A stretch of DNA of 64,000 nt, taken from assembly GCA_036000865.1 (NCBI GenBank), contig DASYUV010000252.1, positions 623-64,622 of the forward strand. Direction: 5' to 3'. This document shows, one piece after another, positions 1 through 64,000 of this stretch (the first letter of the stretch is position 1; every line of letters begins with the position of its first letter). The DNA comes from Candidatus Binatia bacterium (lineage in GTDB: Bacteria; Desulfobacterota; Binatia; UBA9968). The notes under the pieces were generated by a model that made no database searches, was not told the origin of the DNA, and was given only the letters and a program-made list of their open reading frames with translations. The translations under genes and the position numbers were made by a program.

Positions 1-1
1 C

Positions 2-412
2 AGCTTTGCCGTTGAGGCGGGGCCGCTCTTACCCTCAACGAACAGAGAAGAAAACAGATTTGGCTTCGAAGCGAGCGGGATACTGAGTGGAAAGTTAGAC
101 CCGTTGACTTATCATGTGAACTTCGGCGGAGGTGTAGATAGAGCGAAGACTAATCCTTTTATCGTCTGGGGAGTGATTGCGGAGCTGCCCATCACCCCAA
201 AACTGAGGTTGGTGGGGGAAATCAACGGGGAGAGCGTTAGAGGAAACCCTCCCGATAATTCTGCTCTCGTTGGCTTTATCTGGAAGTCGCCGCTATCCAA
301 CCTCTCCATCGACGCGGGAATTCGGAGGGGTATTAGCGCTGCAGCACCCGATTGGATGTTTACAACGGGTTTGACTTTTAGCTTCTCTCTGGCAACTATC
401 CCACACAACTAA
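2..412 (+). CDS. Outer-membrane beta-barrel protein, C-terminal part (5' end lies outside the window)
   Basis: The frame is open from nt 2 with no stop before 412. It shows an alternating hydrophobic strand pattern and an aromatic-rich C-terminus (GLTFSFSL...) typical of OM beta-barrels. No finer family call is possible by eye. Confidence 0.45.
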   Translation, partial: SFAVEAGPLLPSTNREENRFGFEASGILSGKLDPLTYHVNFGGGVDRAKTNPFIVWGVIAELPITPKLRLVGEINGESVRGNPPDNSALVGFIWKSPLSNLSIDAGIRRGISAAAPDWMFTTGLTFSFSLATIPHN

Positions 413-523
413 CTGACACGCACCACGGCATTTCATTTGACTGCTGGACAAGGCACAATCGCGGTGAGTAAAATAAAAATTGTCGCAACTTACGCAGAAT
501 GGTCGGGAGGCAATTTAAATCTC

Positions 524-1513
524 ATGCTTAAAGTCATACCCGTAGAAGAAGCGGTCGGATTACCGCTTGCTCATGACATCACCGAAATCGTACCCGGCAA
601 GCACAAAGGGCCGGCGTTTCGCCGCGGCCACATTGTGCGCCAGGAAGATATCTCGAAGCTCTTGGATGTCGGCAAGCGCAATCTCTATGTGATGGAATTG
701 GAAAACGACGAATTGCACGAAGAAGACGCGGCGCGACGACTTGCCATGGCCGCTGCGGGAGCCAATTTGAAATTAACCGATCCGAGCGAAGGACGAATCA
801 ATTTGGTCGCGGAGATTTCCGGGTTGCTAAAGGTCGACGCCGATCTGCTCTATCGCTTCAATTCCTTGGGCGACTTGATGCTGGCGACACTTCCAGGAAA
901 TCGCTATGTGAAGGTAGGCACAGTTGTGGCTGGTACAAGAACAATTCCAGTTGTGGTTAAACAAGAACTAGTCCAAAAGGCCGAGGCGCTCTGCAAGGAT
1001 CATCCGATCGTTACGATCGCGCCGATGCCGTCACGCAACATTCATTTGATCGTAACCGGCAGTGAGGTTTTTTCTGGACGGATCAAAGATGGCTTCGGCC
1101 CGGTGGTCACGCGAAAAGTTAGCGAGATGGGATCTACGGTTGAATCGGTAAAGCTTGCGCCCGATGATCCGGACGTGATCGCCGGCGATATTAAAGAGGC
1201 GAAGCAGGCGGGCGCCGACATGATTCTTGTTAGTGGAGGCATGTCGGTGGATCCTGACGATAAATCGCCGGAAGGCATTCGCAGAAGCGGCGCCAAGATC
1301 GAGTCGCACGGGTTTCCGGTGTTGCCGGGCTCGATGTTCGTGATGGCATACTTAGAAGAGACTCCGGTCTTGGGCCTTTCCGGTTGCGTGCTGCATGACC
1401 CGTTCACCGCCTTTGACATGTTATTGCCCCGTTTACTGGCGGGTGAAAAAATTAGCCGCGCGGATATCATGGCGATGGGGCACGGCGGCTTGCAGCGAAA
1501 ACACGACCATTGA
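524..1513 (+). CDS. Molybdopterin-binding (MoCF-biosynthesis/MoeA-like) domain protein
   Basis: The track ORF is 437-1513. An ATG at 524 follows GGGAGG (505-510). The C-terminal DMILVSGGMSVDPDD motif resembles a molybdopterin-binding domain. Confidence 0.6.
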   Translation: MLKVIPVEEAVGLPLAHDITEIVPGKHKGPAFRRGHIVRQEDISKLLDVGKRNLYVMELENDELHEEDAARRLAMAAAGANLKLTDPSEGRINLVAEISGLLKVDADLLYRFNSLGDLMLATLPGNRYVKVGTVVAGTRTIPVVVKQELVQKAEALCKDHPIVTIAPMPSRNIHLIVTGSEVFSGRIKDGFGPVVTRKVSEMGSTVESVKLAPDDPDVIAGDIKEAKQAGADMILVSGGMSVDPDDKSPEGIRRSGAKIESHGFPVLPGSMFVMAYLEETPVLGLSGCVLHDPFTAFDMLLPRLLAGEKISRADIMAMGHGGLQRKHDH

Positions 1514-1539
1514 CGGAAAGAGAGGATGGAAGATAGAGT

Positions 1540-1561
1540 ATCGAGGATCGTCATCCTCGAT
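1540..1561 (+). terminator. Intergenic stem-loop (possible terminator or attenuator)
   Basis: Perfect 9-bp stem ATCGAGGAT/ATCCTCGAT with a 4-nt loop, 27 nt after the upstream stop. There is no clean T-tract, so the function is uncertain. Confidence 0.3.
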
Positions 1562-1600
1562 CTTCAATCCTCAATCCTCGGTTTTGGAAGGGAAAGAGCT

Positions 1601-2251
1601 ATGGACATCTTGCGAACTCTCAAAGAGCGGTGTGATCCCAAGTATGCGGCGCTAGTCGTCGTTGATGTGCAAAATGACTTTGTCAGCCCGGAAGGGAGCG
1701 CCGGCAAACGCGGCGAGAACGTTGGAGCCGCGATGGCGATGGTGCCGAATCTGCTTCGACTCATCGACCAAGCGCGCCGGGTCGGGCTCACAATCGTCTA
1801 CATTCGGACCACGCATAGCGAATGGACGGACACACCATCGTGGATCTATCGCACGTCCCAAAAAGGCGGTTTGAGTACCTGCCGCGAAGGAACCTGGGGC
1901 GCGGAACTTTACACGGGGATTTCACCGTTGCCGACTGAACGCGTGGTGATCAAGCACCGCTACAGCGCATTTATCAACACTGATCTCAATACGGTGCTCA
2001 AAGCGCGCAATATCCAGAGCGTGCTCGTATGCGGCGTGGCGACCAACGTTTGCGTCGAAACCACGGCGCGTGACGGCTACATGTTCGATTACTACGTCAC
2101 TATGATCGACGACTGCTCGGCAGCCTACGAAGCCAAATTGCATTTGGGCACATTGGAGAATATGCGGCGGCACTTTGGCCTGGTGGCGTCGTCGAAAGAG
2201 ATCATCGACACCTGGCAAGAGCTGCCGACTAAACAAGCGGCGGGCCTGTAA
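1601..2251 (+). CDS. Isochorismatase-family cysteine hydrolase
   Basis: ATG at 1601 follows GGAAGGGA. It carries the AALVVVDVQNDF N-terminal motif and the VCGVATNVCVETTARD catalytic-Cys motif. Confidence 0.8.
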   Translation: MDILRTLKERCDPKYAALVVVDVQNDFVSPEGSAGKRGENVGAAMAMVPNLLRLIDQARRVGLTIVYIRTTHSEWTDTPSWIYRTSQKGGLSTCREGTWGAELYTGISPLPTERVVIKHRYSAFINTDLNTVLKARNIQSVLVCGVATNVCVETTARDGYMFDYYVTMIDDCSAAYEAKLHLGTLENMRRHFGLVASSKEIIDTWQELPTKQAAGL

Positions 2252-2287
2252 GGTCCGGTCAAAGAATTTTAACGGTTCAAATGCAAA

Positions 2288-2320
2288 GGCCTGGCAGGAG
2301 ATTCCTGCCAGGCCTTTTTT
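2288..2320. terminator. Bidirectional rho-independent terminator
   Basis: GGCCTGGCAGG-AGATT-CCTGCCAGGCC stem-loop followed by TTTTTT, lying between convergent genes. Confidence 0.7.
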
Positions 2321-2349
2321 CGTTTTACCGAAATGCTTGTCAGTGAAAT

Positions 2350-3378
2350 TTATTTCATCAAATCCGCGTTAATTCTTTCCAGCGCTTCGAGCGGCGGCTG
2401 CAGATCGGCTTGGCCGAGTTCCGAAAGCGGGATGTCGCATAGATTCAGTTCTTCGGCGAACTCTTTGCGGTTGGAATTGTAGTAAATCAAGCCGGTTAAG
2501 AACTTGCCTTCGGCGATGGCGCCGTGGATCGTCTGGATCGCTTGGAGTTTGTTGGTCGGATCGTAATCCGTGCCGAGCTTGTGCAAAATGATGCGTGAGC
2601 CGTCGTGCATTTCGACTTCATGATCCGTCCCTTCATCGTAATCCGCTTCGATGTTTTCATAAGGCGGGATGAAGTCGAGGTCATGGATCGGGTCAAGATG
2701 GCCTTTGACATACTTCAAACTCTTGGTCGAACCTTCGTGATTGTTAAACGTCACGCAGGGACTGATGACGTCCAAGATTGCGCTGCCTTTGTGCGCCAAA
2801 GCGCCCTGGACGAGCGGCGTGAGCTGTTTGCGGTCGCCGGAGAAACTCCGCGCCACATAGGTAGCGCCGAGCGTGATTGCCAACTCGGCTAGATCGATCG
2901 CCGGGATATCATTGACCTTGCCGCCCTTCATGACCGAGCCGACGTCGGCCGTCGCGGAAAACTGGCCTTTGGTCAAGCCGTAAACGCCATTGTTCTCGAT
3001 GATGTAAGTGATGTTTACGTTACGCCGCATCATGTGACAGAAATTACCCAGACCGATGGCTGAGGTATCACCGTCGCCGGATACTCCGATCGGGAGCAAC
3101 GTATGGTTCGCTAAATTGGCGCCGGTGGCTACGGCTGACATCCTGCCGTGCACGGCATTGAAGCCGAACGATTGGCTTAAAAAATAAGCCGGAGTTTTGG
3201 AAGAACAGCCGATGCCGCTCAGTTTAACCACCTTGCGCGGATCGATGCTGCTCTCGAAATAGGCCCGCTGGACCGAGGCCGATATCGCGTCGTGGCCGCA
3301 ACCGCGGCACATGGTCGACGGCGCGCCGTCATAGTCTTTTTCCGATAAATTGATTCGATTGAGTTTTGTTTCTGCCAT
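2350..3378 (-). CDS. korB: 2-oxoacid:ferredoxin oxidoreductase, beta (ThDP-binding) subunit
   Basis: CRGCGHD near the N-terminus and GDGD...IIENNGVYGLTKGQ ThDP motifs. It lies 14 nt downstream of the alpha subunit. Confidence 0.85.
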   Translation of the reverse strand: MAETKLNRINLSEKDYDGAPSTMCRGCGHDAISASVQRAYFESSIDPRKVVKLSGIGCSSKTPAYFLSQSFGFNAVHGRMSAVATGANLANHTLLPIGVSGDGDTSAIGLGNFCHMMRRNVNITYIIENNGVYGLTKGQFSATADVGSVMKGGKVNDIPAIDLAELAITLGATYVARSFSGDRKQLTPLVQGALAHKGSAILDVISPCVTFNNHEGSTKSLKYVKGHLDPIHDLDFIPPYENIEADYDEGTDHEVEMHDGSRIILHKLGTDYDPTNKLQAIQTIHGAIAEGKFLTGLIYYNSNRKEFAEELNLCDIPLSELGQADLQPPLEALERINADLMK

Positions 3379-3392
3379 GTTTTATTCCGTCC

Positions 3393-5213
3393 TTATGCGG
3401 TTTTCGCTGACTGGGCTGCGGCGAAAATTTGATTGACGACTTCAAGCGGCGTCGCCGGTAACCCGTTGTAGATCAATACGCTGACGATCTTAGCGCCGAG
3501 TTCGGGCCAATCATCCTTGATGATGGCCGCCATCTGACCGTCGCGGTTTTGTTCCACGAAGTAAATCGTGTCGTGCTCGGCGAGAAAATCCCGGACTTCG
3601 CTCGTCAGCGGTAATGCGCGAATCAGCATGTGGTTGGTTCTCAGTCCCCGAGCTTTCAATCTGTCGCGCGCTTCACGGACCGGCTCGAAACTCGAGCCGT
3701 AACAGATGATACCGGTCTTTACCCCTCTTTCCCTTTCGATGATCGGTTTGGGAACGAATTTTCGCGCGGTTTCGAACTTTTTGCGCAGGCGATCAAGAAT
3801 GTATTTGTAGTCGTGTTCGTCTTCTGAATATCTCGCATCGGCGTCGTGGCCCGACCCGCGGGTGAAATAGGAGGCCAAGCGGTGTTCATTACCAGGAACG
3901 GTGCGATACGGAATGCCGTCGCCGTCTTGATCGAAGTAGCGGCGAAATTTCTTGCCGGCTTTGGTCCATTCTTCGAGATTCTGTGCGCTCAGCCGTTTGC
4001 CGTAGTCGTAGGCATCCTGATTCAACTTGAGCGGCTCCGAGGACCACATGTTCATGCCGAGGTCGAGGTCCATCGCCACGAACACCGGAGTTTGGAACCG
4101 GTCGGCATAGTCGAAGCTTTGGCGCGCCAGATCAAAACAAGAATTCATGTCATGGGGAATTAAAATGATATGTCGGGTATCACCGTGCGAGGCGCCGTAC
4201 ATGAGCGAGATATCGGCCTGCTGGGTTCGAGTCGGCAGACCAGTCGATGGACCGCCACGTTGAATAATGAAGAAGACAGAAGGGATTTCAGCGTAATAGG
4301 CGAGGCCAATCGACTCGTTCATGAGCGAGACTCCGGGCCCCGAAGTAGAAGTCATGGCGCGCGCACCGGCCCAGCCGGCGCCAACGACCATTCCCACGGA
4401 GGCGATCTCATCTTCGGCCTGGACAATGGCGTAGGTCTTCTTGCCGTTTTTGGGCTTGCGCAGTCTGGGTAGGTAGTACTCCATGGCTTCCGCCAGTGAA
4501 CTCGAAGGCGTTATGGGATACCAGCAAATCACCGAAGCGCCGCCGTAGATCGCACCAAGTGCCGCAGCGGTATTGCCTTCGGTAATGATTTTGCCTTTAT
4601 TGCCGTCGGGAATCGGCTCGAGTCTGGCGATATTTTGTTTGTAATTTTGATCCTTGCAGTACTGGTAACCGGCATCGATACAGATCAGATTGGACTCGAT
4701 GACGGCCGGCTTCTTGCCAAAAGTATCTTCCAGGACCGCCTTGATAACCGCCATATCAATACCAAAAAGATAAGCTAAGGCGCCGACGTAAACCATATTC
4801 CGTTGTTTGGCTCGGAGCGGTGAAGCCGGTACGAGCTTAGACACTAGCTTGTTGGCTGGAAAACCAATGTATTGAACACCATCGCGCTTAGAACTGGCGC
4901 CTAGGGGCGTGGAATCATCGTATAAAATCACGCCGCCGTCGCGCACGCGATAGATGTCCTTCGCCGCCGTCTCCTCATTGAACATCACCATTACATCGAT
5001 GACATCTTTGCGGCTCAGGTAGCCGTCGGCGCAGGCGCGAATTTGATACCAGGTCGGCAACCCCTGAATGTTTGACGGGAACATGTTCTTCGACGAACAG
5101 GGAATGCCCATCTTAAAGATCGCCTTGAAGAGAATATTGTTCGATGAAGCGCTGCCCGAACCATTTTCGGTGGCAACGCAGATATTGAGATCATTGATCA
5201 ACGGTGTGTCCAA
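3393..5213 (-). CDS. korA: 2-oxoacid:ferredoxin (acceptor) oxidoreductase, alpha subunit (fused gamma/alpha type)
   Basis: 606-aa ORF with the typical KorA N-terminus (NGSGSASSNNILFKA...), in an operon with the beta subunit. Confidence 0.85.
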   Translation of the reverse strand: MDTPLINDLNICVATENGSGSASSNNILFKAIFKMGIPCSSKNMFPSNIQGLPTWYQIRACADGYLSRKDVIDVMVMFNEETAAKDIYRVRDGGVILYDDSTPLGASSKRDGVQYIGFPANKLVSKLVPASPLRAKQRNMVYVGALAYLFGIDMAVIKAVLEDTFGKKPAVIESNLICIDAGYQYCKDQNYKQNIARLEPIPDGNKGKIITEGNTAAALGAIYGGASVICWYPITPSSSLAEAMEYYLPRLRKPKNGKKTYAIVQAEDEIASVGMVVGAGWAGARAMTSTSGPGVSLMNESIGLAYYAEIPSVFFIIQRGGPSTGLPTRTQQADISLMYGASHGDTRHIILIPHDMNSCFDLARQSFDYADRFQTPVFVAMDLDLGMNMWSSEPLKLNQDAYDYGKRLSAQNLEEWTKAGKKFRRYFDQDGDGIPYRTVPGNEHRLASYFTRGSGHDADARYSEDEHDYKYILDRLRKKFETARKFVPKPIIERERGVKTGIICYGSSFEPVREARDRLKARGLRTNHMLIRALPLTSEVRDFLAEHDTIYFVEQNRDGQMAAIIKDDWPELGAKIVSVLIYNGLPATPLEVVNQIFAAAQSAKTA

Positions 5214-5290
5214 AACACAACCTCCTTGGAGCTTTTTGGCAACTCTCCAATTTTAACATACAAGCTCTGAAAGACAATGGTTTTACTTCG

Positions 5291-6151
5291 TTAACCGGGC
5301 GTATACTGATCTTCGGTGTCAAGATATTCGGCCACCTCTTTCCAAGTGCGGCGAACCTGTTCGTCGACGTTAAACGCCTGAGCATACTGAAGTATTTCCG
5401 GCATGGACACGATTCCGGTGAGTTCGCCGCCGTCCCCGCTGACCGGCATGTTTCTGATATCGCGGCGCGACATTTCAACCAAGACGTCGCCGACTAAAGC
5501 CGATTGCGGCATAGTAATGACCGGTGCCGTCATCACTTGACTAATTGGGGTTTGCTTAACGTTGATTTCCTTAGTGGCTACCCGTTTGAGCACGTCACGC
5601 TCGGTGAAAATACCGCTCGGTTTGCCGGCAGCAGTCACGACCACGGCGCTCACGCTCTTTGTGTTCATGAGCTCAATGGTTTCATGGATCATGGCCGACT
5701 GATCGACTGATACAATGGCTGGCGCCGCTATGTCGCCTAGTGTTTTTGTTTCGTTCAGCCCTTGGCCAAGTTCCACCGCAAGATTGAGAATGCGCCGCAT
5801 GGAGACGATGCCAACGATTTTCCCTCGCCGACCGCGCACCAATAGATGGCGGTATTTGCCTCGATACATTTTGCCGAAGGCGTCGACAATATGGGTTTCC
5901 TCGCGGACCGCCCGAGCGGGCGTCGTCATAACGTTTTTTATAGCGGCCTTTCTGGGCTCGATCTTAGCGTTGACAACTCGTTTCAAGACATCTTTCTCGG
6001 TGAAGATCCCGACTGGAATATCGTCATCCGTAATGATGACTCGCCCGACGTCCTCTGCGACCATCATTTCCATCACCTCGAAAATCGTCGAAGAGACGGG
6101 CGCTTTCGTAAGATTGGTCGTCATGATCTCGCTGACTTTATTGGAAAGCAT
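5291..6151 (-). CDS. CBS-domain protein (four tandem CBS motifs)
   Basis: Repeated V..IMT...V........A...M.......LPV...G...GI.T..D pattern, present four times. Confidence 0.8.
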   Translation of the reverse strand: MLSNKVSEIMTTNLTKAPVSSTIFEVMEMMVAEDVGRVIITDDDIPVGIFTEKDVLKRVVNAKIEPRKAAIKNVMTTPARAVREETHIVDAFGKMYRGKYRHLLVRGRRGKIVGIVSMRRILNLAVELGQGLNETKTLGDIAAPAIVSVDQSAMIHETIELMNTKSVSAVVVTAAGKPSGIFTERDVLKRVATKEINVKQTPISQVMTAPVITMPQSALVGDVLVEMSRRDIRNMPVSGDGGELTGIVSMPEILQYAQAFNVDEQVRRTWKEVAEYLDTEDQYTPG

Positions 6152-6345
6152 AAGATACCTCCTGAGGGTCCGTCGGCGTTTCGAAAGGAGCTTTGCAGTT
6201 CCGGTGCTATCGACACTCCTATTATACCACCAACTCGGCTACCCGCTACAACAATAAGACGCGATCGGAGGGCAGGGCGAAACGATTGCGACCCGGTGCG
6301 CCGGCATGTTAGATTTAATTTTGTCGCAGCGAGAGAAGGTCGGTC

Positions 6346-6660
6346 ATGAGCCGCAGGGAAACTGAATTTGATCACGGGCTGGTCACCGAAACCAAGAAAA
6401 AGTTAAAACGCCCGCCCCTCTATAAAGTTCTGTTACACAATGACGATTACACTACTAAAGAGTTTGTGGTACAAGTCCTGCAGTACGTCTTTCATAAAGA
6501 GCAAACTGAAGCCGTTCAAATCATGCTTCATGTACACAAGAAAGGCATCGGCGTAGCCGGCGTTTATACTTATGAGGTCGCCGAAACCAAGGTGGCGTTG
6601 GTTGAAAACCTGGCGCGCCAGCACGAATATCCCCTTAAGTGCACGATGGAAGAGGCTTAA
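6346..6660 (+). CDS. clpS: ATP-dependent Clp protease adaptor ClpS
   Basis: PPLYKVLLHNDDYTTKEFVV..L...F core. It lies immediately upstream of clpA. Confidence 0.92.
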   Translation: MSRRETEFDHGLVTETKKKLKRPPLYKVLLHNDDYTTKEFVVQVLQYVFHKEQTEAVQIMLHVHKKGIGVAGVYTYEVAETKVALVENLARQHEYPLKCTMEEA

Positions 6661-6666
6661 TTTGAG

Positions 6667-8931
<2,265 letters not shown>

Positions 8932-8988
8932 TCCCAACCCGTTCATCGCCCACAGCGTCTGCTCGAATCAAGTGGGCTTCTGGCGCAG

Positions 8989-10254
8989 ATGGAACAACTG
9001 ATCGTCGCGCTCTTCCTCGTCTTCTTCACGCTCGAATTCACCATCGAATTCGTCCTGAACGAACTGAATCTGCGGTACGTGCGCTCCCGTTCGGCCGAGA
9101 AAAAAATACCCGATTTTTTTCAAGGAAATATCAGTTCGGACGAGTACGAGAAATCCGTTCAATACACCCTCGCCAAAGGGCGATTCGAACGGTGGGCGGA
9201 GATCTATGGGCGGTGCCTATTGCTGGCCGTTTTGTTCAGCGGGCTGCTAGGCTGGCTGGAGCGATTCTCAGGTGGTCTAGCCCAGCGAACCTCATTAGGC
9301 ACGTATGGCCACGGGATTCTTTTTTGCCTAGCCGTCGGCTTGGCGTTTTCCATCACTAGTCTACCCATCAATCTCTATTCCACGTTCGGTCTTGAAACCA
9401 AGTTCGGCTTCAATAAGACAACTATCGGGCTTTACATCGCTGACAAGATCAAAGCGCTTATCCTCGGTCTCGTCATCGGCGTTCCCTTCCTTTTCGTGAT
9501 TCTTTGGCTGATGGACGTGATGGGGCGATATTGGTGGATTTGGGCGTTTGTTTTTATCAGCGGTTTTCAGCTCTTGATGATTGTCATTTTTCCGACGTTT
9601 ATCGCGCCTTGGTTCAATAAATACGAGCCCCTCAAAGAGGGCGAGTTCCGCGAGCGCATCTTAGCGCTCGCCGAGCGAATCGGATTCAAGACCAGCGGCA
9701 TCTATTCGATGGACGGATCGAAACGCTCCGCCCACTCAAATGCTTATTTCACCGGAATCGGCAAAGCTAAACGGATTGTCCTATTCGACACGTTGATCGA
9801 GCAGATGACCATCGATCAAGGGCTAGCGGTGCTCGCCCATGAGATGGGCCATTACAAAATGAAGCATATTCGGCGCATGCTCGTGGTCCAGACGGTTTTC
9901 CTTTTTTTCGGCCTTTACATTCTCAGCCTGCTGGTGGATTACCCGCCCTTGTTCGGCGCCTTTGGCTTAAGTCCGTCGAATCACGCCGCGCTTGTCCTGT
10001 TCAGTCTACTTTCCGGTCCGGCGACCTTTTACCTTCGGCCCTTGATCAATCTCCTATCGCGTAAACACGAATACGAGGCCGACTGTTTCGCCGCGCTCAC
10101 ATTGCGTGACGGCAAGCCTATGGAAGAAGCGTTGGTCAATTTGACGATCAAAAATCTTTCCAATCTCACACCGCATCCCTGGTACTCGGCCTATCACTAC
10201 TCGCACCCCACTCCGGTGGAACGGATTGAGGCGATTCGACAGTGCGCGGCGTAG
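8989..10254 (+). CDS. M48-family zinc metallopeptidase (Ste24/CAAX-protease-like, membrane bound)
   Basis: Several N-terminal TM helices and the HEMGH zinc motif. The C-terminal THP...RI motif is typical of Ste24-like M48A enzymes. Confidence 0.85.
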   Translation: MEQLIVALFLVFFTLEFTIEFVLNELNLRYVRSRSAEKKIPDFFQGNISSDEYEKSVQYTLAKGRFERWAEIYGRCLLLAVLFSGLLGWLERFSGGLAQRTSLGTYGHGILFCLAVGLAFSITSLPINLYSTFGLETKFGFNKTTIGLYIADKIKALILGLVIGVPFLFVILWLMDVMGRYWWIWAFVFISGFQLLMIVIFPTFIAPWFNKYEPLKEGEFRERILALAERIGFKTSGIYSMDGSKRSAHSNAYFTGIGKAKRIVLFDTLIEQMTIDQGLAVLAHEMGHYKMKHIRRMLVVQTVFLFFGLYILSLLVDYPPLFGAFGLSPSNHAALVLFSLLSGPATFYLRPLINLLSRKHEYEADCFAALTLRDGKPMEEALVNLTIKNLSNLTPHPWYSAYHYSHPTPVERIEAIRQCAA

Positions 10255-10291
10255 TTATCTCAGGTTTTTTGATTGTGTTTAGGCGAGAAAA

Positions 10292-10321
10292 AAATGGTCG
10301 GGGCGAGTGGATTTGAACCAC
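10292..10321. repeat. Distal att direct repeat (orphan 3' fragment of tRNA-Pro)
   Basis: AAATGGTCGGGGCGAGTGGATTTGAACCAC is identical to 57275-57304. Nt 10295-10321 equal the CCA, acceptor 3' strand, T-loop and part of the T-stem of the tRNA-Pro at 57278-57354. Confidence 0.85.
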
Positions 10322-10872
10322 GCCACGGGAAAAACGAGGAAATCTAAAAAGACATGAACTGCCGCGCAATTAGTGGTGAATCTGGGCGGCGGCGCGCCAT
10401 CTGACTCAATCCAAAAAGCCTCCTGTTTTACCCGTCAAATCCCATAAAAACCGAAACCGTTTCGGTATTATGAAAATGTAAGCGAAGTCAGCTCATCCAC
10501 CGAATCCCGACCCACTGATTACGAAAAACAACCAGCCTCTTTCGAATCTAGCTCAACTGGAGAAATTGCAGAAAAAACAGAGCGGTTGAACCCGAGACAT
10601 TCGTGTTGTTATGGTTCAGTCGGATTGGTGTGGAAACATGACGGAAACAGCGCAACCGTCAAACTAACCATGTGTCAGCATGGTCCTGTCCGCAAGATCA
10701 AATTCAACCGAGTCCTACGACCCCTCCCAGTGTCAATTTATCCCTCCTTCGCACCAGAATTTATCACCTTAACTTAGCAGGTCGTATGAAATTACGTTTA
10801 CCAGCATTCTCATTTTTTCTAGTTTTGCTTTTAGCTCGCGATTATAAACGTTTACCATGTTAGTTAAATCGT

Positions 10873-10900
10873 TTGGAAATGATTAGGTCCTTTGTATATA
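10873..10900 (+). promoter_or_regulatory. Candidate sigma70-type promoter for the beta-1 gene
   Basis: TTGGAA-N16-TATATA about 25 nt upstream of the GTG start at 10926. This is a pattern match only. Confidence 0.25.
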
Positions 10901-10925
10901 AAGTGGGGTCGGGAGGAGCTAATTT

Positions 10926-11549
10926 GTGAAGAGGCCAGAGTGTATTAAGATTTTAGATCGAAAGCTGGGCGACGATGTACTCGTCGTCACTCCGACGGGC
11001 AGGACTTACATGTACTGGGAAGCAACCGGGAGAGAAGCCCAGATCTCACAGGTGAATTTGGGTCTTTGCATGCCGGTGGGGCTGGGATTGGCTTTGGCGC
11101 TTCCCCACCGCAAAGTAGTGGTACTGGACGGCGACGGCAATCTGCTCTTCAATCTCGCCTCCCTTGCGGATGCTGCCGTTCAGAATCCTGGAAACCTGAT
11201 CGACATCGTCTTTGACAACGAATGCTATCAGTCTTGCGACGCTCTTCCGTCCGCCACCTCCAAAGGCGTGGACTTGGAGAGCGTCGCTAGGAGTTGCGGC
11301 ATCAAAAATACGGCGACGGTCAAGGAATCCGGCGCCTTCGAAGAAGTCCTCGACAAAACCCTCCTGGACAACAAGCTGGCCGTCATCGTAGTGAAGGTCG
11401 AGCCGGGCGAGGAAAACGTTCCGCTTCCCCAGCAAGAGGGTAGGGAAAACAAATACCGGTTCGTCAGGCATATCGAGAAGACGGAAAACATCCGCATCAT
11501 CAATCCCTATTCGCGCCGGCGAAAAAAAGATGTCCTTTCGCAAGTATAG
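10926..11549 (+). CDS. Split ThDP-dependent decarboxylase, beta (PP-domain) subunit, ComE/phosphonopyruvate-decarboxylase-like (beta-1)
   Basis: GTG start after GGGAGGAG. It has the ThDP-Mg motif LDGDGN-x24-FDNE and the family-specific tail NKYRFVRHIEKTEN. Confidence 0.75.
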   Translation: MKRPECIKILDRKLGDDVLVVTPTGRTYMYWEATGREAQISQVNLGLCMPVGLGLALALPHRKVVVLDGDGNLLFNLASLADAAVQNPGNLIDIVFDNECYQSCDALPSATSKGVDLESVARSCGIKNTATVKESGAFEEVLDKTLLDNKLAVIVVKVEPGEENVPLPQQEGRENKYRFVRHIEKTENIRIINPYSRRRKKDVLSQV

Positions 11550-11628
11550 TTATGAATCGGATTGCGGGCCGAAAAAATTATCATGCGCCGCGGACTGTCG
11601 AGCCGGCAAATCCCGATCCGTTTAGAAA

Positions 11629-12666
11629 TTATTTTACGGTCTTTCGAACTTCTTGAAGTATGGAGTAATCCACCAGAGCAGCCAGAGTCACCGGAGGGGC
11701 ATTGACCGCCTGCTTTCTAGCGTCTTCGTAAGGCGCTTGCAAGTCCGCGAGATCAATCTCTCCGTTGGGAAGAAAAACCCTCATGGCGTCATCGTAAATA
11801 GCATCAAAATTTTCCGGCTTCACGTCCAGCCGCTTCGCAAAGACAGCTTTGACTCGATTCCGATCCGCCTTCATCACTGTCAAGGCTCGGTACAGGGCTC
11901 TTATGCTTTTGCGGATTTCTTCCCTCTTGTCAGTCATCGTCTGGACTCCGATGCCGAGGCCCCCCACCGGCTGCCTGAGATACTGACCGGTGAAGAGGAG
12001 CGGCTTCATGCCGGCTTTCTCCGCCGGGATTTTTTCAATGTTGTTCAAAATGGCCGACTCTACATGCCCCGAGATCAGCGCGGCGATGCGCGTCGGCCCG
12101 CCGCCTATGGCGAGTATTTTCACGTCCTTGCTGGGGTCCAAATTGAAGTGACGGAAGGCGGCTCTGGCATCGAAATCCGTGGCCGAGCCGTATCTTGAAA
12201 TAGCCACCGTCTTACCCTTTAACTGCTCGATGTTCATGATCCCGGGCTTAGTGACAAGATAAAAGAAACTGCCGTTGAAAAAGTTGATCACGGTTTTAAC
12301 CGGAGCCCCGATGGCCGCCGCTTTCACCACGCTGCTGATGCTGGATGCAAAGTCGATGTCTCCGGTTACCAGCCCTTTCATGGCGATGTCCGAGCGGATC
12401 ACCACAATTTTTGAATCAATTCCCTCCGCTTTTAGATATCCCAACTCCTCGGCGACAAAGATGGGCGAAGCCGATACATCCGTCGCCGAGACCGCAAATA
12501 CTACACGTTTGAGACTTTGAGCCGAAGCCGGCCTGGCTTTGAGAATAACAAAGGCGCAAAGCAATAGGAGCAGGAAAGCCGCAGGTCGGAACCCGTTTAC
12601 CCTGCGATTCGTCAAGGAGCTTATAGGCAGCGCGCCGCTATTTTCCACATGACTACTTTTTTGCAT
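11629..12666 (-). CDS. NMT1/SsuA-TauA-type periplasmic solute-binding protein (SBP-1)
   Basis: Signal peptide ...AAFLLLLLCAFVILKARPASA/QS and the AISRYGSATDF motif. An AGGAG RBS precedes it, 11 nt after alpha-1. Confidence 0.8.
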   Translation of the reverse strand: MQKSSHVENSGALPISSLTNRRVNGFRPAAFLLLLLCAFVILKARPASAQSLKRVVFAVSATDVSASPIFVAEELGYLKAEGIDSKIVVIRSDIAMKGLVTGDIDFASSISSVVKAAAIGAPVKTVINFFNGSFFYLVTKPGIMNIEQLKGKTVAISRYGSATDFDARAAFRHFNLDPSKDVKILAIGGGPTRIAALISGHVESAILNNIEKIPAEKAGMKPLLFTGQYLRQPVGGLGIGVQTMTDKREEIRKSIRALYRALTVMKADRNRVKAVFAKRLDVKPENFDAIYDDAMRVFLPNGEIDLADLQAPYEDARKQAVNAPPVTLAALVDYSILQEVRKTVK

Positions 12667-12677
12667 CTGTCACTCCT

Positions 12678-13187
12678 TTAGATTTCGTCAAAGATGATGT
12701 CCCCGGTTAGCAGCACGGCCGCGGGTTGCAGCCAAGCTTCGGCCGATAGTTGGGCTCGCTTTATCGCCCAGGCAATTTCCTCGACCTTGTCAACGACGGT
12801 ATAGGCAACGTGAAGATCTTTTAAAACCGGTTCGGTGGTGAAGTGATAAGGCCCCATGAACCAAATGCCATCGCCGAGACTGCCTCTATAGGGCACGACC
12901 ATCAGGACCGGTATGTTTTTCTGCATATTCAAAGTGGTCAATGGAAAGGCGGCAGCGAGTATCCCCGCCGTGGGGATAAGCAGAGCGGGTTTTTTTCCTC
13001 CCATCCATGCCCCGGCGCAAACACCGACTCCGATGCCTTCGTTGCTGACCGATACGCATTGGAAAGACTTATCGTTCATCGCGGTTCGCTGGACTTCGGC
13101 CCAATCCGAGTCCGGCAGTATGGAAATGAAATTTATCCCGGCCTGCTTTAGCCCGCTAATGCTCGCTTCGACAGCTTCTTTTTTCAT
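12678..13187 (-). CDS. Split ThDP-dependent decarboxylase, alpha (PYR-domain) subunit, ComD-like (alpha-1)
   Basis: 169 aa, with the VSNEGIGVGVCAG catalytic-Glu motif of ThDP pyrimidine-binding domains. Confidence 0.75.
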   Translation of the reverse strand: MKKEAVEASISGLKQAGINFISILPDSDWAEVQRTAMNDKSFQCVSVSNEGIGVGVCAGAWMGGKKPALLIPTAGILAAAFPLTTLNMQKNIPVLMVVPYRGSLGDGIWFMGPYHFTTEPVLKDLHVAYTVVDKVEEIAWAIKRAQLSAEAWLQPAAVLLTGDIIFDEI

Positions 13188-13239
13188 AGACCGCGGCTGT
13201 TCCGTTTCGAATTCATAAAATGAACGGCGATAGGGGTCA

Positions 13240-13851
13240 CTACTCTACAAGAGGCGATTGTGAGCGAAGCCGCAGGACCGGTTTTTTTTCTGTTTCTTCG
13301 ATATATCCGGCAAAGATGTATTTATTGCGCTTGCCGTCCATATTAAGGTGAGCAACTTTTACCGTCCCCGTTTCAATCTTGGCGACCAGAACGCTCAGTT
13401 CCTTCGCTTCAAGAAAAGCTTGAGCGTTCTTTTTGAATTCTTCCACGCTCGAAACGGTTAAAGTTTTTTTGATTCCGCTGGCGTCGGCGATCTTTTCCAG
13501 ATTGGTGTCTCCCGCCGTGGCGGAAGGGAGTCCTCCCGGGGATTCATAAGCTTCATTATCAAAGATGATGATCCGCAGGTTGGCTGGTTTGTGACGCGCC
13601 ACGTCCGCCAGCGAAGCCAGGTTCATGAGCATGTTTCCATCGCCGTCCAAAGCGATGACTCGTCTCTTCGGTAAAGCTAATGCCAAGCCGAGCGCCACCG
13701 GCGTGCATTGACCCAAGTTGACGTTGTAAAGGTTTGCCGGGGACGCGCGCACGGCGTGCAATTCCAGCGAGGTATTGCCCACGTTGGCAACCACGATGTC
13801 TTCGTCCGCAATGATGGAAGCAAGAATGTCGAGGCACTCATATCGTTTCAT
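13240..13851 (-). CDS. Split ThDP decarboxylase beta subunit (beta-2)
   Basis: The start MKRYECLD overlaps the alpha-2 stop as ATGA. It has LDGDGN-x24-FDNE and the tail NKYIFAGYIEETEKKPVLRLRS. Confidence 0.8.
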   Translation of the reverse strand: MKRYECLDILASIIADEDIVVANVGNTSLELHAVRASPANLYNVNLGQCTPVALGLALALPKRRVIALDGDGNMLMNLASLADVARHKPANLRIIIFDNEAYESPGGLPSATAGDTNLEKIADASGIKKTLTVSSVEEFKKNAQAFLEAKELSVLVAKIETGTVKVAHLNMDGKRNKYIFAGYIEETEKKPVLRLRSQSPLVE

Positions 13852-14348
13852 CGTAACGTCTCCCCGGAAAAAAGCACGCAGATCGGATTTTGCCATGCGA
13901 ACGACGATGCCACGGCATCTTTAATGGCCGTGTCGACCTCGGCAATTTCCCGCACGACGACGTGAGGGATCTGCAACGCCTCGAGGATCGGCTCGGTGGT
14001 AAATTTGTACGTCCGCATCACCCAAAAAGCGTCGCCAATGTCACCGCGATAGGGAACCAGCAATAATAACGGGATTCCCCACAGCTGATTCAGACTGCCC
14101 AGCGGCCAAACTGAAACCAGCAGTCCAGAAGTCGGTATAATCATGGCCGGCACCTTGCCGCCCAAATAAAGGCCAGCACATATTCCCACTCCAATGCCCT
14201 CATTGCTCACGGGTATATAAGTGAATGTCGGGTCTTCGGCGATCATCCTCTGGACGTCGGCAAAACCATGATCAGGCAGAATGGCCACCGAATCCACGTG
14301 AGCCTCTTTAAGCCCCTTTACAATTGCGCTGCTCGTCTTTGCGTTCAT
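13848..14348 (-). CDS. Split ThDP decarboxylase alpha subunit (alpha-2)
   Basis: 166 aa with the VSNEGIGVGICAG motif. It is collinear with alpha-3 (31939-32439) over its full length. Confidence 0.8.
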   Translation of the reverse strand: MNAKTSSAIVKGLKEAHVDSVAILPDHGFADVQRMIAEDPTFTYIPVSNEGIGVGICAGLYLGGKVPAMIIPTSGLLVSVWPLGSLNQLWGIPLLLLVPYRGDIGDAFWVMRTYKFTTEPILEALQIPHVVVREIAEVDTAIKDAVASSFAWQNPICVLFSGETLR

Positions 14349-14382
14349 AACGTTTCACCTCAAACTCATTTACCCACTTCGG

Positions 14383-15870
14383 TCAATGTGCACGCTTGGG
14401 AAGGATATGGCTCCACTTTTGTTTTACTTTTTCCTTGTAGGCCGGGCTTGCGGAACTCACTTGAGGAAATTCCTTGCGCCACGAATAAGGCCGGCACGCA
14501 TCAATAATGATGCATGAGGTGATGAAATCGTTCTTCGCTTTTTTCTCAGGTGAAAGTCTGGGGTTTAGAGAACTGGCCGCAATGTCTAAAATCTCGGAGG
14601 CTGTTTTCGGATCCCAGCGCGAGGCAACGGCCCACAACAGCTCATTGACGTTCGTAATATCTATGTCGTCGTCCACCACGATAACCATTCTCGTGTCTCT
14701 TCCGCCATCGCGGGTTGATAAAACGCCAAGCGCCGCTTGTTTGGCATGGCCCGGGTATCGCTGCCTTATGGAAACCGCGGCGACAAAGCGGCCGTGGCGC
14801 GGGAACCACACGCCGGTAACGTCAGGCACACCGGACCGTTCGAGGGTGGCCCAAATATTCGCTGCGCGAACGTATCTGACCAGTTCGCTATTTAAATAGG
14901 TCTTGAGGGGTGGCGAGCCGGTGATGATCGGATCGTCACGGTGATAGATGCGCCGCACTTTGATGACCGGCGCTTTTTCCGGGCCGGAGGCATAATAACC
15001 CGGCCACTCACCGAACGGTCCTTCCACGCGCGATTCGGTTTCCGGCGGCGGCGCAAAACCTTCAAGGACGATTTCCGACAATGCCGGCATGGGCAAGCCG
15101 GTGATGCCAGCGATTGTGGTAGGAATCGGCCGGCCCAGAAATCCTCCCAAAAAATCGTATTCGCTCACGCCCCACGGCAATCCCAGTCCGGTCGCCATCA
15201 TGAAAGACGGCGGCATGCCGCAGACAACCAGAAAGGGACAGTCCTTTCCCTTTTCCCAGTACTTCCTCGCGATCAAATCGCCGTGCTTGCCGGGGAAGAT
15301 GTTGACGCCGACCGTTTGTTCATCGTGAAGCTGGACTCGATAAGTTCCGACGTTCACATACCCGGAGTCCGGATCTTTACATACCACGGCATTGAACGTT
15401 CCAATGTATCGGCCGCCGTCCAACTCATGCCATTTCGGAGTTGGGAACTTGAGGAGATCGACGCCCGCCGCTTCGAGAATGTTCTCCAAGATCGGCGCCT
15501 CTCCTGTCACCACCGGAGCAATGGGGCTTAAACTATTTAATCGCTCTTTCACTTCTCTAGCCAATTCGACGCCTCTTAATCCGGGCCGCATGCCGATGGC
15601 TAGTGACTCGCGCAGGGGCGACTTCAAAATATTACTCAAGACGCGATATCCCCGCTCATAGCCCGGGATGTCATCAAAGAGCAAAGCCGGGGTGCTTTCC
15701 GATTCCGCGAAGATCTCTGTGATCGCGCCGATTTCCAAATCCCAGTGCGCTCCCTCAATCACCTGAAGCTCACCACCGTTTTCAATCCGGTCCAAGAAAC
15801 ACCGCAGATCGAGCGCTGGATCGCCGCTGCTCTCGGCGCGTACTTGAGTCGTCTCACCAGCAGTTTTCAT
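14383..15870 (-). CDS. UbiD-family (prFMN-dependent) decarboxylase (UbiD-1)
   Basis: EGPFGEWPGYYAS motif and overall UbiD length and layout. The ATG at 15870 was chosen over the upstream start at 15912. Confidence 0.8.
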   Translation of the reverse strand: MKTAGETTQVRAESSGDPALDLRCFLDRIENGGELQVIEGAHWDLEIGAITEIFAESESTPALLFDDIPGYERGYRVLSNILKSPLRESLAIGMRPGLRGVELAREVKERLNSLSPIAPVVTGEAPILENILEAAGVDLLKFPTPKWHELDGGRYIGTFNAVVCKDPDSGYVNVGTYRVQLHDEQTVGVNIFPGKHGDLIARKYWEKGKDCPFLVVCGMPPSFMMATGLGLPWGVSEYDFLGGFLGRPIPTTIAGITGLPMPALSEIVLEGFAPPPETESRVEGPFGEWPGYYASGPEKAPVIKVRRIYHRDDPIITGSPPLKTYLNSELVRYVRAANIWATLERSGVPDVTGVWFPRHGRFVAAVSIRQRYPGHAKQAALGVLSTRDGGRDTRMVIVVDDDIDITNVNELLWAVASRWDPKTASEILDIAASSLNPRLSPEKKAKNDFITSCIIIDACRPYSWRKEFPQVSSASPAYKEKVKQKWSHILPKRAH

Positions 15871-15924
15871 GATTTCCCTTGTCCGCGTTTCAGGCAAACC
15901 GAGCGGCGGCAAAGCGGAGCCGAT

Positions 15925-16917
15925 TCATTTTGCAGAGGCTCGCGCCACCCTCAGCAACGACCAATCCACCAAGTCATCCAATCCTACGGGTGGCGGTTTG
16001 GTGGCCGCCTTGCGCGCGTCTTCATAGGGAGCGACTAAATCGCTCGCTGGAATCTCGCCCTCGGGCAGAAACACTTTCAACATAGACTCATAGGCGCTAT
16101 CGAACTGCTTCGCGCTAATGGCCAATTCTTTGTCAAAAAAATCTTTTATCGCGTTCTTGTCATTTTTCAGGACCGTTAACGCCCGATATACCGCTCTGAG
16201 CGATTTCACTAAAAAATCCCGATTCGTCCGAATCTTCTCGATGGAAGTTCCCAATCCGCCCACAGGTTGTTTATTAAACTGCCCGGTAGAAAGGAGCGCT
16301 TTCATGCCGGCTTTTTCAGCGTGTTCCTTTTCACCTTCCGTAAGGATTGCCCCATCGACCCGCCCGGAGACCAGTGAAGTAAGACGGTTCGTTCCTCCGC
16401 CCACCGGAAGGATGGTAACATCGCGTCCGGCCTCCAAAGAAAAGTGCTTCAAGACCGCTCTCGCGTCGAAATCAGTAGCGGATCCGTATCGCGAAATAGC
16501 AATGGTTTTTTTTCTCATCATCTTTATGTCGGTAATATCCGGCTTGGTAACGAGGTAGAAGAACCCGCCGTTAAAAAAACTGACGACGATTTTTACCGGG
16601 ATACCGACCGCGGCCGCCTTCGTAACGCTACTTAAGCTCCCGGCAAAGTCGGCGTCGCCCGAGATGAGGCTCGCTATTTGAAGATCCGACCTCATCACCA
16701 CGATTCGTGGTTCCAATCCCTCCTTCTTGAAGTAACCCAACCGATCCGCCAACCAGACGGGAGCCGATGACAAATCTTTTGTCGACACGGTGATCACGAC
16801 ATAATTTTTTTGCGTTTGGGCGGCGCTCGGTCGCGCTGTCCCGGCGATCACCAGCGTCAGCCAAACAATAAAGGGAACGCCGGTGATGACTAGCTTGCGA
16901 AATCCAGGTGCACTCAT
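15925..16917 (-). CDS. NMT1/SsuA-type solute-binding protein (SBP-2)
   Basis: Signal peptide ...VPFIVWLTLVIAGTARPSAA/QT and the AISRYGSATDF motif. It is a close paralogue of SBP-1. Its start overlaps the Rieske oxygenase stop (ATGA). Confidence 0.8.
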   Translation of the reverse strand: MSAPGFRKLVITGVPFIVWLTLVIAGTARPSAAQTQKNYVVITVSTKDLSSAPVWLADRLGYFKKEGLEPRIVVMRSDLQIASLISGDADFAGSLSSVTKAAAVGIPVKIVVSFFNGGFFYLVTKPDITDIKMMRKKTIAISRYGSATDFDARAVLKHFSLEAGRDVTILPVGGGTNRLTSLVSGRVDGAILTEGEKEHAEKAGMKALLSTGQFNKQPVGGLGTSIEKIRTNRDFLVKSLRAVYRALTVLKNDKNAIKDFFDKELAISAKQFDSAYESMLKVFLPEGEIPASDLVAPYEDARKAATKPPPVGLDDLVDWSLLRVARASAK

Positions 16918-18137
16918 GAAATACCTCCCGGAATGTAGTCTGGTGACGCTTGTTTGTGAACCTCCCGAAGAGGGGCTTTCTCATCCGTAAGGCCTTTTGG
17001 CGGATCACACCACGGCGTCAGCTGTGCACCCTTGGCAAGCGCGCTTAATTCGCGGTCAAAAAGTTTTCGGATAAGAATCACTCCTTTGTCGCTTTGTCCA
17101 AGCCGCTCTTGATTCCGATCGGCGAACGCGCCCTGACCGACGGCGGTGACGTAGTCCTCGATCCAAAACAGATCGAACGTGCTCAGATTGGCGTCGAGAT
17201 CTTCGATGCTGGTCTCCCCGGCGAGAACGGATTCGGCTAGTTTATTAAGCCTTGCCGTATCCACTTTCGCCATGAAGTCATTACATTGCTCCCGATACGC
17301 CGTCGCCTCGCTGCCGTCAATTTCCAAATAATCGATCGGAAAAGTCACACATCGTCCGTCATTGATCGGGACATAGATAAGAAGCCGAACATTCGGATAA
17401 GCAGTCGTTTTTCCGGCGCCCGGGACCCGCGTTTCGATGGTGCCAGGCTCTCTCCCGAGCTCTACGAGGTTCGGCATAAAGAAATAAGTGTAGGTCTGCC
17501 GGCCCGCGCGGGTAAAGCGCACGCCATATTCCATTTCTTCAGCCGTGATCGAGCCGCCGGGCTTCAGTTGGCGGCCCACGCGGCGCAGCGATTCACGGTG
17601 AGTGAAGGGAGGATGGGCGCTGTCATTCTCAAGACGGTTGAAATAGTTGCACGGCCACATCTCGGGCGGATTTGCGATCAGCAGGCCCTCGCCTTCCAGG
17701 TCGGCAAATCTTCTAAAGCTCGGCGTCTCCTTTTCACCGAAATAGCCCCAGATCAAACCGAGGTAATCTTGCGCCGGCCAACTGCGAATGCGCACTTTCG
17801 AAGCGAACGAGATGCTCTCCGAGGGCTGCTCAACACACTGGCCACACGCATCATATTTCCAGCCGTGATAACGGCACCGGATGTCTTCTCCTTCCACCCA
17901 TCCGGTTGATAGCTGCGTCCCTCGATGGGCGCATTTAAACGCGACGATATGAGGCGATCCGCTCTCGCCGCGATACAAGGTAAACTTCTCGCTCAGGATT
18001 TCTACGGGGACCGCCCTGCCGCGCTTTAAATCTTGACTCCGATAGATCGGTTGCCAGAAATTTCGCAGGTACCGCCCGCACAGCGTCTCGCGGCCGGTTT
18101 TAACAACATCATCAAGACGGGATTGTTCCTTGCTCAT
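16914..18137 (-). CDS. Rieske non-heme-iron oxygenase, alpha (catalytic) subunit
   Basis: Rieske motif CAH-x16-CRYH and mononuclear iron motif D-x2-H-x4-H (ENDSAHPPFTH). Confidence 0.8.
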   Translation of the reverse strand: MSKEQSRLDDVVKTGRETLCGRYLRNFWQPIYRSQDLKRGRAVPVEILSEKFTLYRGESGSPHIVAFKCAHRGTQLSTGWVEGEDIRCRYHGWKYDACGQCVEQPSESISFASKVRIRSWPAQDYLGLIWGYFGEKETPSFRRFADLEGEGLLIANPPEMWPCNYFNRLENDSAHPPFTHRESLRRVGRQLKPGGSITAEEMEYGVRFTRAGRQTYTYFFMPNLVELGREPGTIETRVPGAGKTTAYPNVRLLIYVPINDGRCVTFPIDYLEIDGSEATAYREQCNDFMAKVDTARLNKLAESVLAGETSIEDLDANLSTFDLFWIEDYVTAVGQGAFADRNQERLGQSDKGVILIRKLFDRELSALAKGAQLTPWCDPPKGLTDEKAPLREVHKQASPDYIPGGIS

Positions 18138-18167
18138 GAATTTCCTCGCTCGGCAATTCCTTGGCTC

Positions 18168-19004
18168 CTATCCTCCTTTTGAACTATTTTCCTTCAAAGG
18201 AAACATTTGCTGAGCAAGCGCAGCAAACGGCAGCCCAATCCCTAATTCCCGAGCGAGATCAAGCGCGGGTGTAATCGTGTGAAGAACCAAAGCGAATCCT
18301 TGCTTGGATCGAAGATCTTCATCCCTCACAACAAAACGCCCTAACCAATTATCAACGACGTAACTTTGCGCGAAGGACTGGCCAAGGACCTCCTGGGTGA
18401 GTCTTTCATCAAGCCCGTAAGCATGAGCCAAGCGCATACCTTCATAAGCGGAAAGTCTGTTCAAGCAAAGAATCGTCTGCTGGACGAGCTTCATCACCGA
18501 GCCCATTCCTAATTTTCCCATATGAAAAATATTGGCGCCGGAGCTTGCGAGCAGCGGCCGGCACCTCTCAAACACGGCTCGGTCGCCGCCGACCATGAAG
18601 CACAATTGACGATTTTCTGCGCCAGCTTGCCCGCCACTCATCTGCGCGTCGACTATTTCGAGACCGCGCTCTTTTACGGCCGTCGCTAGCTGGCAAATGG
18701 TAGCCGGGTGCACGGTGGTATGAATGATCACGATGGAACCGGCACGGGCGCCGGCCAGGATGCCGTCGTCCCCTGCGATAACCCGCTGCACCTGAGAGTC
18801 GTCCCACACAACGACACAGATGAGCTCGGAGTTCTTGGCGACCTCCTTGGGGCTTGTTGCGGGGTTGGCTCCGAGTTCGAGAAGCTCCTTCACCGGTGCT
18901 TCTCTTACGTCATAGACGCTGACTCCAAAGCCCGCCTGGAGGCTATTCATGGCCAGGGCTTTGCCCATTTTGCCCAGCCCGACGTATCCTACAGTTGCGC
19001 CCAC
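18168..19004 (-). CDS. NAD(P)-dependent dehydrogenase, 3-hydroxyisobutyrate/6-phosphogluconate dehydrogenase (HIBADH) family
   Basis: GYVGLGKMG Rossmann motif. The GTG at 19004 is preceded by AGGAG. The track ORF begins at a TTG at 19025. Confidence 0.7.
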   Translation of the reverse strand: MGATVGYVGLGKMGKALAMNSLQAGFGVSVYDVREAPVKELLELGANPATSPKEVAKNSELICVVVWDDSQVQRVIAGDDGILAGARAGSIVIIHTTVHPATICQLATAVKERGLEIVDAQMSGGQAGAENRQLCFMVGGDRAVFERCRPLLASSGANIFHMGKLGMGSVMKLVQQTILCLNRLSAYEGMRLAHAYGLDERLTQEVLGQSFAQSYVVDNWLGRFVVRDEDLRSKQGFALVLHTITPALDLARELGIGLPFAALAQQMFPLKENSSKGG

Positions 19005-19061
19005 CGCAAAACTCCTAACTCGCAAAATAGACCAATGACGAGAACAGAGCCGGTAATTTTT

Positions 19062-19463
19062 CTATTGACGCATCTTAACTTCGATTTGATGATTGTCTGG
19101 GTCGAGAATATATTTTGACGGGCTTCGCCCGGTGGCGCCGGTTCTGGGCATCAGTTCGCATTGCAACTTTTCGAAGACACCCGCGGCTGCGAGCTTGGCC
19201 ATGATCGCTTCAAACTCTTTTGCTTCAAACGTCAAACAGAAGTGATCGGGCCTTCCCTCCACGGATGGCGGAAGAGCAACAAAAGCCGGGTTATAGAGGA
19301 GGAAAATCAGACTTTCACCCACCTTGATCGCCGCGGCTTCGATATTATCGCCTCCGCCTAGCATGCGACGGTCGACTAACTCAAACCCGAACATTTCTGT
19401 ATAAAAGTTGATCGACCTATCGAGATTGGTAACTCGAATACCCACATGATCGAGTAATGCCAT
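19062..19463 (-). CDS. VOC-family protein (glyoxalase/extradiol-dioxygenase fold)
   Basis: LDHVGIRVTNLDRSINFYTEMFGFE N-terminus typical of the VOC/glyoxalase I superfamily. Confidence 0.75.
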   Translation of the reverse strand: MALLDHVGIRVTNLDRSINFYTEMFGFELVDRRMLGGGDNIEAAAIKVGESLIFLLYNPAFVALPPSVEGRPDHFCLTFEAKEFEAIMAKLAAAGVFEKLQCELMPRTGATGRSPSKYILDPDNHQIEVKMRQ

Positions 19464-19487
19464 CGTTTTGATCCTCCTTCCTAGGCG

Positions 19488-20291
19488 TTACAGATAACCG
19501 TCATTCCCTGCTCTTCGAATCATACTCGGACTGAGTTTATCCTTCAGCTCAAGCGCTGGCTCGCCTGTTTCAGTATCCATCAACGTTTTCGCAATACGGC
19601 GCGCTCCCTTAACGCCGGCCTCCGCTATTTGCTTGATTTGCCGGTAGGGGTATTTTGCCGACGGCCAGCTAAGACTCAGGACGGCGATAGGCCGTCCGTG
19701 GGCAGCGACTATAGGTATAGATGCGGATACCGCGCCTTTGACGGCGGTGCCACGACTCGTCGCATAGCCGCGCTTTTTTATGCGCGCCAAACTGCTCCAA
19801 AGGGCAGCGTTTCTTGTTAAGGAGCCGGAGCCTAACAATTGCATCGCTTCATTTATCGGTAAGAACGCTAAAAAAGCTTTTCCGGCGCTGCCGAACAAAA
19901 TGGAATGCCTTAAACCGAGCGGAAAACTGACTCGCAAAAGATCGTTGCTTTCCACTCTATCAATAACGACCATTTGCTTGCCTTCCCGGATTCTCAACGC
20001 CACCGTAATCCCTAAGGATTCCGACAGCGACCGCATGACCGGGAGGGTGGCTCGTTGTACCTGCTCGTAGTTCGCTGAGACGAGAGCGCGAAATTGCGGG
20101 CCCACGGTATAACGCTTCGTCCGCTGATTTTTTTCCACAAAACCCATCGTTTCCATTACGGCGAGAATCCGATGGATGGTGCTTTTGTCGATCTCGACCG
20201 CTCTCGCCAACTCCGCAAGGCTGTAGTCAGACGCCTTCGCCCGCAGCACCGTCAGCAAATGTAATCCCTTGACTAAGGTCCCTGCTTTCAT
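19488..20291 (-). CDS. IclR-family transcriptional regulator
   Basis: N-terminal wHTH (SLAELARAVEIDKSTIHRILAVMETMGFV) and a C-terminal IclR effector domain. It is the only regulator in the island. Confidence 0.85.
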   Translation of the reverse strand: MKAGTLVKGLHLLTVLRAKASDYSLAELARAVEIDKSTIHRILAVMETMGFVEKNQRTKRYTVGPQFRALVSANYEQVQRATLPVMRSLSESLGITVALRIREGKQMVVIDRVESNDLLRVSFPLGLRHSILFGSAGKAFLAFLPINEAMQLLGSGSLTRNAALWSSLARIKKRGYATSRGTAVKGAVSASIPIVAAHGRPIAVLSLSWPSAKYPYRQIKQIAEAGVKGARRIAKTLMDTETGEPALELKDKLSPSMIRRAGNDGYL

Positions 20292-20407
20292 TGTATATAC
20301 TGAGATAGTTATTTTTATATGCGCAACGATTATTCTGCTCGATGTCTTTTGTCAAGTTCTTTCTCGTCTGCAATTTTCATCGGCGGCCCGATGAGGCCGA
20401 GATCGTA

Positions 20408-20437
20408 TTGACATTTCCTCGTTCGAGGTGGTAATGG
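20408..20437 (+). promoter_or_regulatory. Candidate sigma70-type promoter for the plus-strand supraoperon
   Basis: TTGACA-N18-TAATGG in the 285-bp divergent region between iclR and the Mo-hydroxylase gene. This is a pattern match only. Confidence 0.3.
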
Positions 20438-20576
20438 CGGCAAAATATTTATAACTGTAACAAGCAGCGTCGGCAAAGCTGCGCCTGACCGCAACGAAAC
20501 CTCATGAATTATTGAAGGTACGTCTGCCCTTGCTTCCGCCTAACGAGGCGAATGTGGATAGGAAGGAAAACAAATA

Positions 20577-22901
20577 ATGGCCCAATATAAGGTGATAGGA
20601 ACTCCTGTGGAACGAGTGGATGGTCCGGAGATGCTTTCCGGCCAAGCGTTGTACGCACCGGATATGAAACTGCCGGCCATGTTATGGGGAAAGATTTTGC
20701 GAAGTCCGATACCGCACGGAAAAGTTTTGCGCGTCGACGTGGAAAAAGCAAAGAAGCATCCGGGAGTGAAAGCGGTAATTTGCGCCAAAGACGTACCGGC
20801 GCGCCGGTATGGCTATGCCATCGAGGACGAACACATTTTTGCCATCGACAGGGTGCGTTATGTTGGCCAACCGATCGCCGCTGTGGCGGCCGTGGACGAA
20901 GATATCGCGGAAGAGGCGCTCTCATTGATCGAAGTCGATTACGACGAATTACCGGCGGTCTTTGACGCGGAAGAAGCCATCCGCGACGGCGCGCCGTTGG
21001 TGCATGAAGAGCTCGACAAATATAAAGCCCGCTCGGTGTACCTTGCGTCTTGGTACCCGGTGAAGGGGACCAACATCATGCATCAGGCCTCGAACCAACG
21101 CGGCGACGTAGAAGCCGCCCTCAAGAAGTCTGACTACGTTTTCGAAGACACTTTTCGCGCGAGCCAGATCCACCACAGCTACATGGAGCCCCATGCGACA
21201 CTTGTTGCGGTCCGCGGCGGCACGATTACCGTCTGGACCTGCTCCCAAGAAGTCTTTGAGCTGCGGACGGTCATGGCCGGTCTTTTCGGCGTGCCGGAAA
21301 GCAAAATGCGCGTGATCTGCACGAAGGTAGGCGGGGGCTTTGGCGGGAAAATCGAGCCGCGCCTTGAGCCGATCACCATCGCTCTTGCCATGAAGAGCGG
21401 GAAACCGGTGAAAATCGTCATGACAAGGACGGACGAATTTACCGCAGCCGCCGGGTCGACGCCGGCATTGGTGAAACTCAAAACCGGTGTCATGAAGGAC
21501 GGAACTCTGGTCGCGAGAGATATCGACTTTCTCTGGAATACCGGCGCGCATGCCGAAGGATTGGCGCCGAGCAATCGGGCCATGAAGGACGGCATCGGCC
21601 CCTACCGTATCCCTGACATCCGTGTGACCTCCACTCTGGTGTACACGAACAGGATTCGCGGCACGCAACTGCGGGGCTTGGGTGTGCCAGAGGGAGCGTG
21701 GGCCATAGAGTCGCAGACGGATATGATTGCCGAGCGACTGGGCATGGATCCGTTGGAGTTGCGGCTGAAAAACATACTTCATGAGGGCGATATAAATGCG
21801 ATCGGCGACGAGGTGCAGAGTATTGGTTTACGCGAATGTCTGGAAAAAGTCGCTGCGGAGATCGGCTGGGGAAAAGCCAAAGCGAGAAACGTCGGGCGCG
21901 GCCTGGCGGTGATTGCCAAATCGCCAACGACTCACTCCAGCATTTCCGGCGCCCATGTTCTGTTCAACGAGGACGGGAGCGCACAGGTGTTGGTGGGAGC
22001 GTCCGAAATAGGTCAGGGCATGTGTGTGGTCTTGTCTCAAATCGCAGCCGAAGAGCTTGGGATTCCGGTGGAAGCAGTGGGGATCACCTGCGCAGACACT
22101 GGCGCAACGCCCTACGACCGTGGGACTTTCTCGAGTCGAGTTACGTTTTATACCGGCATGGCCGTCAAGAAAGCTGCCGAGGACGCGAAAAAGCAGCTCC
22201 TCGAAATGGCTTCGAAGATGTCTGAGGTTCCGGAAAATGATTTGACGGTCGAGAACCAATGCGTCGTGTCAACGAAGCAGCCGCGCCTTTCACTCCCGTT
22301 TAGAAAAGTTCTGGAACAAGCTCACAATCGAGAGAAACCTATCTTGGGCCGGGGCTGGTATGGAGGAAAAGGCGATTACCCATCGCTCCCTCACAAAGCG
22401 CAGGGAAAAGAATACGTGCCTGGCTGGAAATATGCGGCCCAAGCCGTGGAAGTCGAGATCGACGAAGAGACCGGAATCATCAAAGTAAAAAGAATTGCCT
22501 CCGCCCACGATGTCGGCATGACTTTGAATCCGATCAGCGTCAGAGGCCAGATCACCGGCGGCGTCGTGATGGGACTCGGATACGCGCTTCACGAAAGGCT
22601 GCAGTTTGAAGACGGGAGGGTTATCAATCCCTCATTCATGGATTACAAGTTGCCGTCGGCTCATCAAATCCCGGAAATTGTTTCCATCCCCGTTGAGGTT
22701 CCGCTGCCGGAGGGGCCGTTTGGCGCCAAAGGCATTGGGGAGCTGGCCGTGGTTGGCATTGCTCCCGCTATCGGCAACGCCATTTGCGATGCGTTCAAGG
22801 TAAGGATCAAGGAACTGCCCCTTTTTCCGGAGCGAGTACTCACCGCGTTAGAGAGCGGTGGCGCCAACGATGCCGCGCGTTCTTCCGTGGCGAAGAAATG
22901 A
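20577..22901 (+). CDS. Molybdenum hydroxylase (xanthine dehydrogenase/aldehyde oxidase family) large MoCo subunit, copy 1
   Basis: 774 aa with the GGGFGGK motif, a ...RGLGVPEG loop and the C-terminal catalytic Glu context KGIGELAVVGIAPAI. Confidence 0.85.
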   Translation: MAQYKVIGTPVERVDGPEMLSGQALYAPDMKLPAMLWGKILRSPIPHGKVLRVDVEKAKKHPGVKAVICAKDVPARRYGYAIEDEHIFAIDRVRYVGQPIAAVAAVDEDIAEEALSLIEVDYDELPAVFDAEEAIRDGAPLVHEELDKYKARSVYLASWYPVKGTNIMHQASNQRGDVEAALKKSDYVFEDTFRASQIHHSYMEPHATLVAVRGGTITVWTCSQEVFELRTVMAGLFGVPESKMRVICTKVGGGFGGKIEPRLEPITIALAMKSGKPVKIVMTRTDEFTAAAGSTPALVKLKTGVMKDGTLVARDIDFLWNTGAHAEGLAPSNRAMKDGIGPYRIPDIRVTSTLVYTNRIRGTQLRGLGVPEGAWAIESQTDMIAERLGMDPLELRLKNILHEGDINAIGDEVQSIGLRECLEKVAAEIGWGKAKARNVGRGLAVIAKSPTTHSSISGAHVLFNEDGSAQVLVGASEIGQGMCVVLSQIAAEELGIPVEAVGITCADTGATPYDRGTFSSRVTFYTGMAVKKAAEDAKKQLLEMASKMSEVPENDLTVENQCVVSTKQPRLSLPFRKVLEQAHNREKPILGRGWYGGKGDYPSLPHKAQGKEYVPGWKYAAQAVEVEIDEETGIIKVKRIASAHDVGMTLNPISVRGQITGGVVMGLGYALHERLQFEDGRVINPSFMDYKLPSAHQIPEIVSIPVEVPLPEGPFGAKGIGELAVVGIAPAIGNAICDAFKVRIKELPLFPERVLTALESGGANDAARSSVAKK

Positions 22902-23938
22902 GAATAATAAGGTCGTGCGAGTCAGGATCCTCTAGGGAGACAAAAGGAGCAGTGAAAAGAGTCACGGCATACTTGCTCGTTTTTTTGGTCAGCGCTTGTT
23001 TTGGATACGCCGGCCACTGTGCCGAGCTCACCAAAGTGCGAGTTGGAAGTCTCATCACCGGGGAGTTCAGCCAAGCCTACATTGCGCAGAAAAAGGGTTT
23101 TTTCGAGAAGTATGGCCTTGCTGTTGAATTGATTTATTTCCAAGGCGGGTCTCAGGTGATTCAAGCGATGCTGGGGGGCGACGTTCCATTGACTGTGACT
23201 GCAGGTCCCGAGGGAGTGACGGCGAAGCTTCAGGGCGCTGATATTGCGCTGCTTGCAGCCAACAACCCGACGATGCATTTTACCTTGTTCGTCCCACCCG
23301 AGGTCAAAAATGCAGTTGATCTTAAAGGCAAGCGAGCGGGTGTCAGCCGTTTCGGTTCATCGTCGGACTTCTGCATCAGATATATTTTCAAGTCTCTGGG
23401 GATAGCGGAAAACGACGTTACGATTGTCCAGATCGGCGACAATCCGAGCCGGTTAGCCGCGCTCAGATCCGGCTCAATTCAAGCGTCGGTGTTTACTACC
23501 CCGAATACCGTACGTGCCAGAAAAGCTGGTTTCGTGGGTATGGTCGACGCTTACAAGCTGGGCCTTAAGTTTCACGGCAGCGGCATCGCCGCGACCGGTA
23601 CCTTCCTGCGCGAGAACCGACCTGTCGTCGAGCAGTTTTTCAAGGGGTTTTTGGAAGGTGTGGCCTTTGCGAAACAGCACAAGGATGAGAGCGTTCGTTT
23701 GATTAAGGAGTTCATGAAGCTTAGGGATCAGGACGAGGCCGAAGAGTCCTATCAGGTGATCATCCAGCAGATTCAGCCACGCAAGCCCTATCCCCTAAAG
23801 GAAGGTGTGGAAACCGTTCTTAAGGACCTGGAGACCAAGATCCCCAGGGCCAAGACCGTGAGGGCGGTGGATCTCGTCGACGATAGCATCGTCAAACGGT
23901 TGGACGAGAGCGGTTTCATTGACAGTCTCTATCGATAA
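22898..23938 (+). CDS. NMT1/SsuA-type solute-binding protein (SBP-3), possibly a lipoprotein
   Basis: The ATG at 22898 overlaps the upstream stop (ATGA). An alternative GTG lies at 22952. Signal peptide with a lipobox-like LVSAC, and the GVSRFGSSSDF motif. Confidence 0.75.
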   Translation: MRIIRSCESGSSRETKGAVKRVTAYLLVFLVSACFGYAGHCAELTKVRVGSLITGEFSQAYIAQKKGFFEKYGLAVELIYFQGGSQVIQAMLGGDVPLTVTAGPEGVTAKLQGADIALLAANNPTMHFTLFVPPEVKNAVDLKGKRAGVSRFGSSSDFCIRYIFKSLGIAENDVTIVQIGDNPSRLAALRSGSIQASVFTTPNTVRARKAGFVGMVDAYKLGLKFHGSGIAATGTFLRENRPVVEQFFKGFLEGVAFAKQHKDESVRLIKEFMKLRDQDEAEESYQVIIQQIQPRKPYPLKEGVETVLKDLETKIPRAKTVRAVDLVDDSIVKRLDESGFIDSLYR

Positions 23939-23951
23939 AGGACGCGACACC

Positions 23952-24917
23952 GTGACGCGAAGATTTTTGATTCTCGCTCTGCTCTTGCCCTTTTTTACCG
24001 GGATCGCCAGCGCGCAAACAGGACTAGAGAAAGTTAAAATCGCTGTATCGAGTCGCGGCATCGCTTTCATCGATCTTTATATCGCGCAGGATCGCGGTTT
24101 TTTTCGAGAAGAGGGGCTGGAGCCCGAGATAATCCAGGTGGCGGCGAACGTGGCTACCGCGGCGTTGGTTTCCGGGGAAGTGGATGCGCTAGGGGCAGTA
24201 GGCCTAGCCGCACGCGCGAGCCAATCGGGTTTACCGATTAAGGTGTTAGCAGTGACCGGTCATCGCGCGCTCTTCTGGCTTGTCAGCAAACCGCAGTTCA
24301 AATCCATTCCCGAGCTCAAGGGTATGACCTTGGGAATCACATCGCGCAACGGTAGCCAGCACTTGGTTGCCAACCGGCTTTTAGCAGCCGGGGGCCTCGA
24401 TCCTGCCAGAGATTTGTCGACCGTGGTCATCGGAGGGGCGCCGGCGCTTTTGCAAGCGCTCCTGGCCGGCTCTGTTCAGGTTACTGCACTTTCTCCGCCG
24501 ACGATTATCGTCGCGCGCGATAAGTTCAAAGTAAATATTTTATCCGAAACTCCAAAGGACTTTCTCAGCACTCAGGGAGGCTTTGCCGTGGCCGATCATA
24601 GTCTTGCGGACAAACGTGAGTTTGTGCGCCGCATGATGCGGGCTCGAACCAAGGCCTACCGTTACTTTCGTGAGAATGAAAAAGGGGCGAGCGAGACATT
24701 AGCAAAGTACACAAAACTCGACCTCCCGACGGCCGTCGAGACATATCGCATGTCCCGGTTCGGGTTTACCAATAGCGGCATTCTTACTGACACCGACATG
24801 GAAACATTGCTAAAACAAGACGCGAAGACGCTGGGGCTTGCCCATTCGGCATCGCCCGCGAAGGTGTTCGATTTCAGCGTACAGCGAGAGATCAACCGGG
24901 AATTGAGCATAAAGTAA
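23952..24917 (+). CDS. NMT1/SsuA-type solute-binding protein (SBP-4)
   Basis: The GTG start gives VTRRFLILALLLPFFTGIASA/QT, a signal peptide with a Tat-like TRRFL. It has the SBP fold pattern. The track ORF starts at a TTG at 23919. Confidence 0.75.
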   Translation: MTRRFLILALLLPFFTGIASAQTGLEKVKIAVSSRGIAFIDLYIAQDRGFFREEGLEPEIIQVAANVATAALVSGEVDALGAVGLAARASQSGLPIKVLAVTGHRALFWLVSKPQFKSIPELKGMTLGITSRNGSQHLVANRLLAAGGLDPARDLSTVVIGGAPALLQALLAGSVQVTALSPPTIIVARDKFKVNILSETPKDFLSTQGGFAVADHSLADKREFVRRMMRARTKAYRYFRENEKGASETLAKYTKLDLPTAVETYRMSRFGFTNSGILTDTDMETLLKQDAKTLGLAHSASPAKVFDFSVQREINRELSIK

Positions 24918-25144
24918 ATCCGACATGTCGATCTTTTCAGGCAGCGAAGGATCGTCAAAGAGGCCGGCTATTTCCACGAACAAGGCGTTGAGCCTCGGTG
25001 GATCACCATGAATTCGGACATTTAGGGAATCGGTAAGTTAAAGGGCACGCAGAGTCAATATCGAATGGTAATTTTGGACTCGCGATCTTAGTGGAATTGC
25101 ACGAATGAATCGTCTCACGGAAAATCCTCAGTCGGAGGTTAACG

Positions 25145-26491
25145 GTGCCTTTTAACGATCTAAGAGAGTTCTTGACGTTTCTAGAAGAGAAAGGCGAGTT
25201 GCTCAAGACTAAAAGACCCGTCGACGTAAAATTCGAGATCTCGTCTTACATTCGCAAAACCAGCGATCAGCGCGGTCCGGCGCTACTGTTCGAGAACGTA
25301 AAGAATTTCAACATGCCGGTGGTGGGCGGCGTATTTGCCACACGCGAAAGGGCTTTTCTCGCCCTGGAAACTTCGTCTCTAAATTATGTCCACAAGTTTC
25401 AAAATGCCTTGGATCATCTGCTGCCGCCGAAGATGGTTTCCAACGCGCCGTGCAAGGATGTTATCTACACGGGGAACGATGTCGACCTAACGCAGCTTCC
25501 CATCCCGGTTTTTTCGGAAAAAGATCCCGCCCCTTTCATTACCCTCGGGTTGTCGATCAGTCGAGATCCCAAGAGCGGAGGAAAAAATACGTCGATCTAT
25601 AGACTCCAGCTCAAGGGGCGCAATCGGCTCGGCATCATGGCGCAACATCTCGTTCGCCAGCTGGTTGAGGCAGAATCGGTGGGGAAGGGTCTGCCTATCG
25701 CCGTTGCCATCGGAACAGATCCGGTGATCCCTCTCGCGACCCAGTGGATGGCTCCTTATGGCACCGACGAAATGGCATTGGCGGGTGCACTCAGGGGAGA
25801 GCCCGTTGAGGTAGTTAAAGCCGAAACGGTCGATCTGGAAATCCCCGCCACTGCTGAGATCGTCATTGAGGGAACCGTCTTGCCGAATATAAGAGAGGAA
25901 GAAGGGCCGTTCGGGGAAGTGTCAGGATATTATACTCCGGCAAATCCTAAACCCCTTATTCAAGTAAGTGCGATCACCCACCGCAAAAATCCGATTTTTC
26001 AGGCTGCTCTCACCGGAATGCCGACGACAGAGAATCATATTCTAAAGCAACTGCCGTTGGAGGCGACCTTTTATTGGATGCTCAAAAAGGAGTTTCCTGG
26101 AGTGACCGCTGTTCACTTTCCCGCTGCGGGCACGGTGGGGATGATTTCCGTCATTGCGATGAAACAAACTTATGAGTGCGAGGCGAGAAACGTGATCGCA
26201 ACCATGATGGGCACCCGCCGCAACAAGATCACTATTGTTGTGGACGAGGACATTGATATTTATGACATGGAAAAAGTTCTTTGGGCGATCGCCACACGGA
26301 CTCAGGCGGATGAAGACGTTGTCATTTTCCCTCGTTTGGTAGCGACGGCCATGGATCCTTCGGTGAAGAAACTGCGCGTGGGTTCGAGCCTCGGCATCGA
26401 CGCGACCAAGCCCTTTGGCCAACAATTTGCGGAAATGGTCAGAATCCCCGGTGCGGAAAGCGTTTCGCTGGATGACCTAAAGAAGTACTGA
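25145..26491 (+). CDS. UbiD-family decarboxylase (UbiD-2, short ~450-aa type)
   Basis: GTG start after GGAGG, with the EEGPFGEVSGYYTP motif. Confidence 0.8.
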   Translation: MPFNDLREFLTFLEEKGELLKTKRPVDVKFEISSYIRKTSDQRGPALLFENVKNFNMPVVGGVFATRERAFLALETSSLNYVHKFQNALDHLLPPKMVSNAPCKDVIYTGNDVDLTQLPIPVFSEKDPAPFITLGLSISRDPKSGGKNTSIYRLQLKGRNRLGIMAQHLVRQLVEAESVGKGLPIAVAIGTDPVIPLATQWMAPYGTDEMALAGALRGEPVEVVKAETVDLEIPATAEIVIEGTVLPNIREEEGPFGEVSGYYTPANPKPLIQVSAITHRKNPIFQAALTGMPTTENHILKQLPLEATFYWMLKKEFPGVTAVHFPAAGTVGMISVIAMKQTYECEARNVIATMMGTRRNKITIVVDEDIDIYDMEKVLWAIATRTQADEDVVIFPRLVATAMDPSVKKLRVGSSLGIDATKPFGQQFAEMVRIPGAESVSLDDLKKY

Positions 26492-26616
26492 AAACAAATT
26501 TTAGCAAAGAAGGATGAGAATGATTGTTGTACAAGGAGCCGATAAATACCGCGTCATTGAAGTGGCTTGATCAGAGCGAGCTCAAAGATGCCGCTGTTTG
26601 TCGTTCAGGAGGATAG

Positions 26617-27066
26617 ATGAAATTTCAGGGAAATCTGTTGATCGGACGACCCATAGAAAAAGTATGGGAGTTTTTGTGGGATGTCGAAAAGCTGTCCCAC
26701 TGCATTCCGGGATGTCAGGGAGTTAAGACCTTAAAAGAGCGCGAAAAATATGAATTGAGCGTAAAGGACAGCGTCGGTCCCATTACCGTACAGTTTGAGT
26801 TGTTGGCCAACGTGAAGAAGTTGGAGCCATTGAAGAAAATTGAAATTGCCATGGAGGGGAAGGACTTCAAGGCGGGAGGTGTGCGTCAGACCATGGCGCT
26901 CGCGCTCAGCTCGAAAGGCAATGACACTCAAGTGGATTTTGAAACCGACGTCAACGTGTTCGGAAGGTTAGGCACGCTGGGTTATCCTTTCGTCAAGAAA
27001 AAGGCGGAAGCTGTCATTAAAGAGTTTGGAGACAAGGTTAAAGGCGCTATCGAAGCAAATTCGTAA
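26617..27066 (+). CDS. CoxG-like SRPBCC protein (Mo-hydroxylase accessory subunit G)
   Basis: 149 aa. The WEFLWDVEKLSHCIPGC N-terminus is typical of CoxG. It lies upstream of the FAD and FeS subunits. Confidence 0.75.
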   Translation: MKFQGNLLIGRPIEKVWEFLWDVEKLSHCIPGCQGVKTLKEREKYELSVKDSVGPITVQFELLANVKKLEPLKKIEIAMEGKDFKAGGVRQTMALALSSKGNDTQVDFETDVNVFGRLGTLGYPFVKKKAEAVIKEFGDKVKGAIEANS

Positions 27067-27086
27067 CCGGCGCAAGGGAGCAAGTC

Positions 27087-27974
27087 ATGAGTGAGAGGAA
27101 ATTAGTCAGACCCGATACCCTGGACGAAGCGTTGGGTCAGCGTGAGCACTACCAGAAAGATGCGTTGCCCATCGCCGGAGGGCAGTCGCTCTTGGTGTTG
27201 TTGCGGAACAAACTGATCGATCCCAAAGTCTTGATCGATCTCGAGCGGCTTGGAGAGTTGCGAGGCCTGCGGCGTCGGACGGAAGGGATGTCGATTGGAG
27301 CGATGACGACGATCGACAATCTTGCGTCGTCATCCGAGGTGCGAGCGGCGATCCCGATCTTGAGCCAGGCAGCATCCAAGGTGGGTTCGACGGCGATTCG
27401 AAATCTCGGAACGATAGGCGGCAACCTCTGTCACAATGAACCGGGAGCGGACTTGCCGCCGGCACTCTTGGCTGTAGACGCCGTTGCAGAACTTCGCAGT
27501 ACGAAAAAAACAAGAAAAGTTCCGTTGCGGGAGTTCTTTCGCGGTTATTTCGAGACTGCCGTTGCGCCGGATGAGCTCCTTTGCGGTATCGACATTCCAA
27601 ATTTACCCGGTGGAGCGTCGGGCGTTTATCTTAAACACGCCATTAGCGCGGAGGATCTTGCAATTGCGGGGGTCGCCATTGTGCTCATTCCGGATGAGAA
27701 GCGATCTCGCGTGGCGCGAGAGATACGAATCGGTTTGGGAGGCGTGGCCCCGGTGCCTTTTAGGGCGAGCAAAGCTGAAAACGTCGTCCGCGGTGTAGCG
27801 CTCGATGACGCAGTAGTCCGGGAAGCCGGAGAAATCGCGTCATCCGAGGCCGAGCCGATGACCGATCCTCACGGATCCGCCGACTATCGGCGAAAAATGG
27901 TTAAGGTCCTTGTGCGCAGGGCGATCTTAGCAGCTATCGAGCAATCGGAAAGGAACGGTCATGGCAAAGCTTAA
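27087..27974 (+). CDS. Mo-hydroxylase FAD-binding medium subunit (CoxM-like)
   Basis: PIAGGQSLLVLLRNKL FAD-binding motif. There is no Cys-rich insertion, so it is not the HcrB type. Confidence 0.85.
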   Translation: MSERKLVRPDTLDEALGQREHYQKDALPIAGGQSLLVLLRNKLIDPKVLIDLERLGELRGLRRRTEGMSIGAMTTIDNLASSSEVRAAIPILSQAASKVGSTAIRNLGTIGGNLCHNEPGADLPPALLAVDAVAELRSTKKTRKVPLREFFRGYFETAVAPDELLCGIDIPNLPGGASGVYLKHAISAEDLAIAGVAIVLIPDEKRSRVAREIRIGLGGVAPVPFRASKAENVVRGVALDDAVVREAGEIASSEAEPMTDPHGSADYRRKMVKVLVRRAILAAIEQSERNGHGKA

Positions 27975-28425
27975 ACTGCAAATCAACGGCGAAGAGATTG
28001 AGCTAGAAGCAAAGGAGACAATGCTGTTGCTGGATGTTCTCCGAGAAGGCATGGGACTAACGGGTACGAAGCGGGGGTGCGAGACGAGTCACTGCGGCGC
28101 GTGCACCGTGTTGCTGGACGGAATGGCCGTGCATAGTTGCGTGGTTTTAGCGGCGCGATGTGAGGGAAAAGAGATCGCAACCGTGGAGGGATTGGGCGAG
28201 GGAGGCGAGCTGAACGAGCTGCAACGGCAGTTTCTCAAGCACGGCGCGCTGCAGTGCGGCTATTGTACGCCCGGGATTTTGATGGCCGCAACGGCGCTAC
28301 TCCAGCGCAATCCGCGACCGAGTCTGGAGGAAATCAAAATCGGGCTGGACGGAAACCTATGCCGTTGCACGGGCTACACAGGAATCTTCGATGCAATCCA
28401 GGCCTGCGCGCTGGCGGGCAAATAA
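27961..28425 (+). CDS. Mo-hydroxylase [2Fe-2S] small subunit (CoxS-like)
   Basis: GCETSHCGACTV and QCGYCTPG...CRCTGY cluster motifs. It overlaps the medium-subunit gene by 14 nt. Confidence 0.9.
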   Translation: MAKLKLQINGEEIELEAKETMLLLDVLREGMGLTGTKRGCETSHCGACTVLLDGMAVHSCVVLAARCEGKEIATVEGLGEGGELNELQRQFLKHGALQCGYCTPGILMAATALLQRNPRPSLEEIKIGLDGNLCRCTGYTGIFDAIQACALAGK

Positions 28426-28451
28426 ACCCAGCGCGCGGTTGAAGGTTTCCG

Positions 28452-28506
28452 GTTCAAAGTTCAATGTTCCGAAGAGACATTGAACATTGAACCTTGAACG
28501 TTGAAC
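28452..28506. repeat. Palindromic array of TTGAACN heptads (intercistronic hairpin)
   Basis: GTTCAAAGTTCAATGTTC (28452-28469) pairs 17/18 with GAACATTGAACCTTGAAC (28482-28499), followed by one more heptad. The 20-mer at 28487-28506 recurs at 36666-36685. Confidence 0.7.
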
Positions 28507-28531
28507 AAAACGTAGTTCACGAGGCTTGCAG

Positions 28532-30829
28532 ATGATGCAAAAGACGGATGACAAAAAAAGCAAACAGCAGAGTTTCTCTTCCATAGGCCAACCTGCGCCC
28601 AGAATCGAGGGAGTAGAAAAAGTTTCCGGTAGGGCGCGCTATACGGCGGATCATCTGCTGCCGGGAACGATATGGGGCAAAGTTTTGCGCAGCCCCTATC
28701 CGCATGCCCGTATCGTCCGCGTGGACACTGCGCGAGCCGAATCGCAGCCGGGAGTCATGGCGGTCATAACGGCAGCCGATATCCCAGACGTGTTAACCGG
28801 TCGCCGACTGCAGGATATGCCGATGCTGGCGCGGGATCGAGTGCGTTTTATCGGTGAGAAGGTTGCGGTGGTGGCGGCCGAGGAGCGCAATGTCGCCGAA
28901 GAAGCGGCGCAGCTGATCGAGATCGAATACGAGGAGATGCCGCCCGTCTTCGATCCCCTGGTCGCCGTCACAGAAGGCGCGCCCCAGCTTCATGACCAGT
29001 TGAAGAACTACAAGGGACTGCCGCAGCTCGCCTCTGCGGTCAATAACGTATATTCGCATGACGCGTGGCGGCTGGGAGATGTCGAGCAGGGATTTCGCGA
29101 GTCCGATCACATTTTCGAGGACACATTTACGACGCAGCACGTTCATCAAGCTTATCTGGAGCCCCATTCGAGCGTGCTTTCTATCGACAAAAAAACGGGC
29201 TCCATTCATGTCTGGGTGAGCAACAAGGCTCCGTACCAGACTAAGCAAAGTCTTGCGGCGGCGATCGGCGTCCCCGCGGAAAAAATCGTCATTCACGTCG
29301 CTGCGATAGGCGGCGACTTTGGAGGTAAGGGGGCGCTCATGGATCTTCCCCTCTGTTACTTCCTCGCGAAACGAACCGGCCGCCCGGTCCGCATGATCAT
29401 GACCTATACCGAAGAGCTCATGGCCGGAAATCCTCGCCACGCGGCGGTTATCGTCGTGAAGACGGGTGTAAAAAAAGATGGGACGCTTATGGCCAGGCAG
29501 GTCCGGGCTTTTTGGAACGGCGGCGCCTATGGCGCGATGAAGCCCATTCCGTCGGTAAACTTGCCGGGCGCCGTCAAAGCCGCCGGCTCCTACCGTATTC
29601 CCAACGTCAAGATCGACTCTTACGCGGTGTACACCAACAGCGTTCCGTGCGGCCATTTCCGCTCTCCCGGAATGGTACAGCTGGTATTTGCCGGCGAATC
29701 GCAGATGGATATGATCGCCAAATCACTGCAGATCGATCCTCTCGAGATCAGGATTCGGAACGCGCTTCAAGACGGCGATTTGACACCCGGCGAGAGCAAA
29801 GATGGCATGGTGGATGTAAAGTGCCAGGAAGTGTTGCAGTCGGCCGCCGATGCTTCCAATTGGAAGAGATTTAAGAAGTCTCCTAAGGTAGGTCGAGGGG
29901 TAGCACTCTCTTATCGAAACGTTGGGATCGGCGATGCCAATGCTCGATTGAGCGTGGGTCCGGACGGAATTGTCTCACTGTTGATCACCTATGCTGACAC
30001 CGGCACGGGAGCGCACACGATTCTTTGCCAGATGATAGCTGAGGTTTTGGATATTCCATTCAGTCAGGTGAAACTAGAAGTCGGCACGACGGATTGTTTT
30101 CGCTCCGAAGCCGGCACCGGCGCTAGCCGGGTGACCTTTGTGTTAGGACAAGCCGTATTGAAGGCCGTCGATAAGCTGAAGGCGTTGCTGCGGCACCGGG
30201 GAGCGGAAATGCTCGGTGTCGCCGCTGAGGAGATCGCGATCAGAAAGGGGCGGCTTTTGGTGGAACGTCATAGCTCGCGATCTTTGTCGCTCGCACAAAT
30301 TGCCGCAGCTGCCGCAGTGGAAGGCAAGCCCCTAGAAGTGGAAAGCTATTACGAAGCGACTGAGACACCTCCAGAAGGAGTATTCACTGCATGCGTAGCC
30401 GAAGTGTATGTTGACACGGAGACGGGTCAAGTCCACTTACGAAAGCTAAATACGGTTCATGACGTTGCTACGATTCTCAATCCGGTAGGACACCAAGGAC
30501 AAATTGACAGCGGCATTATGCAGGGCGTGGGTTATGCTCTGATGGAAGAGATGGTTTTGGAGGATGGGCGAGTCACGACCCTGAACCTCGGTGAATACAA
30601 GATACCGAACATCAAGGACATCAGTTCTTTGCAAACAACGCTCGTCCGCGGAGAGGTCGGCGCGGCACCGTTCCAAAGTAAGGAGATCGGCGAAAGCGCC
30701 ATCTCCCAGGTCGCGCCCGCGATTGCGAACGCAGTTTATGACGCCGTGGGCGTACGCATCATGGACCTCCCGATTACGGCGGAGAAAGTTTTTCGCGCGT
30801 TGCAGGACCGGCAGATTCGAGGGTCGTAG
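28532..30829 (+). CDS. Molybdenum hydroxylase large MoCo subunit, copy 2
   Basis: ATG at 28532 after GAGG. It has the GGDFGGK motif and the catalytic Glu context SKEIGESAISQVAPAI. It follows the G, M and S subunits. Confidence 0.85.
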   Translation: MMQKTDDKKSKQQSFSSIGQPAPRIEGVEKVSGRARYTADHLLPGTIWGKVLRSPYPHARIVRVDTARAESQPGVMAVITAADIPDVLTGRRLQDMPMLARDRVRFIGEKVAVVAAEERNVAEEAAQLIEIEYEEMPPVFDPLVAVTEGAPQLHDQLKNYKGLPQLASAVNNVYSHDAWRLGDVEQGFRESDHIFEDTFTTQHVHQAYLEPHSSVLSIDKKTGSIHVWVSNKAPYQTKQSLAAAIGVPAEKIVIHVAAIGGDFGGKGALMDLPLCYFLAKRTGRPVRMIMTYTEELMAGNPRHAAVIVVKTGVKKDGTLMARQVRAFWNGGAYGAMKPIPSVNLPGAVKAAGSYRIPNVKIDSYAVYTNSVPCGHFRSPGMVQLVFAGESQMDMIAKSLQIDPLEIRIRNALQDGDLTPGESKDGMVDVKCQEVLQSAADASNWKRFKKSPKVGRGVALSYRNVGIGDANARLSVGPDGIVSLLITYADTGTGAHTILCQMIAEVLDIPFSQVKLEVGTTDCFRSEAGTGASRVTFVLGQAVLKAVDKLKALLRHRGAEMLGVAAEEIAIRKGRLLVERHSSRSLSLAQIAAAAAVEGKPLEVESYYEATETPPEGVFTACVAEVYVDTETGQVHLRKLNTVHDVATILNPVGHQGQIDSGIMQGVGYALMEEMVLEDGRVTTLNLGEYKIPNIKDISSLQTTLVRGEVGAAPFQSKEIGESAISQVAPAIANAVYDAVGVRIMDLPITAEKVFRALQDRQIRGS

Positions 30830-30886
30830 CATGCGAACCTCTTTGAGAATTGCGTCGGCGGTCTCGGGATTGCGGAGGAGGTGACG

Positions 30887-31837
30887 ATGATGCCGATAAT
30901 TATCCTATCGTCCTTCTGGTTTTTGCTCTTTCCATATTTCGCGGTGGCTCAACCGCTGAAGGAAATTCGGATCGGATCCAGCGACATTACCGTCAGTAAC
31001 TTGTGTACGTTTTACGCGCGCGATCGAAAATTTTTTGAAGCTGAAGGCATTGACGTTAAGATTATCATTGTCAAAACAGAAGCAGCCCTGGCCGCGTTGG
31101 CGGTGGGGGATCTCGAGTATTCGACGTTAAGTACCTCTTCCATTGAAGCCACGCTCAAAGGCATGCCATTGCGCCTCATCGCCGTGACGAACCGGCAACC
31201 TTTGCTAGGTTTGTTGGTTCGTAAGGGAATCAATAGCGTGCCAGAGCTGCGGGGAAAGAAATTATCGATCAGTTCTTTCGGCGGCGCGATTTATGGAGCT
31301 GCCGTGTATCTCCTCAAGAATCACGGGCTTAGGCCAAAGGAGGACGTTGTTATCTTGGCGGGAGGTTCCAACTCGGCGCGCGCTGCCGCACTTAAACAGG
31401 GAGCGGTGGATGCGGCGCTCTTGAGTTCTCCAGATGACATTAGAACCGCGGGAGAAGGGTTCCGTATCTTACTCGATGTTGGGAGCGATTATCGGCTTCC
31501 GTGGGGGGGCGTCAGCGCGACGCTGGCGAAAATTCGTGGAAATGCCCCTGAAGTTGAAAGGGTCCTGCGGGCGGTCCTGCGGGCCACCAGGGCGATTACG
31601 GACGCGCATAACAAGGATGATGTAACAGGGTGGATCGGGAAATTTTTCAAGCTTGATCGGGCAATGTCCGACGAGTTCTATCGCAGGCTTGTTCCATCTC
31701 TCAGCCCTACCGGGTTCGTGGAGCGTGACAAAATCAAACTGGTTATCGACAACGCTGTCGAGCGGGGCTTGACCGACAAGCCTCTCGATCCCGATGCGGT
31801 GACGGACTTTTCGATCGCCAGACAATTGCGGTTTTGA
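30887..31837 (+). CDS. NMT1/SsuA-type solute-binding protein (SBP-5)
   Basis: GGAGGAGG RBS and signal peptide MMPIIILSSFWFLLFPYFAVA/QP. It belongs to the same subfamily as SBP-4. Confidence 0.75.
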   Translation: MMPIIILSSFWFLLFPYFAVAQPLKEIRIGSSDITVSNLCTFYARDRKFFEAEGIDVKIIIVKTEAALAALAVGDLEYSTLSTSSIEATLKGMPLRLIAVTNRQPLLGLLVRKGINSVPELRGKKLSISSFGGAIYGAAVYLLKNHGLRPKEDVVILAGGSNSARAAALKQGAVDAALLSSPDDIRTAGEGFRILLDVGSDYRLPWGGVSATLAKIRGNAPEVERVLRAVLRATRAITDAHNKDDVTGWIGKFFKLDRAMSDEFYRRLVPSLSPTGFVERDKIKLVIDNAVERGLTDKPLDPDAVTDFSIARQLRF

Positions 31838-31938
31838 AGCCCGATGCATTTGGGAAATAGTCAAAGGCAATTATCCGCGGGACTGGAGACGTGCCATTTA
31901 TCAAGGAAGTTGGAAAATACTGAGGAAGGAGCGCTTAT

Positions 31939-32439
31939 ATGACGGGTGAAGCAAGCGAAGCCATTGTTAGAGGACTCAAGTCTGCGGGCGTAGACCTGGT
32001 TGCTATCCTACCCGATCACGGGTTCGATCGAGTTCAAAAGGAAATTGCTGAAGATGACCGGTTCACGTTTGTTCCTGTCAGCAACGAAGGAATCGGCGCG
32101 GGAGTGTGTGCAGGAGCTTTTTTTGGAGGTAAGAGCCCTGCGCTGATGATTCCGACTTCCGGTTTCTTGGTCGCGGCCTGGCCGCTGGCCAGCCTGCATA
32201 ATCTATGGAACATCCCTCTCCTATTATTGATTCCGTATCGCGGTGATGTGGGAGACGCGCAGCCGGTCATGAGGACTTACAAGTTTACGACTGAGCCCAT
32301 ATTGCGTGATTTACAGATTCCGTACGTTCTCGTGAGCGAGGTGTCAAAGGTCGAGGGCGCCATCAAAGATGCAGTGGCGTCCGCTTTTGCTTGGCAAAAT
32401 CCAATCTGTCTGTTGTTTACAGGGGAGACTCTGCGATGA
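31939..32439 (+). CDS. Split ThDP decarboxylase alpha subunit (alpha-3)
   Basis: 166 aa with the VSNEGIGAGVCAG motif. It is the closest paralogue of alpha-2. Confidence 0.8.
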   Translation: MTGEASEAIVRGLKSAGVDLVAILPDHGFDRVQKEIAEDDRFTFVPVSNEGIGAGVCAGAFFGGKSPALMIPTSGFLVAAWPLASLHNLWNIPLLLLIPYRGDVGDAQPVMRTYKFTTEPILRDLQIPYVLVSEVSKVEGAIKDAVASAFAWQNPICLLFTGETLR

Positions 32440-33071
32440 AGAGAATTGATTGTCTTAAGGCGCTAGCAGAAATTACCAAGGAAGACGATCTGGTCGTCAC
32501 CAATTTAGGGAATACTCCACACGAATGGCTTTCCGTAAGGCCTTCGAGGGCGAACCTGTACGGGATGAATTTGGGGCAGTGTACGCCGGTGGCTTTGGGG
32601 CTTGCTCTGGCTTTGCCTCACCGGAGGGTTTTTGCGCTCGACGGAGACGGCAATCTCCTTCTGAATTTGGCCTCTTTGGCGGATACCGCCTATCGCAAAC
32701 CGTCAAATCTGAGCATTATTGTTTTTGACAATGAAGCCTATGAATCGCCTGGGGGAATGCCCACCGCAACGGCCCACGGCGTTGATTTAGTTCAGGTGGC
32801 TAAGGGATGCGGTATTAAGAAAAGCTTCACGGCGAGCACCCTCGACGATTTCCGAGAAAGGATCAAGCTTTTTGAGGAAAAAGAGCTGTGTTTTATTGTG
32901 GCGAAAATAGAAACCGGCACGATCGAGAGACCTCCTTATGCGAGTCTGGACTATAAATTCAACAAGTATCTTTTTGCCACCTATATCGAGGAAACAGAAA
33001 AGAAGCCCGTGCTCAGACTGCGTTCCAAATCTCCATTCACGAACCGATTAGATCCGGAGAAGCAAGTCTAG
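32436..33071 (+). CDS. Split ThDP decarboxylase beta subunit (beta-3)
   Basis: ATGA overlap with alpha-3. It has LDGDGN-x24-FDNE and the tail NKYLFATYIEETEKKPVLRLRS. Confidence 0.8.
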   Translation: MKRIDCLKALAEITKEDDLVVTNLGNTPHEWLSVRPSRANLYGMNLGQCTPVALGLALALPHRRVFALDGDGNLLLNLASLADTAYRKPSNLSIIVFDNEAYESPGGMPTATAHGVDLVQVAKGCGIKKSFTASTLDDFRERIKLFEEKELCFIVAKIETGTIERPPYASLDYKFNKYLFATYIEETEKKPVLRLRSKSPFTNRLDPEKQV

Positions 33072-33211
33072 CGGTCTAAGCTTCTTGGAACTTGGTTTCC
33101 GCTGTCCCGGCTCTAACTGAGGACTCATGCTGGCCGAGGCACGCGAGCATATGCAATGGTGCCTTCAAAGCAACCTATATTGTTTGTCCGATAATGAGGA
33201 GGTGGAGGATT

Positions 33212-34198
33212 ATGTCTTGGACACGATCACTTGCTTTGGTCTTATTGCTATTGATCTATCCGTCGTGGGCTCACTCTCAGTCAAAAAAACTGGAATCAGT
33301 GAAGATCGGATATAGCGGGGTAGGCATCGCCCATGACCTTCTTAAAATTATGGGCAATAAGCTTATCTTCGAAAAACACGGACTAAATGCGCAAAGCATC
33401 TACATCGGTAGCGGTTCGCTTATGAATCAGGCGGTGGTAGCCGGGAGTATACAGTTCACCACCTCCGATCTTCCCTCGCAAATCCAATCGGCGCTTGCGG
33501 GCATAGATTTTAAGATCATCAGCGTTACGATTGACAGACTTGACGGCGCGATCATGGCTCGGAAAGGGATTCGAAGCCCGCAAGAGCTTAAAGGAAAAAA
33601 AATAGCTATTAGCCGGTTTGGCTCGGTATCCGATATTGTGACGCGTATGGTGCTCAGGCATTGGGGCCTGGACCCCAAGGATGTTATTTTGATGCAAGTT
33701 GGTAATACGCCTACCCGCATCGCCGCAATTTTGAGCGGCCAGGTGGACGGTGGGCTGATTAATCCTACCGACGTTGACAGAATGGTCGCCAGCGGTTGCT
33801 GTGTTCTGCTGGGAGATCTTAGCGCCTTGGATATTCCCTACGCGAGATTCGGTGTGGCTGGTCTGGGAAGTTATTTCAAAGCAAACACTGATACCGCAGC
33901 CAGGGTATTGGGGGCTTTTACGGAGGGAATTCATTATTACAAGACTCACCCGGAAGATGGCGTAGCGGCTCTGCGAAGCAGAGGAGCTGATCCTCAGGTG
34001 ACCAAAGAGATATATCAAAAGGTGGCGGATTCCTACCGCACTCGGCCCGATCCGGATTTGATCAGCATCAAAGGTGTCTTGGACTCTCTGCCCGATGAAA
34101 AGGCCAAAAAAATCCGCCCGGAAGCTTTGATCGATCCCACGCCCTGGGAGAGAGTAGCAAAGAGCGGCTTAGTAGAAAGGCTCTATGGAAAGAAATAG
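33212..34198 (+). CDS. NMT1/SsuA-type solute-binding protein (SBP-6)
   Basis: ATG at 33212 after GAGGAGGTGGAGG. Signal peptide MSWTRSLALVLLLLIYPSWAHS/QS and the AISRFGSVSDI motif. Confidence 0.8.
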   Translation: MSWTRSLALVLLLLIYPSWAHSQSKKLESVKIGYSGVGIAHDLLKIMGNKLIFEKHGLNAQSIYIGSGSLMNQAVVAGSIQFTTSDLPSQIQSALAGIDFKIISVTIDRLDGAIMARKGIRSPQELKGKKIAISRFGSVSDIVTRMVLRHWGLDPKDVILMQVGNTPTRIAAILSGQVDGGLINPTDVDRMVASGCCVLLGDLSALDIPYARFGVAGLGSYFKANTDTAARVLGAFTEGIHYYKTHPEDGVAALRSRGADPQVTKEIYQKVADSYRTRPDPDLISIKGVLDSLPDEKAKKIRPEALIDPTPWERVAKSGLVERLYGKK

Positions 34199-34256
34199 TC
34201 TTTATCACGGCAGCCTTGACGGATCCCATGTTTAAAGGACGAAGTTTATCGTCGTT

Positions 34257-34314
34257 CGGGATGACAGATCGCTTACATGTCATTCCGAGCGCCGAGCGAG
34301 GAATCTTTCTTGAG
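34257..34314. repeat. Small palindromic REP/MITE-like element (TGTCATTCCGAGCG...CGAGGAATC type)
   Basis: CGGGATGACA (34257-34266) is inverted with TGTCATTCCG (34278-34287), followed by AGCGCCGAGCGAGGAATC. A related element lies at 50192-50270. Confidence 0.6.
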
Positions 34315-34372
34315 GCTAAAGTACGCTTCGGTTCTAAAGCAAGCACTAGCCAAAAACTGCAAGGAGTGACTC

Positions 34373-34882
34373 ATGAAAGAAACTGTAGCGAGTGAAGTTG
34401 TTGAAGGACTGAAGGACGCGGGGATCAAGTTTGCGTCCTTTTTGCCCGATAGCTGGTTGAGGCCGATTTACTCGCGGCTGTCGCAGGACCCACGTTTCAT
34501 CACAATCCCTGTCTCCAACGAGGGAGTCGGCGTTGGACTGTGCTGCGGGGCCTGGCTGGGTGGTATAAAAGCGGTGATGTTGATGGAGAATACCGGCGTG
34601 CGCATGGCCTGTGATCAACTCGCGCGTCTCGGGATCAGTGTGGGGCTTCCCTGTTTCATGATCATTCCGTACCGGGGAGATATTGGCGACAGCCAGACCT
34701 ATGCCGTAGCGCATGGCCAGACCATGCTTCCGGTTCTCGATGCGCTGCGCATACCTTACTATATAGTGCGCGAGGAAAACCGGATTCGCCAGTCCATCCG
34801 TCGGTGTCTTAAGACGTTGAGCGTCACCAACTATCATGTGGCCATGGTCATGGGCGCCGAAGTCTGCGTCGAGAATCTTTGA
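34373..34882 (+). CDS. Split ThDP decarboxylase alpha subunit (alpha-4, divergent)
   Basis: 169 aa with the VSNEGVGVGLCCG motif. Confidence 0.75.
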   Translation: MKETVASEVVEGLKDAGIKFASFLPDSWLRPIYSRLSQDPRFITIPVSNEGVGVGLCCGAWLGGIKAVMLMENTGVRMACDQLARLGISVGLPCFMIIPYRGDIGDSQTYAVAHGQTMLPVLDALRIPYYIVREENRIRQSIRRCLKTLSVTNYHVAMVMGAEVCVENL

Positions 34883-34902
34883 CGGAGGAGGAGAGCTTCC
34901 TT

Positions 34903-35496
34903 ATGGAAAGAATCGATTGTCTAAAGGCGCTGGTCCCCTATATTAAAGATCAGTTGGTCGTAATCACTTTGGGCCGGACGTCGCTGGAATGGGCCGAAGT
35001 CTGCCCGCGTGAGGGCAACATGTTCAACTCGGGAATGGGTAATCATATTCCGGTTGCTTTGGGATTGGCGAAAGCGCTCCCGCATCGTCAGATTATTCTT
35101 CTGGACAGTGACGGAAGCGTCCTTATGTTGCTTTCAGCCCTGACGACCTTGGGATCGTATCCGGCGCCAAACTTGAAGGTTTTTGTCTTCGACAACGAAG
35201 CTTATGAGGGAAGCGGCGGCCAGCCCAGCGACACGTCCCGGGTGACGGACATTGCGGCCATGGCGCAAGGCGCCGGTGTGTGCGGAGCACTAACGGTCAA
35301 AGACTTGGATTCGTTTAACGCCGCGGCGCGCGACGCCTTGACCAAGGAGGGAATGACTTTCATCGTGGCCAAAATCGAACTGGCCAAGGGACCGGCGCCG
35401 CGCAAGGATGTCGGTCATAAGGAAGGTCTTCTCCAGTTTGTCAGATACGTCGAGAAAACCGAGAATATAGCGGTCCTCCATCGCGAGCATTATTGA
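34903..35496 (+). CDS. Split ThDP decarboxylase beta subunit (beta-4, divergent)
   Basis: ATG at 34903 after GGAGGAGGAG. It has LDSDGS-x24-FDNE (SDG instead of GDG) and the tail LLQFVRYVEKTEN. Confidence 0.75.
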   Translation: MERIDCLKALVPYIKDQLVVITLGRTSLEWAEVCPREGNMFNSGMGNHIPVALGLAKALPHRQIILLDSDGSVLMLLSALTTLGSYPAPNLKVFVFDNEAYEGSGGQPSDTSRVTDIAAMAQGAGVCGALTVKDLDSFNAAARDALTKEGMTFIVAKIELAKGPAPRKDVGHKEGLLQFVRYVEKTENIAVLHREHY

Positions 35497-35587
35497 AATT
35501 CAGAGCAGAAAATCGGACTGAGACCAGGTTCTTTCGCTTGCGCAGGTTGCGTTTCGCCGGGTGTGTTCTGAGTGAGGATCGCGGTTC

Positions 35588-36568
35588 TTACTTGAAAACG
35601 CGGTCGAGAAAACCGCTCTGATCCAATTCCTTCAGATAACGCGCTTCGATAAAATCTTGCGGCTTGTATTTTTTGGCGATGGGGTCGCGAATGGCAATGG
35701 CGTCCAAAACCGCCTGCATTCCCTTTTCGCTCGCGTAAGGCTTTCTGGGCAGGATCTTGAGCAGGTAATCGTAAGTTTCGTCCAGCGCTTCCCGGTCTTC
35801 GAGACGCATCCACTGTCTCAAGGTGGCGAGGCTTTCTTCTTTGTTCTTGTGAATATAAGCGATACCTTCAACGAAGCCCCTCAGGACGTTGAGGACCGTC
35901 TGCTGATTTTTCTGCGCAAAATCGAGAGTCGTATCAATGGAATTATAGGCCCACGTGATGCCGGCTTCTTGAAAACTGGCGATCTGATTGAAGCCCATCT
36001 TTCTCGCGGTTACGGTGAGCGGGGGAGAAATAACTGTGGCATCGACCGAGCCGGACCGTAGCGCAGAAAAGCGGGCGGTCTGATCTCCGATACCCAATAT
36101 GACCGCCTCCTTTTCCGGGTTGATCCCCATGTTCCTTAACGCGATTCTGAGAGACAGATCGGATACGGATCCGAGCCGGCTAATCGCGAACTTCTTCCCT
36201 TTGAGTTGAGCTGCGGACTTGAGCGGCTGAGAAGAGACCAGCGTGTAGGGCAGCGAATCGATGAATACCGCCAGGGTCGCCGTTTCCGCGCCGCGCATCT
36301 TGGCATCGACAATGGAACTGGTTCCTCCAGCGTGAAACTGGACGGAACCCGAGAGCAAGGTCTGGACCGCGAGAGGCCCGCCCTGGATCGTAATTACTTC
36401 GGTGTCCAATCCGTGTTTCTTAAAAAGGCGCCGATCTTGCGCGACCCAAAGCGGCAACAGTTCGCCGCTCAATCCGGCGCTTGCGATGCGGACAGTTGCG
36501 GCGTCAGCATGGGACAAAACCGAGAAGACGGATAATACCAACACAAGGCCGAGCAAGATCCGTCGCAT
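35588..36568 (-). CDS. NMT1/SsuA-type solute-binding protein (SBP-7)
   Basis: ATG at 36568 after GGAGGG. Signal peptide MRRILLGLVLVLSVFSVLSHADA/AT and the AISRLGSVSDL motif. The 81-codon upstream extension of the track ORF runs through a REP element and is not credible. Confidence 0.8.
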   Translation of the reverse strand: MRRILLGLVLVLSVFSVLSHADAATVRIASAGLSGELLPLWVAQDRRLFKKHGLDTEVITIQGGPLAVQTLLSGSVQFHAGGTSSIVDAKMRGAETATLAVFIDSLPYTLVSSQPLKSAAQLKGKKFAISRLGSVSDLSLRIALRNMGINPEKEAVILGIGDQTARFSALRSGSVDATVISPPLTVTARKMGFNQIASFQEAGITWAYNSIDTTLDFAQKNQQTVLNVLRGFVEGIAYIHKNKEESLATLRQWMRLEDREALDETYDYLLKILPRKPYASEKGMQAVLDAIAIRDPIAKKYKPQDFIEARYLKELDQSGFLDRVFK

Positions 36569-36600
36569 TTTGCCCTCCTGGAACTGCATCAATTGACGCC

Positions 36601-36657
36601 GTCTCTCCGGTGAGTGAGCCCTCACCCCTTCCCTCTCCCGCGACGGGCGAGGGAGAC
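36601..36657. repeat. GC-rich small palindromic element (CCCTCTCCCG-CGA-CGGGCGAGGG type)
   Basis: 10-bp stem with one mismatch (36631-36640 with 36644-36653) and outer GTCTC/GAGAC arms, lying between hydantoinase A and SBP-7. Confidence 0.5.
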
Positions 36658-36665
36658 TCTTGCGT

Positions 36666-36693
36666 TTGAACCTTGAACGTTGAACTTTTGAAC
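36666..36693. repeat. Tandem TTGAACN heptads (second copy)
   Basis: TTGAACCTTGAACGTTGAAC (36666-36685) is identical to 28487-28506, followed by TTTTGAAC. It abuts the hydantoinase A stop codon. Confidence 0.7.
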
Positions 36694-38159
36694 TAATTAT
36701 ATAAAGACTGACTGCCGAGCTTTCTCGGAACATAACGACCCACGGGGTCGCCGACCATTTCCATGCTATTGCTTCTGTTTGACCACTCGGCGACGACGTT
36801 GCCACGGACAATCGTCATCACCGGCCAGCCGGTGAACTCCCATCCCTCATAGATGGACCATCCGGAAGAAGTGTAGAGCATGTCCGGCTTCACGGTGGCT
36901 TTCTTGTTCAAGTCCACAATCACGATATCGCCATCAGAGCCTACCCGAATCGTGCCTTTTTTGGGAAACACGCCGAACACTTTGGCGTTATTTTCACAAC
37001 AACACTCCACCATTCGCTCCAAGGAAATCCGTCCCTGGTTGACTCCTAAGCTGAGCATCACTTGCAGATACGCTTCGACACGGGATGAGAAACCGCTGAC
37101 GCTCTTCCAGACATCGCCTTTGACTTCCATCTCAGCACGCGGGACTCCATGGTTGACGTGATCCGTGCCAACACAGTGAATTCTTCCCTCTCTTAGTCCC
37201 GTCCAAATTCTTTCGATGGTCTCTTTGCTGCGAAGGGGAACATTGAGCTTCCAGGCGTCCTTAGCGAGAGAGAGGTAACAAGGAGCTGTTTGAGCGTAAA
37301 CTGTTAAACCGTCCTTGCGCGCTCTCTCCACTTCATCCATGGTCTCATCACACGTGCAGTGCTGGATGTAAAGCGGGCATTTCAGCAATCCGGCGAAATA
37401 CGCAAACTGCCGGACATGGGCCGCCTCCGCGAAATGCGGCGACCGGTCATCCCAGGCGCCGATATCCATGCGCCCCTGTTTTCTGAGTCGCTCCTCGAGA
37501 ACTCGAACAATGCCCCAATTTTCGCAGTGGAGGCTGACGATGCATGGAGCCCCAAGCCGTGCCACATGTTCCATGCCCCGGTAAACCGTGCCGTCATCGA
37601 AGCCGAAAAATCCCATTCGCTTCTGCGAGAGCCAGCCAGAATTTTCCGGGCGCATCATATGGAGGTAGTATTTGAACGAGGTGATACCGAACTTTTCCGC
37701 GTATTCCGGAATCTCCTCGGCCTGGCCATCGTTGGCGAGGATCGGCGTCAAAAAGAAATCCACGCGCGAATGTTTCTCACCGGCATCTTTGAAGTTTGGG
37801 AACACGTCCTTGAAAGAGACAATATCGTTGGGATTATTCTCCAGCTTGTGCTTCATCTGCATGTTGGGGCTGGTAAGCTGCATGCCCCAGGTAGTAACGC
37901 CGGTAGAAGCGGCGGCCTTGGTTTCGCTGATGAGATCGTCGGTGATCGGCCGGTGAATTCCCAGATGGACCTCGGGATCGATCAAACCTGGAAGAATGTG
38001 TTTTCCGCCGACGTCAATGATCTTCTGCGCGTCAGGCAACGCGGAGTCTTTGCCGACGGCGATAAATTTGCCGTCTTTTATCGCCACGCCACCTTCGATG
38101 ATACCCTGTGAGGAAACGATTTTTCCGTTCTTGACGACCAAGTCAGCGCGCTCGGCCAT
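36693..38159 (-). CDS. Hydantoinase/dihydropyrimidinase-like cyclic amidohydrolase (Hyd-A)
   Basis: ATG at 38159 after GGAGGA. Motifs present: DPEVH (in place of DxHxH), SFKYY (carbamylated-Lys position), HCEN, YIQH and GTDH. Confidence 0.8.
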   Translation of the reverse strand: MAERADLVVKNGKIVSSQGIIEGGVAIKDGKFIAVGKDSALPDAQKIIDVGGKHILPGLIDPEVHLGIHRPITDDLISETKAAASTGVTTWGMQLTSPNMQMKHKLENNPNDIVSFKDVFPNFKDAGEKHSRVDFFLTPILANDGQAEEIPEYAEKFGITSFKYYLHMMRPENSGWLSQKRMGFFGFDDGTVYRGMEHVARLGAPCIVSLHCENWGIVRVLEERLRKQGRMDIGAWDDRSPHFAEAAHVRQFAYFAGLLKCPLYIQHCTCDETMDEVERARKDGLTVYAQTAPCYLSLAKDAWKLNVPLRSKETIERIWTGLREGRIHCVGTDHVNHGVPRAEMEVKGDVWKSVSGFSSRVEAYLQVMLSLGVNQGRISLERMVECCCENNAKVFGVFPKKGTIRVGSDGDIVIVDLNKKATVKPDMLYTSSGWSIYEGWEFTGWPVMTIVRGNVVAEWSNRSNSMEMVGDPVGRYVPRKLGSQSLYN

Positions 38160-38191
38160 TTTACTTCCTCCGTTTCTTTGCACCCGATCGT

Positions 38192-39685
38192 TTAAGCTTC
38201 TATCGGGTAGGTTGCGTATCCCAGCTTCCTGGCCTGGTACCTTCCTCTGGGCTTACCCACCATGTTGTGCTTCTGTTCCTTCTCATTCCACTCCGAAGCA
38301 ACCTCGCCGCGCAGGATAACCTGATACGGCCAACCCGTGACCCCCCAGCCTTCGAAGACGGACCAGCCGGCAGAAGTTAAGAGCATATCTTTGTCGATCG
38401 TTTGTTTCTTTTTCAGGTCGACCAGTACGATGTCAGCATCGGCGCCCACTCTGAGCACCCCTTTCTTGGGAAAAAGACCAAAAGCCTTGGCCGGATTCTC
38501 GCAACAAAACTCGACGCACCGGGGTAAAGTGATTCGCCCTTTGTTGACGCCTTCGCTCAGCATGACCGGGAGCAGCGCCTCGACGCGAGAGGAGAATCCG
38601 CTAACGGTGTTCCACACGTCACCCTTGATCTCCATCTCCTCCCTGGGAACGCCGTGGTTCACGTGATCGGATCCTGTGCAATCGACATCCCCATTGGCCA
38701 CAGCTTTCCAGAGCTGTTCCATGGTCTGCCGATCTCGTAGCGGGACGTTGATCTTATAAACGTCGTGGTCAAGCGTCAGGTAATGAAAGCCGGTCTCGCC
38801 GATGATTTTGACTCCCTCGCTCCGGGCGCGAATAATCTCATCGATGGTTTCCTGCGTTGTGGTGTGCACGATGTAGAGAGGGGAGTTGGTCACTTTAGCG
38901 AGATAGGCGTACTGGCGCACGTGAGTGGCTTCGACAAAGTGCGGGCACCGTTCGTCCCAGGCCGCGTTATCCTTGCGCCCTTGTTTGATCAAACGCGCCT
39001 GAAGGACGCGAATAATCTCCCAGTTTTCCGGATGAATACAGGTGATGCAGGGAGGACCCAACCATCCGACATGCTCCATTCCAATGTAGACGGTCCCGTC
39101 GTCGAAGCCGTAGATGCCAATCTTTCTCTGCGGTTCCCATTGTCCCAAGGTATCCTGTCCGCGCTTGAGATGAAGATAGTATTTGTAAGACGTGGCGCCA
39201 TATTTCTCTGCCAACAGTGGAATTTCTTCGACCTGGGCGTCGTTGGAGACGAGCGGGGTTAAAAAATAGTCGACCATGGAGTGCGTGTTTCCCAGATCTT
39301 CGTAAATCGACATGACCTGACTGAAAGGCACGCTGTCCTCGGGGTCTTTAAACTTTTTGTAGCCGCGGCTGCGGCTTATGGTGGGGCTGGTCAGCATCAT
39401 TCCCCAGGTAGTTACTCCACCTGCGAGGGCGGCCTTCGTTTCGGAGATGAAATCGTCTTCCAAAGAACGGTGAACGCCAAGGTGCGTTTCCGGGTCCACG
39501 ACACCTGGAAGAACGTAGTTCCCCTTGGCGTCGATGGTTTTCTTCGCCGGGAAGCCGCTCAGATCGGTTGCGATCGCGGCGATCTTTTCGCCTTTGATCC
39601 CGATACTTGAGGATATAATGTCCGGCGGGATAACCAGCTTTCCATTTGTGATTACTAAATCAAACTCCATAGATCCATTGCTCAT
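38192..39685 (-). CDS. Hydantoinase/dihydropyrimidinase-like cyclic amidohydrolase (Hyd-B)
   Basis: DPETH, SYKYY, HPEN, YIVH and GSDH motifs. It ends 8-32 nt upstream of the Hyd-A start (8 nt by the track start at 38183, 32 nt by the ATG at 38159). Confidence 0.8.
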   Translation of the reverse strand: MSNGSMEFDLVITNGKLVIPPDIISSSIGIKGEKIAAIATDLSGFPAKKTIDAKGNYVLPGVVDPETHLGVHRSLEDDFISETKAALAGGVTTWGMMLTSPTISRSRGYKKFKDPEDSVPFSQVMSIYEDLGNTHSMVDYFLTPLVSNDAQVEEIPLLAEKYGATSYKYYLHLKRGQDTLGQWEPQRKIGIYGFDDGTVYIGMEHVGWLGPPCITCIHPENWEIIRVLQARLIKQGRKDNAAWDERCPHFVEATHVRQYAYLAKVTNSPLYIVHTTTQETIDEIIRARSEGVKIIGETGFHYLTLDHDVYKINVPLRDRQTMEQLWKAVANGDVDCTGSDHVNHGVPREEMEIKGDVWNTVSGFSSRVEALLPVMLSEGVNKGRITLPRCVEFCCENPAKAFGLFPKKGVLRVGADADIVLVDLKKKQTIDKDMLLTSAGWSVFEGWGVTGWPYQVILRGEVASEWNEKEQKHNMVGKPRGRYQARKLGYATYPIEA

Positions 39686-40088
39686 TATTGGCTTTTCCTT
39701 TCTACAAAATCATAGTTACAAACCAATGATAAATTTCCACTTTGTCTTACGGGAGGTATAACATGAAACTTTCATTGTCAATTTGAAAATCGTAAAACTG
39801 AAATTGAATAAAATTTAAGCTGACTCACTCCCGGCTACAAGCTAAAAGGTGCAACCCCGGTCGGCCCGAAGGCGTCTGATGATCGGTGAGTAGTCGAAAC
39901 GATCGGTGTGCATTGTCGCGCTCCTCTATCGAACGAGTTAGACGAAAGCTATGACAGCCGGGATCGACTCGTCGAAGCGAATTAATCCTAATCTTGCATT
40001 ACCACAATGTGTGAGTAACAAAACCTAGTCAAATATATTTGAAATTTCGGTTGCTCATTGGATTGCAGAATCGGAAAAGAGATGGCTC

Positions 40089-40164
40089 GCGCAAAGACGC
40101 AAAGCACGCCAAGTTCGGAGGAGTAGAAAAATATCTTACTTTGCGCTCTTGGCGCCTTGGCGCG
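40089..40164. repeat. REP/MITE-like inverted repeat (GCGCAAAGACGCAAAG...CTTTGCGC...TTGGCGCG type)
   Basis: GCGCAAAGACGCAAAGCACGCCAAG faces CTTACTTTGCGCTCTTGGCGCCTTGGCGCG with partial complementarity, inside a 750-bp non-coding region. Confidence 0.5.
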
Positions 40165-40437
40165 ATATAATTTCTTGAAGTCGTTTTGTTCAAGATTGAA
40201 AAAGCAAGAAACTAGTCCTAATGCGTTGGCAATCTCACCAAGCGATCGCTAAAGCTGCTCCTTTTCTGGCATCCGGCGAGTCCTCTCATACGACCGGCGA
40301 AACACTCATCAAACCATGATGAAAAATGCCTGGGTTAATGACCGCTTTACCGTGGGCCATGTTGGCAGAAAAAGCGAGCTGTGATAGAGGAACAAACCAG
40401 TGAAAAGTGTGGCGATAATTCGGAGGAAATGAGTGTC

Positions 40438-41913
40438 ATGGATGTCGGTGAGATGGACCTGGTGATCCAACATGGGCAGGTGGTAACCAGCAGCGGGGTG
40501 AAGAAGCTGGCAATCGGCATAAAGGATGGGAGGATTGTCGCTTTGACTTCGGGAACCGAATCGCTCCAGGCGCGGCAGACTATCGATGCTGATGGCAAAT
40601 ACGTCTTGCCGGGGATCGTGGACCCGGAAAATCACATGGGAACGCATCGCCCGTTGAAAGACAGCTTGAATAGTGAGACGCGAGCCGCGGCAGCCGGGGG
40701 AGTAACCACCTGGGGAATGATGCAGGCGAGTCCGAAACTCAGAAAAGAGTATATTCACGAGCCTGAAGCGAAAGATGTCGTCCCGTTCTCCCGGGTTATG
40801 CCGGAGTTCATCGAAGTCGTCGAATCACATTCTTTTGTGGATATATTTCTTACTGGGTTTATCACGACCGACGAACAGGCTCTCGACATTCCCAAAGTGG
40901 CCCAAGAATTCGGCGTCACATCCTTTAAATATTATCTTCACATGATGCAGGGAGCACGGACTCAGGCTATGTGGGCCGGGCGAGAGCGAGGCGGGTGGCT
41001 GGGCTTCGATGACGGGACGATTTATTTGGGCATGGAGAAGACAGCTGAGCTCGGACCTCCCGGAATCATCTGTATCCACCCTGAGAACTATGAGATTGTC
41101 CGCTTATTCGAGGATCGTCTCAGGCGGGCGGGACGGACGGACATGGCCGCTTGGGACGAGCGCTCACCCCATTTTTGTGAGGCGGGACATGTAAGGACCT
41201 ATGCTTATTATGCCGGGGTCACCGGCTGCCCGCTCTACGTCGTGCATACGACGACGAAAGAATCGATAGACGAGATCCTCAAGGCCAGAGCCGAAGGCGT
41301 TAAGATCTACAGCCAGACCGGCCACCATTATTTGACACTGTCGCACGACGTTTGGAAGATCAACGTTCCGCTTCGCGACGAAGCCACCATGGCTGCGCTG
41401 TGGGAAGCTCTGCGAGCGGGGCACATCGACTGCATCGGCACGGACCACGTTGATTGGGGAATGTCGCGGGTGCAGATGGATAAAGGCAACGTGTGGGAAA
41501 CCAGCAGCGGCTTTCCTTCCCGCGTGGAGGCTTACTTGCCTGTTATGCTGACCGAAGGACTCCATAAAGGAAAAATTTCCCTGGAAAAGCTAGTCGAGGT
41601 CTGTTGTGAAAATCCTGCCCGAATTTTCGGCCTCTATCCTAAAAAGGGAGTGATCAGCATTGGTTCTGATGCCGATTTTGTCATTGTCGATCTCGAGCGC
41701 ACGGCCCAAGTGAAGCGAGACATGATCTACAGCTCGGCTGGATGGTCGATCTGGGAGGGCAAGGAGCTTAAAGGCTGGCCGGTTATGACGATCCTTCGTG
41801 GAAACGTCATCATGGAATGGCCGGAGGGAGCCCCTCGGGCGAGGATAATGATGGAAGGACCGCAGGGTCGGTATCTTCCGCGCAAGCCGGGCCAAGAGCT
41901 CTATCCAATTTAA
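40438..41913 (+). CDS. Hydantoinase/dihydropyrimidinase-like cyclic amidohydrolase (Hyd-C)
   Basis: The ATG at 40438 lies 11 nt after GGAGG. The track ORF begins at a GTG at 40381. DPENH, SFKYY, HPEN, YVVH and GTDH motifs. Confidence 0.8.
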   Translation: MDVGEMDLVIQHGQVVTSSGVKKLAIGIKDGRIVALTSGTESLQARQTIDADGKYVLPGIVDPENHMGTHRPLKDSLNSETRAAAAGGVTTWGMMQASPKLRKEYIHEPEAKDVVPFSRVMPEFIEVVESHSFVDIFLTGFITTDEQALDIPKVAQEFGVTSFKYYLHMMQGARTQAMWAGRERGGWLGFDDGTIYLGMEKTAELGPPGIICIHPENYEIVRLFEDRLRRAGRTDMAAWDERSPHFCEAGHVRTYAYYAGVTGCPLYVVHTTTKESIDEILKARAEGVKIYSQTGHHYLTLSHDVWKINVPLRDEATMAALWEALRAGHIDCIGTDHVDWGMSRVQMDKGNVWETSSGFPSRVEAYLPVMLTEGLHKGKISLEKLVEVCCENPARIFGLYPKKGVISIGSDADFVIVDLERTAQVKRDMIYSSAGWSIWEGKELKGWPVMTILRGNVIMEWPEGAPRARIMMEGPQGRYLPRKPGQELYPI

Positions 41914-41931
41914 GTTCTCCAGGGAGACTTT

Positions 41932-42903
41932 ATGATTTTGAAATTGCTGTTCGCTGGGATGGTTTTCGCGGCGGCGACGATTTTGGGTGCGGCTCAGGCG
42001 CAGTCGGTTCGGATCAGCTACGGCGGAACTTCGGGATATAACGTGCCCGTGTGGGTGACTCAGGAGGCCGGATTGTTCAAGAAGTACGGATTGAACGCAG
42101 AGCTGATCTTCATCAGCGGCGCCGCTCCTGGCATGCAGGCGATGCTCGCCAACGAGGTCCACTTCGCAAACACGTCAGGGTCGGCGCCTATCAATGCTAC
42201 GCTTCAGGGAACCGATGCCGTCATCATCGCTACGTCATACGATCTGATCCCTTACGGTTTTGTCGTGCATAAAGACATTCATACTCCTGCCGACCTGAAA
42301 GGGAAGATTATCGCGATCTCCCGATTGGGAGGCGTGACCGAGCTCGCCGCCCGAGTAACCTTCGAAAAGTTGGGGTTGAATCCCAAGGACATGACCTTGA
42401 TCCAGGCCGGCCCGGACGCGCAGAGAATTCCAGCCGTTCAATCCGGCAATGCGGCGGCTACGGTGATCGCGCCGCCCGGTCTTTTCGCGGCCGTCGCGCG
42501 CGGCCTGAGAGTTCTGGTTGACCTGACGGACTTGGGGATCAAGTATCCGACGTCTGTTTTCTTTGTCACGCGCTCTTTTCTCATGCAGAATCGGCCAGCA
42601 GTGAAGAAATTTCTAATGGCTTTTACTGACGGACTCCATCTTTACGCGCAGAGGCGGGACTTCGTGCTGCAGGTCATGAAGAAATACACGAAGCTTGATG
42701 ACGCGGACGTTTTGACGAAGTCGCATGATTATTTTGTTAAGAAAACTCTTCTGGTACCGCTGACGGATGCGGCGGCGGTAAAAAATGCCTTGCCGATGGG
42801 AAAGCCGGTCAATCGAAAACTCGAGGACTTTTACGATAATTCGATCGTGCAGGAGCTGATCAGCGAAGGGTTTGTGGAAAAAATTTCTAATGCCTACAAG
42901 TAG
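41932..42903 (+). CDS. NMT1/SsuA-type solute-binding protein (SBP-8)
   Basis: Signal peptide MILKLLFAGMVFAAATILGAAQA/QS and the AISRLGGVTEL motif. Confidence 0.8.
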   Translation: MILKLLFAGMVFAAATILGAAQAQSVRISYGGTSGYNVPVWVTQEAGLFKKYGLNAELIFISGAAPGMQAMLANEVHFANTSGSAPINATLQGTDAVIIATSYDLIPYGFVVHKDIHTPADLKGKIIAISRLGGVTELAARVTFEKLGLNPKDMTLIQAGPDAQRIPAVQSGNAAATVIAPPGLFAAVARGLRVLVDLTDLGIKYPTSVFFVTRSFLMQNRPAVKKFLMAFTDGLHLYAQRRDFVLQVMKKYTKLDDADVLTKSHDYFVKKTLLVPLTDAAAVKNALPMGKPVNRKLEDFYDNSIVQELISEGFVEKISNAYK

Positions 42904-42944
42904 GAAGGCGCTGCATCAATTGACACCAACCCTAGGAGGCAATC

Positions 42945-44396
42945 ATGGCTCAGGTGGAAGTGCTTTTTAAGAATGGAAAGATTGTAACCTCCGGGAAAAT
43001 TATCGAGGGCTTTGTCGCCGTCGAAAAGGAGAAAATCGTCGCCGTCGGCGAGGGAGACGCTGCACCGCAAGCACTGAAGACAATCGATCTTAAAGGTCGC
43101 ACATTGATTCCCGGAGTCGTTGACCCGGAAGTCCATTTTGGCAGCCACCGCTGGGTCGGAGACGAATTCGATTCGGAGACCCGCGGCGCCGCCTCCTATG
43201 GCATCACGACCTGGGGCTTCATGCAGCCCAGCGCCAACATGGGACAGCCGTACAAGGCTGAAAAGACCGAGGAGGAAGTGCCGCTCTATGCCGACGTATT
43301 CGGCCTGTTTCGGGAGCTCGGCGAGGCGCGCTCGATGGTCGATTTTTTTCTCACCCCGAAGATTTTAAAAGACGAACACGCGCTGGAAATTCCGCGGTTG
43401 GCGCGGGACTTTGGCATGACGTCGTTTAAATACCAGCTTCATCTCATGAGCCCGGAGCGTACGGCGACTTACTGGCCCAACCGAAAAAGCCAGGGTTATT
43501 TCGGGTATGATGACGGAACGATTTATCTGGGCCTGGAAGCAGTCGCCAAATTGGGACGCCCCGCGATTGTCTGCATGCACTGTGAGAACTGGGAGATCGC
43601 TCGCATCTTCGAAGAGCGTCTTTTAAAAGCGGGGCGAAAGGAATACCGGGTTTGGAACGAGCGCTCACCGCATTTTTGCGAAGCCGGGCACGTGCGCGCG
43701 TATACGTACTACGCGCGCGTTCTAAAATGCCCGCTTTACATCCAGCACACCACCACTCCGGAAACAATCGAGGAGATCACCAAGGCAAGAGCGGAGGGCG
43801 CTACTGTGTACGCGCAGACGGGGCCTCATTATCTGAGCCTCACCGAAGACATGTGGCGCATCAACGTGCCGCTGCGGAGCGCAGAAACCATCGAGATCCT
43901 TTGGCAGGCCCTGGCGGACGGCCGCATCGACTCGGTGGGCAGCGACCATACGAACACGGGCAGATCACGCAAGGAGATGGAAGTCCCCGGTGATATCTGG
44001 GCAACAAGAACCGGGTTCCCTTCACGGGGAGAGGCGGCCCTGCCGGTAATGCTCAATGACGGCGTGAACCGGGGACGGATTTCGCTCCTTCGGATGGTTC
44101 AAGTCTGCTCGGAGAATCCGGCGCGGATCTTTGGACTCTACCCGAAGAAGGGCGTTATCGCACCGGGGGCCGATGCGGACCTCGTGGTGGTAGACCTGGA
44201 TCGGAAGGTTAAAGTGACCAACGACATGGTTCATAGCTCGGCCGGCTGGACGCTGTGGGAGGGGAGAGAGATGAAAGGCTGGCCCGTGATGACCGTGCTC
44301 CGCGGGAAGACAATCGCGGAGTGGCCCGACGGGGGAAAGAGACCGGAAATCGTCTCCAAGCCGTTCGGTCGCTACCAACCCCGTTCGCTGGGGTGA
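42945..44396 (+). CDS. Hydantoinase/dihydropyrimidinase-like cyclic amidohydrolase (Hyd-D)
   Basis: AGGAGG RBS. DPEVH, SFKYQ, HCEN, YIQH and GSDH motifs. Confidence 0.8.
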   Translation: MAQVEVLFKNGKIVTSGKIIEGFVAVEKEKIVAVGEGDAAPQALKTIDLKGRTLIPGVVDPEVHFGSHRWVGDEFDSETRGAASYGITTWGFMQPSANMGQPYKAEKTEEEVPLYADVFGLFRELGEARSMVDFFLTPKILKDEHALEIPRLARDFGMTSFKYQLHLMSPERTATYWPNRKSQGYFGYDDGTIYLGLEAVAKLGRPAIVCMHCENWEIARIFEERLLKAGRKEYRVWNERSPHFCEAGHVRAYTYYARVLKCPLYIQHTTTPETIEEITKARAEGATVYAQTGPHYLSLTEDMWRINVPLRSAETIEILWQALADGRIDSVGSDHTNTGRSRKEMEVPGDIWATRTGFPSRGEAALPVMLNDGVNRGRISLLRMVQVCSENPARIFGLYPKKGVIAPGADADLVVVDLDRKVKVTNDMVHSSAGWTLWEGREMKGWPVMTVLRGKTIAEWPDGGKRPEIVSKPFGRYQPRSLG

Positions 44397-44535
44397 GGCT
44401 GAATTTTAGCATCTATGCGCGGAGGGCGCAGGTTGTAAGCTAGACGCGGTCAGGCCACCTTGTCTGGGGAGAGTAAGAACTTTTCAAGCGTAAGGATCCC
44501 ACCAGAACACTGGGTTTACACACTCCGATCGTCTC

Positions 44536-45888
44536 ATGACAACTCTCCTTGAACACGCCACCGTCGTCACGATGAATGCGAAGAAGGAGATTCTCCAAGA
44601 CAGCCATGTGCTAATTCAGGATGGTCGGATTGCGAGTGTGGGGCTTGCGGAATCTAGCAAAGCCGATCAAGTCATCGATTGCCAGGGTAAGATTATTATC
44701 CCTGGCCTTGTAAGCGCTCACTCCCATCTCACAGGATTGCTTCAACGAGGGTTGTGGGATGAGAACAGTTTCGAATCCTGGTCGCGGAAATCTACGGCAA
44801 CGGAAAAGTCATTTCAGGCTTTTCCGGAGGACATCTATGCGCTCCATTGTGGAGCTTGTGTGGAGTTCATCAGGCATGGTGCAACGACGGTTCTCAACAT
44901 GTTTACCGTTTCCTCGCACGTCCCGCTGGAATTGATCGATGCTTCGTGTCGCGCGCTCCGGGATAGCGGAATCAGGGGCATTCTAGCGCTTTCGGTCAAA
45001 GACCAATCGCCGGACAATCCGGCCATTGGTCTTGATTCTATTGATGCCGAATTCTGGAGTGCGCGAGCCAAGGAAGCCGCCGCGTGTGTCAGCGACTTTG
45101 GCCCGAGAGTATCCTTCATGCTGGCGCCTTCAGCGCCTCAACGCTGCAGTGACAACCTCCTGATACGATGTAAAGACCTAGCGGAAGAGCTCGGAGTGGG
45201 TGTTCACACACACCTTGCCGAAACCAAATCTCACGCGCGTGTGGCAAGAAGTCTCTATGGACAGCCGATGGTAAAGCATCTGGAGAAAATCGGCTTTCTT
45301 GGGCCTCATCTCTCCGTGGCGCACTCGATCTGGTTGGATGAAGAAGAAATTGACATCTTGAGTCGCTATCGGGTTAACGTCGTTCATAATCCATCGAGCA
45401 ATATGAAGCTCGGCAGTGGAGCCGCCGGAGTCAAAAAGATGCTCGACCGAGGTATCACCGTTGGACTAGGAGCAGACAGCGTGAATGCGGGCACCGTTTA
45501 CTCAATCTTCGAGCAAATGAAACTATCAGTGTTGCTACCAAGGGCCGTTTGGGAACCCGAGGATTGGATTTCGCCTGACGAGGCGTTTGAAATGGGATGC
45601 CTCGGCGGAGCCAGAGCCATGCTTCTAGGCGATGAAATCGGGTCGATTGAAGAGGGAAAGAAAGCCGACCTCGTGGTGCTGAAACTTTCGACCAGCCTTT
45701 TGCCAGCAAATAATCTGACAGCGCAGCTTGCACTGTCTGAGGGCGGTGAGTCTATTGAGACCGTTTTCGTCGACGGAGAGCCTATTTTGCTTAACGGGCG
45801 TTTCACGAAGATCGATGAAGATGCCGTTCTTGAAGCGCTTTCATCCTTCACACCCAGAATCGCCGCAATCAATGCTTCGTTCCGCTGA
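44536..45888 (+). CDS. TRZ/ATZ-family amidohydrolase (aminohydrolase/deaminase/chlorohydrolase type)
   Basis: PGLVSAHSHL (HxH), GVHTHLAE and GLGADS motifs. The length and layout match SsnA / MTA-deaminase / AtzA-like enzymes. Confidence 0.75.
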   Translation: MTTLLEHATVVTMNAKKEILQDSHVLIQDGRIASVGLAESSKADQVIDCQGKIIIPGLVSAHSHLTGLLQRGLWDENSFESWSRKSTATEKSFQAFPEDIYALHCGACVEFIRHGATTVLNMFTVSSHVPLELIDASCRALRDSGIRGILALSVKDQSPDNPAIGLDSIDAEFWSARAKEAAACVSDFGPRVSFMLAPSAPQRCSDNLLIRCKDLAEELGVGVHTHLAETKSHARVARSLYGQPMVKHLEKIGFLGPHLSVAHSIWLDEEEIDILSRYRVNVVHNPSSNMKLGSGAAGVKKMLDRGITVGLGADSVNAGTVYSIFEQMKLSVLLPRAVWEPEDWISPDEAFEMGCLGGARAMLLGDEIGSIEEGKKADLVVLKLSTSLLPANNLTAQLALSEGGESIETVFVDGEPILLNGRFTKIDEDAVLEALSSFTPRIAAINASFR

Positions 45889-46006
45889 TCTGTCGCTCTT
45901 TGAGGCGGCTTCAGCTTCCTACCCCACCAAATGGATTAACCCCCAGACGCGAGGGACAACAACATGACGAGTTACGCAGACTGCTGTTTTTGCATTCAGC
46001 ATCCTG

Positions 46007-47479
46007 CTACGGCACAAACCGCAAGGGTAGTCCTTTTGCAGCGAAGGACTTTTTGTATAGCTCACGAATCGTTCGGTGGGAACGATCCGGCTTGTTTTTG
46101 ATGCGACCGTAGAGGCGGTACATTGTTTTGCTGATCGGTTCCACCCTCCGGATCAGGGCGTCCTCGTCAACATTGGTGAGACGGCCGCCCTCCAGTACCA
46201 CCTTGCCGTCTACCAGAACCGTGTCCACCGACTGACCTCCTTCACAGAAGACCAGTTGGTGGACGATATCCCTTAGCGGACGAAGTTGAAGGCTGGGTTT
46301 TAATAAAAGAAGGTCAGCACGGTAACCAGGTTTGATCTTGCCTATTTTGCCGCGCCACGCGGGAATAGCTTGGGCCCCGTTGACGGTTCCCATCCTGAGG
46401 GCATCCAACGCGGTAATCCAGGTTTCGGGATCTTCCGCAGCGATCCGTGATAGAAAAGCAGCCAATCGCATTTGCTCGAAGATCGAATAGCTATCGCTCG
46501 TGTCGCCACCGTCGGTGCCGAGAGCCACATTGACCCCGCGGGCTTTCAATTTGGCAACGGGCGCAACGCCGCTTCCGAGTTTGAGATTACTGGCCGGGTT
46601 ATGAACGACGCTCGCTCCGGATGATGCTAAAAGATCCATTTCTCTCTCGTCCAGCCAAATGCTATGCGCCGTTGAAACCCGCGGTGAGAGAAATCCAATA
46701 TCCGCAAGGTGAGCGCATAGAGTTTTTTTATAAATCTTGTGGGCCGCCCATGCTTGCAGTCTCGTCTCCAAAAGGTGCGTGTGAATCCCCAGGTCAAATT
46801 GCTCAGCAACTTTGACGACTTCTCGGAGCAGCTCGTCGCTGCAGTTCATCGGCGAAGAAGGCCCAAGCATGATGCCAGAGGGAGTAGGGGAGCGACGAAG
46901 ACGCGCGAGAACCGTGAGCACTTCCTCTTTCCAAGGCTCCGGCGAAGCCTTCTGAGCCGCCTTTTTGCCGTTCTGTTGCGTTGCCAAGCGAATAAAATCT
47001 TGATCGCGCAGCGAAGGAACCAGCATTCCCCGGATGCCGGTTTTTTCGAACGCGCCAAGAATAGCTTCCATTTTGCCTACGCTGAGCCCGGGCCGCGTGG
47101 AGAAATGATCTACAACGGCCGTCACTCCGTTCTTAAGCATTTCGGAACAAGCCAGCTCCGCTGCGGTTCCAATCTCCTCGGCCTTCAAATGCGCGAGGTC
47201 TTCCGTCGTAGCCCTATAGCCGCGCCAGATTTCCATCCGCACGTTATCGCGAAAGCTTTTTTGGAGAATCTCCGTCAGGTGAGAGTGAGCGTTAACCAGG
47301 CCCGGCATGACAATCATTTCCGAGCAGTCAATTCGCCTTGTGATTGGAAGCCCTCTTGTGTGAATCTTCCTTCCCACCTGAGCGATGGTGCCCTCGTGAA
47401 TGAGAATCTGCTGCGCTTCGAGAATGGGCTTCGAGGCGTTTAGAGTGACAAGGGATGCATTTTCCAACAGGATCGCCAT
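46007..47479 (-). CDS. TRZ/ATZ-family amidohydrolase, second copy
   Basis: PGLVNAHSHL, GIHTHLLE and LGTDGG motifs. The ATG at 47479 (MAILLENASLVT) is preferred over the GTG at 47521. Confidence 0.75.
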   Translation of the reverse strand: MAILLENASLVTLNASKPILEAQQILIHEGTIAQVGRKIHTRGLPITRRIDCSEMIVMPGLVNAHSHLTEILQKSFRDNVRMEIWRGYRATTEDLAHLKAEEIGTAAELACSEMLKNGVTAVVDHFSTRPGLSVGKMEAILGAFEKTGIRGMLVPSLRDQDFIRLATQQNGKKAAQKASPEPWKEEVLTVLARLRRSPTPSGIMLGPSSPMNCSDELLREVVKVAEQFDLGIHTHLLETRLQAWAAHKIYKKTLCAHLADIGFLSPRVSTAHSIWLDEREMDLLASSGASVVHNPASNLKLGSGVAPVAKLKARGVNVALGTDGGDTSDSYSIFEQMRLAAFLSRIAAEDPETWITALDALRMGTVNGAQAIPAWRGKIGKIKPGYRADLLLLKPSLQLRPLRDIVHQLVFCEGGQSVDTVLVDGKVVLEGGRLTNVDEDALIRRVEPISKTMYRLYGRIKNKPDRSHRTIRELYKKSFAAKGLPLRFVP

Positions 47480-47588
47480 AAGCTTTGTCTTCTCGCGTGG
47501 TGAAATTCTTGTCGAAGGCACCTATTATTCAGGATTAACAGCACTTTCGGAGCGAATACTTTCGGGCGAAGCGGCAGGCCTCTGCGGT

Positions 47589-47617
47589 GTAGGGGCGGGT
47601 TTCAAACCCGCCCCTAC
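47589..47617. repeat. Perfect GC-rich hairpin GTAGGGGCGGG-TTTCAAA-CCCGCCCCTAC (REP-type; possible terminator or mRNA stabiliser)
   Basis: 11-bp perfect stem and 7-nt loop, 47 nt downstream of the SBP-9 stop. There is no flanking U-tract. Confidence 0.65.
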
Positions 47618-47663
47618 AAAGAATGTGGTGTTAAAAAAGGAACACATGGCAAGCACCACCACA

Positions 47664-48680
47664 CTAGCGCGCGTAAAGCGCGTCGATGAATCCGCTCTGA
47701 TCCAGCTCTCTAACAAAGTGCAGATCAACGAGATCTTCCGGTTTGATCGCGCGTGCCTTAGGATCTTTCTCTCCAATGGTTCCTAAAACCGTCTTGAGTC
47801 CCTCGAGCGTCGGATATTGTTTGCGGGGAAGTTGGTTATCCGCAATGTAGCGGTCGTAGGCTCTTTCCATGCTATCTTTGTCGCGCACTTTGCCAAAGTA
47901 TTTTGCCGCTACCTTGAGCCCTGTCTCACGGTCGGTCTTGAGTCGATGGATGGCTTCCACATGGGCCTTCACATATCTCCCCACGGTGTCGGCGTTTTCG
48001 CGGATGAATTTACGCGTCGTGACCGCGCCGGTGTGCTGAAACGCCAAGCCCAGCGAAGCAACGTCGGCGAGCACTGTAAAGCCATTTTTTTGGCCGATGA
48101 AACTGGTGGGCGGATTGAAGACAGCGCCTTCTACGCGCTTTGCCGTCATCGCCAAAAAGCGATCCGTGTTCGTTCCGACCTGAACTATGGTGACTTCCTT
48201 CTCAGGCGTAAGGCCGACTCTCTGAAGCGCAAATCGTGCGACAAAGTCGGAAACCGAGCCGAACCTGCTAATCGCGATCGATCCGCCTTTTAACTGCGCG
48301 GGGGCCTTGATCTCCGGCCGGCCCATTAGCCACCAATCAAGCGTGATGGTCCCTCCTGCGACGAACACCGGATCGCTCCCTGCGAGATAAGCGTTGACCA
48401 CCTCCGGGCCGGCATTTTGGGAAATCGCGGTGTCGCCGGAAACAAGCGCCATGGCCGCTGTCGTTCCTCCGGTGAAATAAACGAGCTGAACATCGAGGCC
48501 ATTTTTTGTGAAGAGTCCTGTGTCCTTTGCAATCCAAGCCGGCAGTTGATCATAACTGATGGCGCTATAGGCGACAGTAATTCGGGTCAGCTTCTCCGCG
48601 GGTTGTACGGCGGGACGCCACGCCAGTATGAAGACAATGGTCGCGAGGATTATGGATGTCAGAGTGCGCACGGTGCCCAT
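47664..48680 (-). CDS. NMT1/SsuA-type solute-binding protein (SBP-9)
   Basis: N-terminal hydrophobic signal or anchor (LTSIILATIVFILAW), the AISRFGSVSDF motif and the C-terminal LDQSGFIDALY tail. Confidence 0.8.
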   Translation of the reverse strand: MGTVRTLTSIILATIVFILAWRPAVQPAEKLTRITVAYSAISYDQLPAWIAKDTGLFTKNGLDVQLVYFTGGTTAAMALVSGDTAISQNAGPEVVNAYLAGSDPVFVAGGTITLDWWLMGRPEIKAPAQLKGGSIAISRFGSVSDFVARFALQRVGLTPEKEVTIVQVGTNTDRFLAMTAKRVEGAVFNPPTSFIGQKNGFTVLADVASLGLAFQHTGAVTTRKFIRENADTVGRYVKAHVEAIHRLKTDRETGLKVAAKYFGKVRDKDSMERAYDRYIADNQLPRKQYPTLEGLKTVLGTIGEKDPKARAIKPEDLVDLHFVRELDQSGFIDALYAR

Positions 48681-48729
48681 GTCGATGCCCTCTCGTCTGT
48701 GAGCCTACCTCCAGCTTACGGCTATCGCA

Positions 48730-50160
48730 TTACAAAAGTATGTGACGCCATTTTTCGGTTACTTTGGCTCGCTCTTCCGGCGTCAGCGCATGGTCCTTTG
48801 AGAAGTCTTTGATCCAGCGAAATGGCCGGCAGGCGTCGATAATGGCGCGCGAGTTGGTGAAATCGCCCTGACTTCTTTGCTCCGGCGGAATCCTGGGATC
48901 GATCGGGCTGCTCCAGCATCCGCGCACGATCTCGATAGATGTTTCCGGGTCGCACCTCGTAGCAATCGCCCACAAAACATCGGCCATGTTGGACGGGTCG
49001 ATGTCGTCGTCAACGACAATCACGAAGCGTCCCAAGTATCCGCCCTCACGGGCACCAAGGGCTACATGAGCCGCCTGGCGCGCGTGGCCGCCGTAGCGTT
49101 GCCGCAGGGAGATGACTTGTAAGAATCTCATGCCGGATTCGAGTTGCCATACGCCCTTGACGTCGGTGACGCCGCACTTTTCCAGTTCGTTCCAGATTTC
49201 GGCGGATCGAAAAAGCAGCGACAGGTAACTGTCGAGCGGATAAATTTTTAGATCTCCAACGACCGTGATGATCGGATCCGTGCGGTAATAAATTCGTTTG
49301 ACGTGAATGACCGGGGCAGGGCGGGTGGCCGAGGCGTAGTAGCCGGTCCATTCACCAAAGGGGCCTTCGGGCCTCGACTCTACATCAGGAGGCGGCATCT
49401 CGCCTTCCAAAACGATTTCCGCGTGCGCCGGAATCGGTAGCCCCGTATGCTCGCCGGTAACAACTTCAAATGGCTTGCCGGCGACATGACCGGCAAAGTC
49501 GTATTCCGACACTCCCCATGGAAGCCCCAGAGATGCCGCGGCAAAAAGGACCGGCTCAATGCCGCACACAACCGCTACAGGGCAGGCCTGTTTTTTCATC
49601 CAATATTGCTCGGCGATTAGCCGTGTTTGTTTGCCGGGAGAGATGTAAATGCTCACAACCGCAGGCTCTTGGAGCTGCACTCTGGCGGTGCCGAGATTGA
49701 CCCAATTTCCTTCCGGATCTTTTGTGATGACCGCATCCTGTGTGCCGATGTATTTTCCGCCGTCGTCCTTGTGGAGCTTGGGTGCGGGAAATTTGAAAAC
49801 GTCGATATCTTGTCCCCGGAGGACGTGTTCCGTGATCGGCCCCGAAGTAACTAGTTTGGGCGGAACGGGCTCATGGTCTTCCATCCGTTTGCGAATCGCG
49901 TCGACCAGGGCAGGTCCTCTCAGAGTAGCGTTAACTCCCAACGACTCGGCGGTCCGGCGTTGAGTTTGAAACATGTTGATCAGAACCCGGTAGCCATCGG
50001 GGTAACCTTTAATCTTGTCGAACAGTAAGGCCGGCGGCTCCGTTCCCAAACCGGAAACCTCGGCCAAGGCGCCGATGTCAAGATCCGCGTCCGCGCCTTC
50101 GACTATCTTCAATTGGCCGTTGGCCCGCCAATCCTCTATCAATCCTCGCAAGTCGCGCAT
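48730..50160 (-). CDS. UbiD-family decarboxylase (UbiD-3)
   Basis: EGPFGEWTGYYAS motif. It is a paralogue of UbiD-1. Confidence 0.8.
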   Translation of the reverse strand: MRDLRGLIEDWRANGQLKIVEGADADLDIGALAEVSGLGTEPPALLFDKIKGYPDGYRVLINMFQTQRRTAESLGVNATLRGPALVDAIRKRMEDHEPVPPKLVTSGPITEHVLRGQDIDVFKFPAPKLHKDDGGKYIGTQDAVITKDPEGNWVNLGTARVQLQEPAVVSIYISPGKQTRLIAEQYWMKKQACPVAVVCGIEPVLFAAASLGLPWGVSEYDFAGHVAGKPFEVVTGEHTGLPIPAHAEIVLEGEMPPPDVESRPEGPFGEWTGYYASATRPAPVIHVKRIYYRTDPIITVVGDLKIYPLDSYLSLLFRSAEIWNELEKCGVTDVKGVWQLESGMRFLQVISLRQRYGGHARQAAHVALGAREGGYLGRFVIVVDDDIDPSNMADVLWAIATRCDPETSIEIVRGCWSSPIDPRIPPEQRSQGDFTNSRAIIDACRPFRWIKDFSKDHALTPEERAKVTEKWRHILL

Positions 50161-50191
50161 GGTTTAGCTCCTTATTAGGTATTTACTACTC

Positions 50192-50270
50192 CTGTCATTT
50201 CGAGCCCTTCGGCAAGGCTCAGGACAGGCGCGAGAAATCCAAGATCCCTCGCTTTCACTCCGGATGACAG
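50192..50270. repeat. REP/MITE-like element (CTGTCATTTCGAG...CGCGAGAAATC...CGGATGACAG)
   Basis: Terminal inverted repeats CTGTCAT.../...ATGACAG. The internal CCCTTCGGCAAGGCTCAGGACAGG segment resembles widespread small palindromic elements of environmental genomes. Confidence 0.6.
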
Positions 50271-50318
50271 CCAATGTACAGCCGTTGCAACATAGTATCT
50301 TGGGAGAGAAGTCTAGCC

Positions 50319-50663
50319 TTACGTCCCCAGTTGTTTGTTCGCATCGACGCTGACAAAAATTTTCCCGTCTTCTTCCGTGACGGTGTAGCGCTCTATCTTA
50401 TAGCCCGTGCAGTTCAATCCTTCTCCGGTTTCGAGATCGAAAGTGAAGGCGTGCTGGCCACATCGGATCATCTTGTTCCAGACGTTGCCTTTTTCCAAAG
50501 GCGCTCCTTCATGGGGGCATCGCCTTTGAATGGCGTAGAGGTTGCCGGAGCAGCGCAAAACCAAAACCTCTTTGCCATCGGGCAGCTTGGTGATGAAGAA
50601 GCCCTCTTCCTCGAGGGCGGAAAGTTGTCCGACAAAAATGGCTTCCACTAGTCGCTCCGCCAA
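50319..50663 (-). CDS. Rieske [2Fe-2S] ferredoxin-like protein
   Basis: 114 aa with the CPH-x16-CGQH Rieske motif. Confidence 0.8.
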   Translation of the reverse strand: MAERLVEAIFVGQLSALEEEGFFITKLPDGKEVLVLRCSGNLYAIQRRCPHEGAPLEKGNVWNKMIRCGQHAFTFDLETGEGLNCTGYKIERYTVTEEDGKIFVSVDANKQLGT

Positions 50664-50735
50664 AACACTTAATGCAGATTCTTTTGCGCGTTTTCGATTT
50701 CCTAGTGGAAGCTAAACTTTCTGTCAAGGCGGCGG

Positions 50736-51728
50736 CTACCGGTATAGCTTCTGAACCAAGCCGCTTGCTTCCAACTCTTTCAGAAGGCGGATATCGGCAA
50801 ACATTTCCGGCTTGAGGCCTTTGACTTTGGGATCTTTCTTGGCGATTTCGTTGAGCACATTCTGAATGCCCTTCATATCCGGATAGGGGACTCTGGGAAT
50901 TATATCTTGGTAATGGCGATAGGTTTCGTCGATGAGAGTTGCATCCCCGAGCCGGGCGAAGGCGTCAAGCGACTTCATGCTGGCTTCTTTTTGCGTCTTG
51001 AAAAAGTGGATTCCCTCGACCATCGCTTTCATGATGCGGCGGGTTAGCTCCTCGTTTTTCGATACATTGGAAGCGGTGCTGACAATGCACGTATTCGGAT
51101 AGGCAAGATTAAGTTGCTCGGGAGTGGCGATTTCGTTGAATCCTGACTTGCGGGCAACGATATCGGCAGGGGGTCCGACAATCGTTCCGTGCACGGTGCC
51201 GCTCTTAAGAGCGGTGAGGCGTGCCGGTTGACTGCCGATCTGGAGAATTGCCACGTCTCGATCGGGAACAAGCCCCCATTTATCGAGGGCATAACGAACG
51301 ACAAAATCGGTTGAAGAGCCGAAGCGGCTTACGCCCAATTTTTTTCCTTTCAGGTCCTGGGGCTTCTTAACCTCCGGCGCAGTGATGATACTGAAATCGA
51401 TAAGATTGATCAGACCTCCCAGTATCACCGTATCGGCGCCCTGCAAGCGGGCCAGTATCGAAGGTTCACCGCTCACCACCGCAATGGGCAGATCACCTGC
51501 AATGAGGGCTTGAATAATTCCGCTTCCGCCGGCGATAAGTACAAGGCTGACATCGAGGCCGTTTTTCGAGAAAATGCCAGCATCCCCAATGACCCGAAGA
51601 ATTGCCTGGGAACCCGAGATGGAGGAATATCCGAGATTGATACGGATTGGTTTTTCCTGGGTTGCGCCGGGGAGAGGAAATAAAAAAGCGACCCATAGGG
51701 CAATTATTGCGGAGGTGAGATATCTCAT
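50736..51728 (-). CDS. NMT1/SsuA-type solute-binding protein (SBP-10)
   Basis: ATG at 51728 after GGAGG. Signal peptide MRYLTSAIIALWVAFLFPLPGAT/QE, the GVSRFGSSTDF motif and the LEASGLVQKLY tail. Confidence 0.8.
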   Translation of the reverse strand: MRYLTSAIIALWVAFLFPLPGATQEKPIRINLGYSSISGSQAILRVIGDAGIFSKNGLDVSLVLIAGGSGIIQALIAGDLPIAVVSGEPSILARLQGADTVILGGLINLIDFSIITAPEVKKPQDLKGKKLGVSRFGSSTDFVVRYALDKWGLVPDRDVAILQIGSQPARLTALKSGTVHGTIVGPPADIVARKSGFNEIATPEQLNLAYPNTCIVSTASNVSKNEELTRRIMKAMVEGIHFFKTQKEASMKSLDAFARLGDATLIDETYRHYQDIIPRVPYPDMKGIQNVLNEIAKKDPKVKGLKPEMFADIRLLKELEASGLVQKLYR

Positions 51729-51896
51729 ACGACCTCCAGTCCGTCGGCTCAATAAGCTGCAGCGCTTCGTGCCCTGATTCTCCAGATGTATATCACTGCT
51801 TCCTCCACTCATGTCAATTTTTGAAGGTCCGGAGGATCCCTGGCCGCGGTTTCTAGGTCTGAGCGAAATCCAGGTAAAGTGATGCAGCAGAGTGCC

Positions 51897-51925
51897 TTGA
51901 CATCGGTGCTAGCTTTTTTTATACG
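51897..51925 (+). promoter_or_regulatory. Candidate sigma70-type promoter for alpha-5/beta-5
   Basis: TTGACA-N17-TATACG ending 19 nt before the GTG start at 51944. This is a pattern match only. Confidence 0.35.
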
Positions 51926-51943
51926 CAGTTCATTGGTGCAACG

Positions 51944-52450
51944 GTGGAAGCGGAGCTTGCAGCGAGAATTGTCGGCGCGTTGAAAGAGGCGGGGATCAGT
52001 TTTGTTTCGTATCTGCCAGAAACAAGACTTAGCCAAATCATGCCATCGCTGCGCGAAGACCCGTCTTTCATGCTGGTCCCTGTTGCCAATGAATCGGAGG
52101 GGGTTTCGATAGCCGCAGGCGCCTCATTAGGCGGAAGGCCGGCTGCGGTGTATATGGAGGGCAGCGGTGTTTACATTTCGTCCTACAACCTCCTGGTGCT
52201 TGGCAAGCGGCTCGGCGTTCCCATGCTGCTGCTCGTCGCATATTACGGCAGCATCCTGGATCAGCGAAACAGTTTTCTCTACGCTTTTCCCGGCATTCAC
52301 CTAGTTCCAATCCTCCAATCACTCGATATCCAGTATGAAGTTTTCCAAAACGGGGACTTTTTGGAGGACAAGATTAAAGGGGCCGTGAAGATGATGCACG
52401 CCATCAAGCAGCCGGTGGCCCTCCTCTTTACAGGAGCATTCACGGCATGA
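51944..52450 (+). CDS. Split ThDP decarboxylase alpha subunit (alpha-5, most divergent)
   Basis: 168 aa with a VANESEGVSIAAG motif at the catalytic-Glu position. GTG start. Confidence 0.7.
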   Translation: MEAELAARIVGALKEAGISFVSYLPETRLSQIMPSLREDPSFMLVPVANESEGVSIAAGASLGGRPAAVYMEGSGVYISSYNLLVLGKRLGVPMLLLVAYYGSILDQRNSFLYAFPGIHLVPILQSLDIQYEVFQNGDFLEDKIKGAVKMMHAIKQPVALLFTGAFTA

Positions 52451-53046
52451 ATCGTTACGACTGTTTTGAGTTTCTGGCACCGCTGATCAAGGACCAGCTT
52501 GTGATTGGCTCTCTCAGCGGGCAACGGGTCGAGTGGGGTCACCTTTGCCGGCACGAAGGTAACTTGTTAGTGGCCTCCATGGGAGCCGCTTTGGGGGTCG
52601 GCGTAGGCCTCGCGTTGGTCCTGCCCCATCGGAAAGTTATTGTTTTGGAATCTGATGGGAGCCTCCTGCTTTCGCTCTACAATCTTCCGACTTTAGGTAA
52701 TTTGAGCCTTTCCAACCTTGCAGTTTTCGTATTCGACAACGAGGTGTACAGCGGGACGCGGATCAGCGAGCCGAGCGCAACTGCCGGAAAAACTGATTTA
52801 GCTGGCGTGGCTCGGAGTTGCGGTATCGAACGAGCGATGACGGTGCGCGAGATCGATTCTTTTAAGCGTGAATCGAAAAAAGCTCTAGACGAAAATGTGC
52901 TTCGTTTTCTTGTGTGTAAAGTAGATCCGACAACCGGGCATCGCCAAATCGAGCGACCAAACGAAGATCTATGGGAGCATAAATATCGTTTTGTGAGATA
53001 TCTAGAAAGAACCGAAGGCAAAGAAATTTTCAAAGGTCGTGGCTAA
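52447..53046 (+). CDS. Split ThDP decarboxylase beta subunit (beta-5)
   Basis: ATGA overlap with alpha-5. It has LESDGS-x24-FDNE and the tail HKYRFVRYLERTEG. Confidence 0.75.
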   Translation: MNRYDCFEFLAPLIKDQLVIGSLSGQRVEWGHLCRHEGNLLVASMGAALGVGVGLALVLPHRKVIVLESDGSLLLSLYNLPTLGNLSLSNLAVFVFDNEVYSGTRISEPSATAGKTDLAGVARSCGIERAMTVREIDSFKRESKKALDENVLRFLVCKVDPTTGHRQIERPNEDLWEHKYRFVRYLERTEGKEIFKGRG

Positions 53047-53069
53047 AGTCGTGGGTGTGACAGACGTAT

Positions 53070-54095
53070 TCAGATTTTCTTTTGAACTACCTTCGGCATC
53101 ACCTTTGTAGCGATGAGGCTGAGTGAATGCCCGCGATTCGGACCGATAATTTCCCAGACAATGGGGAGCTTGAGGCCTGAGCCAAGAAATTGTCTAAGGC
53201 CTTCGACCACTTGATCGGGTGTGCCAGCGATCGTCACTTTGCGCACCAGCGAATCACTGAGTTCCGAAGCCGCTTTCTCCAAGCCGAACCTCTCGACGTT
53301 GTCTTTAACGAGAGCGATCTCCGCTGCACTTACACCCGCTTGGCGGAGCATCTGTGAATGCCTCGTTGGAAGTTTCTGAGCAACGAAGCGCTTGGCCGAG
53401 TCCAAAGCTCTTTTTTCGTCCTCATCGACGCCCACGAGCAGGTATGCTGAGACAGCGAAATTTTCTACCGTTCTTCCGGAAAGCCTGAGTCCTTCCTCGA
53501 CGAAGGGCATTGCATATTCAATGAAGCCAGGCGTGCAGGGATAGTTGAAGAGAACCCCGTCCGCATGCTGACCGGCCAGTCTAAGCATAGCCGGTCCAGT
53601 TGCGCCGACATAGATGAGTAAATCTCTGGGCGGGTCGAGTTCTAGCTGACTACCTGGCGAGGGAATTCTAAACTTAGCGCCTTCGTATTGGACCAATTGC
53701 CCGCTCAATAGTCCTTTTAGTAGGTCAATCGCTTCCTTCACCACTTGCGTCGCGCCTGCGCGCTCGAACCCGTGCTTCCGCAGCGCATTTTTAACTGTAC
53801 CTACCCCCAGGATCACCCTGCCACGCGCTACTTCATCAAGTGAAGCCGCGTCCATGGCTAGTAGCGCGGGGTGTTTTGTGTGAGGACTGAGGATGCCTAA
53901 ACCTATCCGTATCCTGCTGGTTGAGAGCGCGATGACGGTAGCCCTGACAACTGCGCTTCTAGAGTGGTACCCCTCTGAGAGCCAGAAACTGTGGAAGCCC
54001 AAACCCTCAGCCTCCTTAGCCAGCGCTAAAGTCTCGCTCATCGATGTTGTGCCGTCGATCCCAACGCCTAGATTTTCGAAACCTTTGACAATCAT
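53070..54095 (-). CDS. LLM-class (luciferase-like) flavin/F420-dependent oxidoreductase
   Basis: 341 aa. The GFHSFWLSEGY...RIGLGILSP...ILGVG pattern is typical of luciferase-like monooxygenase/F420 reductases. Confidence 0.75.
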   Translation of the reverse strand: MIVKGFENLGVGIDGTTSMSETLALAKEAEGLGFHSFWLSEGYHSRSAVVRATVIALSTSRIRIGLGILSPHTKHPALLAMDAASLDEVARGRVILGVGTVKNALRKHGFERAGATQVVKEAIDLLKGLLSGQLVQYEGAKFRIPSPGSQLELDPPRDLLIYVGATGPAMLRLAGQHADGVLFNYPCTPGFIEYAMPFVEEGLRLSGRTVENFAVSAYLLVGVDEDEKRALDSAKRFVAQKLPTRHSQMLRQAGVSAAEIALVKDNVERFGLEKAASELSDSLVRKVTIAGTPDQVVEGLRQFLGSGLKLPIVWEIIGPNRGHSLSLIATKVMPKVVQKKI

Positions 54096-54125
54096 CTCAA
54101 AGTAAATCCACGGTACCCAAATCGA

Positions 54126-54449
54126 TCATTGCCCATTGCGCGCCATCTGTTCGACATCGGCAATCGTGAGCTTGTCCATCCGGAAGGCCCGGCGCGGGTC
54201 CCACTCGAGGACTTCCATAGACCGAATACCTCGGACGTGGTGTGAGTCTTGGGCGGCGATGGTTCTTGCTTCCTCAAGGCTAGATGCGAGCATGACATAG
54301 ATACCATAGGCGCCATCGGTGGTCGGTCCGGAAAACAGCAGGCGTCCCGCTTTATGCTGCTCCTCTAACCACAGGCGATGCTCGTCGTAATAGGTCTGTT
54401 TGTTTTCTTCCATTTCCGGTTTCGATCGCGAAAGTACGATGTACCACAT
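54126..54449 (-). CDS. YciI-family protein
   Basis: 107 aa. The layout (MWYIVL...H..WL......G.LL.SGP...) is typical of the YciI-like dimeric alpha-beta barrel. Confidence 0.65.
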   Translation of the reverse strand: MWYIVLSRSKPEMEENKQTYYDEHRLWLEEQHKAGRLLFSGPTTDGAYGIYVMLASSLEEARTIAAQDSHHVRGIRSMEVLEWDPRRAFRMDKLTIADVEQMARNGQ

Positions 54450-54516
54450 GATTGCTTTTCGTTTTTTTCCTGAGTGGAGCTTAGAACTTCCCGGCTAACG
54501 TGCGCAGTCGCAAAAT

Positions 54517-55359
54517 TCAGTTATGGCGTAACGTGAATTCGAACTCTTGTCGTTGGGCTTTGCCGTAAATTTCTCGAAATTCTTCCTGTGATTTATATTT
54601 GATTTTCGGGATGAGCTTGCCGCGGACGCTTACCCGCAATGGTGCTTGGTCGAATGGATAGGGATCAACGATGACCGTATTGCGGTCAACGATCCGAAGT
54701 TGAATCTGTCCGTCTTCTTCACCGGGGTTCACCGGCGTTGGTTTAATCGTCGAGCCGTAATAAGCCTTACCTTCCCTTGTGTGCGAGCCGGCGGCGGCCA
54801 CCGCCGTGATGTCAAAGTTAGAACAGAAAAACAGCGACAGCCGGTCGAAAACCTGCATCAAAAGATAATTGTGCCAAATCTGCTCTTTGCTTGTGAATCC
54901 GGCGTATTGTTCCATTCTACTCAGTTTGTCGATCATGTCCTTGTGCGTGGGCTCGCGCTCAGAAATGAATTTCTGAGAATAGGGATCGTCGCGGTCGACC
55001 ATGGTGGGCATGGTGCCATAGCGCTTCTGCGGCAGGCCGACGCCATGCATGCTGACCACCAAGCCGGCGTAAAGATCCCGCGCGATGACGTTGTCGATGG
55101 CTTTGCCGTAGAAATTCGACCGGAATTCGCGCGGCGTGCGGGTGAACGGTATGGGCACTCCGTGATCATCGATGGAAGGATAAATGTCCCAATCCCACCA
55201 GCCGTTATCATGGGTTTCCGCCGCCAGCACCATCGATTGATAGGGTTTCGGCTTGGCGAATCGGTCGTTACCCCAATGAGCGGCGAATTGCCCGGCGAGA
55301 TCGCCGTGGTCGTTTTGCGATATCATTCGATAGTATTCAGAGTTTTCCGAGATAATCAT
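54517..55359 (-). CDS. DUF3891-like protein (tentative), copy 1
   Basis: QNDHGDLAGQFAAHWGN ... AAETHDNGWWDWD gives an H...HD-type signature. It is a paralogue of the upstream gene. Confidence 0.5.
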   Translation of the reverse strand: MIISENSEYYRMISQNDHGDLAGQFAAHWGNDRFAKPKPYQSMVLAAETHDNGWWDWDIYPSIDDHGVPIPFTRTPREFRSNFYGKAIDNVIARDLYAGLVVSMHGVGLPQKRYGTMPTMVDRDDPYSQKFISEREPTHKDMIDKLSRMEQYAGFTSKEQIWHNYLLMQVFDRLSLFFCSNFDITAVAAAGSHTREGKAYYGSTIKPTPVNPGEEDGQIQLRIVDRNTVIVDPYPFDQAPLRVSVRGKLIPKIKYKSQEEFREIYGKAQRQEFEFTLRHN

Positions 55360-55468
55360 GGGGAACTCCTTTCGTTCGCGGCAAAGTTTGCGGTTCGCGG
55401 TCGAACCAGAACGCGCTAGTCATTTTATAGACTGTAATCCGTCTTAGAGCCACGCTAGCTATTTCGCC

Positions 55469-56314
55469 TTAAGCCGACGCGAGGGTATGCGCGACCGTGA
55501 TGCGCTCAGCGCGGTAGAACTCGCCGAGAAAGTCTTCACCGTCTTTGTACGTCCGGTTCGGCACCAACCGCGCGCTGAACGAAACCGGCAGCGGATCGAT
55601 ATCAAAAGGATAGGGTCGCAGGACGGCTTTGTTTTCGCCGACTGTATCGATACTGATTTTTACCGCCGGTTGGCCGTGTTTCGTCGGTACGTCGATATCG
55701 TTTAACGAATGGGTGGGGCCGAGCTTGCGCGCCTTGCTATTCAGCGGATAACGATTGCAGACAAACTGCGCCAATTGATCGAAGACCTCCATGTACTCGT
55801 AGTTGGTCCATATCTGCTCGTCGGAACAATGCTGCTTGAACTGTTCGGATTGGCGCAGCTGTCCGAGTAGTTTTAGACGCAGCTCTTCCTGGTGATCGAC
55901 GTACGCCTTCACCCGGGGGTCACCGGTGCGGTCGGGAGGATAGCTGTATTTGCCATAACCGGCGTTCATCAGCGCCACCCCGTGCATTGCCATCAACATG
56001 GCCGAGTAAGGATCGCGGGTTAGGACCCGATCCACCGAGTTTTTATAGAAATCGAGCCGGAGTTGCCCGAGATATTTGAAACTGCCGTCGTGGTAGTCGA
56101 GAGGAAACCCCTTGTCGTTGAGCGTCGACGGTTTCATTTCCCATTCCCACCAGCCAATATCATGCTCGGTGGCGGCCAATACGACGGAGGAATAAGGCTC
56201 GGGCCGATCGAAGTTTGGGTTGCCCCAATGAGCCGCGAAGTAGCCCGCCACCCGCGAGTGGTCGATCTGCAGCGCCAAAATTATCCGCGTATCGTCGTAT
56301 GGATAGGCCATCAT
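55469..56314 (-). CDS. DUF3891-like protein (tentative), copy 2
   Basis: QIDHSRVAGYFAAHWGN ... AATEHDIGWWEWE. It is collinear with copy 1. Confidence 0.5.
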   Translation of the reverse strand: MMAYPYDDTRIILALQIDHSRVAGYFAAHWGNPNFDRPEPYSSVVLAATEHDIGWWEWEMKPSTLNDKGFPLDYHDGSFKYLGQLRLDFYKNSVDRVLTRDPYSAMLMAMHGVALMNAGYGKYSYPPDRTGDPRVKAYVDHQEELRLKLLGQLRQSEQFKQHCSDEQIWTNYEYMEVFDQLAQFVCNRYPLNSKARKLGPTHSLNDIDVPTKHGQPAVKISIDTVGENKAVLRPYPFDIDPLPVSFSARLVPNRTYKDGEDFLGEFYRAERITVAHTLASA

Positions 56315-56370
56315 AATTTTTCTACCTCCGCAAAATTAATTTGTCCTGATTCTGAACTTCGCCTGGCTAC

Positions 56371-57000
56371 TTACGGTTTCTTCACTGATAGCTCGTTTCG
56401 CGTTTCTTTGACAAACTGAAAATCGACAACGCGAGACAAGGCAACGCGGTTTTTGATGGCTCCAGTCTGTCGCGCAATTTCTAGATCCTTCTCAATCACT
56501 TCATCCGCTACGAACCCGTTCGGCGGATACGCCTCAACCATTTGGCCATGAGCTTGCTCCGCTTGTTCGACGCGAATCTTAAACCACTTGACCATGATGC
56601 CGGCGACTTCTTTCTTGTTTTTTTGCGTCTCTGAGGAAGTCGATGCCTCGGAGAGTTGCTCGTACCGCCCGGCGCAAGAGATCCGGTTTTTTTGCGATGT
56701 TCTCGTCTGAAGTGCCCAGGCCAGCCATGGGCAATCGCATAACATCGCCGAAGTACGCAAGCTTTCGCAAGCCGGCTTTCTCGGCCACCGTTTGCCACGG
56801 CACCGAAAATCACCGCTGCGTCGACGTGGCCGCTTTGTATCGCTTGAATGCTCGTATTGTGATCTCCGGTTACAATCAAAGCGACGTTCTTATCGGCATC
56901 CAAATTTTTCTGCGCCATGAATTCCTTGGTCATGAGATGAACGGAGCGGCCACGCGAGCCACGCCACTGGCAGCGTCCGCAGTATCGCCGTCCCGATCCA
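56371..57000 (-). pseudogene. NMT1/SsuA-type solute-binding protein pseudogene (5'-truncated, two frameshifts)
   Basis: Three overlapping minus-strand ORFs in three frames (56508-56933, 56579-56803 and 56371-56760) concatenate into the C-terminal two-thirds of an SBP-1/2-like protein (..AEKAGLRK..AGLGTS..). One shift lies in an A7 run (56618-56624). Confidence 0.7.
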
Positions 57001-57019
57001 CGGGGCGCTCGGGATTAGA

Positions 57020-57277
57020 GCCCGGAAATTCTACGCGACCCGTCACATGTTCATCTCGGTCGCGTTATCACATGGAGTCAATATCAAATGGCTGGCCGAG
57101 TATTGCGGAACATCAGTGGCAATGATCGAAAAGCACTACGGGCGATATATCAAAAGCGATTCGCAAGAGCAGTTAAAGAGGCTTTTCGGCGGCAAAACCG
57201 AAACCTTTTCCGAAACGCTACGCGATGAGAATGGTGCTACAAAGCCCCAAGTAGCGAAAAAAATTGGCGGAAAGAAA
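57020..57277 (+). pseudogene. Tyrosine recombinase (integrase) C-terminal remnant
   Basis: Only the last catalytic segment is present: ..YATRHMFISVALSHGVNIKWLAEYCGTSVAMIEKHYGRYI (Arg-His box and Tyr nucleophile). An in-frame TAG at 57017 leaves no N-terminal or core-binding domains. The frame runs on into the tRNA. Confidence 0.7.
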
Positions 57278-57304
57278 TGGTCGGGGCGAGTGGATTTGAA
57301 CCAC
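57275..57304. repeat. tRNA-proximal att direct repeat
   Basis: Identical 30-mer to 10292-10321. It overlaps the 3' 27 nt of tRNA-Pro. Confidence 0.85.
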
Positions 57305-57354
57305 CGACTTCACGGTCCCGAACCGTGCGCTCTACCAAGCTGAGCCACGCCCCG
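57278..57354 (-). tRNA. tRNA-Pro: tRNA-Pro (anticodon CGG)
   Basis: Cloverleaf folded by hand: acceptor CGGGGCG/CGCCCCG, D arm GCTC/GAGC, anticodon stem CACGG/CCGTG with loop TTCGGGA, T arm GGTGG-TTCAAAT-CCACT, discriminator A and an encoded CCA. Confidence 0.9.
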
Positions 57355-57397
57355 ACCCGCTCAAACTAACACACGGAAACGAGAAAACAACAGTCAG

Positions 57398-57415
57398 GCC
57401 GCGCTTGGGCGCGGC
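57398..57415. terminator. GC hairpin between rpe and tRNA-Pro (possible rpe terminator)
   Basis: GCCGCGC-TTGG-GCGCGGC. On the minus strand it is followed by a partly T-rich stretch. Confidence 0.35.
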
Positions 57416-57506
57416 ATTTCAAATTACAAATTCCAGATGACAGAATCTCACAATGTCCATTTGGAATCTGAAATTTGAAATCTGGAATCGCAGACGTAGC
57501 CGCTGT

Positions 57507-58172
57507 CTACGACTGCCCAACCGCTTGCCTCATTTGGCGGATGGTTTCGGCGTAGTCCGGCGTCTTAAAAATTCCCGAACCGGACACAATGACTTCACCG
57601 CCGGCCTTGACCACGCGGTCGATGTTGTCGGCTTTGATGCCGCCATCGACCTCCACCAAGATGGAGAGCTTACGTTGATCGATCCATTTTCTGGTTTCCG
57701 CGATCTTAGGCAACACGTCCGGAATGAAGGCCTGGCCGCCAAAACCCGGAAACACCGTCATCATCAGCACCATATCAATGTCGCTGAAACAGCTTTCGAC
57801 TTTTTTTAAAGGCACATCGGGATTGACGGCGATGGATGCCTTGGCGCCGAGCTCACGGATTCTTTTCAGAGTGGCATTCGGATTCACGCAAGTGTCGGGG
57901 TGGATTGAAACCCAATCCGCGCCGGCCTTGATGAATTCCGGCGCGTATTTATCAGGGTCGGTGATCATCAGATGAACGTCGACGGGGATCGCGGTGACTT
58001 TACGCACCCATTCGACCACCACGGGGCCGATGGTGATGTTGGGCACAAAGTGCCCGTCCATGACGTCGACATGGAGCCAGTCAGCGCCGGCGGCTTCGAC
58101 CGCCTGGATCTCCTCCTTAAGTCGGCTGAAGTCCGCGGATAGAATGGACGGAGCGATCTTGATTGCTTGCAC
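57507..58172 (-). CDS. rpe: Ribulose-phosphate 3-epimerase
   Basis: PSILSADF...HVDVMDGHFVPN motifs. 221 aa. Confidence 0.92.
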   Translation of the reverse strand: MQAIKIAPSILSADFSRLKEEIQAVEAAGADWLHVDVMDGHFVPNITIGPVVVEWVRKVTAIPVDVHLMITDPDKYAPEFIKAGADWVSIHPDTCVNPNATLKRIRELGAKASIAVNPDVPLKKVESCFSDIDMVLMMTVFPGFGGQAFIPDVLPKIAETRKWIDQRKLSILVEVDGGIKADNIDRVVKAGGEVIVSGSGIFKTPDYAETIRQMRQAVGQS

Positions 58173-59543
58173 CTATGAGACCTTTCGCATGCGCGCGGCG
58201 AAAAAGCCGTCGGTATTATCGCGGTGGGGTAAGGCGACAAAAAACTTTCCCCGCACCATGTGTGTCGCCTGTCGAGGAAGATACCGCGCTGCATCTTCCA
58301 ACTCAAACTCGTTGTGGTGTGCCCGAAACGATTCCACGATTTCTTCGTTCTCTTCCCGCGAGAGAGTGCAGGTTGCATAGACGAGCACGCCGCCCGGCTT
58401 GAGATATGCTGCGACTCGGCTGAGAATCTTCGACTGCAAACGGCTCAGGCGGCGAATGTCATTTTCATCGCGATGCCATTTGATCTCGGGGTGACCGCGC
58501 AACGTGCCGAGGCCGCTGCAGGGAGCGTCCACCAAGACACGGTCGTATGGTTCTCGGAGGTTATCGGCGAGTTCGGCGCTGGCATCGGCGCTCAGGACGC
58601 GCAACGATTTGAGCCCTAAGCGGGCCACGTTTTCCCTGATCTTCGCAATACCGCGCGCAGAAGTGTCGATCGCGACTAACTCGCCCTCGTCCTTCATGAA
58701 CTCGACGACATGCGTGCTTTTTCCTCCCGGCGCGGCGCAGGCGTCAAGGATTCGCTCACCGGATAAAGGCGACACTAGGTACGTTACCAGCTGAGACGCC
58801 TCCCCTTGAATCTGAAAATAACCTTCCGCAAAACCGGGTAGTTTATCGACGGCGGGGCCTGAGAGAACTGATATTCCTTGCGGCGACCACTGCGTTGCTT
58901 CAGCATTGATGCCGGCTTCGAGAAATCGATTAAGCAGCTTTTCTCTCGTGCACTTAAGATAATTCACCCGCAATACCAGTGTCCCTCTTTCGTTATTTGC
59001 GCGCATCAGCGTTTTTGCCGCTTCCGCGCCGAACTCGTCGATCCATCTTTTCACCAGCCATTCTGGATGCGAGTAAGTAACGGCGAGTCCAGCCACTGAT
59101 TCGTCCTTCGGCGCAAGCCCGATGACGCGATCCTTACCACGAAGAAAATTTCGCAGAACGGCGTTGACGAATCCTGCTGATTTGCCGCCACTATGATTCC
59201 TAGCCAGCTCGACGGCTTCGTTCACCGCGGCATAGTCGGGGATTTTATCGAGGAAGCGTAATTGATAAACGCTGACGCGCAGGAGATTCCTAATGAGCGG
59301 ATCCGTTTTAGCCAATGGCTGGCGCAGGTATCGACTCAATTGCCCGTCGATATTGCCACGCCAGCGAAGCGTGCCGTAGGTAAGCTCCGTCAGCAGAGCG
59401 CGATCGCGTTCATTGAGCGTGGCGCCTTTTAAGGCTTGGTCGAGAAGAATGTCAGCGTAGGCTTTTCGGGTATCGACTTTGGCCAGAATGTCACTTGCGA
59501 GCTGGCGAACGTTTCTCCGTCGTTCTTCAACCGAGGCGATCAC
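58173..59543 (-). CDS. rsmB: 16S rRNA (cytosine967-C5)-methyltransferase RsmB
   Basis: NusB-like N-terminal domain and the DACAAPGGKS, DAPCSGLG and TCT.S.EENE methyltransferase motifs. The start is uncertain. The GTG at 59543 is preferred over the ATG at 59624, which would overlap fmt by 98 nt. Confidence 0.85.
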   Translation of the reverse strand: MIASVEERRRNVRQLASDILAKVDTRKAYADILLDQALKGATLNERDRALLTELTYGTLRWRGNIDGQLSRYLRQPLAKTDPLIRNLLRVSVYQLRFLDKIPDYAAVNEAVELARNHSGGKSAGFVNAVLRNFLRGKDRVIGLAPKDESVAGLAVTYSHPEWLVKRWIDEFGAEAAKTLMRANNERGTLVLRVNYLKCTREKLLNRFLEAGINAEATQWSPQGISVLSGPAVDKLPGFAEGYFQIQGEASQLVTYLVSPLSGERILDACAAPGGKSTHVVEFMKDEGELVAIDTSARGIAKIRENVARLGLKSLRVLSADASAELADNLREPYDRVLVDAPCSGLGTLRGHPEIKWHRDENDIRRLSRLQSKILSRVAAYLKPGGVLVYATCTLSREENEEIVESFRAHHNEFELEDAARYLPRQATHMVRGKFFVALPHRDNTDGFFAARMRKVS

Positions 59544-60468
59544 CGGCTTTGATCCTCGCCCCTCTGATAAATTCGATGCCCGGCAGGCGTTTCTTATTTT
59601 CCCATTGAACTTCTTCCAAGCCAATCACACCGGATGCGGTGGCCACCCAAAAGCCGCCCTCGTCGGCTCTGAGAATTTCACCGGGACTTGCACGCAATTC
59701 AGTGGAAACGGGGTTAGCGCGGTGCACCTTGAGCAATTTTCCATCGAAATGAGTAAAACTGCCGGGCCACGGATCGAGTCCACGCACGCGCCTTTCAATC
59801 TCCATGGCAGAGCGGTTCCAGGCGATGAGCCCGTCCTCTTTTTTCAGTATCGGCGCCGGGGTCGCCTTGGACTCATCCTGTTCCGTCGGAGTTAGCGAGC
59901 CTTCTTTCAGTCTTCGGAGTGTTTCCAAAAGCAGACGCGCACCAATCGGCGTGAGCTTCGCTTGTAACGATCCGGTAGTTTCGTCGGGGGCCAGCCCGAT
60001 CGCTTCCTGAAGGTAGATCGCGCCGGCATCCATTTTTTCCACGAGCTTCATAGTCGTCACGCCGCCTTCCGCCTCACCATTGATGATCGTCCAAGCCGCT
60101 GGCGCGGCGCCACGGTACTTGGGCAATAGCGAGTAGTGCACGTTGAGGCATCCGTGTGGCGCCAAATCCAGAATGGTTTTGGGCAAAATTCTCCCGTATG
60201 CAACAACAACGATGATCTCCGGCTTCCAATTTTTCAAAGTCTCGAGAAATTCCGGCGTGCGAATTTTTTCCGGCGCAACGACCGGGAGGCGGTGGCTATC
60301 GGCAAACTTGCGCACGGGAGATCGAGTGGTTTGCTGGCCTCGGCCCGCCGGGCGATCCGGCTGGGTCACGACACCGACGACGGGATCGGGTCCTTGAATC
60401 AACTGCGCCAAAGTAGCCGCAGCGATCTCAGGCGTTCCCATGAATACTATAGGCCATAGGGTAGCCAT
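59527..60468 (-). CDS. fmt: Methionyl-tRNA formyltransferase
   Basis: IVFMGTPE N-terminus and the HYSLLPKYRGAAP motif. Confidence 0.92.
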   Translation of the reverse strand: MATLWPIVFMGTPEIAAATLAQLIQGPDPVVGVVTQPDRPAGRGQQTTRSPVRKFADSHRLPVVAPEKIRTPEFLETLKNWKPEIIVVVAYGRILPKTILDLAPHGCLNVHYSLLPKYRGAAPAAWTIINGEAEGGVTTMKLVEKMDAGAIYLQEAIGLAPDETTGSLQAKLTPIGARLLLETLRRLKEGSLTPTEQDESKATPAPILKKEDGLIAWNRSAMEIERRVRGLDPWPGSFTHFDGKLLKVHRANPVSTELRASPGEILRADEGGFWVATASGVIGLEEVQWENKKRLPGIEFIRGARIKAGDRLG

Positions 60469-60524
60469 GAGATATTCGCTGGGTTGTGAGGAATTACCGT
60501 AAATTGCGCACGGCGCAACTTGGC

Positions 60525-61067
60525 TCAGATCATGACGCGCGCATTTTCTCGCGGTGGTTCCGTGCCGCTGCGGAGCATTTTTTTGCGTCGACGAGTATAG
60601 AGATCTCGCTTAAGGCGGCTAATCCTATCGATAAAGAGTTTTCCATCGAGATGATCGATCTCATGTTGGAGGGCGACCGCGAGCAGTCCTTCGGCGGCAA
60701 TCTTTACTTCTTTTTCCTTTTCATCGAAGGCGACGACTTCGACCTGAGCCGCGCGGCGCACTTCCGCGGTGAAATCGACAACGCTCAAACAGCCTTCTTC
60801 CCAGATGATCTCGCCCTCGGCGCGGGTGATCACGGGATTGATCAGCTTGTAAACTTGTTTGCCAGGATTTTCATGGTCGGTGTCCAGCACCAGGATGCGC
60901 TCGGAGACACCGACTTGCGGTGCGGCGAGCCCGACGCCTGGCGCGGCATACATCGTTTCGAGTAGATCGCTGAGCAATTGCGCGGTTTTGCCGGTAATAC
61001 TTTTGACCGGCGAGGCCACTTTACTAAGCACTGGTTCAGGGTATTTAAGGATCTCTAAGATCGCCAT
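60525..61067 (-). CDS. def: Peptide deformylase
   Basis: GVGLAAPQ, EGCLS and QHEIDH motifs. Confidence 0.93.
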   Translation of the reverse strand: MAILEILKYPEPVLSKVASPVKSITGKTAQLLSDLLETMYAAPGVGLAAPQVGVSERILVLDTDHENPGKQVYKLINPVITRAEGEIIWEEGCLSVVDFTAEVRRAAQVEVVAFDEKEKEVKIAAEGLLAVALQHEIDHLDGKLFIDRISRLKRDLYTRRRKKMLRSGTEPPRENARVMI

Positions 61068-61080
61068 ATCTTAGAGAATT

Positions 61081-63366
61081 TCATAACATACTGTAGGGAT
61101 CTACATCAATGTGGAGGCGCATGCCGCGCGACCAGGGCAATAGCTCGCGCGCTTGCCGGGCGAAATCCAACAACGTGGCGCTCTGCTTGCTTCGAAGCAA
61201 AAATTGCCACCGGTAGCGGTTGCGGAGCTTTTCGATCGGCGCCGCCGCCGGGCCAAGCACTTCGATGTGCTCGCGAAACCTCGACTGGCAATGCTGTAGC
61301 TCGCGTAATTTACCCGCTAACGTTCCGGCCTTTTTCTCGACTTCTTCAAGCTTCGGCCCGTCGAGCCGCAGGCTTACCAACCGAGTAAAAGGCGGATAGT
61401 TGAGGGCGCGACGAAATTCGCTCTCGGCTTCGAAAAAGCCTTTGTAGTCATGAGCCACCAAGTACTGAATGGCGTAATGGTCGGGCGCATAGGTTTGTAT
61501 GATGACCCGCCCCGGATCATCGCCGCGTCCGGACCGACCGGCGACTTGACTTAACAATTGGAAAGTTCGCTCGGCGGCACGGAAATCGGGCAAATTTAGC
61601 GAAAGATCCGCCAATAGAGCGCCTACCAGGGTCACGCCGGCAACGTCATGACCTTTGGTGATCATTTGCGTGCCCACGAGGATATCGATCTCGCCTCTTT
61701 CCCATTGGCGGATCAATGTTTCGTGAGAACCGCGCCTGCTCGTCGTATCCCTGTCCATGCGCGCGACTCGCGCTTGCGGGACAAGCTGCCGTAGCCTCTG
61801 TTCGATCCGCTCCGTGCCGCTTCCTACGCCGGCAAGAGTTGGATTTTTGCACTCGGGGCACATCTCTGTCACCGATCTTTGATAACCGCAATGGTGGCAG
61901 GAGAGCTTTTTCTGTTTCAAGTGCAAGGTCAGCGTCACGCTACAGTATGAGCAGCGCCATACGTGGCCGCACGCGGTGCATTGAAGAAAGTTGGCAAAGC
62001 CTCTGCGGTTTAAGAAAATCAACGTCTGGCGGCGCGCTTGAAAATTCTCTTTCAAGGCATGGACGAAAGTGTCGGAAAACAACGGCCGATCGGGATTCTT
62101 ACGGTCAACCGCGGCTGACGTTGCCGGTGAATCCGGATGCCATTTCGGCGTGTGAACTTGAGCCCGGACATCGATCGCTTCGATCTTAGGTAACGAACGT
62201 TGCTCCACCCGTTGAGTGATTTCCAGAAGCCGATAACGGTTTTGGCGGCAGTTTTCGTAGCTCTCGAGCGCCGGCGTCGCTGAGCCCAAAATAACCGGGC
62301 AATCAAGAAGCTTGCCGCGGACAACAGCCACATCTCGGCCATTGTAGCGCAGTCCTTCTTCTTGCTTGTAAGAAGGATCGTGTTCTTCGTCGACAACGAT
62401 CAGTCCGAGGTCGGGAATCGGCGCGAATACCGCGGACCGGGCGCCGACGATTACGTCTAAATTTCCTTTGGCAATTTGCCGCCACTGGGTCCACCGTTCG
62501 GCATTGGTGAGAGCGCTGTGAAGCATGCCGATCTTTCCCGGAAAACGGGCGTCGAGCCGATCGATCAGTTGTGGGGTGAGCGAGATCTCGGGGATAAGAA
62601 TTAAACTTCGCCGCCCGAGTTCTTTAGCTCGCTCCATGGCGCGCAGGTAAATTTCGGTCTTGCCGCTGCCGGTTACGCCATGCAACAAGAAGGTTTCAAA
62701 ACCGCCGGTTCTGATGCGGCCATCGATAGCCGACAGAGCGGCGTCCTGCTCGGCAGTCAATTCAAATCTCACCAGAGTGGAATTTGATTCACGACTTGCG
62801 GCAGAGAGCGGTTCGATTTTAGCGCGTCTCTGCTTGGCTAAATGCTCTTCAATTTTGATTGCCCCCAACGATTCCAGGCGCGCCAAGATTCGCTCGAGCG
62901 GATGGTTGGAAAATCTTCGGGCCAGCGTTTTGACATTTATCCTTCCTTTGCGTTGCGCCAGCTCGCGCAGCACCTTCTTGCCGAGCTCATCAGTGACGGT
63001 CGGGTTGGCTCGCTCGAGAATGACAGTTCTCTGACTCTGTCGACGTGAGTTCGGTGGCATCATGGTAGCCACAACTTCACCGAGGGATGTCAGGTAGTAG
63101 CGTGAAATCCAGTGAGCGAGATTAATGAGCTGCTGATCGAAAATCGGTTGATGATCCAACGGCTCAATAATTGGTTGGGTCTCGGCCCTTGGATTTTCGG
63201 CAACAAAATCCAAGACAATGCCCGTAACCGTGCGCTTTTGCAGCGGGATCAAGACCCTGATGCCGACAACGATTTGGTCTTCTAAAGTATCGGGGATGCT
63301 GTAAATTAGGGGATTTTTGAGCGGCGCGGGGACAATGATTCGTGCGAGCTTTGGTGCCGGTTTCAT
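61081..63366 (-). CDS. priA: Primosomal protein N' (replication restart helicase PriA)
   Basis: Walker A GVTGSGKTE, DEEHD box and a Cys-rich zinc-binding insertion (CTACGH..CSYC...CHHCGY..CPEC). Confidence 0.92.
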   Translation of the reverse strand: MKPAPKLARIIVPAPLKNPLIYSIPDTLEDQIVVGIRVLIPLQKRTVTGIVLDFVAENPRAETQPIIEPLDHQPIFDQQLINLAHWISRYYLTSLGEVVATMMPPNSRRQSQRTVILERANPTVTDELGKKVLRELAQRKGRINVKTLARRFSNHPLERILARLESLGAIKIEEHLAKQRRAKIEPLSAASRESNSTLVRFELTAEQDAALSAIDGRIRTGGFETFLLHGVTGSGKTEIYLRAMERAKELGRRSLILIPEISLTPQLIDRLDARFPGKIGMLHSALTNAERWTQWRQIAKGNLDVIVGARSAVFAPIPDLGLIVVDEEHDPSYKQEEGLRYNGRDVAVVRGKLLDCPVILGSATPALESYENCRQNRYRLLEITQRVEQRSLPKIEAIDVRAQVHTPKWHPDSPATSAAVDRKNPDRPLFSDTFVHALKENFQARRQTLIFLNRRGFANFLQCTACGHVWRCSYCSVTLTLHLKQKKLSCHHCGYQRSVTEMCPECKNPTLAGVGSGTERIEQRLRQLVPQARVARMDRDTTSRRGSHETLIRQWERGEIDILVGTQMITKGHDVAGVTLVGALLADLSLNLPDFRAAERTFQLLSQVAGRSGRGDDPGRVIIQTYAPDHYAIQYLVAHDYKGFFEAESEFRRALNYPPFTRLVSLRLDGPKLEEVEKKAGTLAGKLRELQHCQSRFREHIEVLGPAAAPIEKLRNRYRWQFLLRSKQSATLLDFARQARELLPWSRGMRLHIDVDPYSML

Positions 63367-63696
63367 CGCTGCACTTGTACCCAGCGACCCTCACAAAAGC
63401 AATACGAGATAAATCCACCAGCGCTGAACTATTTTGTTCAATTCTGTCAGTCGGCGGCCCCTTGGCCCAAGGCATCAGTAATCCCGGTAGTTTTCGATGT
63501 CACGGATATTATGGGCAAAAATGGACTTGGATTGCTATTGATAAGACTGGCAGTTGCTTTGCTTAAAAAAGTACTCCCAATTAACATAATTAGCCATAAT
63601 TACGCATAAATTTTGTTGACTTAAAGTATTGTATCGAGTAGAAAAGCCTCAACTTTTTTGCATTTCCTAAGCTCCTCACGATAAACGCTTGCGCCG

Positions 63697-63906
63697 ATGG
63701 ATCAAGTCGATCAAGAGAATGACGTCAAGAAGATGCGCGAAGCGAAAATGTTGAGCAAGGCTGAGCTTGCGCGCTTGGCGGGAATCTCACCGTTGACACT
63801 TGATCGCATTGAAAAGGGAAGGGATTGTCGGATGGCAACCAAACGCAAGATCCTTCTGGCTTTGGGTCTGACCATTGAACAAAAGCATACGCTCTTCAAG
63901 CAATAA
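63697..63906 (+). CDS. XRE-family helix-turn-helix transcriptional regulator
   Basis: 69 aa with the LSKAELARLAGISPLTLDRIEKG HTH. Confidence 0.7.
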   Translation: MDQVDQENDVKKMREAKMLSKAELARLAGISPLTLDRIEKGRDCRMATKRKILLALGLTIEQKHTLFKQ

Positions 63907-63909
63907 TCC

Positions 63910-64000
63910 ATGCCTTCGTTCTGGAAAATTTTTAATCTCGGATTTTTGAATTCGTTGGGTGGCCACGACGGTTACGTTGCGCTCGATATCGGTTCAAGTT
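63910..64000 (+). CDS. PilM/FtsA-like actin-fold ATPase, N-terminal fragment (runs off the window)
   Basis: The ATG at 63910 opens MPSFWKIFNLGFLNSLGGHDGYVALDIGSS. The LDIGSS phosphate-1 motif is typical of PilM. Only 30 codons are visible. Confidence 0.4.
   Translation, partial: MPSFWKIFNLGFLNSLGGHDGYVALDIGSS

Follow-up and report, generated by a model that had tools for sequence, protein, structure and literature searches.

We propose that two XDH-family MoCo large subunits, L1 and L2, encoded in one operon of a Binatia bacterium, share a single electron-transfer module made up of one FAD-binding medium subunit (M) and one [2Fe-2S] small subunit (S). In seven of eight distinct L2-orthologue contexts, a single M/S pair accompanies two L genes, and the proposed sharing is on this ground well supported by genomics. 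The initial annotation had already suggested one module for two catalytic subunits, and that part stands, given the conserved contexts and a ratio of L to S/M genes of about 2:1 in these genomes. Its framing does not stand, because the orphan type is L2 and not L1. For the reading as a whole, in which the two large subunits are expressed together with the single M/S electron-transfer pair and a CoxG protein, we put the chances at about even.

Gene content and conservation of the operon

The operon lies in the window, by which we mean the whole stretch of 64,000 nucleotides that was analyzed. Pfam bore out the eight genes from L1 to L2 that had been described earlier, in coordinates and in domains, and its domain content confirmed that two MoCo catalytic subunits stand beside one FAD/2Fe-2S/CoxG set. 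The same gene order is found in public gene calls on three soil-metagenome contigs. The features are as follows.

19488–20291, minus strand: IclR-family regulator (Pfam HTH_IclR and IclR_C; position matches public gene calls)
20577–22901, plus strand: L1, Gln-type XDH-family MoCo large subunit, 774 aa (Pfam Ald_Xan_dh_C, MoCoBD_1 and MoCoBD_2)
22952–23938, plus strand: NMT1/SsuA-type binding protein, exported, lipoprotein-like (Pfam NMT1; ribosome-binding site, signal peptide)
23952–24917, plus strand: second NMT1/SsuA-type binding protein, exported (Pfam NMT1; signal peptide)
25145–26491, plus strand: UbiD-family (prFMN) decarboxylase, HmfF-like (Pfam UbiD_N, UbiD and UbiD_C)
26617–27066, plus strand: CoxG-like SRPBCC protein, 149 aa (Pfam COXG)
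27087–27974, plus strand: M, FAD-binding medium subunit, 295 aa (Pfam FAD_binding_5 and CO_deh_flav_C)
27961–28425, plus strand: S, two [2Fe-2S] domains (Pfam Fer2 and Fer2_2)
28452–28506, plus strand: TTGAAC heptad array with a 17–18-bp hairpin in the S-L2 gap (fold and pattern count)
28532–30829, plus strand: L2, Lys-type XDH-family MoCo large subunit, 765 aa (Pfam; clade membership)
30887–31837, plus strand: NMT1-type binding protein, exported, downstream of L2 (Pfam; signal peptide)
31939–33071, plus strand: split ThDP enzyme, ComDE-like (Pfam TPP_N at 31939–32439, TPP_C at 32436–33071)

L1 and L2, which are 36% identical, both score above the Pfam cut-offs for the a/b-hammerhead, MoCoBD_1 and MoCoBD_2 domains with near-complete profile coverage, and the window holds no further MoCo-binding ORF. 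ORFs of 754 and 761 aa that were considered as extra L genes encode a Clp ATPase and PriA instead.

That the eight genes form one transcription unit is plausible from their arrangement. All genes between 20577 and 35496 lie on the same strand; the intergenic gaps contain no intrinsic terminators, total matches being at chance level, and a search of the operon for riboswitches, Moco RNA motifs or any Rfam element found none. Separate promoters are possible, given intergenic gaps of 227, 125 and 106 nt within the operon and an IS element between UbiD and CoxG in the orthologous operon of one relative. The IclR-family gene, divergent from L1 across a 285-nt gap, is likely the local regulator. The ATGA overlap that had been described between L1 and the first binding-protein gene exists at 22898–22901, but the start of the second gene is ambiguous (ATG 22898, GTG 22952 or TTG 22985) and two gene callers differ; a strong AAAGGAG ribosome-binding site precedes the GTG at 22952, which reads straight into a lipoprotein-type signal peptide (LVSAC). 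In the gap between S and L2, the TTGAAC pattern occurs 4 times against 0.01 expected and the hairpin has a fold of −33.8 kcal/mol (z −2.7). We rejected this hairpin as a conserved regulatory element because the orthologous gap of a related genome (G007) does not contain it; the array is lineage-specific and lies outside the conserved system. The locus is best explained as an operon for catabolism in the cytoplasm, carried by a 47-kb tRNA-Pro island in the genome of a Binatia bacterium from soil.

The linkage of S followed by L2 is kept in seven of the eight L2-orthologue contexts, while the binding proteins, CoxG, the IS element and DUF3891 turn over. UbiD is a constant member of the operon core, and the NMT1-type binding protein that follows L2 is conserved in orthologous operons. 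The number of binding proteins between L1 and the UbiD position ranges from 0 to 2 among these operons, and one genome, G008, has the same operon without the binding proteins and most of UbiD. The earlier view of the binding proteins as a specific part of the system is not borne out, since they lie beside L genes no more often than their density in the genome predicts: with about 400 copies per genome, they occur within 3 kb of 12 of 46 L genes, compared to 13.4 expected at random.

CoxG is present in five of the seven orthologous two-L operons and absent from two. In the window protein the Pfam COXG domain (68.7 bits) occupies residues 5–143 of 149, which leaves no room for a C-terminal linker and membrane helix; CoxG of M. 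smegmatis has at its C-terminus a linker and a membrane-anchoring helix (PMC12202499). Experiments have shown that CoxG shuttles quinone to the FAD subunit, and the protein is found with further enzymes of the XO family as well (PMC12202499); the window CoxG is probably a quinone carrier to the FAD subunit.

Ancestry of the M/S pair and the Lys-type subfamily

Orthologues of L1, with 76–84% identity, occur across many samples. In seven genomes of another family, the L1 orthologue (76–77%) is followed directly by M (57–60%) and S (73–75%) in the gene order UbiD-L1-M-S. We built trees from all M and S paralogues with FastTree and then IQ-TREE (support 100/100). The window M falls in a clade with 100/100 support together with M genes that directly follow L1 orthologues, and the window S groups, with full support, among the L1-linked S genes (FastTree). 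A single clade contains the window M/S, those of G007 and G008 and the L1-linked M/S; all 22 other paralogues of the genome from which the window comes (G000) lie outside it. Because the window M/S cluster with the L1-linked M/S of another family, they are the inherited partner of L1. Inserted binding-protein, UbiD and CoxG genes now separate the pair from L1, and gene order shows UbiD-L1-M-S as the ancestral unit, which survives in the other family.

These trees, together with the order of neighbouring genes, overturn the idea that L1 is an orphan subunit, since they make M/S its partner; the habitual orphans belong to the clade of L2. Nor does L1 look like a pseudo-enzyme, a possibility raised in the initial annotation, as its motif columns are canonical (Gln, GGGFGGK and the catalytic Glu in GIGE). 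The GGK motif and C-terminal catalytic Glu were correctly assigned to both large subunits, with GGDFGGK and EIGE as the corresponding sequences of L2.

The signature of L2 consists of S-N-K, GGDFGGK, N-P-R-H and the catalytic Glu. Its Lys aligns to a Gln that is conserved in 1rm6_A, 4zoh_A, 1t3q_B and 8uem_A, which we take to be the Mo=O-contacting Gln (Gln767 of bovine XDH, Gln240 of CODH, Gln224 of QOR). All signature residues, the Lys included, are invariant in 105 homologues, and the signature occurs in at least five phyla; L2 is thus a divergent family member at the Gln site. The Gln-to-Lys change may alter the molybdenum chemistry, in which case L2 would perhaps not act as a conventional hydroxylase; the conserved Lys/Arg/His pocket suggests an anionic substrate.

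L2 orthologues (68–91% identity) are likewise found across many samples. In the source genome, L2 belongs to a fully supported clade of 12 members, the other 11 of which have no S/M within 3 kb. The same pattern was seen in other genomes, in adjacency statistics whose independence is overstated because they come from related genomes: in closed or near-closed genomes, S/M were absent within 8 kb of 17 of 20 L2-type loci, and in reference genomes, where loci were assigned to type by alignment, 22 of 30 Lys-type loci had no S/M neighbours, compared to 2 of 12 Gln-type loci. No constant alternative redox partner was found beside the orphan Lys-type genes, whose neighbours are heterogeneous, with Amidohydro_2 and UbiD recurring. 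The subfamily is spread through Binatia, Dehalococcoidia, Acidobacteriota and other soil and marine phyla, and a full-text literature search of incomplete coverage returned nothing relevant on orphan L subunits or on a Lys-type active site. Lys-type large subunits thus form a subfamily that is widespread but unstudied, has a changed active site and is usually encoded without partner genes. L-S-M-CoxG operons with a Lys-type L do exist (locus L056 and seven reference loci), indicating that Lys-type proteins are able to use S/M.

Proposed sharing of electron-transfer modules and competing readings

XO-family enzymes are normally treated as fixed, tight stoichiometric L-M-S complexes whose subunits are encoded together. 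Because the L-S-M assembly is normally tight, the sharing of subunits would be unusual. In the mechanism we propose, L1 and L2 would each assemble with the same M/S pair, yielding L1-M-S and L2-M-S enzymes that would each hydroxylate a different intermediate or oxidise an aldehyde. Electrons leaving Mo would cross the two [2Fe-2S] clusters to reach FAD and would then pass to quinone presented by CoxG, and the HmfF-like UbiD would take the carboxyl group off a (hetero)aromatic acid that belongs to this pathway. If modules are shared, genome-based counts of ‘CO/xanthine dehydrogenase’ in uncultured soil bacteria misread a large and modular toolkit for aromatic or anionic acid catabolism, and the assembly rules for XO-family enzymes would need revising.

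The source genome encodes about 46 L, 26 S, 23 M and 70 UbiD genes. An assembly artefact does not explain the excess of L genes, because the same ratios are found in five closed relatives (L:S:M of 33:16:15, 28:18:17, 33:20:19, 40:24:24 and 40:24:23). CoxG-M-S modules lacking an L gene lie deep inside two contigs, C84 and C313. With about 46 L genes on about 24 S/M sets, these L-less modules included, Lys-type large subunits may be plug-in catalytic subunits. We offer only tentatively, as an idea that we think more probably wrong than right, that they are a plug-in class whose members dock, one in place of another, on a few generic CoxG-M-S modules, in cis (L2 on the module of L1) or in trans, and that the Gln-to-Lys change gives a new chemistry or substrate class. 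If this were true, each cell would run a dozen or more catalytic subunits on only a few FAD/FeS modules, and the XO family would have undescribed substrates, for example anionic aromatic acids or aldehydes from UbiD, Amidohydro_2 and ThDP decarboxylases. Of the 46 L genes, 15 have a UbiD gene within 3 kb, where random placement gives a mean of 3.0, and one operon on contig C230 encodes CoxD-CoxE-XdhC together with riboflavin kinase and UbiX. The association of UbiD with L genes, and this joining of MoCo-enzyme maturation with prFMN supply, suggest that hydroxylation combined with decarboxylation is a major way in which these organisms break down recalcitrant aromatic acids.

L2 might instead be merely co-regulated with the M/S pair and draw its real partners in trans from a Lys-type-specific S-M-CoxG module on C313. 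The S and M on that contig are orthologues of the S-M-CoxG set beside a Lys-type L in two other genomes (G025 and G029), and the CoxGs of Lys-type modules form a clade of their own that includes the C313 protein and excludes the window CoxG, which joins those of C84 and C79 only through long branches of weak support. The other 11 Lys-type subunits of the source genome need partners in trans anyway. We nevertheless consider this account unlikely, since the S-then-L2 linkage in seven of eight contexts is hard to explain if M/S are irrelevant to L2. The split ThDP pair, which accompanies L2 or an orthologue of it in almost all contexts and stands next to 7 of 49 Lys-type but 0 of 29 other reference L loci, might be the working partner of L2 in place of UbiD. 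The ComDE-like decarboxylase would convert an anionic 2-oxo acid to an aldehyde that L2, as a molybdenum aldehyde oxidoreductase, oxidises to an acid, with L1 and UbiD as a separate pair for hydroxylation and decarboxylation that happens to supply M/S. The XO family includes aldehyde oxidoreductases. Among the PDB matches are PaoC, 4ZOH and MOP, and the Lys/Arg/His pocket would fit an anionic aldehyde. However, the association is weak within the source genome (2/12 versus 1/34), Lys-type L genes also adjoin UbiD and Amidohydro_2 decarboxylases, and no aldehyde-oxidoreductase equivalog model is satisfied; we regard this pairing as possible, though on the unlikely side.

The decarboxylase itself has prompted comparison with furan catabolism. 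The best solved relative of the window UbiD is HmfF (6H6V, 312 bits); in the alignment to 6H6V, a His stands opposite HmfF His297, the furan-specificity residue (PMC7976604), and the alignment also shows YR and EGPFGE, the motifs of the catalytic Arg/Glu/Glu. L1 and L2 score best against the alpha subunit of 4-HBCR, which handles a CoA thioester. Both points would fit an Hmf-type pathway in which UbiD converts FDCA to furoate and an HmfABC-like enzyme then hydroxylates the furoyl group. However, the canonical Hmf cluster is hmfABCDE (PMC8091172), and the window contains no equivalent of hmfD (furoyl-CoA synthetase), hmfE (hydrolase/hydratase) or hmfG/ubiX, and no AMP-binding ligase or hydratase; UbiX sits on another contig, C230. 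With about 70 UbiD paralogues in the genome, closeness to HmfF is weak evidence of substrate, and we find the furan pathway very unlikely. The HmfABC/HmfF precedent cited in the initial annotation thus holds for the decarboxylase, which is HmfF-like and keeps His297, but not for the remainder of the pathway, as a CoA ligase and hydratase are missing and neither large subunit reaches an NCBIfam equivalog cut-off. Finally, one L gene could be a redundant or decaying paralogue, leaving the arrangement without functional meaning; the family is greatly expanded, the operon sits on a mobile island, and that of G008 has lost its binding proteins and most of UbiD. Such decay is scarcely credible when both L ORFs are intact with all three domains in full, when orthologues retain 76–84% (L1) and 68–91% (L2) identity across many samples, and when the L2 signature is invariant in 105 homologues.

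For the reading we prefer, in which L1 and L2 share the M/S pair, no simpler case for a test is at hand than this operon: a 10-kb piece, short enough to clone, carries both L genes with a single M/S pair, a single CoxG and a single UbiD.

Comparison with characterised systems

We judged the relation of L1 and L2 to characterised enzymes by NCBIfam and PDB bit scores, on which HcrA of 4-HBCR is the best match for both (382 and 339 bits, respectively, for the 1RM6 structure; 581 and 503 bits for the NCBIfam alpha model). The alpha scores are about half of the equivalog cut-off of 994.55, the beta model gives M 133 against 404.55 and the gamma model gives S 183 against 257.8; no NCBIfam equivalog cut-off is reached by L1 or L2. 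HcrABC of Thauera aromatica (1RM6; TIGR03193–03195) has the three-subunit L/M/S architecture in common with the window system, and an Arg of HcrA aligns with that of the N-P-R-H motif of L2. HcrA differs in having Gln where L2 has Lys, and the window differs in having no CoA ligase. M matches the 321-position HcrB model in two stretches over its 295 aa, indicating that the [4Fe-4S] insertion of 4-HBCR is absent. The Mo-CO dehydrogenase CoxSML (M. smegmatis, 8UEM; A. carboxidovorans, 1N5W) shares both the L/M/S architecture and a neighbouring CoxG SRPBCC gene; its active-site loop AYxCSFR is found in neither large subunit (GTQLRGLG in L1, CGHFRSPG in L2), which score 260–344 bits against CODH models with cut-offs of 950–991.

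HmfF/HmfG with HmfABC (Cupriavidus basilensis; PtHmfF, 6H6V) likewise combines a UbiD-type decarboxylase with a three-subunit XDH-family enzyme, but has one L gene, whereas the window operon has two, and its hydroxylase acts on a CoA thioester. In pathways for picolinate and N-heteroaromatic acids, a Mo hydroxylase acts first and a non-oxidative decarboxylase second, PicC of the Amidohydro_2 family being one example. The common logic is that an electron-poor ring carbon is hydroxylated and decarboxylation follows, a likeness at the level of the pathway. Lys-type L genes of the relatives repeatedly adjoin Amidohydro_2 or UbiD genes, which recalls the PicC-type decarboxylase, although the decarboxylase of the window is of the UbiD type instead. 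An analogy to sharing comes from Rieske oxygenases and bacterial P450s, in which several catalytic subunits use one reductase or ferredoxin. These systems and the one described here have in common many catalytic paralogues and fewer electron-transfer modules, some without a catalytic partner, although the families and cofactors differ.

Organisation and ancestry of the two-L operon

A domain search confirmed the initial annotation's eight-gene order in full, coordinates and domains included, and public gene calls for three soil-metagenome contigs with identical proteins show the identical layout.

Genes of the operon in the window (all on one strand)
20577-22901: L1, molybdenum-hydroxylase large subunit (domains Ald_Xan_dh_C, MoCoBD_1 and MoCoBD_2)
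Between L1 and UbiD: two NMT1/SsuA-type binding proteins (SBPs)
25145-26491: UbiD decarboxylase
26617-27066: CoxG-like SRPBCC protein
27087-27974: FAD subunit (M)
27961-28425: 2x[2Fe-2S] subunit (S), overlapping M by 14 nt
28532-30829: L2, the other large subunit

Every gene from 20577 to 35496 lies on one strand, and we found neither terminator-like sites in the intergenic gaps of the operon region nor Rfam elements in the operon. L1 and L2 share 36% identity along their full length, and both have the GGxFGGK motif and C-terminal catalytic Glu. The ATGA proposed as an L1/SBP overlap exists, but gene callers differ on the SBP start, and an alternative GTG at 22952 is preceded by a strong AAAGGAG site and leads directly into a lipoprotein-type signal peptide. 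Signal peptides were present in every NMT1-type protein of the window and in neither L protein, indicating cytoplasmic enzymes and exported binding proteins. TTGAAC heptad arrays occur at 28452-28506 and 36666-36685; the former, in the S-L2 gap, combines inverted and direct heptads in a predicted 17-18-bp hairpin (-33.8 kcal/mol, z -2.7), and a 20-nt block of it has an exact second copy at 36666. The array is limited to this lineage and is missing from the orthologous gap of a relative, G007. The operon of another relative, G008 (locus L014, G008:C6), has lost both SBPs and all of the UbiD but a 113-aa fragment (~11697-12038) between L1 and CoxG, with L1, CoxG, M, S and L2 intact.

We read eight contexts of the L2 orthogroup: the window, G007, G008, and five metagenome contigs reached through the L2 homologues P0010, P0075, P0085, P0093 and P0063. 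An L1-type L, UbiD, one M, one S and L2 lie on the same strand in seven of them, and the eighth is degraded. Between L1 and UbiD lie 0, 1 or 2 SBPs, five contexts have CoxG and two lack it, one has an IS element between UbiD and CoxG, and S and L2 are separated in two, by a DUF3891 gene or by 4 kb of other genes. That two L genes with one M/S pair were kept through this turnover is our main argument, not proof, that both L proteins depend on the pair. The main rival explanation holds that L2, which is of the kind with Lys at a conserved active-site Gln position (Lys-type, as opposed to Gln-type proteins such as L1), is served in trans from contig C313, which carries a Lys-type S-M-CoxG module with an orthologue beside a Lys-type L gene in the closed relatives G025 and G029; against this rival we set the retention of M and S with L2.

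The initial reading of the operon, with L1 as the catalytic subunit lacking adjacent partners, was supported in part, with L1 and L2 exchanging roles. Seven genomes of another family have the order UbiD-L1-M-S, in which M (57-60% identical to the window copy) and S (73-75%) directly follow an L1 orthologue (76-77%). In trees of M and S that included every paralogue (23 of each) from G000, the genome containing the window, the window copies formed a single clade with those of G007 and G008 and the L1-linked copies, and every other paralogue fell outside (FastTree; IQ-TREE support for the M clade, 100/100). The window M/S pair is therefore the inherited partner of L1, which is not the orphaned subunit; in this lineage, insertion of the SBPs, a different UbiD and CoxG has split L1 from the pair.

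Close homologues bear names that place the lineage in Candidatus Binatia, with 'Deltaproteobacteria bacterium' used in older entries. A 35-nt direct repeat flanks a 47-kb segment that includes the operon; its copies at 10287-10321 and 57270-57304 match at 34 of 35 positions, and the latter overlaps tRNA-Pro(CGG) (57278-57354) at its 3' end. The entire catabolic region is thus an integrated island. L1 orthologues above 75% identity were found in two of 24 same-genus genomes and seven of 11 genomes of another family (the tally takes in an unpublished genome, G005, on which no claim depends), and this patchy distribution fits the island location.

A surplus of catalytic subunits and the Lys-type subfamily

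Of greater interest are a genome-wide surplus of catalytic subunits over electron-transfer modules and the Lys-type subfamily, neither of which we found described in a full-text literature search of incomplete coverage. The 8-Mb G000 assembly contains ~46 full-length L ORFs, 26 S, 23 M and 6 CoxG, together with ~70 UbiD ORFs and ~400 SBP ORFs bearing signal peptides, and 22 L genes have neither S nor M within 6 kb. Assembly artefact was ruled out as the cause by L:S:M ratios in five closed same-order genomes (33:16:15, 28:18:17, 33:20:19, 40:24:24 and 40:24:23). Two CoxG-M-S modules are on contigs without any L gene (L139 and L140; C84:12801-14648, 47 kb, and C313:90938-92806, 103 kb). UbiD occurs within 3 kb of 15 of the 46 L genes; 500 random placements gave 3.0 on average and never more than 9. 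SBPs occur within 3 kb of 12 L genes, compared with 13.4 expected. The link between L and UbiD is therefore real, and the SBPs are incidental, their adjacency reflecting background density. No ABC permease or ATPase was found among scanned window ORFs of at least 150 aa.

Soil metagenomes are rich in true orthologues of L2 (68-91% identity). Within G000, L2 is one of 12 paralogues that form a fully supported clade, the other 11 of which have no S/M within 3 kb, and 17 of 20 L2-type genes in closed or near-closed relatives have none within 8 kb. This clade has Lys where other paralogues, 4-hydroxybenzoyl-CoA reductase (4-HBCR), S. tokodaii 4ZOH, quinoline oxidoreductase and CoxL carry the conserved Gln, the residue (Gln767 in bovine XDH, Gln240 in CODH) that forms a hydrogen bond to the apical Mo=O. 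GGDFGGK replaces GGGFGxK, the catalytic Glu is kept, and a conserved N-P-R-H includes an Arg that aligns to one in 4-HBCR and corresponds in position to XDH Arg880. The K/D/R-H/E signature is invariant across 105 full-length homologues from Binatia, Dehalococcoidia/Chloroflexota, Acidobacteriota, Myxococcota, Tectomicrobia and Eisenbacteria. In reference loci whose flanks extend for at least 3 kb in both directions, S/M were absent from 22 of 30 Lys-type and 2 of 12 Gln-type loci, counts that overstate independence because the loci are interrelated. Seven of the eight partnered Lys-type reference genes have the order L-S-M-CoxG (as in the metagenome locus L056), so Lys-type proteins work with S/M though usually encoded separately.

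Decarboxylases, candidate substrates and a proposed electron path

The closest solved relative of the window UbiD is HmfF (312 bits); the YR and EGPFGE catalytic motifs are conserved in the window protein, as is the His responsible for furan-type specificity in HmfF (PMC7976604). The proposed analogy with the Hmf furan pathway holds for the decarboxylase alone; the finding of no CoA ligase in the window argues against the pathway as such. Neither L protein reached an NCBIfam equivalog cut-off, the best match being the 4-HBCR alpha subunit (581 bits for L1 and 503 for L2, cut-off 994.55).

G000 has ~18 split ThDP pairs (TPP_N + TPP_C, ComDE-like), with window members at 13240-14348, 31939-33071 and 34373-35496. 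UbiD, Amidohydro_2 and split ThDP enzymes all adjoin Lys-type L genes, the last at 7 of 49 Lys-type and 0 of 29 other reference loci. These three decarboxylase classes suggest that Lys-type substrates are carboxylated aromatic or 2-oxo acids, and the Lys/Arg/His pocket of L2 suggests an anionic ligand. A live alternative is that L2 oxidises an aldehyde produced by the adjacent split ThDP enzyme.

A cluster on one strand of contig C230 (537-6657, locus L138) comprises a CoxD-like AAA ATPase, CoxE (VWA), XdhC/CoxI (two ORFs), a CTP-dependent riboflavin kinase, a UbiX-like flavoprotein, an FMN-dependent dehydrogenase-like protein (possibly type-2 IDI) and a PNPOx-like protein. It holds the only XdhC_CoxI of G000 and, apart from one probable CoaBC, the only Flavoprotein-family member, so MoCo-enzyme maturation and prFMN supply are co-encoded; this once-per-genome cluster is a further link between the L and UbiD families.

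In Mo-CODH, the SRPBCC protein CoxG carries quinone and docks at the FAD subunit; it also occurs with other XO-family enzymes (PMC12202499). The window protein is the 149-aa domain alone, without a membrane anchor. We propose that L1-M-S and L2-M-S would each oxidise substrate at Mo, with electrons passing through the two [2Fe-2S] clusters to FAD and on to quinone presented by the CoxG-like protein. Unlike that of 4-HBCR, the window M has no extra Fe-S insertion, which makes reductive chemistry of the 4-HBCR type unlikely.

Follow-up and report, generated by a model that had tools for sequence, protein, structure and literature searches.

Four hydantoinase-like paralogues that read Glu-x-His where cyclic amidohydrolases have the metal-binding His-x-His raise the question whether they form a distinct, selected subfamily with an altered metal site or document the decay of that site. 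They lie within the 64,000-nt stretch of Binatia DNA that was analysed here as a whole (the window).

Genes and motifs of the quartet

ORF coordinates and motifs agree with an earlier note on this DNA, which had claimed four paralogues with D-P-E-x-H in two head-to-head operons. Paralogues A (36693..38159, minus strand, 488 aa) and B (38192..39685, minus strand, 497 aa) form a tandem, with B 32 bp upstream of A; paralogues C (40438..41913, plus strand, 491 aa, alternative GTG start at 40381) and D (42945..44396, plus strand, 483 aa) follow on the other strand. All four ORFs are intact, each has a Shine-Dalgarno-like sequence 5' of it, and pairwise identities are 52-55%. The β-1 motif is DPEVH in A, DPETH in B, DPENH in C and DPEVH in D, with the Glu encoded by GAG or GAA. 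The positions relevant below are E63 (37971-37973), H65, K163, H211, H267, D333 and R360 in A; E66 (39488-39490), H68, K168, H218, H274, D340 and R367 in B; E64 (40627-40629), H66, K164, H214, H270, D336 and R362 in C; and E62 (43128-43130), H64, K162, H212, H268, D334 and R361 in D.

The two-operon layout holds as well, i.e., the minus strand carries B-A-(binding protein) and the plus strand C-(binding protein)-D-(amidohydrolase). Within the divergent spacer (39686..40437; about 750 bp, shortened to 695 bp by a C start at GTG 40381), we found no Rfam match and no convincing promoter or repeat feature. Downstream of A, an NMT1-type substrate-binding protein is encoded (35588..36568, minus strand); its longest ORF reaches 36811 and would overlap A, and the internal Met at 36568 is the likely start. 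A secreted NMT1/THI5-type substrate-binding protein with an N-terminal signal-like sequence lies between C and D (41932..42903, plus strand; Pfam NMT1, 4.9e-22), an arrangement repeated in loci L087-L089. Directly 3' of D follows a deaminase/chlorohydrolase-type amidohydrolase with canonical H-x-H (44536..45888, plus strand; Pfam Amidohydro_1, 1.6e-54), for which the best NCBIfam models (N-ethylammeline chlorohydrolase, 5'-deoxyadenosine deaminase, 8-oxoguanine deaminase, SsnA) all stay below cut-off. A second gene of this type (46007..47521, minus strand) is convergent with the D operon and syntenic with locus L008, and the nearest of three UbiD-family decarboxylases in the window is found at 48730..50160 (minus strand; Pfam UbiD, 2.1e-60).

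The block D / amidohydrolase / amidohydrolase / NMT1 / UbiD / NMT1 has the same order in L008, and the B-A tandem is kept in L005 and L007. No isochorismatase, CN-hydrolase or amidase gene of the window adjoins the quartet (34 kb separate it from the closest isochorismatase gene), there are no pyr genes near it, and no dihydropyrimidine dehydrogenase gene adjoins it. Rieske proteins and ferredoxins occur in the island and in locus L002.

Ligand columns and fold

In canonical enzymes, the α-metal site consists of the H-x-H motif, a carbamylated Lys and the β-8 Asp, and the Lys bridges both metals. A proper alignment could have shifted a His into the first ligand position, which the earlier note had named as a test of its claim. 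The motif Glu stays on the first-His column in three independent alignments: phmmer against the PDB places it opposite DEHVH (1gkr), DVHTH (1nfg) and DPHVH (1gkp), a 20-sequence profile against the PDB gives the same pairing, and among 138 cluster representatives aligned with MAFFT the column holds H 125 times, E 11 times and Q twice.

The other ligands, likewise described as kept, sit at conserved columns in both the MAFFT and the PDB-profile alignment, i.e., Lys (TS[FY]KY), His (H[CP]EN), His (PLY[IV]xH) and Asp (G[TS]DH). H211, H267 and D333 (A numbering; β-5, β-6 and β-8) are invariant and aligned to ligand residues of PDB structures. The β-4 Lys, which would be carbamylated, is also invariant and in the correct column.

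For C, an AlphaFold2 model (pLDDT 92.9) places the Glu and the other ligand residues at or just past the C-terminal ends of the β-strands. Foldseek aligns this model to D-/L-hydantoinase, dihydropyrimidinase and allantoinase structures with TM values of 0.81-0.90. The modelling confirms the (β/α)8 barrel with composite β-sandwich domain of cyclic amidohydrolases, and the Pfam assignment of A-D is PF01979/PF07969.

A conserved clade and its distribution

We defined the E-x-H clade by a score of about 550 bits or more to the A1/A2 profile, the D-x-E-x-H motif, T138, the R360 insertion and W434. A-D carry the signature residues; their 910-937 bits against A1 are circular, since that profile was built from the same four sequences, while independent members reach at least 551 bits to A1 and at least 598 to A2. 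A search of 1.84 billion library representatives returned 21,464 relatives. We inspected the best 150 of these; E-x-H is confined to the top clusters (at least 551 bits, A1 profile), and the next clusters are H-x-H with at most 497 bits. The same gap is seen for the A2 profile in GTDB genomes (598 vs. 497 bits), and the clade is monophyletic in an NJ tree.

Six positions were scored for invariance (E63, H65, K163, H211, H267 and D333, A numbering). All of them, including the Glu in place of the canonical His, are unchanged in 231/231 full-length members, which fall into two distant subclades, one of Binatia/Chloroflexi type and one actinobacterial. Orthologue comparisons yield dN/dS values of about 0.05 for A (95% identity, L007), 0.09 for B, 0.07 for C (91% identity, L010) and 0.04 for D (95% identity, L008). 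A small Q-x-H offshoot (P0145, P0232) is also devoid of the Lys, one His and the Asp; these sequences show what real ligand decay looks like here. Given the invariant Glu, monophyly together with the score gap, dN/dS values of 0.04-0.09 and the contrast to the Q-x-H offshoot, the reading as a distinct subfamily under selection, and not as decay, is well supported.

The survey of the variant's spread that the earlier note had proposed finds E-x-H members among Binatia, Chloroflexota and Actinomycetota; cultured Conexibacter woesei and Streptomyces are among the hosts, and some members are named 'dihydroorotase' or 'dihydroorotase family protein' at NCBI. Among NCBIfam equivalogs, PDB entries and the literature, we found nothing that covers an E-x-H cyclic amidohydrolase clade. 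That is, no already characterised family emerged, with xanthinase being set apart by host range only. The subfamily is widespread and strongly conserved in soil bacteria, and apparently unstudied.

Further residues co-vary with the Glu in a clade-specific manner: T138, H/Q167, loss of Y168, W176, the R360 insertion and W459. The Tyr at Lys+5 (K-x-F-M-A-Y) has a substrate-binding role in D-hydantoinase/dihydropyrimidinase and is found in 74 of the 138 MAFFT representatives; the clade has M/L/C/S/A/T there and, one position earlier (Lys+4), His or Gln. In the NG loop, Ser/Thr stands in place of the Asn, next to an inserted invariant Arg. Both the Lys+5 Tyr and the NG-loop Asn occur in the hydantoinase structures of the alignment as well as in most H-x-H relatives.

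Gene neighbourhoods

To what the variant is linked, as the earlier note had also asked, was assessed by comparing 24 E-x-H with 59 H-x-H loci, a comparison partly confounded by taxonomy. Recurrent partners are isochorismatase-like genes (13/24 vs. 5/59 loci, usually immediately downstream), deaminase-type (COG0402) amidohydrolases (14/24 vs. 10/59), UbiD (7/24 vs. 2/59) and NMT1-type binding proteins (12/24 vs. 5/59), as well as CN-hydrolase or amidase enzymes and Mo-hydroxylases. The NMT1 and UbiD association may in part be lineage background, as Binatia genomes abound in genes for NMT1, UbiD and TPP enzymes. The cassette E-x-H / isochorismatase / amidohydrolase is found in Streptomyces, Conexibacter, an actinobacterial MAG and Chloroflexi, and L001 holds an operon E-x-H / amidase / CN-hydrolase along with Mo-hydroxylase / UbiD / E-x-H / binding protein.

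The reaction type is probably older than the His-to-Glu swap, as the nearest H-x-H sisters have the same partner genes. Hints at the substrate vary with lineage (Actinomycetota: ArcS-like/deazaguanine and adenosine deaminase; Binatia: Mo-hydroxylase/UbiD), and the clade may therefore act on several substrates.

Proposed function and alternatives

With moderate confidence, we take A-D to be functional members of a distinct subfamily that opens lactam or ureide rings in N-heterocycle catabolism with a retuned α-metal site. Most likely they would work like hydantoinases, i.e., a metal-activated hydroxide would attack the ring carbonyl and thereby open the cyclic amide or ureide. Candidate substrates are nucleobase-like rings of purine, deazapurine or pyrimidine type, possibly carboxylated. 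These could be produced by the neighbouring Mo-hydroxylases and deaminase-type amidohydrolases, with NMT1-type binding proteins serving uptake. Once the ring is open, isochorismatase-like, CN-hydrolase or amidase enzymes would hydrolyse the ureido or amide product, and/or UbiD would decarboxylate it. With regard to the metal site, we infer that the Glu replaces His as ligand of the buried α metal; the site would become more anionic and 'harder', which would favour Mn/Fe-type metals over Zn. The substrate pocket seems to have been remodelled alongside, given the lost Lys+5 Tyr, the His/Gln at Lys+4 and the inserted Arg. The subfamily probably serves the breakdown of nitrogen-containing ring compounds.

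The paralogues could instead serve the reductive pyrimidine pathway as ordinary D-hydantoinases/dihydropyrimidinases, with Glu as a functionally neutral stand-in for His. We consider this unlikely. TIGR02033 (D-hydantoinase/dihydropyrimidinase) is indeed the best NCBIfam model, hydantoinases and dihydropyrimidinases lead the structural matches, and some loci encode a CN-hydrolase, the family of β-ureidopropionase and carbamoylases. However, TIGR02033 gives only 234.8-255.6 bits, far under its equivalog cut-off of 393.25, the Lys+5 Tyr and NG-loop Asn have given way to other residues in the whole clade, each locus has four copies, and a dihydropyrimidine dehydrogenase is missing from the adjoining genes. 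Furthermore, the swap needs two nucleotide changes, and a neutral one would vary among members.

It is similarly doubtful that the Glu binds no metal, with a reorganised site that is mononuclear (β-site only) or uses the Glu as general base or second-shell residue. The amidohydrolase superfamily includes mononuclear subtypes. A mono-metal dihydropyrimidinase is among the PDB entries (4h00, 'mon-Zn'), and the second-shell positions T138 and H/Q167 change together with the Glu. Against this, the carbamylatable Lys and the β-8 Asp are invariant, which would be unexpected for an abandoned α site; the second residue of the motif (His) is invariant too.

A changed chemistry, such as redox activity of a dinuclear Fe/Mn centre or some other non-hydrolytic reaction, appears quite improbable. 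A β-1 carboxylate-x-His is the hallmark of the PF04909 amidohydrolase-related dinuclear oxygenases (PMC13154177), and the Rieske proteins and ferredoxins mentioned above would suit a redox role; yet A-D belong to other Pfam families, do not have the oxygenases' C-terminal D-x-P-H-x-D/E motif and keep the remaining hydrolase ligands including the Lys, and their nearest H-x-H sisters reside in the same hydrolase-rich neighbourhoods. Finally, non-catalytic pseudo-enzymes (like CRMP/DPYSL or PyrC') or biosynthetic dihydroorotases are hardly credible: human CRMPs share the fold, the Q-x-H offshoot lost its ligands and NCBI names some members dihydroorotase, but the five remaining ligands are invariant under strong purifying selection, dihydroorotase models stay at 163-189 bits (cut-off 279), and four copies lie in catabolic operons with pyr genes absent nearby.

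Comparison with known systems

The best sequence matches (252-300 bits) of the proposed ring-opening subfamily are the L-hydantoinase of Arthrobacter aurescens (1gkr) and D-hydantoinases/dihydropyrimidinases (1nfg, 1k1d, 3sfw, 4tqt, 3dc8). A-D share with them the two-domain fold, the Lys, two His and Asp positions and likely the reaction type, i.e., hydrolytic opening of cyclic amides or ureides. In contrast, identity is only 24-28%, Glu is the first β-1 ligand of A-D, an aliphatic or small residue stands for the Lys+5 Tyr, Ser/Thr plus an inserted Arg for the NG-loop Asn, and gene neighbourhoods differ. Allantoinase (3e74, 8hfd, 3hm7), dihydroorotase and ErtD (hydantoin-5-propionate amidohydrolase) have the superfamily branch and ligand architecture in common with A-D, while their aligned structures are H-x-H and A-D score far below the equivalog cut-offs (TIGR03178: 196-226 bits vs. 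357.85; TIGR00857: dihydroorotase values as above; NF058538/9: 155-200 bits vs. 600-650). Among non-catalytic hydantoinase-like proteins (CRMP/DPYSL, PyrC') several metal ligands are lost, as in P0145 and P0232; A-D differ at one ligand position, with five invariant.

A metal-binding β-1 Glu-x-His is proven for γ-resorcylate decarboxylase and its Amidohydro_2 kin, where Glu8, His10, His164 and Asp287 ligate Mn (PMC8187880). Unlike A-D, this enzyme is a mononuclear PF04909 C-C lyase without carbamylated Lys. The dinuclear oxygenases PtmU3, SfbO and DitZ, mis-annotated as 'amidohydrolase', have β-1 D-x-H and Fe/Mn cofactors (PMC13154177) and illustrate that a β-1 swap to carboxylate-x-His can define a whole functional class. 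They differ from A-D in the PF04909 fold (no match in A-D), the extra D-x-P-H-x-D/E motif (no D.PH.[DE] in A-D), the missing Lys carbamate and the oxygenase chemistry.

With regard to gene content, the reductive uric-acid pathway combines a Mo-hydroxylase (XdhD) with SsnA-type and HyuA-type amidohydrolases that open the purine ring, followed by ureido hydrolysis (PMC12507026). The E-x-H loci follow the same gene logic of N-heterocycle ring opening, with the window's deaminase-type proteins scoring below the SsnA cut-offs; the Clostridium relatives in our genome scan, a group including HyuA-type enzymes, are H-x-H, unlike A-D. [quoted passage not shown] In these hosts, only H-x-H relatives were found, a comparison by host range. 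The decarboxylation in the xanthinase route matches the UbiD association of the E-x-H loci.

Position of the Glu and fold

ORF calling confirmed four reading frames at the coordinates of the earlier note, i.e., A (36693-38159, 488 aa) and B (38192-39685, 497 aa) on the minus strand and C (40438-41913, 491 aa) and D (42945-44396, 483 aa) on the plus strand. They show 52-55% mutual identity and each is preceded by a Shine-Dalgarno-like sequence. C has two possible starts, a GTG at 40381 (510 aa) and an ATG at 40438 with GGAGGA before it (491 aa); both are used in public gene calls and homologues favour the 491-aa form. Searching the window with a profile of A-D revealed no fifth paralogue, and two window ORFs of 509 and 483 aa were rejected as extra copies, since they encode a UbiD enzyme and RsmB.

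All four proteins read PG(L/V/I)(I/V)DPE(V/T/N)H at the first metal-binding motif, as initially described. The Glu codon is GAG or GAA, from which two nucleotide changes are needed to reach His; Gln is a one-step codon intermediate between the two. Pairwise, profile and 138-sequence alignments concur in placing the Glu on the first-His column of H-x-H, and a register shift that would bring a His back into that column is thus rejected. In a phmmer comparison with all PDB sequences, DPEVH of D is aligned to DEHVH (L-hydantoinase 1gkr), DVHTH (D-hydantoinase 1nfg) and DPHVH (1gkp). For 1nfg and 1k1d, full-length alignment with a 20-member clade profile leaves the Glu register unchanged and pairs TSFKY with SFKVF/SLKVF (Lys), HCEN with HAEN, PLYIQH with PIYIVH, and GSDH with SSDH. 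When A-D and 134 full-length cluster representatives are aligned with MAFFT, the first-ligand column holds His (125), Glu (11) or Gln (2), and the Lys, His, His and Asp ligand columns are nearly invariant.

Amidohydrolase ligands are expected at C-terminal strand ends. In the AlphaFold2 model of C (pLDDT 92.9, pTM 0.93), E64/H66, K164, H214, H270 and D336 lie at or just past the C-terminal ends of strands 60-66, 162-165, 210-213, 266-268 and 332-334, respectively. Foldseek superposition of this model on D-hydantoinase, dihydropyrimidinase, allantoinase and L-hydantoinase structures yields TM scores of 0.81-0.90 at 24-28% identity.

Conservation and separation of the E-x-H clade

The Glu is strongly conserved. 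Of the 120 best homologues of C (50-91% identity), all 115 that are full-length carry D-x-E-x-H. With a divergent actinobacterial member as query, 115/118 showed D(S/T/P)E(A/S/G)H, the other three being unmatched by the motif search. E63, H65, K163, H211, H267 and D333 (numbering of A) are invariant in all 231 aligned full-length members from both subclades. A profile search of 1.84 billion cluster representatives gave 21,464 relatives at E <= 0.001; among the best 150 of these, Glu is found only in the top-scoring clusters (>= 551 bits), and the next ones (<= 497 bits) are all H-x-H. GTDB species genomes show a similar gap (>= 598 vs <= 497 bits). The Glu proteins form one clade in a neighbour-joining tree, and dN/dS of each window paralogue against orthologues in other MAGs is about 0.04-0.09, i.e., each is under purifying selection. 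Motif invariance, score gap, monophyly and dN/dS together support the earlier proposal of a distinct, selected subfamily.

Hosts of the clade are Binatia (often labelled 'Deltaproteobacteria' MAGs), Chloroflexota/Dehalococcoidia and Actinomycetota, with Conexibacter woesei DSM 14684, several Streptomyces and Spirillospora among the cultured ones; a look-up of the clusters of divergent representatives gave only metagenomic, unnamed proteins. Real decay does occur in the family: two Q-x-H representatives (P0145, P0232) are nested within the E-x-H clade and retain its markers T138, W176, R360 and W459, with Lys replaced by Ala, the beta-6 His by Gln or Asn, and Asp by Leu. Judged by these losses, they are probably a non-catalytic derivative.

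Comparison with named families

A-D score below the cut-offs of all named family models, i.e., 235-256 bits for TIGR02033 (cut-off 393), 196-226 for allantoinase (358), 163-189 for dihydroorotase (279) and 155-200 for ErtD (600-650). No clade member was found in the PDB, where the best match reaches 300 bits vs at least 550 bits within the clade, and the literature search returned no publication on E-x-H cyclic amidohydrolases. Thus, neither family models, PDB nor literature linked the clade to an already characterised family. Since the literature search reached few subscription papers, with the 2023 xanthinase paper among those missing, we consider it probable rather than certain that the clade is uncharacterised. 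Source annotations of its members are generic ('dihydroorotase', 'dihydropyrimidinase', 'amidohydrolase family protein') and probably wrong in detail.

A CRMP-like pseudo-enzyme identity of A-D was rejected. The same holds for an amidohydrolase-related oxygenase as the main reading, given that A-D show neither PF04909 nor the D-x-P-H-x-D/E motif and that E-x-H proteins and their H-x-H sisters have hydrolase-type neighbours in common.

Remodelling of the active site

In binuclear cyclic amidohydrolases, the buried alpha metal is bound by the H-x-H pair, the carbamylated Lys and the Asp, and the beta metal by the Lys and the two later His. As far as the alignments tell, the E-x-H site is remodelled beyond a lone point mutation. 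The clade has T138 at the end of beta-3, where 76/125 H-x-H relatives have His. Four residues after the Lys it carries His (Binatia/Chloroflexi type) or Gln (actinobacterial type), with Ala or Gly elsewhere, and one position further it has lost the Tyr that is present in 74/138 representatives and in hydantoinase structures (K-x-F-M-A-Y). The Asn of the 'IPNG' loop is changed to Ser/Thr and followed by a one-residue insertion, the invariant R360. Tyr and Asn are substrate contacts in hydantoinases and dihydropyrimidinases. W176, located in a clade-specific insertion, as well as W434 and W459 also set the clade apart from its H-x-H relatives. The inserted and invariant R360 suggests an anionic, carboxylated substrate.

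Gene neighbourhood in the window

The quartet forms two divergent operons. The first consists of B, A and an NMT1-type binding protein (35588-36568), the second of C, an NMT1-type binding protein (41932-42903), D and a deaminase/chlorohydrolase-type amidohydrolase (44536-45888). No promoter, terminator or repeat signal in the divergent spacer rose above background, and a search for riboswitches or other ligand-hinting RNA elements found only one tRNA. Downstream of the second operon follow a convergent second amidohydrolase, a binding protein, a UbiD decarboxylase, a Rieske ferredoxin and a further binding protein. Both operons are part of an island of about 42 kb (about 10.9-53 kb of the window) that also encodes three UbiD, two Mo-hydroxylases, a Rieske oxygenase, an IclR regulator and at least five split TPP enzymes.

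A 40-kb part of this island (11629-51812) encodes at least eleven secreted NMT1/THI5-type binding proteins. No ABC-transporter ATPase (LSGGQ signature) was found in the whole 64-kb window and no permease among the annotated ORFs; as annotated, the window holds a large set of orphan binding proteins. The split TPP enzymes are of the sulfopyruvate/phosphonopyruvate-decarboxylase type, with alpha/beta pairs of about 165 and 200-225 aa at 13240-14348, 31939-33071, 34373-35496 and 51944-53046 and a beta subunit alone identified at 10926-11549. Each adjoins an NMT1-type binding protein, a pairing also seen in three comparison loci (L007, L023, L024).

The sole candidate ureido hydrolase within the window is an isochorismatase-family gene (1526-2251), which is the window's best RutB/BiuH-like match (115 bits, below the cut-off) and lies 34 kb from the quartet beside a molybdopterin-biosynthesis-domain gene. 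Just outside the island, tandem DUF3891 genes (280 and 281 aa) are located at 54517-56314. A luciferase-like, possibly F420-dependent oxidoreductase is encoded at 53070-54095; Chloroflexota uricolytic clusters have a luciferase-family dehydrogenase in place of the reductase (PMC12507026).

Neighbourhoods in other genomes

The B-A tandem and a block made up of D, two amidohydrolases, NMT1, UbiD and NMT1 are found again in further Binatia MAGs (L008, L005, L007). For the tandem (window 36693-39685), orthologous pairs are found in at least two of them (L005:9980-12967, L007:9983-12969). Since both partners retain all ligands, a hetero-oligomeric B-A enzyme is possible.

Actinomycetota and Chloroflexota show a different unit, i.e., the E-x-H enzyme, an overlapping or abutting isochorismatase-like hydrolase and then a deaminase-type amidohydrolase (Streptomyces L083-85, Conexibacter L086, MAG L015, Chloroflexi L002), often near a CN-hydrolase, adenosine deaminase, IclR and a sugar/nucleoside-type ABC transporter. 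In the 5.36-Mb genome L001, one E-x-H copy is the first gene of an operon with an amidase and a CN-hydrolase; another has UbiD, a three-subunit Mo-hydroxylase and a binding protein as neighbours.

We counted partner genes within 10 kb of 24 E-x-H and 59 H-x-H loci. The counts at E-x-H vs H-x-H loci are: isochorismatase-like (13/24 vs 5/59), deaminase-type amidohydrolase (14/24 vs 10/59), UbiD (7/24 vs 2/59) and NMT1-type binding protein (12/24 vs 5/59). The nearest H-x-H sisters (about 37-38% identity, motif DPHTH(I/P)GG) also have UbiD, isochorismatase-like, Mo-hydroxylase, TPP-enzyme or NMT1 neighbours (L022, L023, L025, L026, L028). The pathway setting thus seems older than the His-to-Glu change. 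These sisters are likewise uncharacterised, as is the wider group beyond the E-x-H clade.

At two actinobacterial loci and one Chloroflexi locus, a protein of about 320 aa is encoded beside the cassette (L015:8888-9850, L016:12335-13360, L086:14581-15540), with 53% identity between L015 and L086 and a weak DUF5591 match. The ArcS C1-domain signature PC-X3-KPY-X2-S-X2-H is exact in L015 and L016 and degenerate in L086; no such protein was found in the window. As the ArcS core acts on the preQ0 nitrile (PMC10516641), this neighbour hints that the actinobacterial cassette may handle 7-deazaguanine-type bases. In Streptomyces (L083/L084/L085:5800-9400), the cassette is divergently adjacent to GTP cyclohydrolase I, PTPS/QueD, a QueE-like radical-SAM enzyme, RimK, LCM methyltransferase, AsnB and an NRPS module, with KAS III, acyl-CoA dehydrogenase, aminotransferase and an ATP-grasp enzyme downstream. 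By its annotated content, this set resembles a biosynthetic cluster of the deazapurine or pterin type, for which no match was found in the literature.

Proposed function and relation to known systems

We predict from sequence and gene context that the E-x-H proteins are most likely active, metal-dependent, ring-opening amidohydrolases of N-heterocycle catabolism. The reaction they catalyse would most likely remain the hydrolysis of amides. Oxo(lactam) or ureide rings would be made by Mo-hydroxylases and deaminase-type amidohydrolases and hydrolytically opened by the E-x-H enzyme. Isochorismatase-like, CN-hydrolase or amidase enzymes would then remove the resulting ureido/amide group, and UbiD enzymes a ring carboxylate. 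Within the site, Glu probably replaces His as alpha-metal ligand, where its added negative charge would favour harder metals. This is supported by gamma-resorcylate decarboxylase, in which Mn is bound by Glu8-x-His10 (PMC8187880), and by Fe/Mn amidohydrolase-related oxygenases, which are marked by a beta-1 D-x-H motif (PMC13154177).

A bolder version, which we regard as rather unlikely, combines the fixed Glu with the loss of the Tyr, the gain of His/Gln and the Arg insertion to give an Fe- or Mn-type alpha site that would directly hydrolyse aromatic, non-reduced N-heterocyclic lactam rings in a xanthinase-like manner, without O2 or reductant. Candidate substrates would be xanthine-, 7-deazaxanthine-, uracil- or lumazine-type rings, and the isochorismatase-like ureido hydrolase and UbiD would complete an undescribed nucleobase/deazapurine catabolic route common in soil Binatia, Chloroflexota and Actinomycetota.

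Metal ligands are well known to vary within the amidohydrolase superfamily. H-x-H is taken as a hallmark of the binuclear cyclic amidohydrolases, a class in industrial use (hydantoinase processes). Here, a large, strongly selected clade, present in cultured bacteria, fixes a Glu and remodels the pocket, and thus provides a natural experiment in which the influence of first-shell ligands on metal choice and substrate range can be followed. What its conserved partner genes encode (deaminase-type amidohydrolase, isochorismatase-like hydrolase, UbiD, Mo-hydroxylase) suggests that soil bacteria mineralise N-heterocycles by routes not yet described. A fixed first-shell swap in a textbook binuclear site, together with conserved partner genes and testable representatives from Conexibacter woesei DSM 14684 and Streptomyces, makes a good biochemical lead.

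Compared with hydantoinases and dihydropyrimidinases, the E-x-H proteins are alike in modelled fold and, by inference, in mode of action, but are without the family-defining H-x-H. The proposed ring-opening scheme mirrors the clostridial xanthinase route, set beside it here by description, which reportedly proceeds by ring hydrolysis, ureido hydrolysis and then decarboxylation of a heteroaromatic acid. It also mirrors the XdhD/SsnA/HyuA reductive uric-acid pathway (PMC12507026).
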